A stretch of DNA of 64,000 nt from an uncultured cyanobacterium (GTDB lineage Bacteria; Cyanobacteriota; Cyanobacteriia; Phormidesmidales; Phormidesmidaceae): the NCBI GenBank assembly GCA_963833005.1, contig CAWHWK010000004.1, positions 19,173 to 83,172 on the forward strand. The letters are read 5' to 3'. Position 1 is the first letter of the stretch. Every line of letters starts with the position of its first letter. The notes under the pieces were generated by a model. It ran no database searches. It was not told the DNA's origin and worked only from the letters and a program-made list of their open reading frames with translations. A program made the translations under genes and the position numbers. Positions 1-64,000 of the stretch are shown here, piece by piece.

Positions 1-423
1 TGAAAGTTCAACGGTGTTGGGCGCAAGGCGATCGCGCGTAACCGGCTGAGAAACGCCTTCTTTAATATCTATTGGCAGCTGTGTTGGCAGTGGAATAGCA
101 GAGGTATTGTCTAGGATGCCGGTTTGAATATCGAAAGCATTGTTGTCTATATATACTGAGCCGCTAGCAGCATCGTGTACTAGGTGGCTAGTAGAAGGTA
201 GCTGGGTGGTTGTTTGAGCGATCGCGATTTCTGTGTCGAGCGCAATACCCAGAACGCTCAGGCCACTACTTAGTAATAAAAATGCAACCGCTGTAGGGGC
301 GGATCGCGCAAGCGATCGCGTACTTTGTGCTGAACGACAGCTATTCGGAGGATTGTCATAAATAGAATCATCTGTGTGATCAATAACAGAATGAGTGAAA
401 AAAGTTTCTGGTAGAATGTTCAT
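1..423 (-). CDS. 5' part of a large secreted protein (partial, runs off the window start); paralog of the 45276..48242 product
   Basis: My own translation of the minus strand from ATG 423-421 is open for all 141 codons to position 1. It reads MNILPETFF...RSAPTAVAFLLLSSGLSVLGIAL...SGSVYIDNNAFDIQTGILDNTSAIPLPTQLP...RDRLAPNTVELS. This aligns with TGAVRIDNNSFIIQTGPLTNTSNIPLPSALP...RSRLAPNTIEFT near the N-terminus of the 988-aa protein. It is absent from the ORF track because no stop lies in the window. Confidence 0.6.
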   Translation of the reverse strand, partial: MNILPETFFTHSVIDHTDDSIYDNPPNSCRSAQSTRSLARSAPTAVAFLLLSSGLSVLGIALDTEIAIAQTTTQLPSTSHLVHDAASGSVYIDNNAFDIQTGILDNTSAIPLPTQLPIDIKEGVSQPVTRDRLAPNTVELS

Positions 424-548
424 TCTTAGGCACCGGATTGTGTACAGGAAGCTCGTATATTGAACATATCGACGTCCTGACAACCTTTTTTGATGTGAGA
501 TCCAGTTTTTGATCTGTAGCTCTGTATAAAAAATCTGCAAATAGCCAC

Positions 549-579
549 AAAAAAGCCTGTAATCAAAGGGTTACAGGCT
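549..579 (-). terminator. Rho-independent terminator-like hairpin (minus strand)
   Basis: The stem is GCCTGTAA (555-562) paired with TTACAGGC (571-578), with an 8-nt loop. The A-run 549-554 on plus gives a T-run after the hairpin on minus. No annotated gene ends here. Confidence 0.4.
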
Positions 580-1023
580 CTTGAAATGCTTACTTTTGCT
601 TGGTTTTCTTTTGATATCATCGTTTGTGCTATCGTTTGTTGCCTCGTGGCCAATTCGTACCAGTCATGCCTGAAACGACCGGAGCAAGAGGATCCGAGGC
701 AATTTTAGAGAAATGCAAAATATTCTTCTTTCTACATATATTTAAGAAAAGGAATGCTGAAAAAAACAAACAAAAAGAGAATGGTTTTTTTAATTCTTTA
801 AACCACTTTTATGACACTGATTGTGGCGGCCTATTTTGTAAGCAATGACAGATGATGTTTACAGGTAGTCTCATAGCACTTTTGGGTTTCTACTTTCCCC
901 CAGGGCTCTTTGTTTGACTATAGTTGATTGATATTTTAGCTAACATTCAGATTACCGTATTACACCGAGAAGCAATGTGTCAGTTTACACAACTGGATTT
1001 CTATTCCCATGGTTTCTTCACTT

Positions 1024-1058
1024 AAAAAAGCGTGGCTAATTTCAAGGATTAGCCACGC
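1024..1058 (-). terminator. Rho-independent terminator of the CAP/RTX gene
   Basis: An 11-bp perfect stem GCGTGGCTAAT (1030-1040) pairs with ATTAGCCACGC (1048-1058), with a 7-nt loop. The A6 run 1024-1029 gives T6 after the hairpin on minus. It lies 38 nt downstream of the stop at 1096. Confidence 0.65.
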
Positions 1059-1095
1059 AGTATAGCCCTGTGCCAATGAACAAATCGGCTATGGT

Positions 1096-2151
1096 TTACA
1101 CGAACGTAAACGCACCGCTGTTGAGCTGAGCGCTCGTTTTAATAACAGCAATCAGCTCATCTTGCTGACCATTGGGGCTATCAATAAAGAGGGCCCTGCC
1201 GCTTTCCACGCCCTGCGGGGACGACCCCAGACGGTAGTTATACTTTGCACTGAGCTGAATGACATCGCCTTGCCCACGGTTAAAGTCGGTGATCAGGGCA
1301 TAGTCCTTCAGGCCCATCGACCCCGACTGGCCATCATCATAAAAGGTGCTGCTTTTGTCACCTAAAACAAAGCGATCGCCGCCACCGCCGCCAGTGAGAA
1401 CATCTTTCTCATTCGGCTTGTTTTGAGATGAGCCCTGCAGCACATCTTTGCCACTGCCACCCAAGAGCTGGTCGTTACCCGCCTCTCCAAAAAGCTTGTC
1501 ATCGCCGCTACCGCCAACTAGCCGATCGTTACCAGCGCCAGCATTAATCGCATCATTGCCCTGCCGACCATAAAGGCTTTGATTAGCAGACCCACCAACC
1601 AGCTTATCGGCTCGGTTCGTCCCGTTAATCACCGACCGGTTGTTAAAGGTCGGCTCTGGCGTAGGTGTGGATATAGGCGTGGGTGTAGGCTTAGCCTTGG
1701 CAGGCGTTGAAGTCGATGTTGTAATCGTGCCTTTACCAAATACCTGAGTCCAGTAGCTGTTGTAATTGACGCTGCCGGTATCATTTTGAAGAAAGTAGTA
1801 GCCCAGGCCAATCTCGTTGTAAGCAGGGTTTAGCATATTAGCCCGATGGCCAGGGCTGTTGATCCAGCCGTCGACAACTTCCTTTGGCGTTCGGTAGCCT
1901 GCTGCAATGTTTTCACCCACAGTCTTAGACTCGTAGCCCGCAGCGTCAGTCCGGTCCCACGGTTTTGTGCCATCGTTTCCAGTGTGGCTGAAAAAGTCTA
2001 GCGTAGCCATGTCCAGAGAATGCTTATCGGCAGCTTTCTCCAGATTTTGATCAATAACAAGTGCGTTTAGCCCGTTGCTTTGGCGAAACTCATTGGTAAG
2101 TTTCAGGACTTCTTGTTCAAATGCACTATTTTGCATAGGTTTCTTGTTCAC
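1096..2151 (-). CDS. Secreted CAP/SCP (PR-1-like, YkwD-type) domain protein with C-terminal RTX calcium-binding repeats
   Basis: The N-terminal half shows CAP-domain motifs (FSHTG, GENIAAGY, GWINSPGHRANML, YNEIGLGY). A Pro/Thr linker follows. Then come nonapeptide repeats GGSANQSLYGRQGNDAINAGAGNDRLVGGSGDDKLFGEAGNDQLLGGSGKDVL (GGxGxD type). Confidence 0.85.
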   Translation of the reverse strand: MNKKPMQNSAFEQEVLKLTNEFRQSNGLNALVIDQNLEKAADKHSLDMATLDFFSHTGNDGTKPWDRTDAAGYESKTVGENIAAGYRTPKEVVDGWINSPGHRANMLNPAYNEIGLGYYFLQNDTGSVNYNSYWTQVFGKGTITTSTSTPAKAKPTPTPISTPTPEPTFNNRSVINGTNRADKLVGGSANQSLYGRQGNDAINAGAGNDRLVGGSGDDKLFGEAGNDQLLGGSGKDVLQGSSQNKPNEKDVLTGGGGGDRFVLGDKSSTFYDDGQSGSMGLKDYALITDFNRGQGDVIQLSAKYNYRLGSSPQGVESGRALFIDSPNGQQDELIAVIKTSAQLNSGAFTFV

Positions 2152-2693
2152 AATAAAAGACTAGATCTTGAAAAAGGCAAATGCATTTGAAAGTGCGACT
2201 ATATTCACACTTTGCGAGGCTAATAGAAATTTAGTGACGATTTTCAAGATCTTCTTTTACAGCAAAGTAAGAACGTCTCCTTACTTCGCACCGACAGAAG
2301 CTATCGGTGATGAGGCCCGCTTTACTAGCGGATTTTACTTCAGGATAAAAGTCACTTCAAGCTAAAAATGAGAAGCTGAAGATAAGTGACTAGGTAGTTG
2401 CTTCTGGCGGCTATATTCCCGGATGCTATGTCCGGACGAAATGCCGGAAATATTGGCTCAAAATGTTGGCTCGAAATGTTGACGCTATGCTGTCACCGTT
2501 TAGGCGATCGTTTTTCTGTTGTGGTCACTTTCTTATTTTTCTCTTATCCCTGTATAGCGATAAGTTGAACGCGAAAGAACTCTGACGGCAATGCACTTCG
2601 GCCAGTCTAGAACCTGTTTTAATGACTGTCAATCTTTTAGTGCCAGTTTGAGGATGCAGCCCAATCAGAAGATCTTATCGCTGCTGCTGTCGT

Positions 2694-3398
2694 CTATGGC
2701 TGCTGTTTATGGCTGTTATCTGTAGTTGCGGTCTGAGCACGCCGTCTAATTAGCCCGGTAATCAGCGTCAACCCAAAGATACTCAAAAGCGCCACCCAAG
2801 CGACTAATTTTCCATTTTCGACTGGGCCTACCCCTTCTGAAAACAGCCCTGCGCCTAGCGCTACAAAAGGAGGGTTAGAAACGGCAATGCTAATTACTAG
2901 GGCGGGCAAAAACTTTTTCCAGGGCGTGCGGGCTAGCCCAGCGCCGTAGGCCACAAAGTCGAAGAAGCTGGTCATCATCAGCGCGCTCATCAGAAAAAAG
3001 TTGTTCTCTAAGTTTTTTTGGCTGAAGCTGTCTACTTTTGACATAAAGCGATCGCCCACTAACCGACTGATAAAAGCTCGGCCAAACCTAGAGGCCAGCC
3101 AAAAACTCAGCGAGCAAGATAGCAGGTCGGACAGGCAAACCACTGCCATACCCCTACCAAACCCCAACAGCCCGCCAGATAGAACAGAGTAAGCGGTGCC
3201 GGGTAAAGCCGGAATCACGACGCTGGTAAAGCGCAGGCAAAATAAGCCTAGCGGTGCCCACACGCCAAGCTGCTCAACATAGGCCCTAATTTCTTCCTTG
3301 CCAATGCCGAGCTGCTTCATGACGACAAGTGGAATGGCCACAATGGCTATCAGCGTGATGAACCCTAAGATTTTGCGCGATCGCTTGTTCATTGACAT
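2694..3398 (-). CDS. DedA/TVP38-TMEM64 (VTT/SNARE-associated) family membrane protein
   Basis: A multi-TM protein with a VTT-type core: ALPGTAYSVLSGGLLGFGRGMAVVCLSDLLSCSLSFWLASRFGR. Confidence 0.75.
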   Translation of the reverse strand: MSMNKRSRKILGFITLIAIVAIPLVVMKQLGIGKEEIRAYVEQLGVWAPLGLFCLRFTSVVIPALPGTAYSVLSGGLLGFGRGMAVVCLSDLLSCSLSFWLASRFGRAFISRLVGDRFMSKVDSFSQKNLENNFFLMSALMMTSFFDFVAYGAGLARTPWKKFLPALVISIAVSNPPFVALGAGLFSEGVGPVENGKLVAWVALLSIFGLTLITGLIRRRAQTATTDNSHKQQP

Positions 3399-3483
3399 AT
3401 CTACAAACGGTATGCATCAGCATAATCGAAATCAGGCCCTTGCAAAAGACTAGGCCGCCTTCTATCACATGGTTCTATAGCGT

Positions 3484-3548
3484 GCTTTTCCCACTGTAGA
3501 AAAGTACGCTGTAGAAAAGTACGCTATAGAAAAGTACAGTGGGAAAAG
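3484..3548. repeat. 14-bp inverted repeat enclosing three 15-bp tandem units
   Basis: The arms are CTTTTCCCACTGTA (3485-3498) and TACAGTGGGAAAAG (3535-3548). Overlapping and between them are GTAGAAAAGTACGCT x2 (3496-3525) and ATAGAAAAGTACAGT (3526-3540). The element sits in the divergent intergenic region between 3398(-) and 3619(+). Confidence 0.85.
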
Positions 3549-3583
3549 TGCCATAAAATATCTGAATAAATCAGTAAAACCTC

Positions 3584-3613
3584 GTAGACTTCAGAAAAGT
3601 AGACTTCAGAAAT
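3584..3613. repeat. 15-bp tandem repeat x2 immediately 5' of the lipoprotein start
   Basis: GTAGACTTCAGAAAA (3584-3598) is followed by GTAGACTTCAGAAAT (3599-3613). The ATG is at 3619. Confidence 0.85.
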
Positions 3614-3618
3614 CATAT

Positions 3619-4275
3619 ATGCGATACCTTTTAGCCCTTCTATCAGTAGGTTTCCTTTTAATGGGATGCACTGGCGGCGATACTGCCAACAACAGGGCGA
3701 TCGCGCCAGAAGGCTCATCAGAAGACTCACCAGCAGCAGCAGAAAACCCTGATGACATAGAGGTCGCTGAGGCTGACGAGGCATCTGACAGCGCTGATGA
3801 AGATGAATCGGCTACCGCAGACGAAGAGGGGGCGGATGAAAACGGGGGTGACGAAGAGGGGAGCGATGAAGAGGGAGAAGACGATACAGCAGGCTTGAAC
3901 CAAACGAACGTAGAGCTGGTTGTCAAAAGCCAGACAACGGGCGGCCAGATTATAGTTGAAACCGTGGCCACTGCCCGAGACGGCTGGGTCTCTGTCCATA
4001 GAAGCCAGTCGGACGGCAGCATTTTGCTCTCTGAGGGGATGGGCGAAGCTCGGGTTGATTCGGGTGATAGCGAAGATGTGATCATAGACTTGTGGGAAGC
4101 GCCTGCTATTGACGAGAAGCTTTGGGTGCTGCTGCACATTGACGCAGGCGATCGCGGCGAGTATGAATTTCCAGGCAAAGATCAAGCCGTACAGAAAAAC
4201 GGAGAAATCGTGGCCCGCTCTTTCACCATAAAAGATTCAAATTCGGACGACGACACGGAAGAAGACGCCGAATAG
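3619..4275 (+). CDS. Acidic lipoprotein with a C-terminal beta-rich domain (DUF7282-like by eye)
   Basis: It has a signal peptide and lipobox (MRYLLALLSVGFLLMGC), then a long D/E-rich low-complexity linker. The C-terminal domain reads GGQIIVETVATARDGWVSVHRSQSDGSIL...LWVLLHIDAGDRGEYEFPG. The domain family assignment is tentative. Confidence 0.65.
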   Translation: MRYLLALLSVGFLLMGCTGGDTANNRAIAPEGSSEDSPAAAENPDDIEVAEADEASDSADEDESATADEEGADENGGDEEGSDEEGEDDTAGLNQTNVELVVKSQTTGGQIIVETVATARDGWVSVHRSQSDGSILLSEGMGEARVDSGDSEDVIIDLWEAPAIDEKLWVLLHIDAGDRGEYEFPGKDQAVQKNGEIVARSFTIKDSNSDDDTEEDAE

Positions 4276-4505
4276 TGAGCCGAATAACAGGCCGAGAGTC
4301 TAAGGCTACGATGCCGATTAGTCGGTCTCACCCTGTGCCGCTCAAATCAAGCTAATCGATCAAGCCCATAAATCAAGCTCATAGACAATTGTCAACAGGG
4401 AAGGCATAATAAAGAGCAAAGAGACTCACGAAAAAGTTGAAAGCTTTTCTTAAATGCTTAGGGAAGGACATTCAGAGCCGTTAAGTCAGCTTCGTCAGAT
4501 CTTGT

Positions 4506-4577
4506 GCGGGTATAGCTCAGTGGTAGAGCGTTTGCTTCCCAAGCAAAATGTCGCGCGTTCGAATCGCGTTACCCGCT
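4506..4577 (+). tRNA. tRNA-Gly (anticodon CCC)
   Basis: The cloverleaf was folded by hand. Acceptor GCGGGTA/TACCCGC, D-arm GCTC-AGTGGTA-GAGC, anticodon arm TTTGC-TTCCCAA-GCAAA, T-arm GCGCG-TTCGAAT-CGCGT, discriminator T. No CCA is encoded. Confidence 0.9.
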
Positions 4578-4690
4578 TCCTTTCAAAAACCCTTTATCTA
4601 CAGAACTTTTAGAGGATTCTATTTCTCTGTTATCGTTGCTAATCGAGCCATTTAATTAGAAAAATTCAGGTGCTGATTGAGGTGGGCTTG

Positions 4691-5471
4691 TCAGAACTTT
4701 AGTAGATCGGCAATTTCTTTGTAGGCATAGGTAAGGCGATCGCCCAAAATTTGAATCACCGCCGATTGAAATGCGGTGGCTACCTCAGGGTGTTCCTGCT
4801 TCATCTGCTGGAAGCTTGCTGTGGAGAGCCGATAGAGCGTACTGGGCGCTTCTACAATGGCGGTAGTCTGATGCGTCGAGTGGCGAAAGAAGTCTATAGC
4901 GCCAACGACATTGCCCGCTCCTAGCGCCTGAATGCGGTGAGTTTCCCCCTCTTTCTCTTTTAGATACACTGTTACCTCTCCTACTTCGATCAGGTCAATG
5001 GCATCGGCAGGTTGACCTTTGTGATAGACGTATTCGCCGGGTTCAGCGTCCCACTCTTCCAGATAATCAACAAACTCAGCGGCGACATCACGGACGGGAA
5101 AGAGATCGTTGAGCTGAATCAGTAGGGGAAGGGTGCGGGCGCGCCGCATAGGAATCACACCCAGCAGATCATTTTCACACCACTCTAGGCCATGATCGCG
5201 ATCTAGAAATGCCTGACAGGCCGAATCATCCGGGAGCAAACAGCCGCCACGCTTGAGCTGTGTGCGAATGGCTGGCCTAAGATTGGTTAGCACCAGCCTA
5301 ATATCTTGCTGTTGTAGAAGCTGCTTAAGTCGAACAAAGCTAAGCACCGCCGAGGAATCTAACCCGTTGACCGCTTGAAAGTTTAGCACCACATACTTTA
5401 AGGGCATCAGGGCGGTGTCTTCTAATCGGGCTTTCACGGCATTCAGCAGCGTATTGGCGGTGCAAAAAAAA
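4691..5471 (-). pseudogene. 3' fragment of a STAS + cyclic-nucleotide-binding domain gene, truncated by the IS66 element
   Basis: The frame stays open upstream of the called GTG to the IS boundary (..FFCTANTLLNAVKARLEDTALMPLKYVVLNFQAVNGLDSSAVLSFVRLKQLL..IRLVLTNLRPAIRTQLKRGG, a STAS core). It continues with a cNMP-binding beta-barrel (GEYVYHKGQPADAIDLIEVGEVTVY...ALGAGNVVGAIDFF). No plausible native start or promoter is present. Confidence 0.65.
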
Positions 5472-7113
5472 GTAAGGATTCAGGGGGTATGTAAGTTGTG
5501 TGGCGAAGAATCAGCAGGAAAAGCTGTTAGATTAAGCGAATGAAAGAGCCATCTGCTCGGCTGAGTTCCAAGATAAGTGAATCAGACTGGGAAAAGACCC
5601 CCCCAAGCGTCAAAGCATTGGTGGAGAGTCTGTTGAGCAGAATTGACAACTTGGAGAGACAGTTCGAGACGCTAAAAGAGGAGAATCGCGAGCTCAGAGA
5701 GGAGAACAAGCATCTTAGAGCGGAAAATGAGGGTCTAAAAGAACAGCTCAAGCGCAACAGCAAGAATTCATCACAACCGCCGTCAGCGGACAAGTTCAAA
5801 GGATTCAAGGCACCGCCAAAAAGCGGTCGCAAGCGGGGCGCTCAGCCCGGTCACGAAGGCAAGGGACAAAAGCGATATCCGCCGGAGTCGTGTGAGCGAA
5901 TCGAGAATTATTACCCGAAGGAATGCCATCGCTGTGGCAGCGCCTTAACAGGAGCAGACCCGGAAGCGCACTGGGTGCAGAAGGTGGAGTTGCAGAAGGT
6001 GGAGTTGCCGAAGATAGAGCCGGTCGTCGTCGAGCATCGCTTTCACCAGCTCGAATGTGAATGCTGTGGTGCCCTGACGCGAGGGTGGGACGAGGCGATT
6101 ATCAACAGCTCTGCCTATGGCGAGCGCCTGAGCGCCCTAGTGGGCTGGCTGTGTAGCGTGGGGCATCAATCGCATCATCAGGTGCAAGCCTTGCTGGATA
6201 AAGCGTTCAATATCGAGATATCGACTGGCGGCATCAACCGGGTTCGCTGTGAGCTATCGGCCTCATTGGCGGACATTGCCCAGGAGGCCGGAGAGTACGT
6301 GCGGGATGCAGCCATCGTCAACATGGATGAGACGAGCTTTGTTCAAGAGAACGGAGATGGTCACAATCCCCAGAAGACAAAAGGCTGGCTGTGGGTGGTA
6401 GTGACGCCTTTGGTGAGCTACTTCGAGATATTTCTCTCTCGCTCGAAGGTGGTTGCCCAGCAGATATTGGCAGAAGACTTTGGCGGTATTGTCGGCAGTG
6501 ACCGATGTGGGGCTTACGTTTGGTTGGCCAATGACCAGCGGCAGGTCTGTTGGGCACATCTCAAGCGGGACTTCACTAAGATTGCCGAGCGCAGCGGGGT
6601 ATCGGCGCAATTAGGGGCGGCATTGCTCAGGCAACAGAAGCGGTTGTTTACGGCTTGGTATCAGGTGCGCGATGGCACCCTCACTCGAACGGGCTTTGCT
6701 CAGCAGGTGAAACCCATTCGAGCAGAAATCAAGCGCTTACTCGAAGAAGGCGCTAACTATGACGTGGCCACCGGAGAGAAGACGCCCTTGGCCAAGACGA
6801 GGGGCACCTGTCGCAAGATGCTGAGCGTTGAAACGGCCTTTTGGACTTTTGTCGGACGAGAAGGGGTCGAACCGACGAATAATGCGGCTGAACGAGCCCT
6901 TCGGCCTGCCGTGTTGTGGCGCAAACATAGTTTTGGCTCCAACAGTGAAGCGGGCAGCCGCTTTGTCGCTCGCATGATGACGACGGTGACAACCTTGAAG
7001 GCTCAACAGCGCTCTCCTCTTGATTTCCTCGCTCAGGCTCTGCAAGCCTCTCGTAAAGGACTTCCTAGACCGTCGCTGATCCCAACAATCGGCAGTACCC
7101 TCTGAATCTTTAC
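5472..7113 (+). mobile_element. IS66-family insertion sequence (single-ORF type), 1642 bp
   Basis: The terminal inverted repeats are GTAAGGATTCAGGGGGTA (5472-) and TACCCTCTGAATCTTTAC (-7113), matching at 16 of 18 positions and starting GTAAG/GTAAA as IS66 ends do. The element encloses the transposase. The flanking 8-mers differ (AAAAAAAA vs CAATTAAC), so no target-site duplication is visible. Confidence 0.85.
5540..7105 (+). CDS. IS66-family transposase
   Basis: It has an N-terminal leucine-zipper-like coiled coil (LERQFETLKEENRELREENKHLRAENEGLKEQL). Zn-finger cysteines follow (CHRCGS...CECCG). A DDE region follows (MDETSF...GSDRCGAY...CWAHLKRDF), then an IS66 C-terminal motif (NNAAERALRP). 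There is an in-frame 15-bp tandem duplication at 5977-6006 (VQKVELQKVEL). Confidence 0.9.
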   Translation: MKEPSARLSSKISESDWEKTPPSVKALVESLLSRIDNLERQFETLKEENRELREENKHLRAENEGLKEQLKRNSKNSSQPPSADKFKGFKAPPKSGRKRGAQPGHEGKGQKRYPPESCERIENYYPKECHRCGSALTGADPEAHWVQKVELQKVELPKIEPVVVEHRFHQLECECCGALTRGWDEAIINSSAYGERLSALVGWLCSVGHQSHHQVQALLDKAFNIEISTGGINRVRCELSASLADIAQEAGEYVRDAAIVNMDETSFVQENGDGHNPQKTKGWLWVVVTPLVSYFEIFLSRSKVVAQQILAEDFGGIVGSDRCGAYVWLANDQRQVCWAHLKRDFTKIAERSGVSAQLGAALLRQQKRLFTAWYQVRDGTLTRTGFAQQVKPIRAEIKRLLEEGANYDVATGEKTPLAKTRGTCRKMLSVETAFWTFVGREGVEPTNNAAERALRPAVLWRKHSFGSNSEAGSRFVARMMTTVTTLKAQQRSPLDFLAQALQASRKGLPRPSLIPTIGSTL

Positions 7114-7303
7114 CAATTAACACCATCGCCACATGTCCAGTATTTTCGGTAACTGAAAAAATATAGTCATCTTTATCCCGAGCAAGGGAAACTTTTAGGT
7201 CATCTACAACCTCCTCTAGCTCGTGCTTGTAAAGTGCCTGTGCCATTTTTCTGTCGTCAAGCAGCGCCTTTTTGAGCAGTTTTGTAATTTGTTTGATAGT
7301 CAT
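7114..7303 (-). pseudogene. 5' fragment of a small-domain gene, probably the N-terminus of the STAS/cNMP gene split by IS66
   Basis: MTIKQITKLLKKALLDDRKMAQALYKHELEEVVDDLKVSLARDKDDYIFSVTENTGHVAMVLIG runs straight into the IS66 right end. The rest of the 188-aa track ORF is read-through of IS sequence. ...GHVAMVLIG resembles STAS strand 1-2 and would be continued by ..FFCTANTLL.. on the other side. Confidence 0.45.
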
Positions 7304-7417
7304 GGGCGTATTGCAATCGTCTTCCTGATTACTTAATGCTTAATGTAGTTTGCTCTCTCATCTTGTACGATGTTTCTCAACGTCTCAGCTAGCAGTTAGC
7401 CCTATCGACTTCTGACA

Positions 7418-9217
7418 ATGTCTCTTCCTCACCTTACTCCAACTACCCTCCAGCAATATGCCACCCCGCAGTCTTATAGTCGGGGTGAAAGCTACTTTCG
7501 CGGCGGTGCGGTGATTTCTCTGACTCAGCGGCAACAGACTTTGCAGGGTGAGGTTGAAGGCAATGAGGTGATGCCTTATCGAATTACTATTGACTTTGAC
7601 GGTGGCGGTGTGACTCACGCTGAATGCACCTGTCTCTACAGCTTTTCAGGCTGGTGTAAGCATATCGTCGCGACCTTGCTGGCCTGCATCCATGAGCCCG
7701 AAATTATAGAGCAGCGTCCAACCCTTGCCCAACTGTTAGATCCGCTGACGTTAGTGCAAACCCAAGGTTTAGTGCAACATCTGGTTGCAGAACGTCCTGA
7801 TTTAATTGAGCTGATCGATCTACATGCGAGTCAGCTATTTCAACCCAAAGAGAACGTAAAAAGATCGGCTTCACCGTCTAAGCGTAGAACTAGCGTCGAT
7901 CCAGTTCCTTTCAAACGACGGGCCAGAGAGATTTTGCGTAGCGCTGTTCGAGACTGGGAAAATGGCCGCGACGATGACGATATTGGGATAGACCTGGGTG
8001 AATTGATTGCCGATGCGCTAGCCTTTGCTGAGCAAGGGGATGCGGCGAATGCCTTGGTGGTTTTGCAGGGTGTGACTGAGGGCTGTGTGAACAATTGGGA
8101 TGAAGTTGAGAATTTTTGTGGGCTCACGCCTCTAGATGTGGGCGTTGATTTTGATGCGGCTTGGGCGGAGGCTTTGTTGAGTGCTGACCTGAGTGAGGAT
8201 GAAGTTATTGGGTGGCAAGAAGAATTAGAGGGTTGGCAGGACTTGCTGGGTAGCTTTGAGATGGCACTAGCGGCGCTGCGACAAGGTTGGGACTATGCGC
8301 CTTTGATACGGGTGCTGCAAGGAGACATTTCAGAGCTTGGGGCTTGGGAAGGGGAAGCGCCTGACTGGGCCGATGAGTTTAGCCAGATTCGCCTGAAGAT
8401 TTTGGCTCGCCAAGAGCGCTATGAGGAATATCTGCATTTGGCTGAGGGGGAAGGGCAAACTCAGCAGTATTTGGCCATGCTGGGCCAGTTGGGACGGGTG
8501 GATCAGGCGATGCAGGTCGCCCAAACGGATCTGACGACCTTGTCAGAGGCGCAGGCTTTGGCGGAAGTCTTGCGATCGCAAAATCAGCTACCTCAGGCGT
8601 TAGAAATTGCCTTACAAGGACTCCGACTAGACGACAGCAATCCCTACATAGCCTTTGAGTTTGCTACCTGGGCGAGTGACTTAGCAGAAGGCATGGGCGA
8701 TACCAGCGCAGCGCTAGCGTCTCGCATCATAGCGTTCAAAGCCCGACCGTCCTTTCAAGACTATCAGCGAATCGAAGGGCTAGCAGCAGATAGCTGGCCT
8801 GAAATTAAAGAAAGCTTGTTGCAATACCTGCGCGCTAGCCAGAGCTGGGGTATGGAACAAGCTCAGATCGATATTTTTCTTGATGAAGGATTGTTAGAAG
8901 ATGCGATCGCTGTCGCCTCAAAGCTCAGCAGCTATTACAGTTCGCTCATTTTGCGAGTGATGGATAGGGTCGTGGCGAGCGATCATTTAGCTCACAATCA
9001 GTGGGTGATTGACAATGCCCGCCCTCGTGCCGAATCGATTATGGATGAAGGTAAGGCCAAATACTATGCTGACGCGGTGAAATGGCTAAAGCAGATTAAA
9101 GCCGCTTACCATGTGCTTGGGAAAGCGGCTGACTGGTCTTGCTATCGTCAAGCTCTGCTTAGCCAGCACGGGCGTAAATACAAGCTGATGGGGTTGATGA
9201 AGGAGAATAAACTGTGA
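7418..9217 (+). CDS. SWIM zinc-finger domain protein with a long helical C-terminal region
   Basis: It carries the SWIM signature CxC..C.H (HAECTCLYSFSGWCKHIVATLL) about 70 aa from the N-terminus. The remainder is alpha-helical and repeat-like. Confidence 0.8.
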   Translation: MSLPHLTPTTLQQYATPQSYSRGESYFRGGAVISLTQRQQTLQGEVEGNEVMPYRITIDFDGGGVTHAECTCLYSFSGWCKHIVATLLACIHEPEIIEQRPTLAQLLDPLTLVQTQGLVQHLVAERPDLIELIDLHASQLFQPKENVKRSASPSKRRTSVDPVPFKRRAREILRSAVRDWENGRDDDDIGIDLGELIADALAFAEQGDAANALVVLQGVTEGCVNNWDEVENFCGLTPLDVGVDFDAAWAEALLSADLSEDEVIGWQEELEGWQDLLGSFEMALAALRQGWDYAPLIRVLQGDISELGAWEGEAPDWADEFSQIRLKILARQERYEEYLHLAEGEGQTQQYLAMLGQLGRVDQAMQVAQTDLTTLSEAQALAEVLRSQNQLPQALEIALQGLRLDDSNPYIAFEFATWASDLAEGMGDTSAALASRIIAFKARPSFQDYQRIEGLAADSWPEIKESLLQYLRASQSWGMEQAQIDIFLDEGLLEDAIAVASKLSSYYSSLILRVMDRVVASDHLAHNQWVIDNARPRAESIMDEGKAKYYADAVKWLKQIKAAYHVLGKAADWSCYRQALLSQHGRKYKLMGLMKENKL

Positions 9218-9776
9218 TTTAGCTTCTTTTTTGGTTTCTCTCTAGGCCTTCTTTTTGGCTGGCTTCAGCTACTGAGCTGAAATTTCCGAGAGTTTTCGGA
9301 GGTCTCCTTTTAGGAGTGTGTTCTCTACCTCTATTTCGGCAAGGTCGGCTAAAAGGTCAGCTAGCAGTTCTTGGCGCACGGCTGCTAAAGCGACGACTTC
9401 ACTAGCCTTGTCGACTTTCTTCTTCGCGATCGCACGGTTGCTTTACGCCAGCCAATCGTAATCAACACTATGACCTCTACGAGAATCCTTCCTTACGGAA
9501 GATGTGTTGTCTCGGATGCTTGTGGCATTTTATTGCTTTGAAGTGAATATAATGCCTCCGCCCTGTCCTACCTCAATCTGCACTACCGGGTGACTTTCAT
9601 GCTGCGATCGCGATGCTGCTGTTTGCCTTTTGCTGCGATGTCGTCGGCTGCTTTACTCACAGTCCACGAAAATGGTCACTTTAGCGTGAGCGCAATATTG
9701 CTGTTTTGGCACTTCATTGGGGCGATTTAGCTAGCGCTGTTTGCGTTAATCTATCCTTGGCAGGTTCTATGTCTAT

Positions 9777-12251
9777 ATGAAATATCTCAGCGGAAGTGAA
9801 CTGATAGCAGAACTGCCCCTAATTTTGACAGGGCCGATTTTGCGGCGGACACAGGCGACTGATGTGACGGTTTGGATAGCGCTGAAGCGGGCCTGTCGGG
9901 TTAAGCTACAGATTTTTGAGACGGAGCAATCAGGCGCGCAAATTGGCCGGTGTGTGTTTCAAGGACATAGGGAAACGGCTGCTTTGGGGACGCATTTGCA
10001 CGTTGTGGCGGTGACGGCTCGCTCGGTGGTGGATGAAGGGGCGGATGAACGGCTGATAAGCGATCGCATCTATGCCTATGACCTACAGTTCACATCCGAC
10101 AAGTCTTGTAGTTTATCCGATGCGCTCAGCGGCGACAGGCACGGTGCTGAATCTATTAGCTATTTCGCCCACCAAAAGCCAACTTTCACCCTGCCCCCGT
10201 CCGAGCTGAGAGATCTTAAAATTGTTCATGGCTCTTGCCGCAAGCCCCACGGCAGAGGCTTCGACGCCTTGCCGATTTTAGACTGCCTGATTGAAGCCGA
10301 TGCGGGCAATACTGGGGCTAGGCCGCATCAGCTATTTATGACAGGTGACCAGATCTATGGGGACGATGTAGCCGATCCGCTGCTGTGGCTAGCAACGCCG
10401 CTGGGCGATACGCTTTTGGGCTGGGAAGAAAAGCTGCCTTTGAACTGTGAGGTCGGCGAGCTGTTTTCGGACGAGCAGGCCCAAAAGCAAGGCCAGAAGC
10501 AGGACCTGCATCAAAACCTGAATAAGAGCTGGGTTCACCCAAAGCAGCTGCCTGCCGGGAAGCGGGCCCAGTTTACAACTCAGCAAGCAGGCTTTACCGC
10601 TGGGCTAAAAAATAAGGCGGAGAGAACTACTAGCCATTTGCTGGGCTTTGGAGAATACTGCGGGTCCTATTTGCTGGCGCATTCTCCGGCCTGCTGGCCT
10701 GCGCAGTTGCCCACGGGCGCGCAGGTGACGACAGGTCGCAAAACGATTCGCGCTTGGGACAAAGATAAGCGCTGTATGGAGCAGTTTTTGCATACGCTGT
10801 GGAAAGTCCGACGGCTATTGGCCAATATTCCAACCTATACAATTTTTGATGACCACGATGTTAGCGACGATTGGAACCTGAATCAGAACTGGTGCTTGCG
10901 GACGCTGGGTAAACCGCTGGGGCGGCGCACGGTGCAAAATGCGATGCTGGCCTATGCTGTTTTTCAGGGGTGGGGCAATACGCCGGAGCAGTTTGAGGTG
11001 GGGGCTGCGGCTGGCGATAAGACTTTTGGTAATGAGGTTTCTGGCAATGAGGCTTCCGACAATAAGACATCTGGCGAGGCGTTGCTGATGGCGGCTGAGC
11101 AGTGGTCGCGATCTGGTGGGGAAGATGTGGGGGCGATGGAAGCGATCGCAACCTACTTAGGCCTACCGCCAACAAATCCGCATACCGGGCTGCCTGAATT
11201 TATCGAAGACAAAAACGTTTGGATATTTAAGCGTGATTCAAAAGCGCTGACCTGGCACTACACCATCCGTAGCGCCTGCCATGAAGTGGTTGTGCTAGAT
11301 ACGCGCACTTGGCGAGGCTACCCGATAGAAGAAAAGCCAATCGCGCCGCCGATGCTGCTGTGCCCTAGTGCTTTTCAGTCTCAGCTTTCCGAGCCGCTTT
11401 CTGACTCTCTCTTTGAACGCCTCTCCCAGTGTCATCCTGATTGCCATCCCGATTGTCAGGACGAGCAGTCTGCCGATGCTGACGCTAACTATAGAACCTT
11501 TATCGTTGCTCCTACAAATGTTTTTGGGATGCGGGCTTTAGACTGGATTCAACAGTGGCATCTAGAGCAGCGTAAGGTTTTTTCGGCAGATGTGGGAGAT
11601 TCTTGGAATTTTCACGATCAGGCGCTGGCGACGTTGTTGTTAACGCTGTTTGAGCATCGTCAAGATGTTGTGGTGCTCTCTGGCGATATTCACTACAGCT
11701 CTGTTATTCATGTGGACTATGAGGCTATCCGGTCGGGCGATCGCGCTAGCCTGGTTCAGTTTACGGCTAGTGCGATGAAGAATGAAGAGATGCTGACTCA
11801 AATATTGCACACTCGGCTAAAAGAGTGGCTATTGGCTGAGAAGCCGCGCCAGTGGGTGGGCTGGTTTTCGCCGCCGGATATGCAGGAAGTTCACCCCTCT
11901 AAAAAGCACGCTGCTAAGCAACAGCACGATGCTATCGATTGGCGCTGTCGGATGGAGTGGTTAAGGCGATCGCCTGCCCAATCTGTCCATATGGTTTCTA
12001 ATATTGCAGAACTGATTCCGCCTCGCGCGCTGGCCAGAAACCCCTGGGTGGAATGGCTTAAGTTTTGGAAGGCGCGCTGGTTTCAAGAGGGGCGAGAAGT
12101 GGTGGGGGTCAACAATATTGCCCTGGTGTCTTTTCAGAAAGATGTCTCTTCTCAACAAGCGCTGGACGTTAAGCAAGAACACTACTGGTTTTCGCCCTGG
12201 TCACCGACTCAGGTTGTTTGCAGTCGGTTTGAGCAAAAGCGATCGAGATAG
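9777..12251 (+). CDS. PhoD-like metallophosphatase family protein (824 aa, no signal peptide)
   Basis: Metallophosphoesterase/PhoD-type motifs are present: IVHGSCRKPHG, FMTGDQIYGDDV, IFDDHDVSDDWN, VVVLSGDIHYS. No Tat or Sec leader is visible. There are low-complexity inserts (GNEVSGNEASDNKTSG; CHPDCHPDC). Confidence 0.65.
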   Translation: MKYLSGSELIAELPLILTGPILRRTQATDVTVWIALKRACRVKLQIFETEQSGAQIGRCVFQGHRETAALGTHLHVVAVTARSVVDEGADERLISDRIYAYDLQFTSDKSCSLSDALSGDRHGAESISYFAHQKPTFTLPPSELRDLKIVHGSCRKPHGRGFDALPILDCLIEADAGNTGARPHQLFMTGDQIYGDDVADPLLWLATPLGDTLLGWEEKLPLNCEVGELFSDEQAQKQGQKQDLHQNLNKSWVHPKQLPAGKRAQFTTQQAGFTAGLKNKAERTTSHLLGFGEYCGSYLLAHSPACWPAQLPTGAQVTTGRKTIRAWDKDKRCMEQFLHTLWKVRRLLANIPTYTIFDDHDVSDDWNLNQNWCLRTLGKPLGRRTVQNAMLAYAVFQGWGNTPEQFEVGAAAGDKTFGNEVSGNEASDNKTSGEALLMAAEQWSRSGGEDVGAMEAIATYLGLPPTNPHTGLPEFIEDKNVWIFKRDSKALTWHYTIRSACHEVVVLDTRTWRGYPIEEKPIAPPMLLCPSAFQSQLSEPLSDSLFERLSQCHPDCHPDCQDEQSADADANYRTFIVAPTNVFGMRALDWIQQWHLEQRKVFSADVGDSWNFHDQALATLLLTLFEHRQDVVVLSGDIHYSSVIHVDYEAIRSGDRASLVQFTASAMKNEEMLTQILHTRLKEWLLAEKPRQWVGWFSPPDMQEVHPSKKHAAKQQHDAIDWRCRMEWLRRSPAQSVHMVSNIAELIPPRALARNPWVEWLKFWKARWFQEGREVVGVNNIALVSFQKDVSSQQALDVKQEHYWFSPWSPTQVVCSRFEQKRSR

Positions 12252-12307
12252 GGAGAGCGCTTTCGTTTGATAAAGCCGTTTGACAAAGCTGTTTGACAAT
12301 GCCAATT

Positions 12308-14398
12308 TTAAAAAATAATTTTTTTAGCGCTTCGCGCAGGGCACCCAAAGAGATAAAGGCTGTGTAAAAGAGAAACAACAGAAGAAGAGAAAAGTGCAAG
12401 AGGGCAAGAAGGGTAAAGCGCAATCAAGTCCTGGGCGCGACACAACTCACTCGAAAACCGATGCCGTTGCTGCGGTTGACGGGCGTAGTGTCGTGCGCGA
12501 AACGCGGAGCGGCAAGTCCTCGGACTGTAGATCCAGGAACCGCCGCGAACTACTTTGTTGTTACTTGTAGAAGATTCCCACACGCCGCCTTTTCTCGGCG
12601 CGCCTGTATAAGAATTATGCCAATCATCCTGACACCATTCCCATATGTTTCCATGCATATCGTATAGACCAAAGCTGTTAGGACGAAAGTTGCCTACATC
12701 TGTTGTTGTTTTGAGATATTTTCCAGTTGGTCCTTTTCTATAAGTAGAATTCTCATCATAGTTCGCTAGATCTGTTGTAATGGTTGGACCAAAGTGAAAA
12801 GGTGTTGTTGTCCCTGCTCGGCAGGCATATTCCCACTGCGCTTCACTTGGCAAGCTATAAACCCATTGAGAGCGCTGCGAAAGCCGCTTACAAAACTCCA
12901 CCGCCTCTTGCCACGAAACCTGTTCAACTGGATGCTTTGCACCCTTAAAATGCGCTGGATCTTTGTTCAAATCGCAATCTATCTGGTTTAGCGCTGCAAC
13001 CGCCGCCCACTGTGCCTGAGTCACCGCGAACTTGCCCATCCAAAATGCTGGCACCGTCACCTCATGCTGCGGATACTCTCGCTCAGAAGCTCCTTCTTCT
13101 CCTTCAGCCGCGCCCATCAAAAACTTACCACCCGGTATGCGCACCATCTCTAGCGTGACGCCATTGCCCAGGTCTTCGCTAAAGCACTCAGCCTCACCTG
13201 GAATTGTTTCAATCACCGTTCCCTGCTCATTCACCCGCACCGTTTCAAAACTGAAAGTCGGGTAGGTCAATTCTGGCCTGGACTCAGAAACCGATACAGT
13301 TGTTGGTATTGATGGCGGTTCTTCCACGACCAGCGTACGACCCGCTAATTCCTGCTCAATCAACTTTACATCCGCGTTTTTTAGCCCCAGGTACTTCTGA
13401 TAATCCTTAAGGTCTATCACATGGTCGCGACCTAGCGCTGGCTCATCTTCCAAACATTCTGCTAGGGCCTCGCGATACTCTTGCAGCTTGCGCTGATAGT
13501 CCCGAAAAGGCTTTAGCACCTCAGCTTCTATCGCTTCAGCCGCGCCGTCAGTTAACCCGCACGCCTGCCGAAACGAGGTCAGCAGTCTGCGCCCTACCGG
13601 CGTGAATTTCCCCTTGCGCGATCGCCGCTCTACTTCTTTTCGATACCTCAGCTCCGGCTTTTCCTGCGGCGCACTCGCCAGCCGAATATCATGCCCTCGC
13701 CCTTGCAGCATAATAATATCCGGGCTCATCGCGGGTGCCGTTTCCTTCACCTTGCGGCAGGCAAACTGATGCAGCTCATCAACTGTAATAAAGCCATCCC
13801 CATTTAGATCAGCCGTCCCTTTTTCAATTCCCTCCACCAGATAGCGCGTATATACAGACAGCTCCTCAGCCTTCGTTTCAAAGGCATAGTCCACCGCACT
13901 GGTTGAAGTCAGCACCACTCGTCCCTCTGCCGCAAGCTGCGCCTCTAGCTCAATTTCGCCATCATCGCGTGCCACCAGCTCACCAAACGCCCCGCTAAAG
14001 CAGCAGTCTAAAATCACTACCTGCTGCCGCGAGCGGCTATAGCGCAAAAAATCATTCAGCGATCGCGCCGCCATCGCCGTTGAGCGCACTAGCTGATCGC
14101 CCACCTTGCGCGTGCTACTCGTTGCAAAATACAGCTCGCGCCGGTCATCCTTAAGCCCATGCCCTGAAAAAAACAGCAGCGTCGTATCGTCTGCCTTGCG
14201 CTCGTTTAGCCACAGCTCAATGCCGCTTGTCATCTCATCGCGGGTCGGGTCAGTAAGCACCTGCACATCGTCAAAGTTGCCCAAAGCCGGATCGGCCAAA
14301 ATGCGCTGCACTGCTACCACATCCTGCACCGCCGCAGGCAATGCCGACAGACCTTCTGCATAGTTAGAAACGCCAATCAGCAGCGCAAATTTTCCCAT
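12308..14398 (-). CDS. Orthocaspase (peptidase C14) - EF-hand - FGE/SUMF1-domain fusion protein; the 3' end appears frameshifted
   Basis: The caspase His/Cys dyad is intact (LLFFSGHG; VVILDCCFSGAF). A canonical EF-hand loop follows (DLNGDGFITVDE). The FGE-sulfatase domain shows GKFLMGA..YPQHEVTV..FWMGKFAVTQAQW, HPVEQVSW, LPSEAQWEYACRAG, YDMHGNIWEWCQD, VVRGGSW..CRSAFR. The canonical family ending (..TPVNRSNGIGFRVSCVAPRT*) is present but in another frame, stopping at 12424-12426. See the findings. Confidence 0.85.
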   Translation of the reverse strand: MGKFALLIGVSNYAEGLSALPAAVQDVVAVQRILADPALGNFDDVQVLTDPTRDEMTSGIELWLNERKADDTTLLFFSGHGLKDDRRELYFATSSTRKVGDQLVRSTAMAARSLNDFLRYSRSRQQVVILDCCFSGAFGELVARDDGEIELEAQLAAEGRVVLTSTSAVDYAFETKAEELSVYTRYLVEGIEKGTADLNGDGFITVDELHQFACRKVKETAPAMSPDIIMLQGRGHDIRLASAPQEKPELRYRKEVERRSRKGKFTPVGRRLLTSFRQACGLTDGAAEAIEAEVLKPFRDYQRKLQEYREALAECLEDEPALGRDHVIDLKDYQKYLGLKNADVKLIEQELAGRTLVVEEPPSIPTTVSVSESRPELTYPTFSFETVRVNEQGTVIETIPGEAECFSEDLGNGVTLEMVRIPGGKFLMGAAEGEEGASEREYPQHEVTVPAFWMGKFAVTQAQWAAVAALNQIDCDLNKDPAHFKGAKHPVEQVSWQEAVEFCKRLSQRSQWVYSLPSEAQWEYACRAGTTTPFHFGPTITTDLANYDENSTYRKGPTGKYLKTTTDVGNFRPNSFGLYDMHGNIWEWCQDDWHNSYTGAPRKGGVWESSTSNNKVVRGGSWIYSPRTCRSAFRARHYARQPQQRHRFSSELCRAQDLIALYPSCPLALFSSSVVSLLHSLYLFGCPARSAKKIIF

Positions 14399-14550
14399 CG
14401 ATAAGGCAGGTGGTTTAGACGTAGGACTCCGCTATCAGAATACAGGTAAATATAAGGAAATTCAGGCAAACTCAGACGCTTTCGTATCTGGGAAATATCG
14501 TATTCTAATGTGGTTTTTCCTCATCACTAGCGAGCGTCATAGCCGTACCC

Positions 14551-14961
14551 TTACTTTTCTACTTCTTCTATCACCCGAATGCGGATGGATTCTAGCCGCT
14601 CTACTGCAGCCAACGCTTGCTCCATTTCTTCTGGATTGCGATACTCTAGCGAACATTCCAGCCCATCGGCTTTGTAATTCAACGTCAACGCCTTGCCATA
14701 AAACTGATTGCCCAAAAAGTCCATCGTTTTCTTCAGGTTTTCTCGGCTAATTTCTGCCGTTAGCACCCCGCCAACAAAGGCCAACAGCCCTGCTTTGGCT
14801 CCTTCGGACAGCTCTGATTGCCGCGCTAAGCGAGCAGACTCGGCCAGTTTGCCCGCAGTGAGTTCGTCGGCCAGCGTGAGCGATCGCACTTCCAGTTCAC
14901 TCGGCTCCAAATCCAACCCCGCCGCCGTCAAATCAATCGTCACCGCCAGCACATCGCTCAT
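14551..14961 (-). CDS. Small acidic protein resembling 'effector-associated constant component' EACC1
   Basis: It is 136 aa and lies co-directional, 152 bp upstream of the caspase gene. Its layout is VTIDL..EPSELE..L..EL...ESARLARQSELSEGAKAGLLAFVGGVL...GKALTLNYKADGLECSLEYRNPEEMEQALAAVERL. This matches my recollection of the small constant partners of caspase/trypsin effector genes. The assignment is from memory and not HMM-verified. Confidence 0.5.
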   Translation of the reverse strand: MSDVLAVTIDLTAAGLDLEPSELEVRSLTLADELTAGKLAESARLARQSELSEGAKAGLLAFVGGVLTAEISRENLKKTMDFLGNQFYGKALTLNYKADGLECSLEYRNPEEMEQALAAVERLESIRIRVIEEVEK

Positions 14962-15094
14962 AGTCCCACACTCACCTTATCAAAAATATTTTCCATTAGT
15001 ATAGGGCTTCCGGAATGCGTCTGTGCGATCGCCCGCTGTAGTTAACTTGGCAGAAAGAGGACAGGTGAATGTAGTTATCTGGTGAATAGTCGTT

Positions 15095-15204
15095 TTCTAT
15101 ACTTTCCTTTCTACACTTTCCTTTTCTGACTACACTTGTTGCTGCACCAGTTGTTCTACTTTCAACGCTTTTTCTACACCTTATTTCTACACCTTATTTC
15201 TACA
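15095..15204. repeat. Two sets of TTCTACAC-containing tandem repeats running into the ATP-grasp start codon
   Basis: TTCTATACTTTCCT and TTCTACACTTTCCT form a 14-bp pair at 15095-15122. TTTCTACACCTTA occurs x2 plus a partial TTTCTACA (13-bp units, 15171-15204). The last unit abuts the ATG at 15205. Confidence 0.85.
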
Positions 15205-16620
15205 ATGAACTTTGATGCTTACGATCCGCAAAGCTTTTACGATGAGTATTTTTCCGCCGCCGGGAAGCTGCGCCCAGAACTAGCGCCCATTTTAGAGTGG
15301 TTTCAAGCGCTGCCGTCTCAAGATATGTCTGAGGTCAAAGCCAAGCTAGAAGCAGTTTTAGAAACGCTAGGGGCCACGTTTAGCTTTGAAGATGAAGAGC
15401 GAGTGCTGCCCTTTGATCCGATTCCTCGAGTGATTACTGCCGAAGAGTGGCAAACCCTGAGTGCTGGTCTAAAGCAGCGGGTGAGGGCGCTAAATATGTT
15501 TTGCGCAGATGTGTATAGCGACCAGCGCATTATTGCCAAGGGTGCGATTCCTCGCGATGTGGTGGAATCGGCGCAGCGGTTTCGGCCCGAGTGTATGGGC
15601 ATGAAGCCGCCCAAGGGCATTTGGTGTCATATTGGCGGCATTGACTTGGTGCGAAATGGAGACGGTGACTGGTGCGTATTAGAAGATAATCTGCGCGTGC
15701 CGTCTGGCATTGCCTATGTGCTAAAAAACCGGCTGGCGATGGAGCAAGTGCTGCCAGATTTGATGGCAAAATTTGCCCCTAGACCTGTAGATGACTACGC
15801 CCAGCAGCTTAGGTCTGTGATGGACTCGATTGCGCCTAGCCCTGATAGTGCAATGGGCCTGCTGACGCCCGGCGTTGACGACTCTGCCTACTTCGAGCAT
15901 CAGCTTTTGGCTGAGCAAATGGGCGTCGCGCTGGTTAGCCCAAAAGATGTGACGATGTCGGATGGATACCTTTGCTATCACAGCGACGATGGTCCGCAGC
16001 GCCTAGACGTAGTGTATCGACGTGGCGCTGAAGATCTGTTTGCTAATCTGGATTTAGGAGAGAATTATCCTGACAGCGCCGCTACCTTGATTGAACTGTG
16101 TCAGCAAGGAAAGCTGGTGTTAGCCAATGCTATTGGTGCGGGTGTGGGCGATGACAAGGTGATTTACGCCTATGTGCCAGATATGATTCGGTTTTACTTG
16201 GATGAGGAGCCGCTGCTGCCTAATGTGCCGACTTATTTATGCTGGCGAGAGAGCGATCGCGAGTACGTGCTAGACCATTTAGAAGAGCTAGTGGTAAAGG
16301 CCGCGAGCGCTGAGGGCGGCGATGACATGCTGGTGGGGGTGAACTCTACGGCTGAAGAGCGGCAGGCGTTTGCCCAAAAGATTCGGGAAAAACCGAGAGA
16401 ATATATGGCGCAGCCGACGGTGTATCTGTCGCAGATTCCAACGGTGGTGGACGGCGGCATTGAAGGGCGGCATACGGATTTGCGGCCCTACGTGCTGCAC
16501 AAAGGCGATGAGATCTATGTGCATCCGGGCGGCCTGACGCGAGTGGCCCTAGAAAAAGGGAAGCTGGTGGTGAATTCGTCGCAGGGGGGCGGGGCTAAGG
16601 ATACCTGGGTGCTGACGTGA
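15205..16620 (+). CDS. Circularly permuted type-2 ATP-grasp protein (COG2308/DUF404-type)
   Basis: MNFDAYDPQSFYDEYF...LPFDPIPRVI..EW..L..GL.QR..ALN.F..D.Y.. and GIDLVRNGDGDWCVLEDNLRVPSGIAYVL are typical of this family. I moved the start to ATG 15205, because the track start at 15136 lies inside the repeat region. Confidence 0.8.
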   Translation: MNFDAYDPQSFYDEYFSAAGKLRPELAPILEWFQALPSQDMSEVKAKLEAVLETLGATFSFEDEERVLPFDPIPRVITAEEWQTLSAGLKQRVRALNMFCADVYSDQRIIAKGAIPRDVVESAQRFRPECMGMKPPKGIWCHIGGIDLVRNGDGDWCVLEDNLRVPSGIAYVLKNRLAMEQVLPDLMAKFAPRPVDDYAQQLRSVMDSIAPSPDSAMGLLTPGVDDSAYFEHQLLAEQMGVALVSPKDVTMSDGYLCYHSDDGPQRLDVVYRRGAEDLFANLDLGENYPDSAATLIELCQQGKLVLANAIGAGVGDDKVIYAYVPDMIRFYLDEEPLLPNVPTYLCWRESDREYVLDHLEELVVKAASAEGGDDMLVGVNSTAEERQAFAQKIREKPREYMAQPTVYLSQIPTVVDGGIEGRHTDLRPYVLHKGDEIYVHPGGLTRVALEKGKLVVNSSQGGGAKDTWVLT

Positions 16621-16631
16621 GATTGATTGGA

Positions 16632-16690
16632 GTCAGGCTTGAAGACAGGCTTAAAGTCAGGCTTGGCGCAAGGCTTAAGGTCAGGCGATC
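16632..16690. repeat. 12-bp tandem repeat, about 5 copies, 11 nt after the ATP-grasp stop
   Basis: GTCAGGCTTGAA GACAGGCTTAAA GTCAGGCTTGGC GCAAGGCTTAAG GTCAGGCGATCG. Confidence 0.85.
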
Positions 16691-16720
16691 GCATCGGATA
16701 GCCTGAGCAGGCTTTCAAGT

Positions 16721-17233
16721 GTGAATGATTATCAGTACCATAAAGGAGGTTTCCTAGCGCCCAGCAAGCGCCGAGTAATGATGGCGAGATCTCAGTCTAC
16801 GAGCGACCAGCCCAAAAGCAAGCAGTCTAAAAATAAGCCGCCTAAGCGCAAACAAACTGTTCGGAAAAAGAAGACTTTACCGGCTGACGCCCCCGGCTGC
16901 GAAACGTCTTTGGTCCATCTGGAGACGGTTCGGCAGGTGCAGCCCGAGGTGTTAGAAACCGAGAAGGCACAGCGGATGGCGGCGTTCTTTGGCGTGCTTT
17001 CCGATCCGCATCGTCTGAAGCTGCTATCGGCGCTGGCCCATCAAGAACTGTGCGTTTGCGATTTGGCGGCAGCGGTAAAAATGGGCGAATCGGCGGTTTC
17101 CCATCAGCTTCGGGTTTTGCGATCGCACCGCCTGGTCAAATACCGTCGGCAGGGCCGCAATGTCTGCTACAGCCTCGCCGACGGCCACATCACCGCGTTG
17201 TACAAAGACGTTGCCGAACATCTCGACGAATAG
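16721..17233 (+). CDS. ArsR/SmtB-family metalloregulator (ZiaR/SmtB-like zinc sensor pattern)
   Basis: The wHTH core is LSDPHRLKLLSALAHQELCVCDLAAAVKMGESAVSHQLRVLR..LV.YRRQGRNVCYSL. The alpha3N-type ELCVCD cysteines are present, and so is an alpha5-type D-x-H...H-x-x-E pattern (LADGHITALYKDVAEHLDE). A Lys-rich N-terminal extension is present. The start may instead be ATG 16778. Confidence 0.85.
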   Translation: MNDYQYHKGGFLAPSKRRVMMARSQSTSDQPKSKQSKNKPPKRKQTVRKKKTLPADAPGCETSLVHLETVRQVQPEVLETEKAQRMAAFFGVLSDPHRLKLLSALAHQELCVCDLAAAVKMGESAVSHQLRVLRSHRLVKYRRQGRNVCYSLADGHITALYKDVAEHLDE

Positions 17234-17276
17234 AGGCGACGAATAGAGGTGACGAATAGAGGCGACGAATAGAAGC
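17225..17276. repeat. 13-bp tandem repeat x4 that begins inside the last codons and stop of the ArsR/SmtB gene
   Basis: GACGAATAGAGGC GACGAATAGAGGT GACGAATAGAGGC GACGAATAGAAGC. A fifth degenerate copy, CGAATAGAGA, lies at about 17295-17304. The TAG of unit 1 is the gene's stop codon (17231-17233). Confidence 0.9.
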
Positions 17277-17343
17277 CGACCGGCAAAAGTCAACGAATAG
17301 AGATAGTGGCAGTAGCAAGGGCCTTATTTTTATGCTGTAATAC

Positions 17344-17375
17344 ATGAATAGCCTTTCATATGTTCAGCTATTAAT
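17344..17375. promoter_or_regulatory. Candidate ArsR/SmtB operator (imperfect palindrome with a TGAA-N6-TTCA core) upstream of the ATPase gene
   Basis: The sequence is ATGAATAGCctttCATATGttcaGCTATTAAT. Symmetric arms AATAGC/GCTATT flank a central CATATG. TGAA(17345-48)-N6-TTCA(17355-58) matches the core of SmtB-type 12-2-12 operators. It ends 22 nt before ATG 17397. Confidence 0.45.
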
Positions 17376-17396
17376 AGGTAATTAGCCGGTAGTGCT

Positions 17397-19373
17397 ATGA
17401 CAAAATCTCATTCTTGCAGTAGCTGCGCGCCAGATCCTGGACATGACCACGGCCACGATCACGGTCATGATCACGGCCACGATCACGGTTCAGGTGAATT
17501 CGACTGGCGAGAAGCGCTGACGCCAGTTGCGATCGCGACCGTTCTTTTCATCATCGGCCTAGTGTTTAACCAGCCGCTGCACAATACCCCCTATGCCATT
17601 GCCGAATACGCAGTTTTCATCCCGGCCTATTTAATTAGCGGGTGGAGCGTGCTGACCACCGCAGGCCGCAACATTTTGCGAGGGCGCGTTTTTGATGAAA
17701 ACTTTTTGATGACAATTGCGACGCTGGGGGCGCTGGCGATTCATGAGCTGCCCGAAGCCGTTGCGGTGATGCTGTTTTTTCAGGTGGGCGAGCTGTTTCA
17801 GGGCTATGCGGTAGGGCGATCGCGCAAATCTATCAAGTCTCTTTTAGAAGTGCGCCCCGAGACTGCCAATCTACAGGTCGATGGAGCCATTCGCACAGTC
17901 TCTCCTGACTCTGTAACCGTGGGCGACGTGGTGGTCGTGCGTCCTGGTGAAAAAGTGCCGCTCGACGGCGAAATTGTGGCCGGAAAGTCTCAGGTAGACA
18001 CGTCTGCCCTTACCGGCGAATCTGTTCCTCGCAGCGTCAGCATCGGTGAAACGGTGCTCTCTGGCATGATTAATCAGTCCGGCGTGCTGACGCTCAGAGT
18101 CACTAAACCTTTTAACGAATCTTCTATCTCTAAAATCTTGGAACTGGTAGAGAATGCCAGCAGCAAAAAGGCAGAGACTGAAAAGTTCATTACTCGCTTT
18201 GCCCGCTATTACACGCCTGCGGTTGTTTTTCTGTCTTTAGCGATCGCCATCCTTCCCCCTTTGTTGATTCCAGGCGCGGCCCAGGCCGAGTGGACCTATC
18301 GCGCCCTGGTGCTGCTGGTAATTTCCTGCCCCTGTGGCCTGGTAATTAGCATTCCGCTGGGCTACTTTGGGGGCATTGGCGGCGCGGCCAAACGCGGCAT
18401 TTTGATTAAAGGTTCAACGTTTCTAGACGCGTTGACGCAGGTGAATACTGTTGTTTTTGACAAGACAGGCACGCTGACCAAAGGTAACTTTCGCGTGAGT
18501 GAAGTCGTTGCGCAAAATGGACTGAGCAAACGTCAGCTATTGAAGCTTGCCGCTCAGGTAGAATCGCACTCTAGCCACCCTATTGCCCAGTCAATCCAAC
18601 AAGCTTACGAGCAGTCTGTAGATAGCGCTGTGCTGAAAGAGACTGTACTAGAAGAGTATGAGGAAATTTCGGGCCACGGCATTCGAGCGGTGATCAACGG
18701 ACAAACTGTGTTAGCTGGAAACGACCGGCTGCTGCACCGAGAAAACATTTCTCACGATGTGTGTCAGGTGGCCGGAACCGTGGCCCATGTGGCGGTTGAG
18801 GGTGTTTATTCTGGGCGAATTATTATTGCTGATGAGCTGAAAGAAGATGCTGCGGAGGCCGTTAGCGCTCTGAAAAAGCAGGGGATTCAGACCGCTATGC
18901 TCACGGGCGACAGCCAGTCTGTTGCCGATACGATCGCTCAAAAGCTAGGGCTGCACGACTACCGCGCCGAGCTGCTGCCCGAAGACAAAGTCAACGCCTT
19001 AGAAGCGTTTATACAGTCGGCGGCGCAGGCTAGAAAGAAGGTTGTCTTTGTGGGCGATGGAATTAACGATGCGCCAGTAATTGCTAGGGCCGACGTGGGC
19101 ATGGCAATGGGCGCGCTGGGTTCGGACGCGGCGATTGAAATGGCAGATGTGGTGATTATGACGGATGCGCCTGCTAAGGTGGCCGAGGCGATCGCGATCG
19201 CGCATCGTACGCTGCGCATCGTCTGGCAAAATATCATCATCGCTATGGCAATCAAGGCCGTGTTTATTATCCTGGGCGCGGTAGGCTTTGCGTCGCTGTG
19301 GGCCGCTGTGTTTGCTGATGTGGGCGTTGCGCTGCTGGCGATTTTGAACGCCGGGCGTGTGTTACGAGGCTAA
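17397..19373 (+). CDS. PIB-2-type (Zn/Cd/Pb) heavy-metal P-type ATPase with a His-rich N-terminus and no HMA domain
   Basis: Motifs present: N-terminal HDHGHDHGHDHGHDHG, TM6 SCPCGLVISIP (CPC), DKTGTLT, MLTGD, GDGINDAP. TM7/8 show NIIIAMAIK and ADVGVALLAILN (N..K and DxG signatures of the Zn/Cd subgroup). Confidence 0.9.
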   Translation: MTKSHSCSSCAPDPGHDHGHDHGHDHGHDHGSGEFDWREALTPVAIATVLFIIGLVFNQPLHNTPYAIAEYAVFIPAYLISGWSVLTTAGRNILRGRVFDENFLMTIATLGALAIHELPEAVAVMLFFQVGELFQGYAVGRSRKSIKSLLEVRPETANLQVDGAIRTVSPDSVTVGDVVVVRPGEKVPLDGEIVAGKSQVDTSALTGESVPRSVSIGETVLSGMINQSGVLTLRVTKPFNESSISKILELVENASSKKAETEKFITRFARYYTPAVVFLSLAIAILPPLLIPGAAQAEWTYRALVLLVISCPCGLVISIPLGYFGGIGGAAKRGILIKGSTFLDALTQVNTVVFDKTGTLTKGNFRVSEVVAQNGLSKRQLLKLAAQVESHSSHPIAQSIQQAYEQSVDSAVLKETVLEEYEEISGHGIRAVINGQTVLAGNDRLLHRENISHDVCQVAGTVAHVAVEGVYSGRIIIADELKEDAAEAVSALKKQGIQTAMLTGDSQSVADTIAQKLGLHDYRAELLPEDKVNALEAFIQSAAQARKKVVFVGDGINDAPVIARADVGMAMGALGSDAAIEMADVVIMTDAPAKVAEAIAIAHRTLRIVWQNIIIAMAIKAVFIILGAVGFASLWAAVFADVGVALLAILNAGRVLRG

Positions 19374-19445
19374 TAGGACTTTATTGAGATAATTGCACAG
19401 TTTTACGAAAAGAAAATCTGCGATCGCCTCAGCCATTTAAATAGG

Positions 19446-20994
19446 CTAAGAAATCTCTACGATGCCCATCATGCCCTGGTCCTCATGGTCAAGAATATGA
19501 CAGTGATAGACTGTGCGGCCCGCAAAATCTTCAAACTTTACTCGAATGGTGAGCGTTTCATAGCCGCCAACGCTTACCGTATCTTTCCACGCACGAAAGG
19601 GCTCCGGCTGACCGTTGCGCTCAACTACCTGAAAGCGGTTGGTGTGTAAATGGAAGGGGTGATCCATGCTGGCTTTGTTGATAATGCGCCAGTCTTCTAC
19701 TTGGTTTAGCTTTCACTTGAGTGTTGACACGGCCCATGACAAAAGACTGCGCATTGATTGTAAATCCGGTTGAGGCGGCTGATCGATCGATGCCATGATC
19801 AAGCACAAATTCGCGGGTGGTGTGTGGAGCCGGTAGCGGTTCGACGGGGATAAGCTGTTTTGGCAGGGGTAGCGGTTCGGTGCGGCTGCTTGGCATGTAG
19901 CGCAGAGTTGCGATCGCAGTTTTCTTTTGCTCCACTATCCCTGGCATCTGCTCAATCGCATCGCCCATAGACTCAACCATCTTGGAGACACCGCGATCGT
20001 AAGGCAGGCTAAAAATTTCGTAATCGCCCGGTTCTTGGCTCGCCGAAATCAGAAGTTCTGCCCGTTCACCAGGCGATAGAAATAGCGCATCTAGTCCGGT
20101 CGGTTCTGCTAATGCCCCTCGGTCTGTCGCTATTAAAAACCAGGGGTGCCCTGGCATTTGTAGCTGATAAATGCGCGAGGCCGAGGCGTTAATGAGTCGC
20201 AGCCGTAATAGCCCATTTTGCGACAGGCCAACCACTGGGTTTTGCTGCCCGTTTGCTAGCAGCAAGCTGCCTTCTCTACCCCATCTTTTGGCAAGCGTTG
20301 GCAGAGGTAATCCCTCTTTTTGAGGGCCACCTTGAAGCGCCGGTTCAAAATCTTGTAAGACTAAAATTTCTTCCTCAGCCTGTTGAATCTCAGGAATATC
20401 GTCTAAATCTCCTCGAACGATTAGCGGCCCTGCTAGCCCACCAAATACCTGCGGCGCAACGTTGAGATGATAGTGAGGATGATACCAGCCAGTGACCGCA
20501 GGATGGTTCTTAGGGATTTGAAATTCGTAAGTGTAGCGATTTTCGCCAGAAGCGTCTGTAGAAGCGTCTACGCCTGCGGCTACCTCGCGAAAAACATTGT
20601 CCACTTCAGGTGAAATATGCAGGCCGTGATAGTGAAGGTTGGTTGGACTATCTAGCTCGTTAACGAGTGTTAGACGAACCGTGTCTCCTGCACGGGCCTC
20701 AAGAATCGGGCCAGGAAATAGACCATTGTAAGTAAGTAGCCTCGTCGTCTGCTGTTTTGATGTGCCCATTAAACTGTAGGGCTGTGCTTTTGCCGTCAGC
20801 GAATACTCTAACAGTCCTGCTTTGCTGGTGATACGCTTTAGCGCAACGCTGCGACCCATGCGATCGCTGTTCGACCCTTCTCTTTTCAACCCTTCTCTTT
20901 TTGTACATTGAGAAAGCAAGGGCATGCCCGCTGCCGCTACCGCAAACCCTGTAAGCTGACGGCTAGACTGACGAAGAAAATGTCGGCGTTTCAT
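19446..20994 (-). pseudogene. Multicopper oxidase (Tat-signal), split by a +1-nt frameshift near 19710
   Basis: The 457-aa ORF (RRHFL Tat motif, HYHGLH, WYHPHYH) ends in out-of-frame residues. The 73-aa ORF at 19446..19667 carries the C-terminal copper sites (MDHPFHLH, HCHILDHEDQGMMG). Its frame is open upstream to 19712 and reads LNQVEDWRIINKAS. This continues ..RVNTQVK exactly as in the paralog (RVDIQVPLNTVEEWEIAN). Confidence 0.7.
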
Positions 20995-21034
20995 ACAAAC
21001 AAATAAAGGAGATAGATAAAAGAGATAAATAGAA

Positions 21035-22663
21035 CTATGCCTGTACGTCTATAACGCCCATCATGCCCAGTTCTTCATGGTCTAGGACGTGGCAATGATA
21101 CACGCTTTTTCCTGCAAAGTCTTTGAACCGCATCCGAATGCGAAGGGTTTCGCCGCCACGGACTAAGACGGTATCTTTCCACGCTAGGTATGGCTCTAGC
21201 TGACCGTTACGACTAATGACTTGAAACGATGCCGCGTGGAGATGAAAAGGGTGATCCATCATGTCTGCATCGACGTTGGCAATCTCCCACTCTTCAACAG
21301 TGTTTAAAGGAACTTGAATGTCTACTCGGTTTTCGTCGAACGTTTTATCGTTTAGCGTAAACGCCATTCCTCTTAAAAAAGACATTCGCATAGAGAGTTC
21401 TATCCGCCGCGTGTTTTGAGTTGCGGGCAGGGGAAGAACTGGAATAAGCTGAGAGGGAAGGACTGTTGTAGTCAAAGATTCGTCACCGCCATAAGCTTCA
21501 CTGTCGTAAGCTTCACTGTCGTAAGCTTCACTGTCATAGACTAAAGTTGCCAGTGGCAGTATCTTGGTAGCTGGTTCGTCAGGAGCCTCTGTACCGGCAG
21601 ATTCCATGTGCATCCCTTCCATAGAATCGCCTTGGCTCATGTTCATATCGCCCATACCGCCGCCCATACCGCCGTGCATCATGCCCATTCCACCCCGGTT
21701 GTACGGCAAATTGAGCAAGCGATATGAGCCGCTTGCTTGGTCGCCTCGAATCAAGACTTCTGCTCTTTCTCCAGGGACAAGCATGAGCTCTTTTACCTCA
21801 ACTGGCTCCGACAGCGCGCCACCGTCTGTTGCAATCAGACTCATGGAATGGCCTTCTAGCTGCAATCGGTAGAATCGTGAGATTGAGGCGTTGAGTAGTC
21901 GCAGCCGCAGCAGTCCATTAGTTGGTATAGAGAGATTTGGATTGATCTGAGCGTTAGCAGTCACCAGCGATCCCTCTCGACCCATCATTACCGCCATGCG
22001 ATCGGCTGAGGCAAGGTTACCTTCTTCGTCTAGCTGAAAGTCTTTGAGTGCTAGAAATGTCTCTGACGCTGATTTTATGGCTGGAATTTCGTCTAAATCG
22101 CCCCGTACGACGAAAAATCCAGAAAGACCGGCAAAGACCTGATCGGCGACAAAGCCATGACGGTGAGGATGATACCAAAAAGTACCGGCTGGATGATCTT
22201 TTGGAATTGTGAATTCGTAGGCAAAGGTTTCTCCAGGCTCTACGCTCAAAAAGACGTTATCGGCGTTGCCGCTATGTGAAATATTTAGCCCGTGATAGTG
22301 AATATTGGTGGGGTCAGGCAGATTGTTTGTAAACCGAATTCGTACGGTGTCTCCGGGGTTAGCTTCTAGCCTTGGCCCAGGGACTTGCCCGTTATAGGCC
22401 ATTAGCGTAGCCTGCTTGCCATTTAGCTCAAGGGTTCTGTAGCTAGCCTCTAAATCTAGATCTAGCAAGCCGTTGGTACTGGTATAAACAGTGTTGGAAG
22501 CGGATTGATTAGACGCAGATTGATTAGAAGCGGGAGCGGTCTTTTGCGCGTCATGAGATGGCACGTCATGAGATGGCGAAGACTTAGAGCTTTGTCTGCA
22601 CTGCGTTAGTAAAACTGAACCGGCAATAGCCGTGCTGACAGAGAGGAAATGCCTACGTTTCAT
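21035..22663 (-). CDS. Multicopper oxidase (CueO/CopA-like) with a Tat signal, a Met/Gly-rich insert and a YDSEA x3 repeat
   Basis: Features: MKRRHFLSVSTAIAGSVLLTQC (twin-arginine plus Cys), HYHGLN, WYHPHRHG, MMDHPFHLH, HCHVLDHEELGMMG. The Met-rich segment is GGMGMMHGGMGGGMGDMNMSQGDSMEGMHMES. The 15-bp DNA repeat lies at 21491-21535. Confidence 0.85.
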   Translation of the reverse strand: MKRRHFLSVSTAIAGSVLLTQCRQSSKSSPSHDVPSHDAQKTAPASNQSASNQSASNTVYTSTNGLLDLDLEASYRTLELNGKQATLMAYNGQVPGPRLEANPGDTVRIRFTNNLPDPTNIHYHGLNISHSGNADNVFLSVEPGETFAYEFTIPKDHPAGTFWYHPHRHGFVADQVFAGLSGFFVVRGDLDEIPAIKSASETFLALKDFQLDEEGNLASADRMAVMMGREGSLVTANAQINPNLSIPTNGLLRLRLLNASISRFYRLQLEGHSMSLIATDGGALSEPVEVKELMLVPGERAEVLIRGDQASGSYRLLNLPYNRGGMGMMHGGMGGGMGDMNMSQGDSMEGMHMESAGTEAPDEPATKILPLATLVYDSEAYDSEAYDSEAYGGDESLTTTVLPSQLIPVLPLPATQNTRRIELSMRMSFLRGMAFTLNDKTFDENRVDIQVPLNTVEEWEIANVDADMMDHPFHLHAASFQVISRNGQLEPYLAWKDTVLVRGGETLRIRMRFKDFAGKSVYHCHVLDHEELGMMGVIDVQA

Positions 22664-22690
22664 ACATTGAAATGCCTGTTGTTAAATAAC

Positions 22691-23203
22691 CTATGAATGT
22701 TCAGCGAAAGCAGCCGTCTCGCCCGATTTTGTGAAAGAAAAGACAGTGTACGGATCGATCTGACTGCCTGATTCCATACCTGGTGAACCGACTGGCATTC
22801 CAGGCACGGCGATGCCTGCAACATTCGGCTTTTCGATGAGCAATCGCTGAACATCTTCAGCCGGAACGTGACCTTCGATTATGTAGCTGCCAACGATTGC
22901 TGTATGGCAAGAAGCCATATTTTCAGGAACACCGTACTGCTGCTTGACGGCTGTCATATCTTCGGTGATTTCGTCTGTTACCTGAAAACCTGCCGACTCT
23001 ATATGCTCTATCCACTCACCGCAGCAGCCGCAGGTCGGGCTCCGAAAAACTGTGATGTCACTCGCCAAAACTGCTCGCGCTTCAGCTATATTTTCACTGG
23101 CTACAGGGCCTACATTCTGAGTACTTGCACAGCCTATTAGGATTAAACTTGTCAGCGCTAAACCAATTGCAAAAGATCTAGATCTAGAAAACAAATAATT
23201 CAT
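22691..23203 (-). CDS. DUF411 (CopG-type) metal-binding lipoprotein
   Basis: It has a lipobox (LILIGCAS) and the DUF411 signature: SPTCGCCGEW, MASCH, EGHVPAEDV, GIAVPGMPVGSPGME. It lies directly upstream of the oxidase genes on the same strand. Confidence 0.8.
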   Translation of the reverse strand: MNYLFSRSRSFAIGLALTSLILIGCASTQNVGPVASENIAEARAVLASDITVFRSPTCGCCGEWIEHIESAGFQVTDEITEDMTAVKQQYGVPENMASCHTAIVGSYIIEGHVPAEDVQRLLIEKPNVAGIAVPGMPVGSPGMESGSQIDPYTVFSFTKSGETAAFAEHS

Positions 23204-23289
23204 AGCCTTAAAATATCTCTTCAGTCTTCTAGCATGACAGCTAATAGTGAAACGGGGATGAAATAAGGATTGACTCTGAAGCTCTCGGC

Positions 23290-23325
23290 AGTCTTAATCC
23301 TCTTGAGAGTCTTAATCTTCTTGAC
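23290..23325. promoter_or_regulatory. 18-bp tandem direct repeat in the divergent DUF411 / response-regulator promoter region (candidate regulator binding site)
   Basis: AGTCTTAATCCTCTTGAG is followed by AGTCTTAATCTTCTTGAC. The second unit ends in a TTGACA -35-like hexamer (23321-23326). The function is inferred only from position. Confidence 0.3.
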
Positions 23326-23420
23326 ATTAAAGCTAACTGTAAAGTTTACGCTGGGTTTAGTGGTTGGCTATCAAGCGCTGCGCAATCCTAGATATTAAGC
23401 AGATACTGGAGGTAACTTCA

Positions 23421-24137
23421 ATGCGGGTGTTGTTAGCTGAGGACGAACCTGACTTGGGCAAGGCGATTAAGCGCATTTTGACTCAAGAAACGTATGTTGT
23501 GGACTGGGTGCAGTCGGGTGATGAGGCTTTGGTCTTTTTAGCGCAAGATGCTGCTGTCTATTCATTGGCAGTTTTCGACTGGGCGCTGCCGGGTGTTACG
23601 GGCATTGAGCTGTGTGAATGGCTGCGATCGCACCACCATGCGCTGCCAGTTTTAATGCTGACTGCCAAAGACAAAATAGAAGATCGAATTACGGGCCTGG
23701 ATTCAGGCGCAGATGATTATTTAATCAAGCCTTTTAGCACGGCTGAATTGCTTGCACGTTTGCGGGCACTAAGCCGCAGAGTCCCTGAGTTTGAGTCACC
23801 AAAAATTCGGATCGGGCCTTTGCTATTGGACTGCGATCGCCGAGTGGCGGTCCTTCATCCTGAAGCTACAGCGCAACTGATAGACCTCACCCAAAAGGAA
23901 TTTTTACTGCTGCGCTACCTGATGGAGCATCCCAGTCAAATTTTGACTCGCGATCAGGTGCTCAATCAGCTGTGGGAGTTTGGGGGTGAGCCCAGCAGTA
24001 ATGTGGTGGCGGCTCAAATGCGGCTGCTACGGCGTAAGCTAGGCGCATCAGCAATTCCAAATTCCAGACTACGGACATTTTGTCATAGCAGGAATGCCTT
24101 CAGACGTAGCGATTCCAAATGGATAGTCAAAATCTAG
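23421..24137 (+). CDS. OmpR/PhoB-family response regulator; the wHTH C-terminus is replaced by sequence of an inserted element
   Basis: The start was moved to ATG 23421 (GGAGG 8 nt upstream). The receiver domain is MRVLLAEDEPDLG..D..LPG..G. The wHTH reads LTQKEFLLLRYLMEHP..ILTRDQVLNQLW...NVVAAQMRLLRRKLGAS. The sequence then diverges (AIPNSRLRTFCHSRN..) exactly at 24049, where the repeat-bounded element begins. The canonical ..TVRG.GY.L wing is missing. Confidence 0.75.
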   Translation: MRVLLAEDEPDLGKAIKRILTQETYVVDWVQSGDEALVFLAQDAAVYSLAVFDWALPGVTGIELCEWLRSHHHALPVLMLTAKDKIEDRITGLDSGADDYLIKPFSTAELLARLRALSRRVPEFESPKIRIGPLLLDCDRRVAVLHPEATAQLIDLTQKEFLLLRYLMEHPSQILTRDQVLNQLWEFGGEPSSNVVAAQMRLLRRKLGASAIPNSRLRTFCHSRNAFRRSDSKWIVKI

Positions 24138-24379
24138 GGCAACAGCCAGTATAGTCAGCAACGGTTCAAGGCATCCTGCAGATGACAGCACTATCGCTCA
24201 GTTTCGACGGTTTACGAGCATTTCCAAATTCCAGACTACGTACACTCAAAACCCTTGATTTCTCGTTCGCCTCAAATCATGGTCAAAGTTGACTAACAGC
24301 CTTGAATGGCTGAAACCTAGCAAACTCGTTCCGCGTTGGGGCAAAAAATATGTCTGTAAGTTTGAATTTGGAATTGCTG
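24049..24379. mobile_element. MITE-like non-autonomous element (about 331 bp) with 30-bp terminal inverted repeats
   Basis: The left end is CAGCAATTCCAAATTCCAGACTACGGACAT (24049-24078). The right end, reverse-complemented, is CAGCAATTCCAAATTCAAACTTACAGACAT (24350-24379). An internal direct copy GAGCATTTCCAAATTCCAGACTACGTACAC lies at 24216-24245. A possible 3-4 bp duplication (G)CAT flanks the element. It has no coding capacity. Confidence 0.5.
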
Positions 24380-24806
24380 CATTTGCTACCAGTTGATTAG
24401 GTAGTAGAATTATGTCCTTGATTCATCTCTGCTTCAAGCTCTTTCTGTGTGACAGCACTTTTCCACAGAACCTCGAAAGTCTGATCAAAAGTATTTACCA
24501 AATTTCGACATTCAGCACGATCTAGATGAACATTAATTGCAGCGTTGCTGTGTCCATAAAGCCACGGTATATTGTCTGAATCTTCTCGACTTCGATATAT
24601 GTATACTGCCGACGACTGAGATTTGAACTAGATGATCGCCGAGGGCACTGGGTTTCAGCTTTCTGAAAGTTCAGCTATAAGCCGTCGAGTATACCATCCC
24701 ACGGATAAAAAATCGTTGTCAAGCTTGATTCCGCGTATTGAAGCTGATTCTTTATAATACCTTACTACTAAATTATTTTTATTTCTGAAATCTATACTTA
24801 CTCTCT

Positions 24807-25749
24807 TATAGAGCCCATTTGAGATCTTATGGCGTTTACGGCACAATAGTAAATGACGTCAATCGTAAGGAGCATGAGCTACTCAAGCAGTCTGACCGAT
24901 AAAGAATGGGAAATCCTCGAACCGCTGTTACCCGAAGTTTTACCAAAGAAGAAAAAGACTAAGCCGCTCGATTGGAGCTATCGAGAGTTGATTGACGGTG
25001 TTCTCTACCGTCTCAAGAACGGGTGCAATTGGGAGGACTTGCCCAAAGACTTGCCGCCCTATTCGACAGTTTACTGGCACTACAAGCAGTGGCGTGCAGC
25101 CGGTACGATTGAGAAACTGATGACGATTTTGCACGAGCAAGCAAGAGCACAAGTAAAAAAAAAGCCTAAGTGGACAACCTTAATCATCATCGACTCACAA
25201 GCGGTGAAGAACACCTGTAATGCGAGTGTGGAGTCCAAAGGATTCTGTTCGTACAAAGCAACGAATGGAATAAAGCGGCATCTAGCGGTTGATATACTTG
25301 GGTTTCCGTTCTTTACGATTTGCACGAAAGCGAGTGTAAGCGATGATACTGGATTGATTGCATTACTCACCCAGAACATCGACTATTTCCGGTCCAAGCC
25401 GATGAATATTCCGAAGATCACCATTCTGCTAGACCACGGCTATCACATCGACAAGCTGATAGCGGCACTAGAAAAGGTGTATCCCCAAATTATGCGAAAG
25501 ATTCGATTTGAGCGCTCACCGAAGCCGACGAAAGCAGAGAAAGCAGCCGCTGGCAAAAGTGGATTCGTGCCAGCGGCTGCCCGCTGGGTGATAGAACGCT
25601 CTAATGCCTGGATGGAGCGTTGCAAGAGTTTGGTGAAGAACTTTGAGCGAACGCTGGACAATGCCACGACTCAGCTCAACCTATGCTTCGTCAGGCTAAT
25701 GCTCAAGCGGCTTGCAGCTAATCCTTAGAGATCTCAAATGGGTTCTATA
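24807..25749 (+). mobile_element. IS5-family insertion sequence
   Basis: The inverted repeats are TATAGAGCCCATTTGAGATCT (24807-24827) and AGATCTCAAATGGGTTCTATA (25729-25749), matching 20 of 21. The outer TATA on each side may be the target duplication, which would make the element proper 24811-25745. Confidence 0.8.
24853..25728 (+). CDS. IS5-family transposase (DUF4096 N-terminus + DDE domain)
   Basis: LTDKEWEILEPLLP...ELIDGVLYRLKNGCNWEDLPKDLPPYSTVYWHYKQWRAAG; IIDSQAVKN; ILLDHGY; ERSNAWMERCKSLVKNFER. Confidence 0.9.
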   Translation: MTSIVRSMSYSSSLTDKEWEILEPLLPEVLPKKKKTKPLDWSYRELIDGVLYRLKNGCNWEDLPKDLPPYSTVYWHYKQWRAAGTIEKLMTILHEQARAQVKKKPKWTTLIIIDSQAVKNTCNASVESKGFCSYKATNGIKRHLAVDILGFPFFTICTKASVSDDTGLIALLTQNIDYFRSKPMNIPKITILLDHGYHIDKLIAALEKVYPQIMRKIRFERSPKPTKAEKAAAGKSGFVPAAARWVIERSNAWMERCKSLVKNFERTLDNATTQLNLCFVRLMLKRLAANP

Positions 25750-25980
25750 AAACAAAGCTATCTTATCAGATTGAAACTTGTTAAAAGCTTTATTGGGATG
25801 CTGGAAGCAACAACTCAACTTTTGCTCCCTCATCCAATAATTTCTCAATTACTTGTCTAGCCATATCTCCTGAGTATTGAATTAACTGTGCTTTACTAGT
25901 TCTATGTGTCGCTATGTATTGAAAGAGGTAGTTCATATTTGTTTCATTATTAGAACATATAGTTACCGGAGGTTGATTGC

Positions 25981-27124
25981 TATACTCTAGACGCCTGATA
26001 TTTGGACTTTTCTGAAAGGCTGAAAATTTAAGGTCAACAATGTTTCCAGAGAGGCTTTATGGGTGGTGTTGGCTTGTTCAATGCAGGTTTCAATCGCATT
26101 CTTAAAGTCATCGAAGTTGGCGTAGTACTTGGAATACAAACACTGATTTCGCACAAACTTCCAAAGCCGCTCAATCAAATTCAAATGGGGTGAATAAGAC
26201 GGCAGGTATAACAGCTCAATATCAAGCCCTTGGCTAAGCCAAAGACAAGCTGACACTTCTGATAGCGAGCATTATCGAGGACGACAGTAATGGGGACATC
26301 CAAGTCAAGGGCATGGAGTTTCAACAGCATCTGACAAATACTTTGAGCATTGATATAGCTCTCGTTGGTGACGGTGATGACCTCTTTGGTGATGGCATTG
26401 ACAGCGCCTAGGACCTTGAAGCGTTTACGACCCGATGGCGAGGCTATGAAGATGCGGCTGAAGCACCAGAGAAAGCCCAAGTAAGCCCGGTGGACAAAGT
26501 GGGCAGCATCCATAAAAAAAGGGCGCGTTCACCGGCCTGTGCTTCTGCTAACCGGGGTTCGAGTTCTTCTGCTTGAAAGGTATCCTGTTCGGCCATCTTC
26601 TCAGGGGTCGCTGCTTTCCCTGGCACGTAGCCGACTTTTCGGGGTTTCAGCCCGATGCGCTTGAGAAAGGCTTTAATCTGTGTGGGACTGCGTTTAATCC
26701 CGGTAAGCCGCTCAATCTCTGCGCCTGCTTCGGCTGAGGTGCGCGGTGGATGTGCTTCAAAATGCGCTTTGAGACTGGGAATATGCTCGTTTAATTCACT
26801 CGGGCTACCTTTGAAATTCAGCTGCTTGAGGGCGGCGACGCCCCCAGCCTCGTATTCGCGCAAGTACGTCACTAACGTCGTTTTACTCTTAATCCGACAC
26901 AATCGGCGAATGTCTTGATGAGACAGACCTTGACTCTTCAGATACAACACCTCCATCTTCCGTTGTACGTGAGGATGAGGGTGGTGATAGCGCTCGTATT
27001 CAAGCGCAGTGATATCGCTTTCGCTGAACTCTATATGGATCATGACACCTCGGGCTTACCGCTGAACTATCTCAATTTCACCATGACCGTTCAATTAGTT
27101 CAAGTTGGAACCGCCTGGAGTATA
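25981..27124 (-). mobile_element. IS630-family insertion sequence flanked by TA
   Basis: The ends are TA|TACTCTAGACGCC.. (25981-) and ..CCGCCTGGAGTA|TA (-27124). These are imperfect terminal inverted repeats with a TA target dinucleotide on both sides, as expected for IS630/Tc1-mariner elements. Confidence 0.75.
25987..27043 (-). pseudogene. IS630-family transposase in three frames (one slippery-run shift, one additional frame break)
   Basis: ORF 26444..27043 is the HTH/wHTH N-terminus. ORF 26181..26513 has FFMDAAHFVH..VLDNARYQK. ORF 25987..26256 has LDIELLYLPSYSPHLNLIERLWKF. The first junction sits at a T7 run (A7 on plus, 26514-26520). The second junction (26181-26256) has no slippery motif. 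Confidence 0.8.
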
Positions 27125-27342
27125 CGTCGATCCTGAAGCAGGCTAGATGAAACTAAAGCTAAAACCAATAAAATAGCAGAAGATATAAATTCCTGGCTGC
27201 TGATATTAAGAATGTCAACCAAAGCGACTAGAATCACTACAAAAATAGTTGCATAAATATCAATATTTCGCCCAGATCTAATGTCTTGCAGAATAAGCTT
27301 AAAGTATCTCATTTCACCTCCAGTAATGAATAAAATATACAA
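27100..27342 (-). CDS. Small hydrophobic protein, 3' end truncated by the IS630 insertion
   Basis: The likely start is MRYFKLILQDIRSGRNIDIYATIFVVILVALVDIL..., with two predicted TM helices. The last 8 codons lie inside the IS630 terminal repeat (27100-27124). It is AT-rich and I recognise no family. Confidence 0.35.
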   Translation of the reverse strand: MYILFITGGEMRYFKLILQDIRSGRNIDIYATIFVVILVALVDILNISSQEFISSAILLVLALVSSSLLQDRRILQAVPT

Positions 27343-27353
27343 AAAAGATTCAA

Positions 27354-27818
27354 TTATGCATAATTAACAATAACTTCTAAAGGGTTATACTCGATTTCTA
27401 TTCTGCCTCCATATTCAATTTCAGGTATTGATGGTGCAATTATTTCGACAATTGATGAATTTTGAAAGTGACGCTTTTTCGTTTCTGGATGAGGATAATA
27501 TATTAAACAGTCATATCTCACATCTTTAAATAAAACTCGACAATGTGAAAAAGAAAAATCTTCAGGTGGATGTTTATCAGTCCACTCGACATTCCGAAAA
27601 GTGAACTCAGGCTTTACTAATTGAAAGGTGTTTGGACTAATCGAAACGTTTAATGTTCCTTTTAAGAAGCTTGTTAAGTCTAAGCCTAGCTCTTTAAAAA
27701 ACGGGATCTGCATTTCTATTGTCCCGCAAGGGTAGGGATTATCTAATGCAGATCCAGATGCTACCTTATGCCCACGTTCTATAATGCCATCTACTTTCTG
27801 CCAATAACTGTCGGTCAT
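27354..27818 (-). CDS. DUF120 / archaeal-type (CTP-dependent) riboflavin-kinase-like protein
   Basis: It shows G..ERGHKVASGSA, then KGTLNVSIS (the GTLN motif of DUF120 kinases), then SSIVEIIAPS. The latter compares with SSEIIEIIAP, which I recall in Methanocaldococcus RibK. It is a low-GC gene. The family call is by eye only. Confidence 0.5.
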   Translation of the reverse strand: MTDSYWQKVDGIIERGHKVASGSALDNPYPCGTIEMQIPFFKELGLDLTSFLKGTLNVSISPNTFQLVKPEFTFRNVEWTDKHPPEDFSFSHCRVLFKDVRYDCLIYYPHPETKKRHFQNSSIVEIIAPSIPEIEYGGRIEIEYNPLEVIVNYA

Positions 27819-28237
27819 CTAGGGTATCTCACTTGGCTCTGACATCTATAGGTGATCATAGGGTATTACCAGCATGGCTCGTAGATTAGTACACGTTCTA
27901 CTATCAAATTTTAAGCACCATCCCACCAAGAATCTCACGCTAGCTCAGCCCCTAGCACTGATATGTAAGCTCTCTGTACCCCCTAGCCGAGGACTTTGCG
28001 GCATAACTATTTATTAGAGGGAAAGATTCCGCCCAATATTCCCATATGTCAGATTAGGTGGAATCCGTCTGCCTGATTACCCTATATGGCAGATTAGGGA
28101 AAAGTTTCAGTATAATCATTCCTCTTTTGCCTGGTACAGCGTAGGCTTTATTTACATTCAGCCACCAATGTTTACTCAATGCAGCCTTCTCAAACTCGTT
28201 CTAAGAAACTGCTCGCTTATGTATGAGTTTGTTCGAC

Positions 28238-29812
28238 TCAGCCACCAACAGAGCCTGCCATTGGACGTTTTATGTACTGCCCTTGAGGCGTACCCATTAT
28301 CTGCCCTTTGTCATAGATCAATCGGCCTCGCAAGAACGTACTTTTTACCTTTCCTGTCATCTCTTGACCTTCTAAAGGGGTATATCCCTGCTGCGATTCT
28401 GACTCGGTTGCGCGTACGATAAAAGACTCGTTAGGATCTAGCAAGACCAAGTCCGCATCATAGCCTATGGCAATATCTCCTTTGCTAAAGAGTCCAAACC
28501 GCTGAGCCGGGTTCCAACACAACAGTTCCGCCATGTGAGAATACGCTATTCCTCGCTTGCTTCCTTCACTAAAAATCCCCGAAAGTAAATACTCAGTTCC
28601 GCCAAACCCTGACTTGGCCAGCCAGATATTTTCTGGCTCGCGCAGGCTGACCTTTTTCTCTGCTGAACAGCAGGCATGATCGCTCACAATCCAATCAATC
28701 TGCCGGTTCAATACCGCTTGCCACAAAAATTCCACATCAGTCCGAGAGCGAATCGGCGGATTCACCTTGGCCCATTTGCCGGTTGGCGCATCTACATCCA
28801 ACAATAAATGTCCGACTGTCACCTCTCGCCGAAAGTTGATGTGGGGAAAGGTGGCCTGCATCATCAGGGCCGCTTCCACTGCCTTGCGGGAGCTGAGGTG
28901 GAGCAGGTTGATGTTTACACAGTCGGTTTCGTGAGCGAGGTACGAGGCGATGCAAATGGCTAGCCCTTCTGAGTGAGGCGGACGGGCGGCGCTGTAGGCT
29001 TTGAGGCCGGTGAGGGTGTTATCTTGCTTGACGATTTTGGTGTAGGCGCTGAGGATTTCAGCGATTTCGCAGTGGAGGCTGAGGCTGAGAGTATCTTTGG
29101 CTTCTGGGTGGGCGGCGGCGAGCTGGCTGAGGCTGCGCATGATGAACTCGAAGTGGGCAAAGTCGTAGCGTTCTTCGGGCTGAATCATCAAGAACAGATT
29201 TTGCTGATCGGAGAGATCGTGGAGACCATACCCGCCGTAGAACATGAAGATTTTGAAAGAAGAGACGCCGTGCTGCTCGTATAGCCACTGCATTTCGTCA
29301 ATGTGCTGCGGGCTGATTGGAGCAATGTGAAAGCCATAATCAACAAAGAAATTGCCCTCTGATAGTGCCAGCACTTCTGGGAAAAATGCCTGGTACGGTC
29401 CGCCTTTGTTCAAGTAGTACTGGCCTGTGCGGATGTAGTTTAGGCTGGTGGTGACACCTCCCATAGCGGCGGCTTTGCTTTCAGTGATGGCGTCTTTGTC
29501 GAGGGATTGATAGATGCCGATGTGCATGTGGGCATCGACGAGGCCGGGGAAACCGAGGAGGCCCTGGGCGTCGAAGATTTCTTTGCCTTGGTTGGGGCTG
29601 ATGTTGGGCGCGATGCGGGCGAATTTGCCATCTTTGATGCCTAGATCGAGTGTTTCTAGCCCAGAGTTGTCCGTAGAGTGACGAGGGCGCACTACTCGGA
29701 CGTTTTTGATGATTTTGTCTAGAGCTGGCTGGTCGGCAGTAGATTGATCTGCAATGGGCTGGGCTGGTCCTGGCATTTCTGGCATGATGCTGGGGGTGGG
29801 TTCAATTGCCAC
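28238..29812 (-). CDS. Cyclic amidohydrolase family protein (hydantoinase/dihydropyrimidinase/allantoinase-like)
   Basis: Pattern: GIKDGKFARI..., GLLGFPGLVDAHMHIG, GGVTT, ...SLHCE..., DWIVSDHACC, GYDADLVLLDP. This is typical of metal-dependent TIM-barrel amidohydrolases. It has a 40-aa Pro/Ala-rich N-terminal extension. Confidence 0.75.
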   Translation of the reverse strand: MAIEPTPSIMPEMPGPAQPIADQSTADQPALDKIIKNVRVVRPRHSTDNSGLETLDLGIKDGKFARIAPNISPNQGKEIFDAQGLLGFPGLVDAHMHIGIYQSLDKDAITESKAAAMGGVTTSLNYIRTGQYYLNKGGPYQAFFPEVLALSEGNFFVDYGFHIAPISPQHIDEMQWLYEQHGVSSFKIFMFYGGYGLHDLSDQQNLFLMIQPEERYDFAHFEFIMRSLSQLAAAHPEAKDTLSLSLHCEIAEILSAYTKIVKQDNTLTGLKAYSAARPPHSEGLAICIASYLAHETDCVNINLLHLSSRKAVEAALMMQATFPHINFRREVTVGHLLLDVDAPTGKWAKVNPPIRSRTDVEFLWQAVLNRQIDWIVSDHACCSAEKKVSLREPENIWLAKSGFGGTEYLLSGIFSEGSKRGIAYSHMAELLCWNPAQRFGLFSKGDIAIGYDADLVLLDPNESFIVRATESESQQGYTPLEGQEMTGKVKSTFLRGRLIYDKGQIMGTPQGQYIKRPMAGSVGG

Positions 29813-29893
29813 CTATTTTATGGAGTTTCAACTAGCGCAGCGCGTTCGTTATGATTAAGATACGTTTCTGCTCAAAAAACTGCTGAAAAGCTA

Positions 29894-30697
29894 ATGCCGA
29901 TGGAAAGCTACAACGAGTATCACAAAGACTCAGCCGAATTTCCCTTTCTCCAGAGCTTTCAAAAGCATTGGCAGCCAATTCGAGATGAGTTTACGCAGTT
30001 TATGCAAATTGCCTCCCCAGCAGAACAACGGCTAAGCGCTCAGGTGATGGGGCCAAAGAGTAAAACGATTACTACCCGTGGCAAGTCGAAGTACAACGCC
30101 TTTGGAATTTTGTTTCAGGGACTGTTCATTGAAGACTACGTTCGTACTTATCAAATTAGCTATCCTGACTACTCGTGGGCGATCGCATCTAACCAAGTCC
30201 TAGCCCTCAGAGAAAAATATTTTCCCCAGCTAGCCAAGGCCATCACCCAAGCCAACACCACTCACAAAGACGTGATTAGGAATGTATATTTCGGTACGTT
30301 TCTACCCGGCTTAGACGTAAAACTGCACGTCAATCACAATCCTCATATGAATCGTGGGTATCTGGGATTGATCGTGCCAGCAGGCGATGTAGCCATGCAG
30401 ATATGTCACGAAACGCTGCACTGGCATGAAGGTAAATTTATGGTACTAGACCACAGCTATCCCCACTGCCCGCACAACCGAACCCCTCATAAAAGAACAG
30501 TGCTGATTATTGACTTTTTTAGAACCGACCGGCCCAGAGATGAAGTTGTACAGTTTGAGCGATCGCAGGTAACACAGCGAATGCAAGACAATCCCTACAG
30601 CCTGGGCGTGTTTGGCAAGAACGACAAAGCCAACGACGAAGACTTTATCAAATATGGGCTGGCCCATCAGCTAGAGTGGGATAAGGTTTTGAGTTAA
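29894..30697 (+). CDS. Aspartyl/asparaginyl beta-hydroxylase-like (cupin, 2OG/Fe(II) oxygenase) protein
   Basis: The core pattern is FGTFLPGLDVKLHVNHNPHMNRGYLGLIVPAGDVAMQI..ETLHWHEGKFMVLDHSYPHCPHNRTPHKRTVLIIDF. This matches the AspH/LpxO-type layout (L.PG..I.PH......R.HL.L..P....W.EG....D....H...N....R..L..D). Confidence 0.6.
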   Translation: MPMESYNEYHKDSAEFPFLQSFQKHWQPIRDEFTQFMQIASPAEQRLSAQVMGPKSKTITTRGKSKYNAFGILFQGLFIEDYVRTYQISYPDYSWAIASNQVLALREKYFPQLAKAITQANTTHKDVIRNVYFGTFLPGLDVKLHVNHNPHMNRGYLGLIVPAGDVAMQICHETLHWHEGKFMVLDHSYPHCPHNRTPHKRTVLIIDFFRTDRPRDEVVQFERSQVTQRMQDNPYSLGVFGKNDKANDEDFIKYGLAHQLEWDKVLS

Positions 30698-31504
30698 GTG
30701 GGTGAACGCATGGGTCATATCGAAAAGTTCGACGCTAAATATTGGGTCAAGGTTCGCAATTCTACAAAAGGAGAGTCGGTTTTTCTGACTTGGAGCGGGG
30801 GAATCTATGCGCTGATTCCGGGTGAGGCAAAAGTTCACCTATTCAATATGGTGGGGATGAATGTCAGTCGCTCTATAGATAAGGGCGATGGTAGCTGGGA
30901 TTTTGCCTCTAGAGAACTAACTTACTATCTCGATCCTGAAACAGACGAGATTTTGCACCAGTGGGAAAACCCCTGGTCTGGCGAAACTCTGACGGTGATG
31001 CATGTGGCGAATAATCCCGTACAGGGGAGGTTTAAAGGAGACTTTCCCGCGAAGGTGGAAGGAGACTTTACGACATTTGATTTTGACTTGTTTTCATACT
31101 ACGAAAATCTGCTGGCAGGAGATGATCGTTTTTTGGAGTACAGCCCTCAAGCAATGTATCAGTCGGTGGAGCTGTTTAAGCTGACGGTGCCGACTGAAGA
31201 TTTGCGCAATCCGGAGATAACCTCGGTGCCGACTATGATTCTGGGATGGGACAGAATCGGTCCCTGGGTGCCCTGGATGAAAATGGGCGATCGCACAGGC
31301 CAAATGATCTACAGTGGATTGGGCCGAAAGCTATCTTGTTTTGAGGAGCTGCCACAATTGCTGCAAGATGAAATCAACACGCACATTTCCATCTATCGAG
31401 AGGCCCCTGCCCAGAAAGAAGACATTGCTAGCATGACCTCTTGGACCTACTTTAAGGAACATTTTGAGGCTTATTTGGCGGGAGATCGCTTTCCAATTCT
31501 ATAG
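30698..31504 (+). CDS. DUF1838-like protein
   Basis: GTG 30698 immediately follows the upstream TAA (30695-30697); the alternative start is ATG 30710. SRELTYYLDPETDEILHQWENPWSGETLTVMHVANNPV resembles the conserved DUF1838 core as I remember it. No function is known for this family. Confidence 0.45.
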   Translation: MGERMGHIEKFDAKYWVKVRNSTKGESVFLTWSGGIYALIPGEAKVHLFNMVGMNVSRSIDKGDGSWDFASRELTYYLDPETDEILHQWENPWSGETLTVMHVANNPVQGRFKGDFPAKVEGDFTTFDFDLFSYYENLLAGDDRFLEYSPQAMYQSVELFKLTVPTEDLRNPEITSVPTMILGWDRIGPWVPWMKMGDRTGQMIYSGLGRKLSCFEELPQLLQDEINTHISIYREAPAQKEDIASMTSWTYFKEHFEAYLAGDRFPIL

Positions 31505-31551
31505 CTGAGCTGTTTACATCTCAAGTTGCCTGCTCAATTTATCCCTCAATT

Positions 31552-32574
31552 TTACCCTTCAACGAGTGTCCAGAAATAGCCATCTGGGGCAGTGAAGGAG
31601 AAACTGCGATCGCCGAATTCATCCGTCACAATATCAGTCACATTTTTGGCGGCACTGGTGTGGATGCGATCGCGATACCCTGCTAAATCTCCCACCCGAT
31701 AGGTATACAGCGACATCCCTAGACAACCCGGTCGCGATTTCTCGTAAGCAATCGGCAAATCCAGCGCTTCTGGAAAACGAACAATATACAATCGCCCCGA
31801 TCGCGCCGCCTGCCAATCGGTTGCAGAAGAACGCGGATCGTCAAAGGCCGTCACCCAAAACCTTTCCCCAGGATTCATCTCAAAAATGTACTTGCCGCCA
31901 GTAGAGGTTTCGTAGGTGCTCTCTAAGGCGTCTTGCACCCGCAACAATCCCAAAACTTCATCATAGAACCGCAAAGTCTCCTGACTGTCATCCTGCACAA
32001 TCATGCCCATATGAGTGACCTGGCTGGCCAGTAGCGCCGAGTCCGGATTAATCTGCCCATAGTCCGGCACACTGTAGCCAAATCGCTGAAACAACACTTG
32101 CCGGGTCAAAGGCTGAGTGACGCAGAGCTCCCGCGCCCCGATCGGCGAATCGAAAAAGGGCCGTCCTTGCGGAATAGGATAAATCAATGTCCATTTTGGC
32201 GGCACGATTTTAATGGCTTCTCCCGCTTTGGCGGCGACTTCGGCATGATTCCACAGCGTCATCACATCCGCTGTGAGCGTAGTCGCCCAGCGGTTGCCTC
32301 GCACCCTCATTGACGAGAGTCCCAACCCTTCATTGACAGGCGATTCCCACGCCATCAGTCGGATTAAACCGTGGTCTGCGCTTTGGTGGGTGAGACGCAG
32401 CGATCGCACTGCACTCTCAACGCCATACAGCCGCTGAGAGCAATCCGCGCTCAACCGGCCCTCAGCCCCCACCGCATAGCCAAACTGCGCCCAGTACTGA
32501 AGTTGTGGCTCCGGGTCCGCCACCCCGATACACACTTCGTAGAGACCTTGAATCGGGTGAGCTGAAGTCGTCAT
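31552..32574 (-). CDS. Two-module VOC (glyoxalase/bleomycin-resistance/extradiol dioxygenase) superfamily protein
   Basis: Both halves contain the VOC-type beta-alpha-beta-beta-beta pattern (LYEVCIGVADPEPQLQYWAQFGY; VTHMGMIVQDDSQETLRFYDEVLGL). The assignment is at fold level only. Confidence 0.5.
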   Translation of the reverse strand: MTTSAHPIQGLYEVCIGVADPEPQLQYWAQFGYAVGAEGRLSADCSQRLYGVESAVRSLRLTHQSADHGLIRLMAWESPVNEGLGLSSMRVRGNRWATTLTADVMTLWNHAEVAAKAGEAIKIVPPKWTLIYPIPQGRPFFDSPIGARELCVTQPLTRQVLFQRFGYSVPDYGQINPDSALLASQVTHMGMIVQDDSQETLRFYDEVLGLLRVQDALESTYETSTGGKYIFEMNPGERFWVTAFDDPRSSATDWQAARSGRLYIVRFPEALDLPIAYEKSRPGCLGMSLYTYRVGDLAGYRDRIHTSAAKNVTDIVTDEFGDRSFSFTAPDGYFWTLVEG

Positions 32575-32587
32575 GGGGGCTAGCGCA

Positions 32588-33595
32588 TTAGTACCGCACC
32601 ACTACTTTGCCACAGTTCTGGCCGCTGAGGAGATAGTCTACGGCGCTGGGAATGGATTCAACGCCTTGGAATACGGTTGGATCAACGCTGACTTGTAATT
32701 GATGGCTGTAGTACAGATTGAGGAGGCGATCGCGCGCTGCCGGAACGTGTTCGGCATAGCGAGGCAGCAGAAAGCCTCGCACCGAAGCCGATTTCCAAAA
32801 GAGCTTTTCATAAATGCGCGGACGGATGACATTTTCTAGCACTTTGCCATATTCAGAAATAAAACCAACAACAACAAACCGTCCCTTTACTGCCAGGTGA
32901 TCTATCCCCGCATCAAACATCTGCTTGCCAACGCAGTCAAACACTAGGTCGATGCCATCAGGATAATCTTGACTGAGAATGTCTCGGACATTTTCTTGGC
33001 GATAGTTGATCACATGGTCGCATCCCAACCTATGCAGCAGTTTCTTCTTCGCCGCTGACCCACAGGTGCCGATCACATGATTACCCGCCTGCTTCGCCAT
33101 CTGCACGGCAATATGGCCAATCCCGCCTGCCGCTGCCGTCACCAGCACCGTCTCTTGAGTCTTCATTTCTCCCACTTGTTCCAATCCCACCAGCGCAGAA
33201 ATGCCGGTAGGCATCAGCGTCAAGATCTCAGGGGTCGCCGCCCGAATCTTGACAGCCAGATCTGAACCAATCACCTGATATTCTCGATAGCCGTGACCGC
33301 GCTGGGTCGTCGCCACCGCATCACCAGCCTGAAAGTCCGTGACGGCCGCTCCCACTGCCTCGACCGTACCCACCGCTTCGACCCCCAGATCAAAAGGCGG
33401 CGCGAGATTTACATAGGGAACTTCTCCCCGACAGAGCAGCGTATCGAACCCGGCATTGATTCCAGCAAACCGATTGCGAATCAAGAGCTGGTCGGCTTTC
33501 AGTTCGGGAAAACTCTCTTCTACAATTTCCACAGCAGCGGCAAAATCAGGGCTTAGCCGCTGGGCTACCAGCTTGCGATATCGCCGTTCAGCCAC
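32588..33595 (-). CDS. Medium-chain dehydrogenase/reductase (quinone oxidoreductase-like, NAD(P)H-dependent)
   Basis: GFNAG-type N-terminal GroES-like domain plus a Rossmann motif: VLVTAAAGGIGHIAVQMAK. No structural-zinc Cys cluster is present. Confidence 0.85.
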   Translation of the reverse strand: MAERRYRKLVAQRLSPDFAAAVEIVEESFPELKADQLLIRNRFAGINAGFDTLLCRGEVPYVNLAPPFDLGVEAVGTVEAVGAAVTDFQAGDAVATTQRGHGYREYQVIGSDLAVKIRAATPEILTLMPTGISALVGLEQVGEMKTQETVLVTAAAGGIGHIAVQMAKQAGNHVIGTCGSAAKKKLLHRLGCDHVINYRQENVRDILSQDYPDGIDLVFDCVGKQMFDAGIDHLAVKGRFVVVGFISEYGKVLENVIRPRIYEKLFWKSASVRGFLLPRYAEHVPAARDRLLNLYYSHQLQVSVDPTVFQGVESIPSAVDYLLSGQNCGKVVVRY

Positions 33596-33598
33596 AGG

Positions 33599-34051
33599 CT
33601 ATTCTCCTAACTGGAAAATGACACCTAGATACTCTCGATAGCCGCAGACCTTATCACCGCAAATATCAAAAGAGATCGCGGCCTGATTGTCGTAGGGATG
33701 ACCTAGCATTAAGCCTTGCGATCGCACTTCAAACAGCACCGTACTTTCCTGACTCATAACGCGCTCTACCGTCAAGCTCAACCCTTTTGGAAAAACTTTA
33801 GACACCATTGCAAAAAAATCTCTAGCGCGATCTTTGCCGGTATTTTGTCCTTTAAAGGGCCCCGCCGGAAACCAAAAGGTAAAGTCTTCACTTAGATGGT
33901 TTAAAAAAGGTGTCCAGTTACCGCTAGCTAGCCCTTCAGAAAAGTCCTGAAAAGCCGCCTGGGCAATTTTCATCGCTGGAGAGTTAGCAGAAGAGTTGGC
34001 AGGAGAACTGGCAGAAGAGTCGGTAACAGTTGTCATAGCGTTTGCGCTCAC
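33599..34051 (-). CDS. SnoaL/NTF2-like superfamily protein
   Basis: About 150 aa with an N-terminal Ser/Ala-rich tail. AAFQDFSEGLASGNWTPFLNHLSEDFTFWFP... is typical of SnoaL-like cones. It sits 3 nt from the MDR gene. Confidence 0.5.
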   Translation of the reverse strand: MSANAMTTVTDSSASSPANSSANSPAMKIAQAAFQDFSEGLASGNWTPFLNHLSEDFTFWFPAGPFKGQNTGKDRARDFFAMVSKVFPKGLSLTVERVMSQESTVLFEVRSQGLMLGHPYDNQAAISFDICGDKVCGYREYLGVIFQLGE

Positions 34052-34338
34052 CTGTGCATCTTTGAGGCTACCGCTATTATATGGCCCCTTAGCTGTACAG
34101 GCTTATTCCCAAATGGAGTTACCCGACGGCCCCTCAAGTTCAAATACATTTGTAGCGGTAGCCTTAGTCATAGCAGGTATCCACTCTTGTAAAATCCGTG
34201 AAACGAAACAATTTCGCAGACTGTCGATTTGCCGTTGTTTTTCCTACAGCACACTTGCCCAGAGCCACTTGCCCAGAGCCACTTGCCCAGGGCTAGTCCA
34301 GAGCCAGCTTGCCTAAATCTTACCTACCCTGACAAACG

Positions 34339-34722
34339 ATGACAGATTTCCTCTACGAATTCAAACGTCGTGAACCCGTCTTTCAACATCCTGAATTTGG
34401 CATCACCCAGCAAGATTTTGAACAGCTAACCGACAAAAATTTCTATGGCATCGACAGCTATGGTCGCCGCTACAGCCGCAAGCAGGCCCTCACCACTGCC
34501 CTAGCCATGTACGAAGACCCAGACTACCGAGGCATTTATTCCTGGCCCACAGGCACTTGGGAAATGGAAAAGTTTGAATGGCATGCGATCGCACCTAACA
34601 AATACATCGTCACCTACATCTTGCGCACCCGTAATCAAACCACTCGGCGCACCTCTATTTGGCGAGTAGCCATCAGCGGTTGGACCATTATGTTTCACCA
34701 GGCCACGCCCATACAGCCGTAA
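34339..34722 (+). CDS. Small NTF2-like (DUF4440-type) protein
   Basis: Size (127 aa) and the C-terminal pattern (YIVTYILRTRNQTTRRTSIWRVAISGWTIMFHQAT) resemble DUF4440/SnoaL-like proteins. This is a weak call. Confidence 0.4.
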   Translation: MTDFLYEFKRREPVFQHPEFGITQQDFEQLTDKNFYGIDSYGRRYSRKQALTTALAMYEDPDYRGIYSWPTGTWEMEKFEWHAIAPNKYIVTYILRTRNQTTRRTSIWRVAISGWTIMFHQATPIQP

Positions 34723-34785
34723 AATAAAAGCTGCCGATCAGGCCCACCGATCAAGAAGCCTGCTGATTACCCCTATCGCCCGAAC

Positions 34786-35433
34786 ATGAGCTTTGACCAT
34801 CCGCCCCGAATTCTATTTTTATACGGCTCTCTGCGCGAAAGATCCTACAGTCGCCTGCTCGCCGAAGAAGCCGCCCGCATTATCAAAAGCTACGGCGCAG
34901 AGGTGAAATTTTTTGACCCTAGAGGCTTACCGCTACACAACGCCGAGCCCGACACCCACCCCAAAGTGCAAGAGCTGCGCCAGCTTTCGCTTTGGTCCGA
35001 AGGGCAAGTCTGGTCTAGCCCCGAGCTACACGGCAACATCTCTGGCCTGATGAAAACTCAAATCGACTGGATTCCGCTCACCCTCGGCGCGGTTCGTCCT
35101 ACCCAGGGCAGAACCCTGGCCGTCATGCAGGTCTCCGGCGGCTCTCAGTCTTTCAATGCCGTCAACACCCTGCGAATTCTGGGCCGATGGATGCGCATGT
35201 TCACCATTCCCAATCAGTCTTCGGTCGCCAAAGCCTATCAAGAATTTAACGAAGACGGCACTATGAAAGACTCAGCCTATCGCGATCGCGTCATCGACGT
35301 TATGGAAGAACTCTATCGCTTCACCCTGCTCCTGCGCGAGCACGTAGATGATCTCACCGATCGCCACAGCGAACGCAAAGCCGCCGCCGCGAAAAAAGTC
35401 GAAGAAGCCGCGAAAAAAGCAACAGAGTCATAG
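34786..35433 (+). CDS. arsH: ArsH, NADPH-dependent FMN reductase
   Basis: [26 protein letters not shown]...[41 protein letters not shown]...[44 protein letters not shown]. This is near-canonical ArsH sequence. Confidence 0.9.
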
Positions 35434-35458
35434 AAGTGCAGTCAAAGGCTTAACCATA

Positions 35459-37573
35459 ATGAGCGCCCATTCTTTTTCTACAGAACCTTTTCTGCCCGTC
35501 ACCATCAGCTTTGGCCGCGATATCTGTGGCGATCCAGTACAATCTACCCAGCGCGAATGGCTGATAACCAATGGTATCGGCGGCTATGGCTGTGGCACAA
35601 TCTCTGGCATCCTCACTCGCTGCTACCACGGTTTTTTGGTCGCTGCGCTAAAGCCGCCTTTAGAACGCACGCTGCTGCTGACCAAGCTTGACGAAACGGT
35701 TCACTACCTGGGCAAGCCCTATCCGCTAAGCTGCGATCGCTGGTCTGGCGGCACCACCACTGGCCACGGCTATCGCAACCTGCAAAGCTTTCACCTAGAA
35801 GGCACCACCCCCACCTGGACCTACACCTGCGCCGACGCTATCCTACAAAAGCGCATCTGGATGCAGCCCGCCCGCCACGAAAAAAACAACACCACATACA
35901 TCCAATACCAGCTCCACCACGCCAGCGCCCCCTTCACCCTCAGCACCAAAGCCCTCGTCAACCATCGCAACCACCACCACACCACCCACAGCCAGCACGG
36001 CCTCAAATCTTGGCGCATCAACACCCGCTCTCACCCCAGAGGACTGAAGATAGACGCCGCAGGCTGCCCCACCCCCTTTTATCTTTTCAGCACCAAAGGC
36101 CAGCTCTTGCCAAACGATAAATGGTATCAGCACTACTTTCTCACCCAAGAAAAATATCGCGGGCTCACCCATCTAGACGATCACTTTCACTGCGCCACCC
36201 TTCGCACTCAGCTCTCCCCCGGCGAAACCATCACCATCGTCTGTAGCACACAGCCCTTTCCCAACCTAGACGAAACAACAGCCTTTGCCGATAGACAGCA
36301 ATATGAACAGACGCTTCTAGATAAAGCTGTTTCAGATTCTTCGCGCCCAACGCCTAACGCTCAGCTCATCCTCGCCGCCGACCAGTTCATCGTTACCCGC
36401 ACTACAACAAACCTTGGCACCCACAAAAAAGATCAAGATCAACAAATAGATCTACAGATAAGTAAGCAAATAGAAACAATAACAACAACAACAACAGGAA
36501 AAACCATCATTGCCGGATACCCTTGGTTTGGCGACTGGGGCCGCGACACCATGATTGCCCTTCCCGGCCTTACTCTTGCCACCCGCCGCCCAGAAATTGC
36601 TCGCCCCATTCTGCTCACCTTCGCCCAGCACCTCAGCCAGGGAATGCTGCCAAACGCCTTTCCTGAAGCAGGGGACACTCCTGGCTACAACACCGTAGAC
36701 GCCATTCTTTGGTACTTTGAAGCTATTCGTGCCTACGTCACCGCCACCGACGACACTGATCTGCTCGAAGAACTTTTCCCTGCCCTAGAAGAGGTGATCG
36801 ACTGGCACCTGCGCGGCACTCGCTACAATATCCAGCTCGATCAAACAGACGGTTTGCTCTACGCTGGCACTGAGGGCGAACAGCTCACTTGGATGGATGC
36901 CAAAGTAGATGACTGGGTCGTAACCCCGCGCCTCGGCAAGCCGGTTGAAATTAATGCGCTGTGGCACAATGCGCTGCTGTGTATGGCTGAGTTTTGCGAT
37001 CGCACCCACCGCTCACCCGCCGACTACCATGCGCTTGCTCAGTTTGCCGCCACCAGCTTTCCCAAATTCTGGCAGCCCAAACTCGGCTATTGCCACGACG
37101 TCATCGACGGGCCAGCCGGTCACGATAGTACGCTCAGGCCCAACCAGCTCTTGGCCATTTCACTCACCTACGCCCCGCCTTTACCCACTCAGCAGCAGCG
37201 CTCAATCGTAGATATCTGCGCCCAGCAGCTGCTGACTTCTCACGGACTGCGATCGCTCGATCCCAATCACCCAGACTATATCGGGGTTTATGGCGGCGAT
37301 CGCACTAAGCGCGACGGTAGCTATCACCAGGGCACCACTTGGTGCTGGCTCATTGGCCCCTTTGTAGAAGCGCATCTGAAGGTCTACAAAAACCCAGCGA
37401 TCGCCCGGCGGTTTCTCGCGCCGCTGATTCAGCATCTAGGCTCGGGCTGTGTTGGCACTATCAGCGAAATTTTTGATGGCGATCCGCCCTTTACCCCACG
37501 CGGAGCCTTTGCCCAGGCTTGGTCAGTCGCAGAAGTGCTCAGAGTTGCGGCGCTAATAGAAAATTTTTCATAG
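35459..37573 (+). CDS. Glycogen debranching enzyme family protein (bacterial GDE_N + amylo-alpha-1,6-glucosidase GDE_C)
   Basis: The start was moved to ATG 35459, because the track start at 35348 overlaps arsH. Motifs: EWLITNGIGGYG.GTISG..TR.YHG; GYPWFGDWGRDTMIALPGL; EINALWHNAL; YHQGTTWCWLIGPF; AQAWSVAEVLR. Confidence 0.85.
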   Translation: MSAHSFSTEPFLPVTISFGRDICGDPVQSTQREWLITNGIGGYGCGTISGILTRCYHGFLVAALKPPLERTLLLTKLDETVHYLGKPYPLSCDRWSGGTTTGHGYRNLQSFHLEGTTPTWTYTCADAILQKRIWMQPARHEKNNTTYIQYQLHHASAPFTLSTKALVNHRNHHHTTHSQHGLKSWRINTRSHPRGLKIDAAGCPTPFYLFSTKGQLLPNDKWYQHYFLTQEKYRGLTHLDDHFHCATLRTQLSPGETITIVCSTQPFPNLDETTAFADRQQYEQTLLDKAVSDSSRPTPNAQLILAADQFIVTRTTTNLGTHKKDQDQQIDLQISKQIETITTTTTGKTIIAGYPWFGDWGRDTMIALPGLTLATRRPEIARPILLTFAQHLSQGMLPNAFPEAGDTPGYNTVDAILWYFEAIRAYVTATDDTDLLEELFPALEEVIDWHLRGTRYNIQLDQTDGLLYAGTEGEQLTWMDAKVDDWVVTPRLGKPVEINALWHNALLCMAEFCDRTHRSPADYHALAQFAATSFPKFWQPKLGYCHDVIDGPAGHDSTLRPNQLLAISLTYAPPLPTQQQRSIVDICAQQLLTSHGLRSLDPNHPDYIGVYGGDRTKRDGSYHQGTTWCWLIGPFVEAHLKVYKNPAIARRFLAPLIQHLGSGCVGTISEIFDGDPPFTPRGAFAQAWSVAEVLRVAALIENFS

Positions 37574-37627
37574 GGCAGTGTTACCCAGCTAGCCGGTCGG
37601 TTCAGCCGAATAAATCGACTTACCGAT

Positions 37628-38749
37628 TCAGCTCACCGATTTGACTAGCGGTGCAGACAGGCTCGCACACTCTCCTTCTACGAAAAGACGCGATCGCCCC
37701 TGACGAATGCGCACCCGCACCCGCTCCCCAATGGCCAGCCGCTGACTCGCCAGCGTTCTAACTCGCAGTATTTTTTCAGAGGGCGTTCGTAGCTTGTACT
37801 GATACTCACGCCCCAAAAACTGACGGCCAATCACTTCTAGCGCACCCGAGGGATCCGACTTAATCTGCAAGTCCTCCTGGCAAATCATCAGCTCACCGCG
37901 CTCTACTTCTGGCGCAGCCGACAGATCAAACACCGGCCCTAGCTCTGTTTCCCACTGGTTTTCCCACTGGCTGTCTCGCCGCACCGCCGCCACAAAATTA
38001 GCCTGCGTCACAAACTCAGCCACAAACCGACTCGCGGGCTGCTGATAAATAGTCTCCGGCGTGTCTAGCTGCACCAGTCGCCCGTTTTGCATCACCGCGA
38101 CTTTATCTGCGATCGCCAGCGCCTCTTCCTGATCATGCGTCACAAAAATTCCCGACGCCCCAATTCCCTTCAAAATATCGCGCACCTCTTGGCGCAAATA
38201 CAGCCGCACCTGCACATCCAAATTACTAAACGGCTCGTCTAGCACAATCAGCGGCGGTCTTGGCGCAAGTGCCCGTGCCAGCGCCACCCGCTGCTGCTGC
38301 CCGCCCGACAGCTCATGCGAATACCGTTTTTCCATGCCCGAAAGGCCCACCAGATTAATCGCTTCTAGCGCCAGCGACCGAATCTGTGGCTTTGGCAATT
38401 GCCCGCGCCGCGCCAGCTGCTTTAGCCCAAACGACACATTCTCCACCACGTTCAGATGTGGAAACAGCGCATAGTCCTGAAACACGACCCCAACGTGACG
38501 ACGCTCTGGCGGCACCCACTGGCTGCCCCCGCACACGCTCTGTCTAGACAGAACGATTTCGCCGACTTCAGGCTGTTCAAATCCTGCCACCAGCCGTAGC
38601 AACGTCGTCTTCCCGCAGCCAGAAGGTCCCAGCAACCCCAGCAGCTCGCCTGCCTGCAAAGAAAAGCTCACCTGATCGACCGCAGGTGCCGCCGTCCCAA
38701 ACTGCTTAGTGACCTGCTTACAGAAAAGGACAGATTCAGAACTCAACAT
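37628..38749 (-). CDS. futC: Fe(3+)-type ABC transporter ATP-binding protein (FutC/FbpC-like)
   Basis: Walker A GPSGCGKTT, signature LSGGQQQRVALARAL, Walker B LIVLDEPFSNLD, and a C-terminal TOBE-like domain. The context (with futA) supports an iron assignment. Confidence 0.8.
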   Translation of the reverse strand: MLSSESVLFCKQVTKQFGTAAPAVDQVSFSLQAGELLGLLGPSGCGKTTLLRLVAGFEQPEVGEIVLSRQSVCGGSQWVPPERRHVGVVFQDYALFPHLNVVENVSFGLKQLARRGQLPKPQIRSLALEAINLVGLSGMEKRYSHELSGGQQQRVALARALAPRPPLIVLDEPFSNLDVQVRLYLRQEVRDILKGIGASGIFVTHDQEEALAIADKVAVMQNGRLVQLDTPETIYQQPASRFVAEFVTQANFVAAVRRDSQWENQWETELGPVFDLSAAPEVERGELMICQEDLQIKSDPSGALEVIGRQFLGREYQYKLRTPSEKILRVRTLASQRLAIGERVRVRIRQGRSRLFVEGECASLSAPLVKSVS

Positions 38750-38855
38750 AAAAAGTACGTGCCTATTTATTGCACATTAGTTTCAATAGTCTCTTCCTTA
38801 CTATACGCCATCCCACCCTAGATTCATTCCCAATAAGCCTCTAGCTTCTTACCCG

Positions 38856-38911
38856 CACCCCTCATCCGGCACCTCTCATCCGGTATCCCTCGTCCGCTAT
38901 CCTCCTCTACT
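38856..38911. repeat. 14-bp tandem repeat x4 abutting the piuC-like stop codon
   Basis: CACCCCTCATCCGG CACCTCTCATCCGG TATCCCTCGTCCGC TATCCTCCTCTACT. The stop codon (TTA on plus) is at 38911-38913. Confidence 0.8.
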
Positions 38912-39564
38912 TACTCCACCCACTGCCGTAGCAAATTACTCAGGCTCTTTGTGATCAAATCAAACTCATCTGTTTTTCCGTACTTGTTAAACAGCGATCG
39001 CCTGGCCGTGTCCAGCTCAAACAAAATTTCCCGCTGATCGCCCTGCCTGATCTGGCTTTGCACCCAGCCAATCGCCGCCCAGCGCACCCCCGCCGTTACG
39101 GGCTCTACCCGATGCAAGCTCGTCGCCGGATACACCAGCATCGATCCGGCAGATAGCTTGTAGGGCTGCTCACTATCGAGGCTTTCCACCACTAGCTCGC
39201 CCCCCTCGTAGCTGTCTGGATCGCTCAAAAACAGCGTAAAAGACAGATCGGTTCGGCCCCCGTTCATTAGCGCGTTGTCCGTATGGCGACCGTAGGCCAT
39301 ACCGTCGCTATAGCGGTTAAAGCGGATCATTTGAATTTGCCGGGGCCGAGCGGCGGACTGAAATAGTGGGTGCTTGAGGATGGTTTGCTGAATTTTAGCG
39401 GCCAGCGGCTTGGCAGATTGGGCCGCTAGCTGCTGATTTTGCTTGACGGTTTTGGCATGCCAGCCCGCTGTAGATTTGCCGTCTACTAGCGGGATAGCGT
39501 GCAGGCGATCGCGCAGCTCCGTCACCGCTTCGGCGCAGAGTAAATCAGGAATTGTAAATAGCAT
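38911..39564 (-). CDS. PiuC/YbiX-type Fe(II)/2-oxoglutarate-dependent (PKHD-type) hydroxylase
   Basis: MLFTIPDLLCAEAVTELRDRL...VDGKSTAGWHAKTVKQNQQL...YGRHTDNAL...DLSFTLFLSDPDSYEGGELVV...GSMLVYPATSLHRVEPVT.G.R. This is typical of the family. Confidence 0.8.
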   Translation of the reverse strand: MLFTIPDLLCAEAVTELRDRLHAIPLVDGKSTAGWHAKTVKQNQQLAAQSAKPLAAKIQQTILKHPLFQSAARPRQIQMIRFNRYSDGMAYGRHTDNALMNGGRTDLSFTLFLSDPDSYEGGELVVESLDSEQPYKLSAGSMLVYPATSLHRVEPVTAGVRWAAIGWVQSQIRQGDQREILFELDTARRSLFNKYGKTDEFDLITKSLSNLLRQWVE

Positions 39565-39617
39565 GGAAACTGTTTTGTGTTTCAGTAGGCGTGGCTTCGG
39601 CTCCGCTCAGCCATCTG

Positions 39618-39662
39618 GCTAGGGGCGAAAGTGCTAGGGGGCAAGGTGCTAGGGGACGAGGT
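39618..39662. repeat. 15-bp tandem repeat x3 abutting the futA stop codon
   Basis: GCTAGGGGCGAAAGT GCTAGGGGGCAAGGT GCTAGGGGACGAGGT. The stop codon (TCA on plus) is at 39662-39664. Confidence 0.85.
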
Positions 39663-40699
39663 CACTCCCACCCGGCTCTATCGACAATCTCGTTTACCTG
39701 CGCATTGTTGCGTCCATAAGAAGTTACGTTCACCGCATCAACTTTGAACTCGCCTAGCTCTGCCACAATCGGATCTAGGGCTACGCCTGCGACCACTGGA
39801 TACTCGTTATTGCCCTCGGCAAATACTTCCTGCGCTTCTGTGCTTACCAAAAACTCCATAAACTTAATGCCGTTTTCGGGGTGGGGTGCACCTGCAACCA
39901 AGCCCATACCGCTGATGTTGACGTGCGTGCCGCGATCGCCCTGATTCGGGAAAAAGATCGCCGTCTTCTCCACCGCCTCCTGATCGCTCGGATCGTCTGA
40001 TTTTGCCAGTCGCGCCCAGTAGTAATGGTTCACAATCGCCACATCGCACTGGCCAGCCGCGACTGCTTTAATCTGGTCAATATCGCCCCCTTCCGGTACG
40101 CGCGCGAAGTTAGCCACCAGTCCCTTCGCCCAGGCTTCGGTTGCCTCGGGTCCAATGGTTTCCACCATCGAGCCCACCAGAGACTGGTTATACACATTCC
40201 CAGAGCTGCGCACGCACACTCGGCCCTTCCACTTCGGATCGGCCAAATCTTCGTAGGTCGATAGCTCTGCTGGCTGCACCGCCTCTTTGTTATACACCAG
40301 CAGCCGTGCCCGGCTAGTCAAGCCAAACCACAGCCCGCTGGGCTCTCGCAGGTTTTCTGGCACCGCGCCCGTCAAGACCTCAGAGGTCACCGGCTGAAAA
40401 ATCCCCGCCTCCTGCGCTCGCCACAGCCTGCCTGCATCCACGGCAACAAACACATCCGCCGGACTCTGGTCGCCCTCACTCTTAATCCGCTCAATCAGCT
40501 CATCCGGCTGACCTTCTAGCACATTTACCCGAACGCCAGTCTCTTCCGAAAACCGCTCGTATAGCCCCACATCAATGTCGTAATGACGCGCTGAGTAGAG
40601 GTTAACAACCGATTCGTCCTCACCGCTGTCTTGACACGCACTCACGCCAATCGCCACACACAGGGCCAGCACCCACAGCCGACGTCTTGTAATTTTCAT
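39662..40699 (-). CDS. futA: Fe(3+) ABC transporter substrate-binding protein (FutA/IdiA family), Tat-type lipoprotein leader
   Basis: The start was moved to ATG 40699 (MKITRRRLWVLALCVAIGVSAC). The body reads VNLYSARHYD.D..LY..F...TG..VNV...G..DEL..R...EG...PADV; NHYYWARL. The track start at 40783 would place the Fur-box-like site inside the CDS. Confidence 0.85.
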   Translation of the reverse strand: MKITRRRLWVLALCVAIGVSACQDSGEDESVVNLYSARHYDIDVGLYERFSEETGVRVNVLEGQPDELIERIKSEGDQSPADVFVAVDAGRLWRAQEAGIFQPVTSEVLTGAVPENLREPSGLWFGLTSRARLLVYNKEAVQPAELSTYEDLADPKWKGRVCVRSSGNVYNQSLVGSMVETIGPEATEAWAKGLVANFARVPEGGDIDQIKAVAAGQCDVAIVNHYYWARLAKSDDPSDQEAVEKTAIFFPNQGDRGTHVNISGMGLVAGAPHPENGIKFMEFLVSTEAQEVFAEGNNEYPVVAGVALDPIVAELGEFKVDAVNVTSYGRNNAQVNEIVDRAGWE

Positions 40700-40728
40700 A
40701 GCCAATTCTGATTTTTGAACTCTTTGTT

Positions 40729-40747
40729 GATAATAATTACTATTAAA
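40729..40747. promoter_or_regulatory. Fur-box-like sequence upstream of futA
   Basis: GATAATAATTACTATTAAA matches GATAATGATAATCATTATC at 13 of 19 positions. It lies 30-48 nt upstream of ATG 40699. Confidence 0.4.
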
Positions 40748-41046
40748 GAGCGGTAGCGGCGAAGATGCAACCCCAAAAAACAAATACCCAAGGTGCCTCC
40801 TTTATTCGGAATAATTTTCGCTTGTGTCCTTATGTCTTAAAACAATTAGGCTCAGTGCTTTTACTGACACTGCTGCTGGACTTTTGCCGAGTTTTTGCTA
40901 GCCGAATCAGGCGATTTTGATCGGGCGAAAGAGGTTAGCACTTCTGTCTCAAAAAGGCACGAAAAATTTGAGATCGTTATCAAGCAGGCAAAATCCATCT
41001 AGCCATTTGCTATAGAATGATTTGGATTTGTTGTGGTTGGTGCCCT

Positions 41047-44000
41047 ATGCCTCGTCGAAATGACCTCAAAAAGATAATGCTCATTGGCTCAGGCCCCATT
41101 GTCATTGGCCAAGCCTGCGAGTTTGACTATTCTGGTACTCAAGCTTGTAAAGCGCTTAGAGAAGAAGGTTATGAGGTTGTGCTGGTCAATTCCAATCCAG
41201 CGACAATTATGACCGATCCAGAAACGGCGGATCGCACTTATATAGAGCCGCTTACTGCGCCGCTGCTAGAAAAGGTTATTGCCCAAGAGCGGCCCGATGC
41301 GCTTTTGCCCACAATGGGCGGCCAGACGGCGCTGAACCTCGCGGTAGAGCTAGCCAAAAGCGGCGCGCTAGAGAAATATAACGTCGAGCTGATCGGCGCT
41401 AAGCTCGAAGCGATTGAAAAAGCAGAAGATCGCAAGCTGTTTAAAGAGGCGATGATCAAAATCGGTGTCGGCGTCTGTCCTTCTGGGCTTGCTGAAACGA
41501 TGGACGAATCGAAAGAAATTGGGAAAGAAATTGGCTCGTACCCACTGATTATTCGCCCCGCTTTCACAATGGGCGGCAGCGGCGGCGGCATTGCCTACAA
41601 CCAAGAAGAATTTGAAACTATTTGCCGCTCTGGTTTAGAGGCTAGCCCGGTTTCGCAGATCTTAATTGAACAGTCTTTGCTGGGCTGGAAAGAGTACGAG
41701 CTAGAGGTCATGCGAGATCTCGCAGACAACGTGGTCATCATTTGCTCGATTGAAAATATTGACCCAATGGGCGTTCATACGGGTGACTCTATTACCGTTG
41801 CACCGGCGCAGACTTTGACCGATAAGGAATACCAGAGGCTACGCGATGCGTCGATTAAGATCATTCGCGAGATTGGGGTCGAAACGGGTGGCTCTAATAT
41901 CCAGTTCTCGGTTAATCCTGACGATGGCGAGGTTGTCGTCATTGAGATGAATCCTCGGGTGTCGCGCAGTTCGGCGCTGGCGTCTAAAGCCACTGGCTTC
42001 CCGATTGCTAAGTTTGCCGCTAAGCTGGCCGTCGGCTATCGGCTCAATGAAATCTCTAACGATATTACGCAGAAAACGCCTGCGAGCTTCGAGCCGACAA
42101 TTGACTACGTAGTCACTAAGATTCCGCGCTTTGCCTTTGAGAAGTTCCCTGGCGCGTCGGCGACGCTGACCACGCAGATGAAGTCGGTCGGTGAGGCAAT
42201 GGCGATTGGCCGTACGTTTACCGAGTCTTTTCAAAAGGCGCTGCGATCGCTCGAAACCGGACGCGCAGGCTGGGGCTGCGATCAGGCCGAAAAGCTGCCG
42301 ACCCTTTCGCAGGTTCGCGCCGATCTGCGCCGCCCCCATCCCGAGCGGATCTTTGCCATTCGCCATGCGCTTCAGCTGGGGCTAGACGTGGATGAAATCT
42401 ACGAACTGACTGCTATCGATCCGTGGTTCCTCGATAAATTTCAGTCTTTACTGGCAATTGAGAAATTTATCAAGCGCACCTCGTTAAAATCGCTTGATAG
42501 AACGCAGCTCTTAGCGATTAAGCAGGCAGGCTTTAGCGATAAGCAAATCGCCTTTGCAGCCAAGACCGATGAAGACACGGTGCGTGAGTATCGCAAGTCA
42601 CTCGGCGTTATCCCCGTCTATAAGATGGTTGATACCTGCGCCGCTGAGTTTGAATCCACCACGCCTTACTACTACTCTACCTACGAAGAAGAGAGCGAAG
42701 TGCTCCCTTCAGACCGGCGTAAGGTGATGATTTTAGGCGGTGGCCCTAACCGGATTGGCCAGGGCATTGAGTTTGACTACTGCTGCTGCCATGCCTCTTT
42801 TGCCCTGCAAGCTGACGACTATGAAACCATTATGGTCAACTCCAACCCCGAGACCGTTTCGACTGATTACGACACAAGCGATCGCCTCTATTTTGAGCCG
42901 CTCACCAAAGAAGACGTGCTCAATATCATCGAAGCCGAAAATCCTGACGGTGTGATTATCCAGTTTGGCGGCCAAACCCCGCTAAAGCTGGCGATTCCTT
43001 TGCAGAACTATCTAGAAGATCTCACCAAACAATCCTCAGAATCTCCTATTAAAACCAAAATTTGGGGCACCTCTCCCGACTCTATCGACGCTGCCGAAGA
43101 CCGTGAACGCTTCGAGCAAATGCTGCGTGAGCTGGATATTCGTCAGCCGCCCAATGGCCTTGCCCGCAGTAATGACGAAGCCCTTGCGATCGCTCAAAAA
43201 ATAGACTATCCGGTTGTGGTGCGCCCTAGCTATGTGCTTGGCGGGCGGGCGATGGAAATTGTCTACTCAGATGCAGATCTCGTTCGCTACATGACCACAG
43301 CGGTTCTTGTAGAGCCCGACCATCCTATTTTGATCGACAAGTTTTTAGAAAATGCGATTGAGGTAGACGTAGACGCGGTGTGCGATCAGACTGGTCACGT
43401 CGTCATCGGCGGCATTATGGAACACATTGAGCAAGCAGGCATTCACTCCGGAGACTCTGCCTGCTCGCTCCCTACCGTCACGCTTTCCGAAGCGGCCCTC
43501 ACCACCATCCGCGACTGGACCTTCAAGCTGGCCAAGCGGCTCAAAGTCGTTGGCCTGATGAACATCCAATACGCCATCCAAGGCGACCAGGTCTTTATTA
43601 TCGAAGCAAATCCTAGAGCTTCGCGCACCGTGCCCTTTGTCTCTAAAGCGACCGGGGCTCCGCTGGCACAAATTGCCGTGCGCGTCATGGCAGGCCAAAC
43701 GCTAGAAGAGCTGGGCTTTACCCAAGAGATCATTCCCAAACACATTTCGGTCAAAGAAGCCGTGCTGCCCTTCAACAAGTTTCCTGGCACCGATACGCTG
43801 CTCGGCCCTGAGATGCGCTCAACTGGGGAAGTTATGGGTATCGACACCAGCTTCGGCCTAGCCTATGCCAAAGCCGAGCTTGCCGCCGGGCAGGTGCTGC
43901 CAAAGGATGGAACTGTCTTCATCTCTGTCAACGATCGCGATAAGGACGCGGTGGTGGGTATTGCTAAAGAATTTGCCGATATTGGCTTTAGCATCTTGGC

Positions 44001-44301
44001 CACCAGCGGCACCTACAAAAAGCTCAGTGAGGCTGGTATTAGCGTCGAGCGCGTTCTAAAGGTGCATGAAGGCAGACCCCACGTCGGCGACGCGATCAAG
44101 AACAAAGGCATTCAGCTGATTATCAACTCGCCAATTGGTGAAGCCGCTCAGGAAGACGATCGCGTTTTGCGCCGCACCGCACTCGACTATAAAATTCCGA
44201 CCGTCACCACTATTGCGGGTGCCAAAGCCACTATTGCGGCCATTCAGTCACTTAAAGACAGCCCAATGGTGGTCAAGGCGCTGCAAGATCATCTGGCCTA
44301 G
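41047..44301 (+). CDS. carB: Carbamoyl-phosphate synthase large subunit
   Basis: The start was moved to ATG 41047 ([37 protein letters not shown]). Both ATP-grasp halves are present and the C-terminal MGS-like domain is colinear with CarB throughout. Confidence 0.95.
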
Positions 44302-44350
44302 GGTGAGCGCGCGATCGCACAGTGTGGCAATCGCATAGCGTGGCGATTGC

Positions 44351-44386
44351 AAAAAAATCCCTAGAACCCAAACAAGATTCTAGGGA
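44351..44386 (-). terminator. Rho-independent terminator-like hairpin downstream of the HAD gene (minus strand)
   Basis: The stem is TCCCTAGAA (44358-66) paired with TTCTAGGGA (44378-86). The A7 run 44351-57 gives T7 after the hairpin on minus. It lies about 135 nt below the stop at 44521. Confidence 0.5.
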
Positions 44387-44520
44387 TAAAAACCTACTAA
44401 AAGTAATGAAAATTCAAACCATTTAGTCTGTTTAGCTGGCCGCCTTGAAGCTCTTCTATCCCTGTTGTATTCGCTTAAATCAATACCTGAAAAGGTCTAG
44501 AAAAAGGCATCACCACAACT

Positions 44521-45177
44521 TTATAGTCCCCATCGCTGCCCCTCAAAATCAGGCAAGCCTGCAATAATTTCGTCTGCCGCCTGATAAAGCGACCTTTCCA
44601 TATGAGCTGCAGGCACTGCGATCGCCCACATGCCCGCGGCCTTTGCCGCCTCAATTCCAGCCGGAGAATCCTCTAGTACCAGACAGCTAGCAGGATCAGC
44701 CCCCAGCCGCTGCGCCGCCACCAAAAAGCTATCAGGCGCGGGCTTACCGTGCTTGACCGCCAAGTCATCACCCAGCACAATCGCCTGAAAGCGCGACAGC
44801 CAGCTTTTATAGTGGGTCACTTTCTTATTAAAGGTGACCGCTGCCGAACTGGTTGCGATCGCCTGCGGTACGCCCAGGGCATGAAAGTGCTCGGTCATCT
44901 CAACTGCCCCCGGCATTGGCTTCGCCTGGGTCAGCAAATCATAGATAATCTCATCACGCGCCTGCAAATGCGCCTCTGCACTCAGCGGCAAATCCAGCTC
45001 CCTTACCAGTATCTCTGCGCAGGCCATTGCCTGCCGTCCCATAATCTTGCGATGCAGTTCTAGCGTAAAAGTTTTGCCATAGCGACTCGCAATAATTTCG
45101 TTTACCCGGCAGTAGATCGGCTCAGTATCTAGCAGCAGCCCGTCAAAGTCGTAAATCAGATGAGTAATCTTTGGCAT
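44521..45177 (-). CDS. HAD-superfamily hydrolase (subfamily IA, beta-phosphoglucomutase/sugar-phosphatase-like)
   Basis: Motif I is LIYDFDGLLLDTE. Also ATSS, K..KPAPD and the motif IV region LVLEDSPAGIEAAKAAGM. Confidence 0.8.
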   Translation of the reverse strand: MPKITHLIYDFDGLLLDTEPIYCRVNEIIASRYGKTFTLELHRKIMGRQAMACAEILVRELDLPLSAEAHLQARDEIIYDLLTQAKPMPGAVEMTEHFHALGVPQAIATSSAAVTFNKKVTHYKSWLSRFQAIVLGDDLAVKHGKPAPDSFLVAAQRLGADPASCLVLEDSPAGIEAAKAAGMWAIAVPAAHMERSLYQAADEIIAGLPDFEGQRWGL

Positions 45178-45275
45178 TCAAGCTAAGTGTCTAAGTGTGT
45201 TCAAGCTAAGTGTTCAGCCACTCACAAGCAATTTCATCGTTTACTACTATCTCACAGCCAGCTATTAGCCAGCGA

Positions 45276-48242
45276 TTAGAAATTGAACTTCACACCGCCC
45301 GCAAACTGCACGCTATCCCCATCGTCAAACGCGTCTTCTACCCGCAGATAAACACCTGGCCCCCTAGAAACGCCCGTTCCAACTGTTTGCAGCACACGCT
45401 CACCCAGTTCATCTAAACGAAACGCATTGACCGGCACCTCGACCTGTTCGTCGTCCAAGCCAACCAGCGTCTCCATCACCTGCTTACCGCCAGCATCCAC
45501 AACCGCCTGCGTTTGATACACCGGCACCACATTACCCGCCGCATCATACTGGTACGCATCGCGCTGCACCTCTCCAAAAGGATGAAAAATAGCCTCAGCT
45601 CGCCAGCCCACGTCCGAACCGTCGCTGCCTCGGCCAAAAACAGTATCGCGAGCAAACAGCTCAGCTCTAACCGTATTAGCCGCCAGCGTCCAGGGCGTAT
45701 TGCCAAAATTCATCACACCGCCTAGCGTTAGCTCACCTCGAACCGGTGCAAAATTGGCTCGACTTTCTCTGCGAATGCTATTGACTTCATCACTCATCGT
45801 CACCTGGGAATCCATAAGGATAAACTCCTCAGAAAGAACGCGACGATTCACAAATCGCTCTTGCCCTGTGACAATAGAGACATCACTCCCAATCGGCCTG
45901 CTCGCGGTGTCTTCAACACTCAAGAGAGCACTCTCCAAGAATCTGGCATTTGTCAGCACGCCGTTTTCATTGATGTCAAACAAAGCCGTACCTGAGCGCC
46001 GGGTGATTCGATCCACGCCGCTTGTCGTCGTCTCCACCTGAGTCCGTGGAATTTCAAACGTATTGGCACTTTCTCGAATGCGCAGCTCATCCGTTTGAAC
46101 CGTCATTGACGACTCTGTGCGACTAATCACATTTTCTTGGTTACCAATTCCCCCGGTCAGCGTTCCCCCCAAATAGAAACCGGCAGCAACCGTAGTTTCT
46201 ACGTACGCACCCTGACCCGGATCGGTAACCACAGCTTCTACAGGAAAGAGCGTATTGCCGACTCGCGCATCCGCTTCACTGGCAATTTCAACGTCTACCG
46301 TGGGTACGCGCACCCCCCCAAACTGCTCTACATAGTTGCCCGGCACACCGTTAAAGTTTTCAGTGGCCGCGTTCGAGCGATTCGCAATCGTGTCTTCAAC
46401 GGCATAGACCTCTGCCATCTCGCGAGCAAAGTTTTGCGGCTGTCGGTCTGCCGAAATAATCGTAAAGCCGCCATCCGCAATCTGATAGGTTTCAGCCGCG
46501 CTATTAACGGCATAGCGCTGGCCTAGCTGCAAATCTTGCCCCGACTGCTGCGGCACCAGCGCATAGATCAGCCGCGTGGCTTCTCCAGCCGCTAGCGACA
46601 GCGGCTCTTGGGCATAGCCATCCACTGTCCACTGCGGCACAAAAGACACTCCGCCATCGGCACCTTCAACTAGCAAGCCCCCAACATTGTTCGTATAGGC
46701 CGCGTTGCCGCGTCCAACCTGACTGGCATCCGGCGGTGCAACCACCACAGGCAAATCCGCAGGCAAATCAAAAATACCGTCTACCGAACCAATCTCGCCT
46801 CCTAAAATTTCTTCGGGCTCCAAAGCGGGCACATAGCCAACCAATCGACGGTTGTTAAACAAACCGGTCGGCTCTAGCAATCGACGGTCGCTGCCGTCCG
46901 GATTGACAATCTCATTGCCAAAGACATCTCTTGCCTGCCGATGCGTCGGATTCAAAAACTGAGTTAGGCCAGCGGTCACCGTCAGGCCCGCTTCATTATC
47001 ATCTACAAATGGGTTGTAAGTCACATTGCCAGTCAGTAGCGTTGGCGGCACGCTAGGGTTTCTGATCAAAGGCGCAAGCTGACCGGTAAATCCCAGACCA
47101 TCGCTACCCGCTCTGACTTCATTAGCGGCAGCATAGCGGTTATAAATTAGCTGCTCACCTGTCTGCGCTCTGACACCTCTCGCATGGCCCAGCCGAGGAG
47201 AGCGTGAATCAGGCGCATCCACCTCTCCGTACTCTATAACCTCTTCAGAGACTATATCCATTTCCTGAACCGTCTGGATCATGTCCTCTTCGACATCTAT
47301 TCTTTCAACCGTCACCGGGTCTAAAGGGGTCTCAACAATGGTCTCGGCTACCGTAGTGTCGATCTGCTCTTCAATTGCTTCAGCCTGGCCGCTGCCGCCA
47401 GAAATATCTAAATAGTCACCATCGTTAAAGTCTAAATCTCCCCCATTCTGCAAGTCTTCAGCAATAAGTTCGCCACCCTGCGTAAAGTAGAGGCCAGATT
47501 CAGAAGGTGCCGCATTATCTCGGCGAAGGTTAAGCACGCGCAGCTTCACGGTATCTTTGGGGGTGTAGGTTACGCTCAGTCCATCTGACTGCGGCAAAGT
47601 CTGACCGTTAGGTCCAATCCGAACGCGGCCACCGCGCACAAAAGCGGCTTCACGGCTTATTTCATTGCCGTTACCATCTACAACAATCGCTTCAATCCCT
47701 TCCCCAAAAGCGTGATCGCCTACCCGCTGATTCACATCAAACTCAGTCGTCAACTGTAGAGAATCCACGTTTAGCACGTAGCCAGCGTCTCCACCGACGG
47801 CATCTTGAAAAGCGCCTTCGATATAGTCACTGTTCGTCGTAAATTCGATAGTGTTAGGAGCTAGCCGACTACGATCTACCGGTATGGGCTGACGCTGAAT
47901 AACCTGAGCAGGCAGAGCCGATGGCAAGGGAATATTCGAGGTATTCGTCAGCGGCCCTGTCTGAATAATGAAGCTGTTGTTATCGATTCGGACCGCTCCG
48001 GTTTCGCTGTCGCGCGTCAGATTGCGACCCAATCCGCCGTCTGTCACCGACTGAGCCATTGCCCCTTGAGCCATCAGGCTCAGGCCACCTGTGGCCACTA
48101 ACAGCGCTATTGCCACAGGAGCAAAACGGCCTTCTGCAGGGCTTGACTTAGGCATCGGTCGTAAAACACCTAGAAAAGTATGCGACGAAGCAAGTAACTG
48201 AGCAAATAACCGAGCAAGAGGTTTTTTAGATAGAGATGTCAT
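45276..48242 (-). CDS. Very large secreted / outer-membrane-associated protein with a DUF4114-like segment and a beta-barrel-type C-terminal Phe
   Basis: A signal-like segment is present (FAPVAIALLVATGGLSLMAQGAMAQ), so the true start may be ATG 48155. GGDLDFNDGDYLDISGG resembles DUF4114. The C-terminus ..VQFAGGVKFNF resembles an OMP sorting signal. It is a paralog of the partial gene at 1..423. Confidence 0.65.
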   Translation of the reverse strand: MTSLSKKPLARLFAQLLASSHTFLGVLRPMPKSSPAEGRFAPVAIALLVATGGLSLMAQGAMAQSVTDGGLGRNLTRDSETGAVRIDNNSFIIQTGPLTNTSNIPLPSALPAQVIQRQPIPVDRSRLAPNTIEFTTNSDYIEGAFQDAVGGDAGYVLNVDSLQLTTEFDVNQRVGDHAFGEGIEAIVVDGNGNEISREAAFVRGGRVRIGPNGQTLPQSDGLSVTYTPKDTVKLRVLNLRRDNAAPSESGLYFTQGGELIAEDLQNGGDLDFNDGDYLDISGGSGQAEAIEEQIDTTVAETIVETPLDPVTVERIDVEEDMIQTVQEMDIVSEEVIEYGEVDAPDSRSPRLGHARGVRAQTGEQLIYNRYAAANEVRAGSDGLGFTGQLAPLIRNPSVPPTLLTGNVTYNPFVDDNEAGLTVTAGLTQFLNPTHRQARDVFGNEIVNPDGSDRRLLEPTGLFNNRRLVGYVPALEPEEILGGEIGSVDGIFDLPADLPVVVAPPDASQVGRGNAAYTNNVGGLLVEGADGGVSFVPQWTVDGYAQEPLSLAAGEATRLIYALVPQQSGQDLQLGQRYAVNSAAETYQIADGGFTIISADRQPQNFAREMAEVYAVEDTIANRSNAATENFNGVPGNYVEQFGGVRVPTVDVEIASEADARVGNTLFPVEAVVTDPGQGAYVETTVAAGFYLGGTLTGGIGNQENVISRTESSMTVQTDELRIRESANTFEIPRTQVETTTSGVDRITRRSGTALFDINENGVLTNARFLESALLSVEDTASRPIGSDVSIVTGQERFVNRRVLSEEFILMDSQVTMSDEVNSIRRESRANFAPVRGELTLGGVMNFGNTPWTLAANTVRAELFARDTVFGRGSDGSDVGWRAEAIFHPFGEVQRDAYQYDAAGNVVPVYQTQAVVDAGGKQVMETLVGLDDEQVEVPVNAFRLDELGERVLQTVGTGVSRGPGVYLRVEDAFDDGDSVQFAGGVKFNF

Positions 48243-48544
48243 AACAACAGCAAATAGTGAGTTGGAAACAATTTTCAGGAGTAGGAAGGTTTAGGCGTCT
48301 ATGCGGCTTAGACTGGCAAGGTGGCTTTTTGGGGGTTTCACACCTCATAGCGATCCTACTGAGAATTATTCAGTAATTTCAACCCTTTTTCTGCATATAA
48401 AATACGTAAACTTACTTAAGTAGCACTACTTGCAGCAAGCTCAACCATATGTGTACCAAGGCTTTTGACCCATAAACTATAGGTCTGGAAATACACGGTA
48501 TCTTCATCTTTATTAAACTTCAAGTATTGATGATTTGGCACGCT

Positions 48545-48585
48545 AAAAAGGCTAAGACCCTCTATTCAAGGGAGTCTTAGCCTTT
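48545..48585 (-). terminator. Orphan terminator-like hairpin (minus strand) in the long AT-rich gap
   Basis: GGCTAAGAC (48550-58) pairs with GTCTTAGCC (48574-82), with a partly paired extension. The A5 run 48545-49 gives T5 after the hairpin on minus. It lies just downstream of the doubtful ORF 48614..48889(-). Confidence 0.35.
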
Positions 48586-48913
48586 CGAAGACAATTGTAA
48601 TGACAAGATTAGGTTACATGTAGATTAGGACAGCTAGCGTCAGTACGATGCTAGCTAACCTAAGAACAGACAGATAAAGAATGGACTGACTTAAGAACAG
48701 AAGAGAAACAAATCTAAGTAGCCTCTTATCCTTATCTGAAGGATTTGAGAAAACAGCTATAGAATCGGCCCTACTTGATTGGGAAATACTTGCTTGAAAA
48801 ATACTTATTTGCAGCGGATAGCAATGACTGATTATAGGTTGAGAAGCCTGATTTGGATGGCTATCACCTATGGATGAACATTGTCGCATCTAGGTTACGG
48901 CTGAGCTTATAAA

Positions 48914-48941
48914 CAGAATGTCTGTTGTAACAGACATTCTG
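48914..48941. repeat. Perfect 11-bp inverted repeat (palindromic site or hairpin)
   Basis: CAGAATGTCTG ttgtaa CAGACATTCTG. No adjacent T-run is present, so it is not an obvious terminator. Confidence 0.8.
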
Positions 48942-49421
48942 GTGAACACATTTATATTTCAGTCAGACACTGTTAGATGTAACAGTCCCTGGCGTAGCGA
49001 TGCAAAGTCATACATAAGGTACAGGTGCTGATTTCATTTAGGTGCTAGTGCAGCTATTTATACCCGAAAGTGCTTTTCTAGCATTATTGGTCAACAGGTA
49101 GCATATAAAACATACAGAATGTCAGTAGTTCAGGCTATGACATTTGAGCCGTCAGCTTATGTATCAACTTACGTAATTAGCTTATGTATCAACTCGTGCA
49201 GGGCTCTCGTTGGAAAAGCACTTGATCAGGAGCACTGCTAAGACATCGGTAGTTTGGCTCAAATTTCTGCAAAGAGTTTCCGTAGAAAATTTCTGTAAAG
49301 AGCTTTTGCAAATATCAGGACGCTAGCGGAAATAGGAAAAGTGCCACAGACGGTTGTGCTAATTACCATAAGGCTTTTCCTTAAGGCTCTAAAATAGGAC
49401 TTTCTTTCTAAGCTTTCCTTC

Positions 49422-50645
49422 ATGCTGCCTACCATCCAAAAGATTGCAACCAAGCTTTCGCCTCGACTAATCGATATTCGTCGTCACTTACACATGCATC
49501 CAGAACTCAGTGGCCAAGAGTATAAGACGGCTGCTTACGTGGCAGGGGTTTTATCATCTTGTGGCTATCAGGTTCAAGAAATGGTGGGGAAAACAGGCGT
49601 TGTCGCTGAACTGAGCGGTCAGGCTGCGCCCGCTAAAAACGTCTTGGCCGTTCGTGCGGATATGGACGCACTGCCTATTGCTGAAAAGACAGATCTGCCG
49701 TTTGTCTCTAAAAGCCCCGGCATTATGCATGCGTGTGGCCACGATGTCCACACGACGGTGGGGCTAGGCACTGCTATGGTCTTGGCCGAACTGACCCAGC
49801 AAACTGAACAGGCGTTTCCCGGCACGACTCGTTTTCTTTTTCAGCCTGCCGAGGAAACTGGGCAAGGCGCAAAGTGGATGATAGAGGACGGTGTGATGAA
49901 GGATGTCGCTGCTATTTTGGGGCTTCATACGTTTCCGAGCATTCCAGCAGGCACTGTTGGGCTGCGTTTAGGAACGCTTACCGCTGCGGCTGACGATCTA
50001 GAGATTATTATTTCTGGTGAATCGGGGCATGGGGCTCGCCCTCATCAGGCGGTGGATGCGATTTGGATCGCGGCGCAGCTGATTACGCAGCTTCAGCAGG
50101 CAATTAGCCGAACGATCAATCCGCTGCACCCGGCAGTTATCACTATTGGCCAAATTTCGGGGGGGCGTGCACCGAACGTAATTGCAGATAGGGTGCGGCT
50201 GACAGGAACGGTGCGATCGCTCCATGCAGACACTCACGCCCTGCTGCCCGACTGGATCACCCAAATTGCCAAGCGCCTGTGTGCGATTCACGGGGCCGAA
50301 TGCACCATCAACTACACTCGCCGCTGCACGTCAGTATTTAATGACGAAACGCTAACTCATATGGTCGCTGACTGTGCAAATGAAGCCCTAGGAAGCGATC
50401 GCGTTCAGTGGATCTCCGACGCCTCTATGGGGGCAGAAGACTTTGCCGGGTTTACCGACCTCGCGCCCGGCACCATGTTCCGCCTCGGCGTTGGCTTTCC
50501 CAACCAGCAAAACTATCCCCTTCATCACCCCAAGTTTGCAATAGATGAAAGCGCGCTTGTCACTGGCGTAGTGACGATGGCATACAGCGCCTATCGCTAT
50601 TGGCAAACAGCCAGCGCTGCCCAAACAGAGCCCACCGCCAAGTGA
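49422..50645 (+). CDS. M20D-family amidohydrolase (N-acyl-amino-acid amidohydrolase / ILR1-hippuricase-like)
   Basis: RRHLHMHPELSGQEYKTA.YV...L...G; RADMDALPI; MHACGHD.HT; FQPAEE...GA..MI..G. Confidence 0.85.
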   Translation: MLPTIQKIATKLSPRLIDIRRHLHMHPELSGQEYKTAAYVAGVLSSCGYQVQEMVGKTGVVAELSGQAAPAKNVLAVRADMDALPIAEKTDLPFVSKSPGIMHACGHDVHTTVGLGTAMVLAELTQQTEQAFPGTTRFLFQPAEETGQGAKWMIEDGVMKDVAAILGLHTFPSIPAGTVGLRLGTLTAAADDLEIIISGESGHGARPHQAVDAIWIAAQLITQLQQAISRTINPLHPAVITIGQISGGRAPNVIADRVRLTGTVRSLHADTHALLPDWITQIAKRLCAIHGAECTINYTRRCTSVFNDETLTHMVADCANEALGSDRVQWISDASMGAEDFAGFTDLAPGTMFRLGVGFPNQQNYPLHHPKFAIDESALVTGVVTMAYSAYRYWQTASAAQTEPTAK

Positions 50646-50687
50646 TAGCTAAAGACCTATCGCCACAGGCCTATCTCCATAAGTAAG

Positions 50688-50735
50688 ATTCTGAAGATCT
50701 AAGGTTCTGAAAGTCTAAGGTTCTGAAAGTTTACA
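50688..50735. repeat. 16-bp tandem repeat x3, 42 nt after the M20 stop
   Basis: TTCTGAAGATCTAAGG TTCTGAAAGTCTAAGG TTCTGAAAGTTTACAG. It is followed by a second short repeat, AGAGAAGAGC x2. Confidence 0.85.
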
Positions 50736-50936
50736 GAGAAGAGCCCTAGAGAAGAGCTGACTGATCCTAGTGCTCATACACTAGTGCCCATACATAAAAC
50801 CACAATTGAGTTTGTTAAATAATTTACTAATATCACTTTAAGATTGCACCCATATCGTTCTATAGATACAAGCAGATCGTGCATCTTTAATGCTGAAATG
50901 GTTTTATTGTCGTTAAGTAAGGAGCATGGAAACACC

Positions 50937-51365
50937 ATGACTTTCTTTCAACGCAGCCGCCGCTGGCTCACTGCCCTAGCGCTTGTATTGCTGCTCACTG
51001 TCTCCACTACCGCCTGTTCATCCGCAACCACCACCGCGCCCACCGCAACCTCCTCTACCTACAGTCAGCTAGAACGCGGTAACTCCGCTCAAGGGCAAGA
51101 GTATGGAGACTGGGTAGTCGGCGCTGCTCAAGGTCTGGTCGCTGACGCTTACGTACGTGATGACAACAAACTAGGCGTTGTTATCTCAGAGGACGTTCGT
51201 CCAGACGAAGTCAAAGATCTTTCCCGCTCACTGCTGCAAGGCTTCCGTCAAAGCTTTCCGAGTCGAGATCTCCAAGTTTTGATGTATGCCCCTGACAAAG
51301 AGCTGATTATGACAGCAGACTACGACACGCAGTCTGGAGAAGTGGTTTACGACACGCCTGGCTAG
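50937..51365 (+). CDS. Hypothetical lipoprotein
   Basis: The start was moved to ATG 50937 (AAGGAG at 50919-24). The leader is MTFFQRSRRWLTALALVLLLTVSTTAC plus a Thr/Ala-rich linker. I recognise no family. Confidence 0.5.
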   Translation: MTFFQRSRRWLTALALVLLLTVSTTACSSATTTAPTATSSTYSQLERGNSAQGQEYGDWVVGAAQGLVADAYVRDDNKLGVVISEDVRPDEVKDLSRSLLQGFRQSFPSRDLQVLMYAPDKELIMTADYDTQSGEVVYDTPG

Positions 51366-51447
51366 GACGTTTTTGTCTTGTCTTTGCCTCATTTCTGACG
51401 ATCCTCTCAACCGTTCGAATCAACCAAATTAATTTGGAGAATACCTC

Positions 51448-51966
51448 ATGACATCTAGTAATAAGTACAAGCGCGAGATTATGAAAGATCTTGCGGCAGG
51501 CAACAAAGAGATTCTCGAGCCAGACGGCAATGATGCATTAGGAGAGAAATACAGCAGCTTTGATGACTTTGCCGATCGCTCTTCTCGCGATGAGCGTCAC
51601 GGTTTGATCAAGCGCTCTTTTCACCCTGAGCGCGTTCCCGCTGCGCAAATGGACCCCGAATTGCGAAAGGCAGTTGAAAAAATCAAGCCCAACGAGCGCG
51701 ACGATGTGGCCAAGGACTTTTTCAAGCACTTTAAAGAGCGGGGCTTAAGCGATCGCGATCTAGAGCGCCAGCTTGGTCTTTCGACGCATAGTCCACGCAA
51801 AATGAACGCTGACGACGTGGGTAAGTTGGCTTCTTTTGCCTACACCGCTCACCCAGACATCTTTCAAGAAGTCCTCGCTGACCAGCCTGCTATCCTCAAG
51901 GTCTTGAGCAACCCACTAGTGGGGGCCGCCATTGGTGCGATCGCCGCTAAATGGCTACGCAAGTAA
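51448..51966 (+). CDS. Hypothetical protein with a C-terminal hydrophobic (Gly/Ala-rich) helix
   Basis: A 172-aa ORF with GGAGAA 7 nt upstream. It is charged and helical and ends ..NPLVGAAIGAIAAKWLRK. I recognise no family. Confidence 0.45.
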   Translation: MTSSNKYKREIMKDLAAGNKEILEPDGNDALGEKYSSFDDFADRSSRDERHGLIKRSFHPERVPAAQMDPELRKAVEKIKPNERDDVAKDFFKHFKERGLSDRDLERQLGLSTHSPRKMNADDVGKLASFAYTAHPDIFQEVLADQPAILKVLSNPLVGAAIGAIAAKWLRK

Positions 51967-52186
51967 GCTAGAAAAGGCAAAGGAAGTGAGCCCCTAAAAT
52001 CCGTTAGCACTGCCTTTGAAAGTACAACTTTTAGGCAATGCATACGCCTAAAGGCTTACTCGCTATTTCCAAAAGGGTGTCATTAGGCACCCTTTTAGCA
52101 TTGAAGCCAACGGTACACTAAACAAATATTTCGATTGCACGCTGTTTTGACTGCACGCTATCTCGGCTATACGCTATTTCGGTACA

Positions 52187-52216
52187 ACACGCTCAGTTTC
52201 TACACGCTCAGTTTAT
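52187..52216. repeat. 15-bp tandem repeat x2 overlapping the hydrolase start codon
   Basis: ACACGCTCAGTTTCT ACACGCTCAGTTTAT(G). The ATG is at 52215. It is preceded by ACGCTATCTCGG / ACGCTATTTCGG at 52155 and 52171. The junction between the two units reads TTTCTACAC, the 9-mer shared with the 15171 repeat. Confidence 0.85.
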
Positions 52217-53201
52217 GAATATCTTTAACCCGTCTCTACCGTCTCCTGTAACGACCAGTACAGCCGGGAAGTCGTTAGAGCCCCTACTTTTGATGGCGGG
52301 CGGAGCCGCGATCGCCTACGCAGGCATTTGCTTCGCACTCTACAATGTTCAGCGCAAGCTCATTTTTCGTCCGCGACCCGAAATACTACGAACCCCTGCC
52401 GATGGTGGGCTGCCCTACGAAGATGTTTGGATTTCTATCACAGACCAGCCAGCGCAAAGCGAAAACAGACCAGAACAAGGGCTAAAACAAGACGTAGATC
52501 AGACAAAGCAAAGCGTAGACACACTGCACGGCTGGTGGATACCTAACCCCGGTAGCCAGCGCGTGCTGCTATTTTGCCACGGTAACTACGGCAATATTAG
52601 CTACAACCTAGAACGGTTGCAGTTTCATCATTCACTTGGCTTTTCTATTTTTGCTTTTGACTACAGAGGCTATGGCCAAAGCACTGCCTCAGCACAATAT
52701 CCTACCGAAAACAGCACTTACGCTGACGTTGACGCCGCTTGGCACTACCTGACTCATGAGCGCCAGATTGCGCCTGAGCGAATTACCGTCTGTGGCCATT
52801 CTATGGGCGGTGCGATCGCCATCAACCTAGCCGTTCAACATCCCGAAATCGCCCGCCTTATCATTAAAAGCTCCTTCACTACCATGAAAGCAGCTATTGA
52901 TGCTAAAAAAACGTACCGCTTCTTTCCAGTCGAACAGCTCCTACAGCACCCCTTTGATTCTTTGAGTAAGGTCAAAGATCTAAAAATTCCCGTCCTCTAT
53001 GTCCACGGCGATCAAGACTTTGACGTACCCGCCGACATGAGCAAAACTCTCCACGCCGCCACGCCCGGACCCAAAACGCTTTGGATTGCCCCCGGCGCAG
53101 ACCACAACAACATCAGCGCCGTACAGCATGACGCCTACGCCGCCGTGATTACCGCCTTCTGTGCTGATAGCTATGCCGACAAACAGCTACAGTCAGCCTA
53201 G
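52215..53201 (+). CDS. Alpha/beta-hydrolase (S9/S33-like serine hydrolase) with an N-terminal TM anchor
   Basis: The nucleophile elbow is GHSMGG. Also LFCHGN..N, HGDQDFDVP and ADHNN. An N-terminal hydrophobic helix is present (LLLMAGGAAIAYAGICFALY). Confidence 0.8.
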   Translation: MNIFNPSLPSPVTTSTAGKSLEPLLLMAGGAAIAYAGICFALYNVQRKLIFRPRPEILRTPADGGLPYEDVWISITDQPAQSENRPEQGLKQDVDQTKQSVDTLHGWWIPNPGSQRVLLFCHGNYGNISYNLERLQFHHSLGFSIFAFDYRGYGQSTASAQYPTENSTYADVDAAWHYLTHERQIAPERITVCGHSMGGAIAINLAVQHPEIARLIIKSSFTTMKAAIDAKKTYRFFPVEQLLQHPFDSLSKVKDLKIPVLYVHGDQDFDVPADMSKTLHAATPGPKTLWIAPGADHNNISAVQHDAYAAVITAFCADSYADKQLQSA

Positions 53202-53242
53202 TGCTAAAACTAGTGAGGCTTATGCAGCCAGCCTTTTAACCA

Positions 53243-53857
53243 TTGCCTATGCGCACTCGTCTATTGCAGCTTTTGACCCACTGGCTATCTCAGCTAACGG
53301 GTACTTCAACCCATAAGCCCGCTCCCACTAAACCGTCTCAGGCTCCTACCCCTCCTGCGACTAAAGCGGCCCTTTACGATCTGCAAACAGACGATCTGCA
53401 AACAGAAATCCGCTTAGCGCGAAAGTTTTCGTTAGCGGAAGCTATTGGGCGTGAGGGCGGTAGCTTTATGAAAGGAGAATCGGCCATTCCTCGCCCGCTG
53501 CGCGCAGCCACTGAACTCAATCGGTTCATCACCACCCATTTGCGCGAACCCACTGGCGCATTAGCAACCACCCTCTACACCTGGTCTAGTCACGATATTC
53601 GAGTCAGTCGCCAGCTAGATACGCCCTTAGTCGCGCTCGCTCAAATTATTGAGAGCCTCTTGACTGAACCCACAATTTTTCTTGAATTTGCCCGTCAGGT
53701 GGCGATCGCACACAGCCGTCTTACCGGCGATCGCCCCTACTTTCAGCAGCCAGGCCAGCTTGCGCCGCCCGACGCAGAGCACACCCATCAGTCCATCACC
53801 CAGGCGCTGACGGCCTTACTCAATCAGCTCTACGCGCAGATCGACGAAGCCTCTTAG
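53243..53857 (+). CDS. Hypothetical protein
   Basis: A 204-aa ORF with a Pro/Thr-rich N-terminal region and an in-frame [10 protein letters not shown] duplication. I recognise no family. Its stop overlaps the convergent cofH stop. Confidence 0.4.
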
Positions 53858-55011
53858 CGAGTCTTTGCATGAGCTTCAGCGACTTGCCGTATTTGACCAT
53901 AGAGCGTATCTCTTTGACGTGACGGTCGGCCTACAGATGCGATCGCACCAATCAAATCAGCCTCGCTCTGGCAGGTGCCCCCTACCGCCCCCGCCATTGA
54001 CGTAATGTGTTCCTCCATCAAAATGCCGCCAATATCATTACAGCCCCACCGTAAAGCTTCCGTCGCACCCGCTAGTCCTAGCTTTACCCAGCTCGGCTGA
54101 TGGTTCACAATCCAGTTGCCTAGAAAAATGCGAGCCACCGCCGTTAGCAGCAGCGCATCTGCCAGCACCGGCTGATCGCGCCCAACTCTTCGCCGCAGCG
54201 GTTTAGGAGCCTCTTGGCCTACAAACGGCAGCAAAATAAACTCTGTTATTCCCGTATGGCCCGCAGCCTTGGCCCTCTGCTGTAGCTGCCTCAGTAGCTG
54301 AAAGTGCACCATCTGCTGCTCTACTGTCTCAATATGGCCAGAGAGCATTGTGCTGGTCGTCGGCAGCCCCACCTCGTGCGCAAGTCCAACAATCTCGATC
54401 CACTCTGCCGCCGTTGTCTTTTCCGGACACAGTATCCGCCGAACGCTATCGTTTAGCACCTCTGCTGCCGTCCCCGGCAAAGAGCCCACACCCACATCTC
54501 GCAAAGCTGCTAACACTGCTTTTAGGCTCAAACCGTCTTCCCTGGCGATAAACTGCACTTCCTGCGGAGAAAATGCATGAACGTGCAAATCGGGCGATGC
54601 GGCCTTAATCGTTTCCACCAACTGGCAGTAATAGGCCAAAGAAGACCCGCTAACTTTTGCCTGAGGATTCAACCCGCCCTGCATACAAATTTCTGTTGCA
54701 CCGAGGCTAGCGGCCTCACGGGCCTTTGCCAAAATGCCACCCCAGTCAACCCAGTAGGCCCCCGCTTGATCCGCATCGCGACGAAAGGCACAAAAGCTAC
54801 AGTGCTGCTCGCAAATGTTGGTGTAATTGATGTTCCGATTCAAAACATAGGTCACCGTATCGCCTGACTGCTTTGCTCTGAGTATATCCGCCGCCTCACG
54901 AATGGCCTCGCGCTCTGCGGCTTCGCTCACCTGCAGCAGCGCAACGCCATCTGCCACAGAAATATCATCTCCCAACAGCGCCCGCTCTAAAACTTTCTCA
55001 ATCACTGACAT
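53854..55011 (-). CDS. cofH: Radical-SAM FO synthase subunit CofH (5-amino-6-(D-ribitylamino)uracil--L-tyrosine 4-hydroxyphenyl transferase)
   Basis: [21 protein letters not shown] carries the CxxxCxxC cluster. The remainder is colinear with CofH/MqnE-type enzymes. I prefer CofH because cyanobacteria make FO for photolyase and generally use the Men pathway rather than futalosine. MqnE is not excluded. Confidence 0.65.
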
Positions 55012-55060
55012 CAGTTACACACTACCTATCGCTTTGTCTTACTAGCCTAGCCTAATAACT

Positions 55061-55143
55061 CTTAAGAGATGGCGCTTAAGAGACAGCGCTTAAGAGACAG
55101 CGCTCAAGAGACAGCGCTCAAAAGACAGCGCTCAAGAAATAGG
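55061..55143. repeat. 14-bp tandem repeat, 5 full copies plus a partial sixth (about 5.9 copies) that contains the GGCT-gene stop codon
   Basis: CTTAAGAGATGGCG CTTAAGAGACAGCG x2 CTCAAGAGACAGCG CTCAAAAGACAGCG CTCAAGAAATAGG. The stop (TCA on plus) is at 55132-55134. Confidence 0.9.
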
Positions 55144-55587
55144 CCAGTCACCATCCGGCACAAGGACACCCCCTTGGGCACGCACTAGAGACACCGACAT
55201 GCGATAGACCCAAGCCTGCTGAAGTCGCTGATAGCCCAAATCAAAAATATCTAGCTGCGATCGCTCATAGTCATTCTCAGCAGATCCAACAGATTGATAG
55301 CCCTCTAACCAATCTAGCTGACGTAAGATATCCGAACAAAGTCGTGGCGGCTGCGAAAAGATCAACAGATATCCTTTCACCCAACTATCACCATCTGTTA
55401 TGGCCGGATAGCCCAAGTGAGGAAAATCAAACAGCCGACCGCGAACAGCAGCTTGAACAGCTTTAGGAGAGTAAGCGCCGCAATAGCGCTCATAGTATCT
55501 ACCGCCAGGCTTCAGCGTGCCGTACACAAACACGCAAAGCTCAGCAATAGTCTCGTTTGAATTAGACACCGTTTTGATGTTTTCCAT
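55132..55587 (-). CDS. Gamma-glutamylcyclotransferase (AIG2/GGACT-like) family protein
   Basis: The VFVYGTLKPGGRYYERY motif (YGTL..G) and the overall size fit the family. Confidence 0.7.
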   Translation of the reverse strand: MENIKTVSNSNETIAELCVFVYGTLKPGGRYYERYCGAYSPKAVQAAVRGRLFDFPHLGYPAITDGDSWVKGYLLIFSQPPRLCSDILRQLDWLEGYQSVGSAENDYERSQLDIFDLGYQRLQQAWVYRMSVSLVRAQGGVLVPDGDWPIS

Positions 55588-55684
55588 ACGCTTTTCTAGT
55601 CTCTAGATTCAATTCTCCAAGTCAACTGCCAGATCACCTACAGCTACAGCTCCAAATACAGTTGAAAATGTTATTGTTAACCCA

Positions 55685-56479
55685 TTGCAGCGCGACATCA
55701 ATGCTATGGTGCTTTCCACTCCATCATCCGCTACTAAGCTCAATAGTAAGCAAAATATTGGACCCAGTACCGAGCCTACCGTTGCTTGGGAAGCGCTCCC
55801 GGATGATTTCGTTTTGCCTGATGATCCCGTGGAAAATATTCAACAACCCTCCCTAGCCGCTGCGCTCACCGACGCGTTAGGTGCCAATGACCGTATTCTG
55901 CCATCTATGTTGATGGGCTCTAACTTTGCCCTATTTGCCACAGTCAATAAGCGCAACGTAGTCAAGGCACCCGACTGGTTTTATGTCCCCCAGGTTCAGC
56001 CCGTTCCTGAAGAGACGATTCGGCGCAGCTACACGCCCCACTTGCAGGGCGAGCCGGTGGCGATTGTGATGGAGTTTCTATCGGCAGAAGATTGCGGTGA
56101 ACTCTCCGTTAGGGCAACGCCTCCCTATGGCAAGCTCTACTTTTACGAACAAATTTTACGGGTGCCCACCTACGTCACCTACGATCCTTACGAACCGGGC
56201 TTGCAGGTACGCCGCCTGGATAATAACCTAGACAATAATCAGTACGTTTTGCAAGCTGCTGACGCCAACGGTCGTTTTTGGCTACCAGAGCTACAGCTAG
56301 CCCTGGGGCTATGGAAAGGAGAGCGTCTGGGGAAGACAACTTACTGGCTGCGCTGGTGGGATGAAGCAGGCAATCTGCTCTTGTGGAGTTCTGAGCAAGC
56401 TGAGGCTGAACGACAAAGAGCCGATAGGCTAGCGGCTAAGCTGCGGGAGCTAGGCGTCGATCTAGAAGATCTAGGCTGA
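55685..56479 (+). CDS. Uma2-family (DUF820) PD-(D/E)xK endonuclease-like protein
   Basis: LPDDFVLPDDPVEN..Q; KAPDWFYV; VAIVMEFLSAE..GE; YGKLYFYEQILRVPTYVTYDPYE; then a C-terminal coiled-coil tail. This family is massively expanded in cyanobacteria. Confidence 0.75.
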   Translation: MQRDINAMVLSTPSSATKLNSKQNIGPSTEPTVAWEALPDDFVLPDDPVENIQQPSLAAALTDALGANDRILPSMLMGSNFALFATVNKRNVVKAPDWFYVPQVQPVPEETIRRSYTPHLQGEPVAIVMEFLSAEDCGELSVRATPPYGKLYFYEQILRVPTYVTYDPYEPGLQVRRLDNNLDNNQYVLQAADANGRFWLPELQLALGLWKGERLGKTTYWLRWWDEAGNLLLWSSEQAEAERQRADRLAAKLRELGVDLEDLG

Positions 56480-56592
56480 GTATGGCAGATGGGTATGGGG
56501 TGAAGAACTCATCTACTAAGCGATCGCATTCAGCCCGTCACCGACTAAAATACAACCCTAGTAACCCGAACGAATGAAGGAATTGTAGCGGC

Positions 56593-59214
56593 GTGGAATT
56601 GCGATATAGCCCAGCAGACATTGAAGCAAAGTGGCAAAAATACTGGGCCGACCACGAGCTATACAAAACGCCTGAGTCCGGTTCAGAAAAAACGTTCTAC
56701 GCCCTGTCCATGTTTCCCTACCCCTCGGGCGACCTGCACATGGGCCATGTGCGCAACTACACCATTACAGATGTGATTGCCCGCGTTCGCCGCATGCAGG
56801 GCTACCGGGTGCTGCACCCAATGGGCTGGGATGCCTTTGGCCTACCGGCAGAAAATGCCGCTATTAAGCGCGGCGTACCGCCTGCCGAGTGGACGCTCAA
56901 AAATATTGATCAAATGCGATCGCAGCTTCAGGCCCTCGGTCTTTCTTACGATTGGAATCGCGAAGTCGCCACCTGCCTGCCCAACTATTACCGCTGGACC
57001 CAGTGGATTTTTCTCCAGTTCTTTGATTCTGGCCTTGCCTACCAAAAAGAAGCCGCCGTCAACTGGGATCCGGTTGACCAGACTGTACTTGCCAACGAAC
57101 AAGTTGATAGTGAGGGCCGCTCCTGGCGCTCGGGCGCAAAAGTAGAGCGCAAGCTGCTAAAGCAGTGGTTCTTTAAAATCACCGACTACGCCGACCAGCT
57201 ACTTACTGATTTGGACAAGCTCCCCGGCTGGCCCGAGCGAGTAAAAACCATGCAGGCTAACTGGATCGGTAAATCTAAAGGCGCTCAGGTCAGCTTTAAA
57301 ACTGAAGCAGGTGAAGACCTTATCGTCTATACCACTCGCCCAGATACGCTCTGGGGCGCAACCTTCATGGTGCTCTCGCCAGAGCATCCTTTAATCGAGT
57401 CGCTTACAACCCCTGAGCAAGCAGCAGCAGTCAAGGCTTATCAAACTGCTGCGGCCAGCCTCAGCACCATTGATCGCACGGCTGAAGGCCGCGAAAAAAC
57501 CGGCGTTTGGACCGGTAGCTATGCGGTGAATCCGGTAAACGAAGAGAAAGTCCCTATCTGGACGGCTGACTACGTGATGATGGACTACGGCACAGGCGCA
57601 ATCATGGCCGTACCCGCTCACGATCAAAGAGACTTTGACTTTGCCCGTAAGTTTGAGCTGCCAATTACAGCCGTCGTGCAGCCTGAAGGCCAGAGTTTTG
57701 ACGGGGCAACGATGACAGAAGCGTACCCTCACGACGGGGTGATGGTAAATTCTGGGCCGCTAAACGGGGTCGTTGCGGGCAAAGGAAAAAACAAAAGCGT
57801 TGGTCGGGCGATCGCATACCTAGAAGAAAACTCGATTGGCCAAGGCACCACTAACTATCGCCTGCGCGACTGGCTGGTGTCTCGTCAGCGCTACTGGGGC
57901 GCGCCCATCCCGGTTGTTCACTGCGGCGAGTGTGGCACTGTTCCGGTGCCCGAAGCCGATTTGCCGGTAAAGCTGCCAGACAACGCAGAGTTTAGCGGTA
58001 AAAGTGTCGCGGCCCTGTCAAAATTTAGCGACTGGGTAAGCGTGCCCTGCCCAAGCTGCGGTCAGCCCGCCCAGCGTGAAACAGACACGATGGATACGTT
58101 TCTCGATTCGTCCTGGTACTTTTTGCGCTACGCCGATGCCAACAACACAGAAAATGCCTTTGACAAAGACCGGGTCAACGACTGGCTTCCGGTTGACCAG
58201 TACGTCGGTGGTATTGAGCATGCCATTTTGCACTTGCTGTATTCCAGGTTCTTTACCAAGGTATTGCGCGATCGCAATCTCCTCAACTTTGACGAACCCT
58301 TCGAGCGCCTGCTCACCCAGGGCATGGTGCAAGCTATCACCTACAAAAACGCAGACGGTCAGTTCATCATCCCAGACCAAATCACCGACTTAGCGAACCC
58401 AACCGATCCGCAAACTGGCGAAGCGCTCAAAGTCTCCTACGAGAAAATGTCTAAATCTAAGTTTAATGGCATTCCTCCCTCGCAGGTGCTGGCGAAGTAT
58501 GGCGCAGACACCGCCCGCATGTTCATCCTCTTTAAATCGCCGCCTGAAAAAGATCTCGAATGGGATGACGCTGACGTAGAAGGTCAGTTTCGATTTCTCA
58601 ACCGGGTCTGGCGAGCCGTGATGGACTTTGCTCAGGCTCAGTCAGATATTGGTCAAGGTATTGGCCAGATTGGTGGCCAGATCGGCGACAAAATAGCGCA
58701 TAGCAGCCTTAGCAAAGCAGACAAAACGCTACGGCGCGCCACGCACACCGCTATCAAAGAAATTACCGAAGATATTGAAGGTGACTATCAGTTCAATACA
58801 GCCGTCTCGGAGCTGATGAAACTCAGCAACGCTATCAACGACGCATCAGACAAAACCACCCCTGCCTTTGCCGAAAGCATTTGCACCCTGGTAAAACTCA
58901 TGGCCCCCTTTGCGCCCCACATTGCCGATGAGCTGTGGTCTTCACTATCTTCACTGACAGAGGCTACAGACTCTGTGCACCAGCAGCCTTGGCCTGTTTT
59001 AGACGAAGCGGCCCTAGTCGCAGACGAAATCACCCTCGTTGTTCAGATTATGGGCAAGACCCGAGGCACATTGCAGGTTCCGGCTAACGCCGACAAAGCA
59101 GCGCTAGAAACCTATGCGCGTGAGTCCGACATTGCGCAGAAATATTTGGCAGGCAAAACCATTAAAAAGGTCATCGTAGTGCCTGGAAAGCTAGTTAATT
59201 TTGTAGCGGTTTAG
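56593..59214 (+). CDS. leuS: Leucine--tRNA ligase
   Basis: GTG start ([18 protein letters not shown]). The HIGH-type motif is [11 protein letters not shown] and the KMSKS motif is present. The CP1 editing domain and zinc-binding cysteines are present. Confidence 0.95.
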
Positions 59215-59473
59215 GTGCGACAGCTATGGGGGTGGCAGATAGGATGACAGTTTAGGGGGCATTCAGATGGCAGTCTGGCCGTTTTTAGCTAGCTGTACAT
59301 GCCATCTTTTGTATGACGTTTTTGTATAGTAGGAGACATAGAACGACAAACTTTACCTCAAAAGACACTCGTTTACGGATAGAAGACTCCATTCTTACTG
59401 GTAAAATTTGCGTGGATACCGTAGATACACTGAAGATACACTGGCACTGAAAATACTCGTAGGGTTGCAATAA

Positions 59474-60268
59474 ATGGCTGCGCTGACGTCTCCGCAAATT
59501 CAGTCGGACGTTCGAATTGGACTAGGCAAAGTTTTACTGGTAGAAGATGAGGAGCTTATTCGTGAAACCGTTGCCCTGTCGCTAGCCGATGAAGGATTTG
59601 ACGTGTGCGTAGCAGATAACGGCCAGCGGGCGCTAGAGATGCTGTTAGGAAGCTCGACGAGTCGGCAGGCCAGCCAGGAGGACGGCGGAGGAAACGGAGG
59701 AAATGGCGCGATCGCAGATATTAACCTCGTCATTCTTGACCTGATGCTGCCGGGTATGAACGGCCTCGACCTGTGCCGTCTAGTGCGCCACCAGGGCATA
59801 GACGTACCTATCCTGATTTTGAGTGCAAAGGGCACCGAGACTGACCGGGTCTTGGGCTTAGAAGTTGGGGCCGATGACTATCTGACGAAGCCCTTCGGCA
59901 TGAGAGAGCTGATTGCCCGCTGCCGCGCCCTGCTACGCCGCGCCCAGTCACAGGGTAAAACAGATGAAAAGTCTATCCTCAGATTTGCCGATATTGCCCT
60001 GCACACAGAAGAGTGCCGCGTCTTTTTGGGCGACGAGGAAGTCAGCCTTTCTCCCAAAGAGTTTAAGATTTTAGAGCTATTGCTCAGCCAGCCCAAGCGC
60101 GTCTGGTCTCGCAATCAAATCATCGATCAGGTTTGGGGCTACGACTTTATGGGCGACAACAAAACCGTAGACGTGCATATTCGCTGGCTGCGAGAGAAGC
60201 TAGAAGAAAACCCCAGCCAGCCAAAGTATCTAAAGACTGTTCGTGGGTTTGGCTATCGTTTGGGCTAG
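59474..60268 (+). CDS. OmpR/PhoB-family response regulator (intact) with a Gly/Asn-rich insert in the receiver domain
   Basis: VLLVEDEELIRE...ILDLMLPGMNG...SAKG...GADDYLTKPF. The wHTH ends ..NKTVDVHIRWLREKLEENPSQPKYLKTVRGFGYRLG. No kinase gene is adjacent. Confidence 0.85.
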   Translation: MAALTSPQIQSDVRIGLGKVLLVEDEELIRETVALSLADEGFDVCVADNGQRALEMLLGSSTSRQASQEDGGGNGGNGAIADINLVILDLMLPGMNGLDLCRLVRHQGIDVPILILSAKGTETDRVLGLEVGADDYLTKPFGMRELIARCRALLRRAQSQGKTDEKSILRFADIALHTEECRVFLGDEEVSLSPKEFKILELLLSQPKRVWSRNQIIDQVWGYDFMGDNKTVDVHIRWLREKLEENPSQPKYLKTVRGFGYRLG

Positions 60269-60282
60269 CGACTATTTCCAAA

Positions 60283-60337
60283 CTCACTGCTAACTTACTG
60301 CTAACTTACTGCTAACTTACTGCTAACTCATTGAGTC
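60283..60337. repeat. 11-bp tandem repeat x5, 14 nt after the response-regulator stop
   Basis: CTCACTGCTAA CTTACTGCTAA x3 CTCATTGAGTC. Confidence 0.9.
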
Positions 60338-60419
60338 TTATTGATATCAATACTGACGATCCGCTCTAAGCGCTGTAGAATTCGACGGGAAACCACCGCC
60401 GTTTTTTCTACCGCCTACC

Positions 60420-62150
60420 ATGCCTGCAAACCGCCGCATCTCGTCTGCTCGATTGCCCTGGTCTCTATTGCCTTTGGTAATTGTGATGCTGGGGGTCGCC
60501 CTCACATTGTGGATGCAGACCTTCACGCAAAATGGCGTACTGTTTAGCGGCGACGGCGGGCTTAAAGCGCTAATTGCCCAGCAGCTTGCCCAGCAAATGC
60601 GTGCTGGCAGCTTTCCGCTAGACGTTGCTTTAGACCTGCCCGCTGCCGACTGGGTCGAGGCCGTTTGGCAAGCTGGGCTGTACCCTTTTACGCCGCCTTT
60701 TGTGTATGAGGTTGGCGCGCGGCACTTCATTACCTTTCCCTTTACCTTTCCGCTGGTGAGCGCCCCTTTTTATGCGCTGCTAGGCGATCGCGGTCTATAC
60801 GTGGTGCCGCTAGTATCGCTGTGGCTAATCTGGATTCGGTTTTGGCAAATTGGCCTGCGGGCGGGCTGGGGGATAACGTCCTTGTGCATAGGTTTGATTG
60901 CGCTAATTTTTGCCTCACCGCTGAGCCTGTACGGAGGAACTTATTGGGAGCATACGCTCGCTGTCGTCCTGGCTTTTTGGGGCGTTAGCGGTCTCATGTT
61001 TCCAAAACAGGCGGGCTTATCGCGGCGAAGGCTTTTAGGCTGCGGCATTTTGATTGGCCTATCGGTTTGGTTTCGGCCCGAATTTTTATGCTTAGTGGCG
61101 GCCACTAGCCTGCTAGCGCTGATTGGCTGGATTTTGCCAAAGTGGCGAATTGCCCCGGTTTTGACCTTGAGTAAGGCGTGCATTCTAATTGCCAGCATGG
61201 CTTGCAGTGTCGGTGTGTTCTTTGCACTTAACTACGCTATTTATGGCCATCCACTCGGCATTCACGCACAGCAAATTGTCGAAGAATCGGGGGTGAGCAA
61301 TCAGCTTGCGCAGGCTAAAGCTGGCTACGAGCAAATGCTGGGCGCTTTGCAGCAGTACTTTCCGCTGGTGTGGGTAGTTGGCGTAGCAGCTGTTTTGAGC
61401 GTGGCGCTGAAGCGATCGACGATAAAAGAAAACCGATTGAAAAGCACTCAGCTAAAGGAGCCTAAAGGGCACTATTTTGAGCGGTTAGGCATTCGCAAGA
61501 CGGCTGACAGCCTTTTAATTCCTGGTCGTTTCGCGCTGGCGCTGTGCCTTTTGTTTGCCTTGAGCGTGCCGCTGATTGTGCCGCCAGGAGCGGGCGGAAA
61601 ACAGTGGGGCCCAAGGTTTTATCTGATTTTGATGCCGCTGCTGTCATTGGTACTAGCAGAGCAGCTTAGACCTCACTTTTTTCGGGCATGGGGGCGGCGT
61701 CTGCTGATTTTGGCGGCAGCAGGGGCGATCGCACTTGGCATCCAGCTCAATACCATCAACGGTGCCTTTGCTACGTTCAAAGACGGATCTAATACCTCAT
61801 TGCGGGCAAACTATGAGCCAATTGCCCCAGCGATCGCGGCCTTTCAGCAGCAGCCGCTCCCCTGGTTGGCCATGTCTGACGAGTTCGTCGCTCAGCAGCT
61901 ATGGATCGCTCTGCCAGACAAAACCTTCTTCCGGGCCGAGACCATTGAGCAAGTTAAGCAGCTTGCCACCGCCCTAATCGCGCAAAACGAAAGTGAATTT
62001 CTCTATGTTTGCTATCCGCATAGAGAATGCCTGGTGCCTGAAACTGCCGGTAACAATTTGAACTTAGACGACGGCACCCACCGGTTAAATCTGATGTTTT
62101 TGGACGATTACGGTAAATATCCTGTGTACAAAGTGGAGATTGCCTCGTGA
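60420..62150 (+). CDS. Polytopic membrane protein, putative GT-C-type (ArnT/PMT-like) glycosyltransferase
   Basis: About 12 predicted TM helices over 400 aa, followed by a soluble C-terminal domain. Its stop overlaps the GtrA start (GTGA), and a GT39-like gene lies nearby. The family call is contextual. Confidence 0.45.
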   Translation: MPANRRISSARLPWSLLPLVIVMLGVALTLWMQTFTQNGVLFSGDGGLKALIAQQLAQQMRAGSFPLDVALDLPAADWVEAVWQAGLYPFTPPFVYEVGARHFITFPFTFPLVSAPFYALLGDRGLYVVPLVSLWLIWIRFWQIGLRAGWGITSLCIGLIALIFASPLSLYGGTYWEHTLAVVLAFWGVSGLMFPKQAGLSRRRLLGCGILIGLSVWFRPEFLCLVAATSLLALIGWILPKWRIAPVLTLSKACILIASMACSVGVFFALNYAIYGHPLGIHAQQIVEESGVSNQLAQAKAGYEQMLGALQQYFPLVWVVGVAAVLSVALKRSTIKENRLKSTQLKEPKGHYFERLGIRKTADSLLIPGRFALALCLLFALSVPLIVPPGAGGKQWGPRFYLILMPLLSLVLAEQLRPHFFRAWGRRLLILAAAGAIALGIQLNTINGAFATFKDGSNTSLRANYEPIAPAIAAFQQQPLPWLAMSDEFVAQQLWIALPDKTFFRAETIEQVKQLATALIAQNESEFLYVCYPHRECLVPETAGNNLNLDDGTHRLNLMFLDDYGKYPVYKVEIAS

Positions 62151-62647
62151 GATCGCAAAAGTCGCTCGTCAGAAAACTCTATCAGCTGCCGATTGGCCGC
62201 TTTCTGCGCTTTGGCGTAGTTGGCTTTAGCGGCCTGTTTGTCGATTTTGCCGTCTTTTACCTTTTGCGCGACGTGATTGGCCTGCCGCTCTATTGGAGTA
62301 CAGTGCTTTCGATTGAAGCTGCCATTATCAATAACTTTTTGTGGAACGACGCCTGGACCTTTGCCGATCTCGCCCAAAAGCAAAAAGGCTGGCAGGCCAG
62401 GGCGCAGCGACTCGGCAAGTTCAATGCGGTTTGCCTAATCGGTGCGCTGCTGCAAATCGGCATTATGACCTTGCTATTAAGCATTCCAGCGGTTAATCAG
62501 CTGCCTGCGATCGCCAATCAGTTTACAGACGCCACCTGGGCCGACAAAGCCAATGAGTACGTGGCCAAACTGGTTGCGATCGCCATTGTCATCCTCTGGA
62601 ACTTTTGGATTAACCTCAAGCTAAGCTGGCGCACGCCCAAATCCTAG
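62147..62647 (+). CDS. GtrA-family membrane protein
   Basis: RFLRFGVVGFSGLFVDFAVFYLL....L.....S.E.AIINNFLWND.WTF. Four TM helices are present, as is typical of GtrA. Confidence 0.8.
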   Translation: MRSQKSLVRKLYQLPIGRFLRFGVVGFSGLFVDFAVFYLLRDVIGLPLYWSTVLSIEAAIINNFLWNDAWTFADLAQKQKGWQARAQRLGKFNAVCLIGALLQIGIMTLLLSIPAVNQLPAIANQFTDATWADKANEYVAKLVAIAIVILWNFWINLKLSWRTPKS

Positions 62648-62689
62648 CCCAAATCCTAGTCTCAGAAGCCCTAGCCTCAGAAGCCCTAC
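62636..62689. repeat. 12-bp x2 then 15-bp x2 tandem repeats, the first containing the GtrA stop codon
   Basis: CCCAAATCCTAG CCCAAATCCTAG TCTCAGAAGCCCTAG CCTCAGAAGCCCTAC. The stop TAG is at 62645-62647. Confidence 0.9.
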
Positions 62690-62702
62690 CAAGCGGGCAC
62701 CT

Positions 62703-64000
62703 CTACGCATCATCACCCGCCTGGTAAACCTGTAGCGCAAAGTGATCCAGCTTCATTGTCCCTTCTAGGTTCTGAGCAGGGCCAGCCGCCATCAATCGCG
62801 ACGATAGCACAGCCTCAGTCTGCGCATTTAACGCCGCTGCCTCGGCATCCGTTTTTGGGGCCTCCCATAGGGGATAGTCCGAATTTAGCCACAGCACGGT
62901 CGAGTATGCTTTGGCTGTCAGCGCGTTCTCTAGCGCAGCAGGCAGCTCTGCCGGTTTTGTTGCCAGCACATCTACAGCCTCTCCGTCTAAATAATAAATC
63001 GAGCGCAGCACATGCCCCCAAGCCTGCGTATTCATCGCCACCAGCGTCGGCTCATCAGTCTCAGGCAAACTTCTCGCCACCTGATGAAAAATTTGGCGAT
63101 CGCGCAGCCCAAAATCACCCACATTCACCGCCAAATAAATCGCTAGCAGCCCCACCGTCAGCCCCTCTCGCCAGCGCCCGGTCCCACGATCTAGCCAAGC
63201 CGCTACCAGCAGCACGCATCCTGGCAGCACCGCAATTGTCGATCGCCCCCAGCCAAACCCCAGCGTATACGTCCCCATCACCACATCAATACCCAGCGCC
63301 ACCGCCAGTGGAAACAGGCCCATCAGCCCTCCAATCATCAAAATTCGATACTGCCGCCGCCGGTACAGACCAACCACACAAACCACCAAAAAGCCCAGTA
63401 CCCCGCAGCCCACTGCCACCGCCGTCGGCTTGATATCATCTACTACTGGCAGCATTCCAGCAGTTAGCTGACCCAGTAGCAGATGATCGCCCACCGTCTG
63501 CGCCAGATCTTTGCCGTGGCGCAGCGCCGACTGTAGGGGTCCCCCTTCTACAGAAATTTGACTAAGCACATCGCCACGGTTTCTAGCTTGCTGTCGCACG
63601 CCCCACAGTGCCCAAGGCGAAAACAACAAAACGCCCGCCCCCAGCGTCAGACCGTGCTGAAACCAGCGCTTGCGATCTAAGTACAGCGCCAGCGCTGCGA
63701 GTGCAAATAGCCAGTAGGCAAATAGGTACTGCGTCATTAGACCCGCCGTAATAGAGAGAACGACCAGGCATCGCAGTAGTCCGGCGGCGCTTCGAGATAG
63801 CGTAGCGCTGCGATCTGCTCGAAGCGTTGCTCGACTCTCTAGCAGCGCCAGCCATCCCCATCCGCTCACCAGCACCCAAAACACCATTCCCATATACATT
63901 CGCAAGTTCAACGAATGCGCCAGGAAAAAGGGGTTCATCGCTAGCAGCGCCGTAAAGATTAAGCCGCCGCGCTGCCCCAAAACTCGCCGTCCTAAAAAAT
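62703..64000 (-). CDS. Glycosyltransferase family 39 (ArnT/PMT-like) membrane protein, 5' end outside the window
   Basis: The frame is open to position 64000, upstream of the called TTG start. ..NPFFLAHSLNLRMY.. resembles the conserved GT39 loop. Multi-TM N-terminal part with a soluble C-terminal part. Confidence 0.6.
   Translation of the reverse strand, partial: FLGRRVLGQRGGLIFTALLAMNPFFLAHSLNLRMYMGMVFWVLVSGWGWLALLESRATLRADRSATLSRSAAGLLRCLVVLSITAGLMTQYLFAYWLFALAALALYLDRKRWFQHGLTLGAGVLLFSPWALWGVRQQARNRGDVLSQISVEGGPLQSALRHGKDLAQTVGDHLLLGQLTAGMLPVVDDIKPTAVAVGCGVLGFLVVCVVGLYRRRQYRILMIGGLMGLFPLAVALGIDVVMGTYTLGFGWGRSTIAVLPGCVLLVAAWLDRGTGRWREGLTVGLLAIYLAVNVGDFGLRDRQIFHQVARSLPETDEPTLVAMNTQAWGHVLRSIYYLDGEAVDVLATKPAELPAALENALTAKAYSTVLWLNSDYPLWEAPKTDAEAAALNAQTEAVLSSRLMAAGPAQNLEGTMKLDHFALQVYQAGDDA

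Follow-up and report, generated by a model that had tools for sequence, protein, structure and literature searches.

A probable two-gene EACC1-caspase module with a candidate DGR-diversified sensor domain in a Phormidesmis-like cyanobacterium

The gene pair and its surroundings

The window (the whole stretch of 64,000 nucleotides that was analysed) contains two co-directional minus-strand genes 152 bp apart, just as the initial annotation had described them (ORFs 14551-14961 and 12308-14398). The layout is as follows.

14551..14961, minus strand: EACC1-like gene, an ORF for 136 aa, acidic (pI 4.55); predicted latent pore-forming protoxin
14399..14550, minus strand: intergenic spacer of 152 bp between the EACC1-like and caspase genes
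12308..14398, minus strand: caspase-linker-FGE/CLec gene with a 696-aa open frame; frame-corrected, 657 aa, ending at 12424

Promoter-like or credible terminator-like sites were looked for in the spacer and none was seen. In a neighbourhood survey across three clades, the small gene was located directly 5' of a Peptidase_C14 gene in eight of nine distinct contexts, and the linkage to the caspase gene, which had been put forward as a test for homologues of the 136-aa protein, is therefore kept in nearly all of them. The flanking genes and the C-terminal modules of the caspase (FGE, GUN4 and an unassigned 1169-aa protein) differ among these nine contexts. Neighbours of the pair in the window encode a PhoD-like protein, a SWIM protein, an IS66 transposase and a circularly permuted ATP-grasp protein and, further, ArsR, a P-type ATPase and multicopper oxidases. 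The scan of neighbouring genes agreed with the earlier statement that no STAND/AAA NTPase gene is present within ~10 kb: neither STAND, AAA or MoxR NTPase genes nor adaptor (EAD) genes were found over this distance.

Decay was observed in some related modules: the caspase is truncated by IS66 in L005, caspase and FGE are split in L024, and the small gene is an orphan in L001.

The arrangement resembles the EACC1 'System 4', which consists of two genes: EACC1 comes first (5') and is followed by a gene for an N-terminal caspase with a variable C-terminus (Kaur, Burroughs, Iyer & Aravind 2020, eLife, PMC7159879). Shared with the published description of that system are the small 5' gene, whose product has a Gly/small-residue-rich hydrophobic core between alpha+beta elements, the 3' gene with N-terminal caspase and variable C-terminal module, for which a separate NTPase is not required, and a filamentous, multicellular-type bacterial host. 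However, the description there has System 4 widespread among actinobacteria, with scattered cases in proteobacteria, whereas the pair in the window belongs to a divergent cyanobacterial clade, which the Pfam EACC1 model does not directly detect; moreover, the combination of FGE and diversity-generating retroelement (DGR) seen here is absent from the C-terminal modules given in the System 4 section of that text.

The small protein and its kinship to EACC1

Two segments of the 136-aa protein are relevant to its proposed function.

14803..14826, minus strand: loop R46-G53 (RQSELSEG), leading from the N-terminal part to the hydrophobic segment; predicted caspase cleavage region
14749..14805, minus strand: Gly/small-residue-rich hydrophobic core EGAKAGLLAFVGGVLTAEI, residues 53-71, delimited from sequence and family conservation

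The HMM check earlier suggested for both proteins gave a divided answer: the caspase passes the NCBIfam cut-off for the EACC1-associated type (see below), but for the small protein we obtained no direct match, neither in Pfam at E <= 1, PF19953 (EACC1) included, nor in NCBIfam or PADLOC models. Its EACC1-like nature, as proposed in the initial annotation, is supported at the level of remote homology only. The profile of its family (A1) could be aligned full-length with the cyanobacterial clade A3 (hhalign 98.4%, E 1e-14, 129 columns), a member of which, P0209, passes the Pfam EACC1 gathering score (28.1 versus 23.6 bits, model positions 4-105 of 107). Additionally, PF19953 is matched by 28 of 147 distant relatives, and no other family recurs among them.

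We regard it as extremely unlikely that the small protein is an unrelated partner that converged on this position and size. Such a partner would explain why PF19953 gives no direct match, why the fold search yielded generic ferredoxin-like folds only, and why hhalign of A1, A2 and A3 against the Ktedonobacter racemifer protein KrEACC1 (itself matching PF19953, 28.2 bits) was not significant, the template in this comparison being a single sequence of low power. It would leave unexplained the full-length alignment to a clade with a GA-passing EACC1 member, the recurrence of PF19953 alone among the relatives, the placement of the partner caspase in a curated EACC1-associated subfamily, and the locus L023, in which a Pfam-labelled EACC1 gene lies upstream of a caspase-FGE gene of the same architecture as in the window.

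The AF2 monomer model of the protein (pLDDT 86) has an alpha/beta fold with elements in the order strand-helix-strand / strand-helix-strand-strand-helix. Its N-terminal strands, exposed lower-confidence loop and C-terminal strands are consistent with the published description of EACC1. The hydrophobic core fits the EACC1 hallmark in PMC7159879 and forms a β-strand in the autoinhibited monomer model. The segment GAKAGLLAFVGGVL is present as first stated, as is the hydrophobic segment GAKAGLLAFVGGVLTAEI, in which G53, G57 and F61 reach a conservation of 90% or more across the small-protein family. The lowest-confidence internal stretch of the model comprises residues ~51-60 (mean pLDDT 68). By analogy to KrEACC1, which is cut at Asp49, the caspase cleavage region is predicted in loop 46-53, where R46 is invariant in the family and position 49 is mostly D/E; the exact P1 residue we infer. 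The DxC motif beside the catalytic Cys of the caspase is invariant, and in metacaspases such a motif would favour Arg/Lys at P1. Judged by this motif, R46 would be favoured over the Asp reported for KrEACC1.

The small-protein clade is cyanobacterial, comprises about 150 representative clusters at 50% identity and escapes the Pfam, NCBIfam and PADLOC models; the modules of this clade will be missed by genome annotation and defence-system finders.

The caspase gene product and its variable C-terminus

The following features were assigned to the large gene.

13739..14392, minus strand: caspase (Peptidase_C14) domain, EACC1-associated type (Pfam residues 3-220, 6.9e-17)
13775..13810, minus strand: EF-hand-like DxNxDGxIxxxE loop DLNGDGFITVDE, residues 197-208; candidate Ca2+ site inside the caspase domain
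13151..13738, minus strand: linker, residues 221-416, without recognised domain
12427..13150, minus strand: FGE-sulfatase / C-type-lectin-fold domain, frame-corrected (Pfam 3e-53)
12431..12547, minus strand: DGR variable region (VR), hypervariable core 12460-12544, with adenine-restricted differences to the L014 template
12496..12496, minus strand: extra G causing the frameshift in the VR; the template has an adenine at this position (template CGC AAC, window CGC G CAC)
12350..12459, minus strand: conserved 3' end of the VR and post-stop flank (GGTTTTCGAGTGAGTTGT...CCCAGGACTTGATTGCGCTTTACC...); candidate DGR homing/target-recognition element

The Pfam match confirmed the C14 caspase fold noted earlier, with both catalytic residues in place, His80 in FFSGHG (14159-14161) and Cys133 in LDCCFSGA (14000-14002); of 113 relatives, 112-113 retain these two residues. 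The NCBIfam model NF047832 (caspase, EACC1-associated type) scored 165 bits against a cut-off of 140 and covered residues 5-218. The EF-hand-like loop had been placed directly after the protease. The loop itself is there, but it is situated inside both the Pfam (3-220) and the NCBIfam (5-218) matches. All Pfam EF-hand models (EF-hand_1/5/6/7) remained below cut-off for this loop, the best at 21.8 versus 25.9 bits; EF-hands usually come as paired helix-loop-helix units, and the loop here is a single one. Across the 113 relatives D197 was found in 113, D/N199 in 111, D201 in 106, G202 in 104, I/V204 in 113 and E208 in 109, a conservation by which the loop is to be seen as a near-invariant part of the EACC1-type caspase subfamily and not as an added trigger domain. 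Ca2+ binding is plausible, given the conservation of this 12-residue stretch and its agreement with the DxD/NxDGxIxxxE consensus; the loop is a testable candidate for Ca2+ control of caspase activation. The linker 221-416 has no Pfam or NCBIfam match and is the most divergent segment between strains (59-88% identity to L007).

In the 696-aa ORF, the Pfam FGE-sulfatase match spans residues 417-639. The second-best solved relative of the domain is TvpA (PDB 2Y3C; E 2.8e-23), aligned without gaps across the VR. A function as formylglycine-generating or related enzyme (FGE, EgtB, PvdO, GldK) was considered and rejected: the first Cys of the catalytic pair is replaced, a Tyr at a DGR-variable codon being aligned with it, and the NCBIfam equivalogs all scored far below their cut-offs (e.g., PvdO, 144 versus 500 bits). 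The domain also has a 3-residue deletion relative to FGEs. We predict a non-enzymatic ligand-binding sensor. The earlier proposal of a ligand-binding trigger was in this respect right in spirit, but it had missed both the DGR variable region and the frameshift.

The evidence for diversification comes from comparison with the template repeat of Phormidesmis priestleyi Ana (L014), a related species and not the window's own genome: the VR differs at 13 of 28 adenine sites and at 0 of 56 other sites (Fisher p = 6e-8). The DGR of that strain was verified, with bAvd, RT, template repeat and two FGE targets. Twelve other cyanobacterial templates showed 7-21 non-adenine mismatches to the VR, and only the Phormidesmis-type template gives 0. 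Changes by codon position in the window lineage were [11,8,2] with 13 amino-acid changes; in the control pair L023/L024 they were [0,0,13], all of them synonymous third-position changes with 0 amino-acid changes. Judged from this pattern, the C-terminal FGE domain of the caspase is a DGR target and a hypermutated sensor. At the 3' end of the VR, five of 28 positions do not match the P. priestleyi Ana template, and the homology of template and VR stops at CCCAG. Region 12350..12459 has 94-97% identity between strains, above that of the coding sequence, and its flank is also common to unlinked Phormidesmis DGR targets.

Neither an RT nor an Avd nor a template repeat came to light when the 64 kb window was searched for VR repeats, for YxDD ORFs and, among the scanned ORFs, for RVT/Avd Pfam domains. 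A DGR located elsewhere in the genome may act in trans on the VR; as described in PMC10907252 and PMC7517822, DGRs commonly act in trans on remote targets. The VRs differ among three lineages (window, L006 and L007). Within the L007 lineage, a sister lineage, the VR is identical in four independent assemblies, and these give no sign of ongoing diversification.

The FGE domain had been taken as complete in the 696-aa protein, which does not hold for the window copy. A 1-nt insertion, the extra G at 12496, shifts the frame after CRSAFR, so that the final ~62 residues of the 696-aa ORF are translated out of frame. The canonical C-terminus ...HDTTPVNRSNGIGFRVSCVAPRT lies in a different frame, which stops at 12424-12426 and gives a protein of 657 aa after correction. 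L007-L010 and the near-identical strain L006, with an intact 667-aa gene, are in frame. The insertion within the VR deprives the lectin fold of its last strand; unless the extra G stems from an assembly error, the sensor of this copy is therefore probably inactive, and the frameshift might leave the copy non-functional.

It is thus conceivable, though we think it rather doubtful, that the locus is a decayed relic in which the frameshift is real, the sensor cannot fold and the diversifying DGR was lost or no longer acts. The ~62 codons out of frame, the lack of RT or template repeat within 64 kb, the likewise decayed related modules (L005, L024 and L001) and the VR shared by four assemblies are in line with this. 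Decay would, however, be at odds with the intact catalytic residues, EF-like loop and entire EACC1-like gene, and with the preservation of the gene in L006. Moreover, the extra base lies in a hypervariable and perhaps polymorphic stretch, where an error of assembly or consensus calling could plausibly add a single nucleotide, and the action of DGRs on remote targets could account for a window without RT.

Proposed mechanism and function

Altogether, we consider the locus likely to represent a canonical EACC1-caspase module of two genes, for cell suicide or defence, in a Phormidesmis-like cyanobacterium, the caspase ending in an FGE-type CLec domain that is a remote DGR target. The hypervariable lectin-fold domain would bind an invader-derived or other ligand, and binding would activate the N-terminal caspase, probably via oligomerisation, to which the EF-hand-like Ca2+ loop may contribute. 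By analogy to KrEACC1/KrAvs12, the caspase would then cut the 136-aa protein in the exposed loop ~46-53, parting a ~5 kDa autoinhibitory N-terminal piece from a ~9.7 kDa C-terminal piece. The freed C-terminal fragment, with its Gly-rich hydrophobic segment leading, would oligomerise into membrane pores and kill the cell. The binding surface of the sensor would have been rewritten at template adenines by a remote DGR, whose sequence signature is seen here and which was itself not detected in the window.

The analogy draws on a recent preprint, in which EACC1 is shown to be cut by its partner caspase and to yield a C-terminal fragment that makes pores in membranes (Evans et al. 2025, bioRxiv, 10.1101/2025.11.14.688446); EACC1-proteases fused to DGR targets are reported there as well. 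The earlier remark that no biochemical characterisation of EACC1 was known is accordingly out of date. The sequence of events that we propose follows that of K. racemifer EACC1-KrAvs12: sensor activation, a cut before the hydrophobic segment and a pore formed by the C-terminal fragment. There are differences: in K. racemifer a phage tail connector is sensed by an Avs/STAND ATPase, whereas the sensor of the window would be a DGR-diversified lectin-fold domain with no NTPase, and KrEACC1 has 114 aa versus 136 aa, with no significant pairwise sequence similarity. As the comparison with KrEACC1 was not significant, the mechanistic transfer rests on the homology chain and on the partner caspase.

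The small protein is, on this analogy, probably the death effector and the large protein the sensor-protease. The initial annotation had assigned the roles the other way round, in a hitherto undescribed, stripped-down and NTPase-independent variant with Ca2+ and the FGE domain as trigger and the small protein as inhibitor, chaperone or co-effector. We find this model very unlikely. The absence of STAND, AAA or MoxR genes within ~10 kb, the conserved EF-like loop and the FGE-type ligand-binding domain are all compatible with it. Yet the NTPase-less two-gene layout defines the EACC1 system as given in PMC7159879 and is not a reduced form, so that the missing NTPase is normal, and the claim of an undescribed NTPase-less death module falls away, because the layout is that of a textbook EACC1 system with a mechanism worked out in the 2025 preprint. 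In that study EACC1 is the toxic effector, activated by the caspase, and deletion of EACC1 abolishes toxicity (10.1101/2025.11.14.688446); the EF-like loop, in turn, is a constant part of the caspase subfamily.

An elaborate version of the remote-target idea seems equally improbable. It would make the locus a hypervariable antigen receptor wired without NTPase to a Ca2+-gated caspase and to a protoxin of the model-undetected cyanobacterial EACC1 clade, and would interpret the frameshift at a mutable template adenine as a DGR-generated on/off (phase-variation) state and not as decay or assembly error.

In bacterial gasdermin-protease modules, a small protein loses its autoinhibitory part to a protease and goes on to form pores in membranes. 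These modules were named as an analogy by Evans et al. (10.1101/2025.11.14.688446). EACC1 and gasdermins have no sequence or fold relationship, and EACC1 is far smaller with its inhibitory part at the N-terminus.

Among the variable proteins of cyanobacterial DGRs are some that begin with an orthocaspase and some that are encoded remotely (Vallota-Eastman et al. 2020, PMC7517822). With these, the DGR-diversified CLec antigen sensors of conflict systems (PMC10907252) and TvpA (2Y3C), taken together, the large protein of the window has in common the N-terminal caspase-type peptidase, a C-terminal CLec domain of the FGE type whose adenine-templated VR lies at the very 3' end, and a target position away from RT and template repeat. 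Unlike the caspase targets in the available text of PMC7517822 and PMC10907252, which are not paired with an upstream EACC1 protoxin, the window has this pair; it differs from them also in a frameshifted VR and in having no cognate RT or template repeat in 64 kb. One gene pair joins three literatures, on EACC1 protoxins, orthocaspases and DGR-diversified lectin sensors, and offers a compact setting in which to study the ligand of a DGR-diversified receptor and the way its binding switches on a caspase.

The ligand could also be an endogenous or environmental one, in which case the DGR-tuned lectin and the caspase would form a regulatory or developmental device, and no defence device, for stress-induced programmed cell death or signalling in a filamentous cyanobacterium. 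We judge this unlikely, although orthocaspase-bearing DGR variable proteins of cyanobacteria were read as tuning of regulatory pathways by Vallota-Eastman et al. (2020, PMC7517822) and EACC1-DnaK fusions hint at stress responses (Evans et al., 10.1101/2025.11.14.688446). The position of the locus on the chromosome is conserved, amid housekeeping and metal-resistance genes and with no obvious defence island, which is also compatible with a regulatory role. On the other hand, the sole experimental data on EACC1 concern toxicity triggered by a phage protein (10.1101/2025.11.14.688446), and DGR-diversified CLec domains in conflict systems were argued to be antigen sensors (Doré et al. 2024, PMC10907252). 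The mosaic recombination and repeated decay of the module likewise fit a conflict system.

Gene pair, caspase domain and conserved linkage

The small gene and the caspase gene are co-directional on the minus strand with 152 bp between them, and the layout described in the initial annotation was recovered in both ORFs, the catalytic motifs and the matches to C14 and FGE models. The small protein is acidic (pI 4.55) and contains GAKAGLLAFVGGVL, the catalytic dyad of the caspase is intact, and the window holds only one copy of each module component. No recognised domain was found in the linker of the large protein.

Features of the gene pair
14551-14961, minus strand: small gene, 136 aa
12308-14398, minus strand: caspase gene, 696 aa
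Large protein, His80 and Cys133: sequence motifs FFSGHG and LDCCFSGA
Large protein, residues 3-220: Peptidase_C14 (Pfam, 6.9e-17)
Large protein, residues 197-208: EF-hand-like loop DLNGDGFITVDE (sequence)
Large protein, residues 417-639: FGE-sulfatase (Pfam, 3e-53)

The caspase domain matches NCBIfam NF047832 (‘caspase, EACC1-associated type’) with 165 bits, above the cut-off of 140. In a survey of homolog neighbourhoods, the pairing proposed earlier held: in eight of nine distinct contexts a Peptidase_C14 gene follows the small gene directly on its 3' side; among the nine, the flanking genes are unrelated and L001 is the sole one without a caspase.

Contexts with conserved linkage
Window and L006 (near-identical strain): small gene 5' of C14 gene
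L007-L010 (sister lineage, four assemblies): small gene 5' of C14 gene
L002, Leptolyngbya sp. Heron Island J: C14+FGE
L003/L004, plasmid-like contig: 1169-aa C14 protein
L005: C14 truncated by IS66
L023: Pfam-labelled EACC1, C14+FGE
L024: C14 and FGE as two separate genes
L025: C14+GUN4

Recurrent decay is seen in related modules: the caspase is cut off by an IS66 insertion in L005 (4572-7021), caspase and FGE parts form two genes in L024 (6498-8604), and L001 (8001-8420) carries an orphan EACC1-like gene with no adjoining caspase and a trypsin-like gene 2.6 kb off. In Baaleninema simplex (L025, KB235959.1, 6001-8856), the partner of a 125-aa EACC1-like clade is a caspase-GUN4 fusion, and a gene for a large nSTAND1-WD40 protein lies 3 kb upstream on the opposite strand.

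The EF-hand had been placed after the protease, but the loop falls within the caspase matches (Pfam 3-220; NCBIfam 5-218). As it also scores below every Pfam EF-hand cut-off and is constant in the subfamily, we rejected it as a separate domain; it is an integral constant feature of EACC1-type caspases. The loop fits the 12-residue EF-loop consensus, and a Ca2+ role is therefore a reasonable hypothesis.

Loop residues kept in EACC1-type caspases
D197: 113/113
D/N199: 111/113
D201: 106/113
G202: 104/113
I/V204: 113/113
E208: 109/113
L209-H210: 113/113

The small protein and its relation to EACC1

Searches with Pfam, NCBIfam and PADLOC models returned no match to the small protein at E <= 1. Its close family comprises about 40 unnamed cyanobacterial clusters (Phormidesmis, Leptolyngbya and relatives). 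From 1.84 billion representatives, a profile built on 33 members (A1) retrieved 149 proteins (E <= 1e-3), almost all of them 120-145 aa long and with full-length matches. When 146 of these and the window protein were scanned against Pfam, 28 of the 147 sequences matched PF19953 (EACC1) and no second family recurred; nor did any family recur meaningfully in an NCBIfam scan of the same relatives. The sister clade A3 (37 sequences) includes P0209, which aligns to positions 4-105 of the 107-position Pfam EACC1 model and exceeds its gathering score (28.1 vs 23.6 bits), and hhalign joined A1 to A3 with 98.4% probability (E 1e-14, 129 columns). KrEACC1 of Ktedonobacter racemifer, its sequence taken from the preprint supplement, matches PF19953 with 28.2 bits, and its similarity as a single sequence to the A1, A2 and A3 profiles (A2 being a further small-protein alignment) was below significance in hhalign. 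The PF19953 matches among relatives and the A1-A3 alignment uphold the EACC1-like assignment: we conclude that the small protein is a divergent EACC1 homolog, with an indirect tie to the characterised KrEACC1.

An AlphaFold2 model built with the 147-sequence alignment reached a mean pLDDT of 86 and a pTM of 0.75.

Elements of the small-protein model (protein numbering is model + 1)
3-9: strand
19-35: helix
41-46: strand
47-50: helix
~51-60: lower-confidence loop
61-71: strand, the Gly-rich hydrophobic segment
72-85: helix
91-97 and 100-106: strands
109-123: helix

The model agrees with the description of EACC1 by Evans et al., in which the N-terminal part lies in a sheet with the C-terminal strands and cleavage occurs directly ahead of the hydrophobic segment (10.1101/2025.11.14.688446). 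Foldseek of the model against the PDB gave generic ferredoxin-like/CutA folds only (E >= 0.03, TM 0.3-0.5) and no solved homolog.

A diversity-generating retroelement signature in the FGE domain

The FGE domain, initially taken as complete, is incomplete in the 696-aa frame owing to a frameshift in its variable region (VR; 12431-12547, minus strand). The alignment with the L002 ortholog ends at CRSAFR (residue 634), and the canonical FGE ending HDTTPVNRSNGIGFRVSCVAPRT* is found in another reading frame. The shift is caused by one extra G at 12496; the frame-corrected protein is 657 aa long and its stop codon lies at 12424-12426. L006 and L007-L010 are in frame across the VR. About 90 nt beyond the corrected stop, at window ~12321-12337 (minus strand), a GCGCGAAGCGC mini-hairpin precedes an A/T-rich run. 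This is a possible weak terminator, though not called by the terminator scan, which together with the promoter scan of the operon was uninformative.

In a codon-by-codon alignment of the 3' ends across strains, only some 14 codons, all lying between GGSW and GFRV, vary, mostly at codon positions 1-2; scaffold codons and the DNA past the stop codon are conserved. A scaffold-pattern scan of GTDB genomes for the template recovered a complete diversity-generating retroelement (DGR) in Phormidesmis priestleyi Ana (L014).

Components of the L014 DGR
bAvd: 68 bits, cut-off 40
RVT_1 reverse transcriptase (RT)
Two FGE targets
Template repeat: TGG AAC AAC AAT CCG AGG AAT TGC ... CGC AAC AAC AAT ACG CCC GAC AAC CGC AAC AAC AAA ATC GGT TTT

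On L014 (1-8000 of LJZR01000068.1), the template repeat (~1200-1341) is on the strand opposite avd-RT (1432-2927), the FGE targets of 351 and 922 aa adjoin each other, and the larger has a gene for an AAA/nSTAND-like ATPase upstream of it. Same-type VRs also occur on other P. priestleyi Ana contigs (L018, L019).

Changes against the L014 template over the 84-nt core (28 adenine sites, 56 other sites)
Window VR: adenine 13/28, other 0/56
L014 VR 1: adenine 17/28, other 0/56
L014 VR 2: adenine 16/28, other 0/56

The adenine bias of the window VR is significant (Fisher's exact p = 6e-8). Among 13 distinct template-like sequences from a metagenome scan, the Phormidesmis type alone has 0 non-adenine mismatches to the window VR, the remaining twelve having 7-21; an identical copy of this template, with its own RT, is present in L030. 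As to a template sharing the exact 3' end of the window VR, the scan gave only the P. priestleyi-type one, with 5/28 mismatches in the 3' segment. As a control, the equivalent stretch of the syntenic L023 and L024 shows 13 differences, all at third codon positions and with 0 amino-acid changes, vs [11,8,2] by codon position and 13 amino-acid changes in the window lineage. With its FGE tail protein-identical despite the synonymous differences, this caspase-FGE paralog of the Pfam-positive EACC1 clade (L023 3861-6020; L024 7693-8604) is under ordinary purifying selection and undiversified.

The second-best solved relative of the window FGE domain is TvpA (2Y3C), an FGE-type DGR variable protein. 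Of the two Cys that form the FGE catalytic pair, the first is replaced by a variable codon; on this and on NCBIfam equivalog scores well under the cut-offs, an enzymatic FGE, EgtB or PvdO role was rejected.

Neither RT, Avd nor template repeat was found in the 64 kb window, as judged for the template by a search across the window and for RT by scanning for its motif and running Pfam on 22 window ORFs, most large ones included. The caspase-FGE gene is therefore either targeted by a remote DGR or was so formerly. In the L007 lineage the VR gives no sign of current DGR activity, being identical in four of four independent assemblies. The extra G falls exactly on a template-adenine position; a DGR-generated error, an ordinary mutation and, if the stretch is polymorphic, a consensus artefact all fit. 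Within the fetched stretches (L011-L022), no caspase or EACC1-like genes lie beside other Phormidesmis DGR targets.

The caspase-FGE gene is 96-100% identical to that of L006 over nt 1-1600 and 66-70% thereafter; compared with L007, identity is 97-98% in the caspase domain and 59-88% in the linker. Such a mosaic points to alleles or paralogs having recombined. A stretch of 110 nt that runs from GGTTTT past the stop codon is 94-97% identical, above the coding sequence, a pattern that fits a homing or target-recognition element.

Proposed mechanism and genomic surroundings

The lack of an NTPase had been regarded as a novelty; EACC1 systems consist of two genes by definition, and such absence is the norm (PMC7159879). 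EACC1 biochemistry, of which none was known to the initial annotation, has been reported: KrAvs12 cuts EACC1 at about Asp49, toxicity is confined to the C-terminal fragment, and cleaved EACC1 permeabilises liposomes (10.1101/2025.11.14.688446). These results speak against the small protein as inhibitor, chaperone or co-effector; it is most likely the effector, and the large protein is the sensor-protease. EACC1-proteases fused to DGR targets are known (10.1101/2025.11.14.688446). Orthocaspase N-termini are frequent in cyanobacterial DGR variable proteins, which can sit far from the element (PMC7517822); an antigen-sensor role has been proposed for DGR-diversified CLec domains, and trans action of DGRs is possible (PMC10907252).

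In the module, the variable lectin domain would bind a ligand and so activate the caspase, possibly with Ca2+; the caspase would cleave the 136-aa protein within the loop at residues 46-53, and the C-terminal fragment of ~9.7 kDa would form pores. Candidates for the P1 residue are R46, the sole invariant loop residue, and position 49, which is mostly D/E; judged by metacaspases in general, the active-site DxC motif would favour a basic P1. Modestly new here are a cyanobacterial EACC1-like clade undetected by current HMM libraries, a remote DGR-target configuration carrying a frameshifted VR, and the conserved EF-like loop in the caspase.

The remaining window content is chromosomal housekeeping genes. 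At 5540-7105 and 7418-9217, an IS66-family transposase adjoins a 599-aa SWIM zinc-finger protein; both genes are syntenic in L006, whose contig terminates within the IS66 gene, and in L007-L010. A metal (copper) homeostasis cluster at 16721-23203 (ArsR-type regulator, P-type ATPase, two multicopper oxidases and a DUF411 protein) is kept beside the module in L007-L010. Pfam gave no match at E <= 1e-4 for two large ORFs, 45276-48242 (minus strand, 988 aa) and 60420-62150 (plus strand, 576 aa). An intergenic tandem array at 55047-55142 consists of about seven copies of a 14-nt CTTAAGAGACAGCG-like unit.
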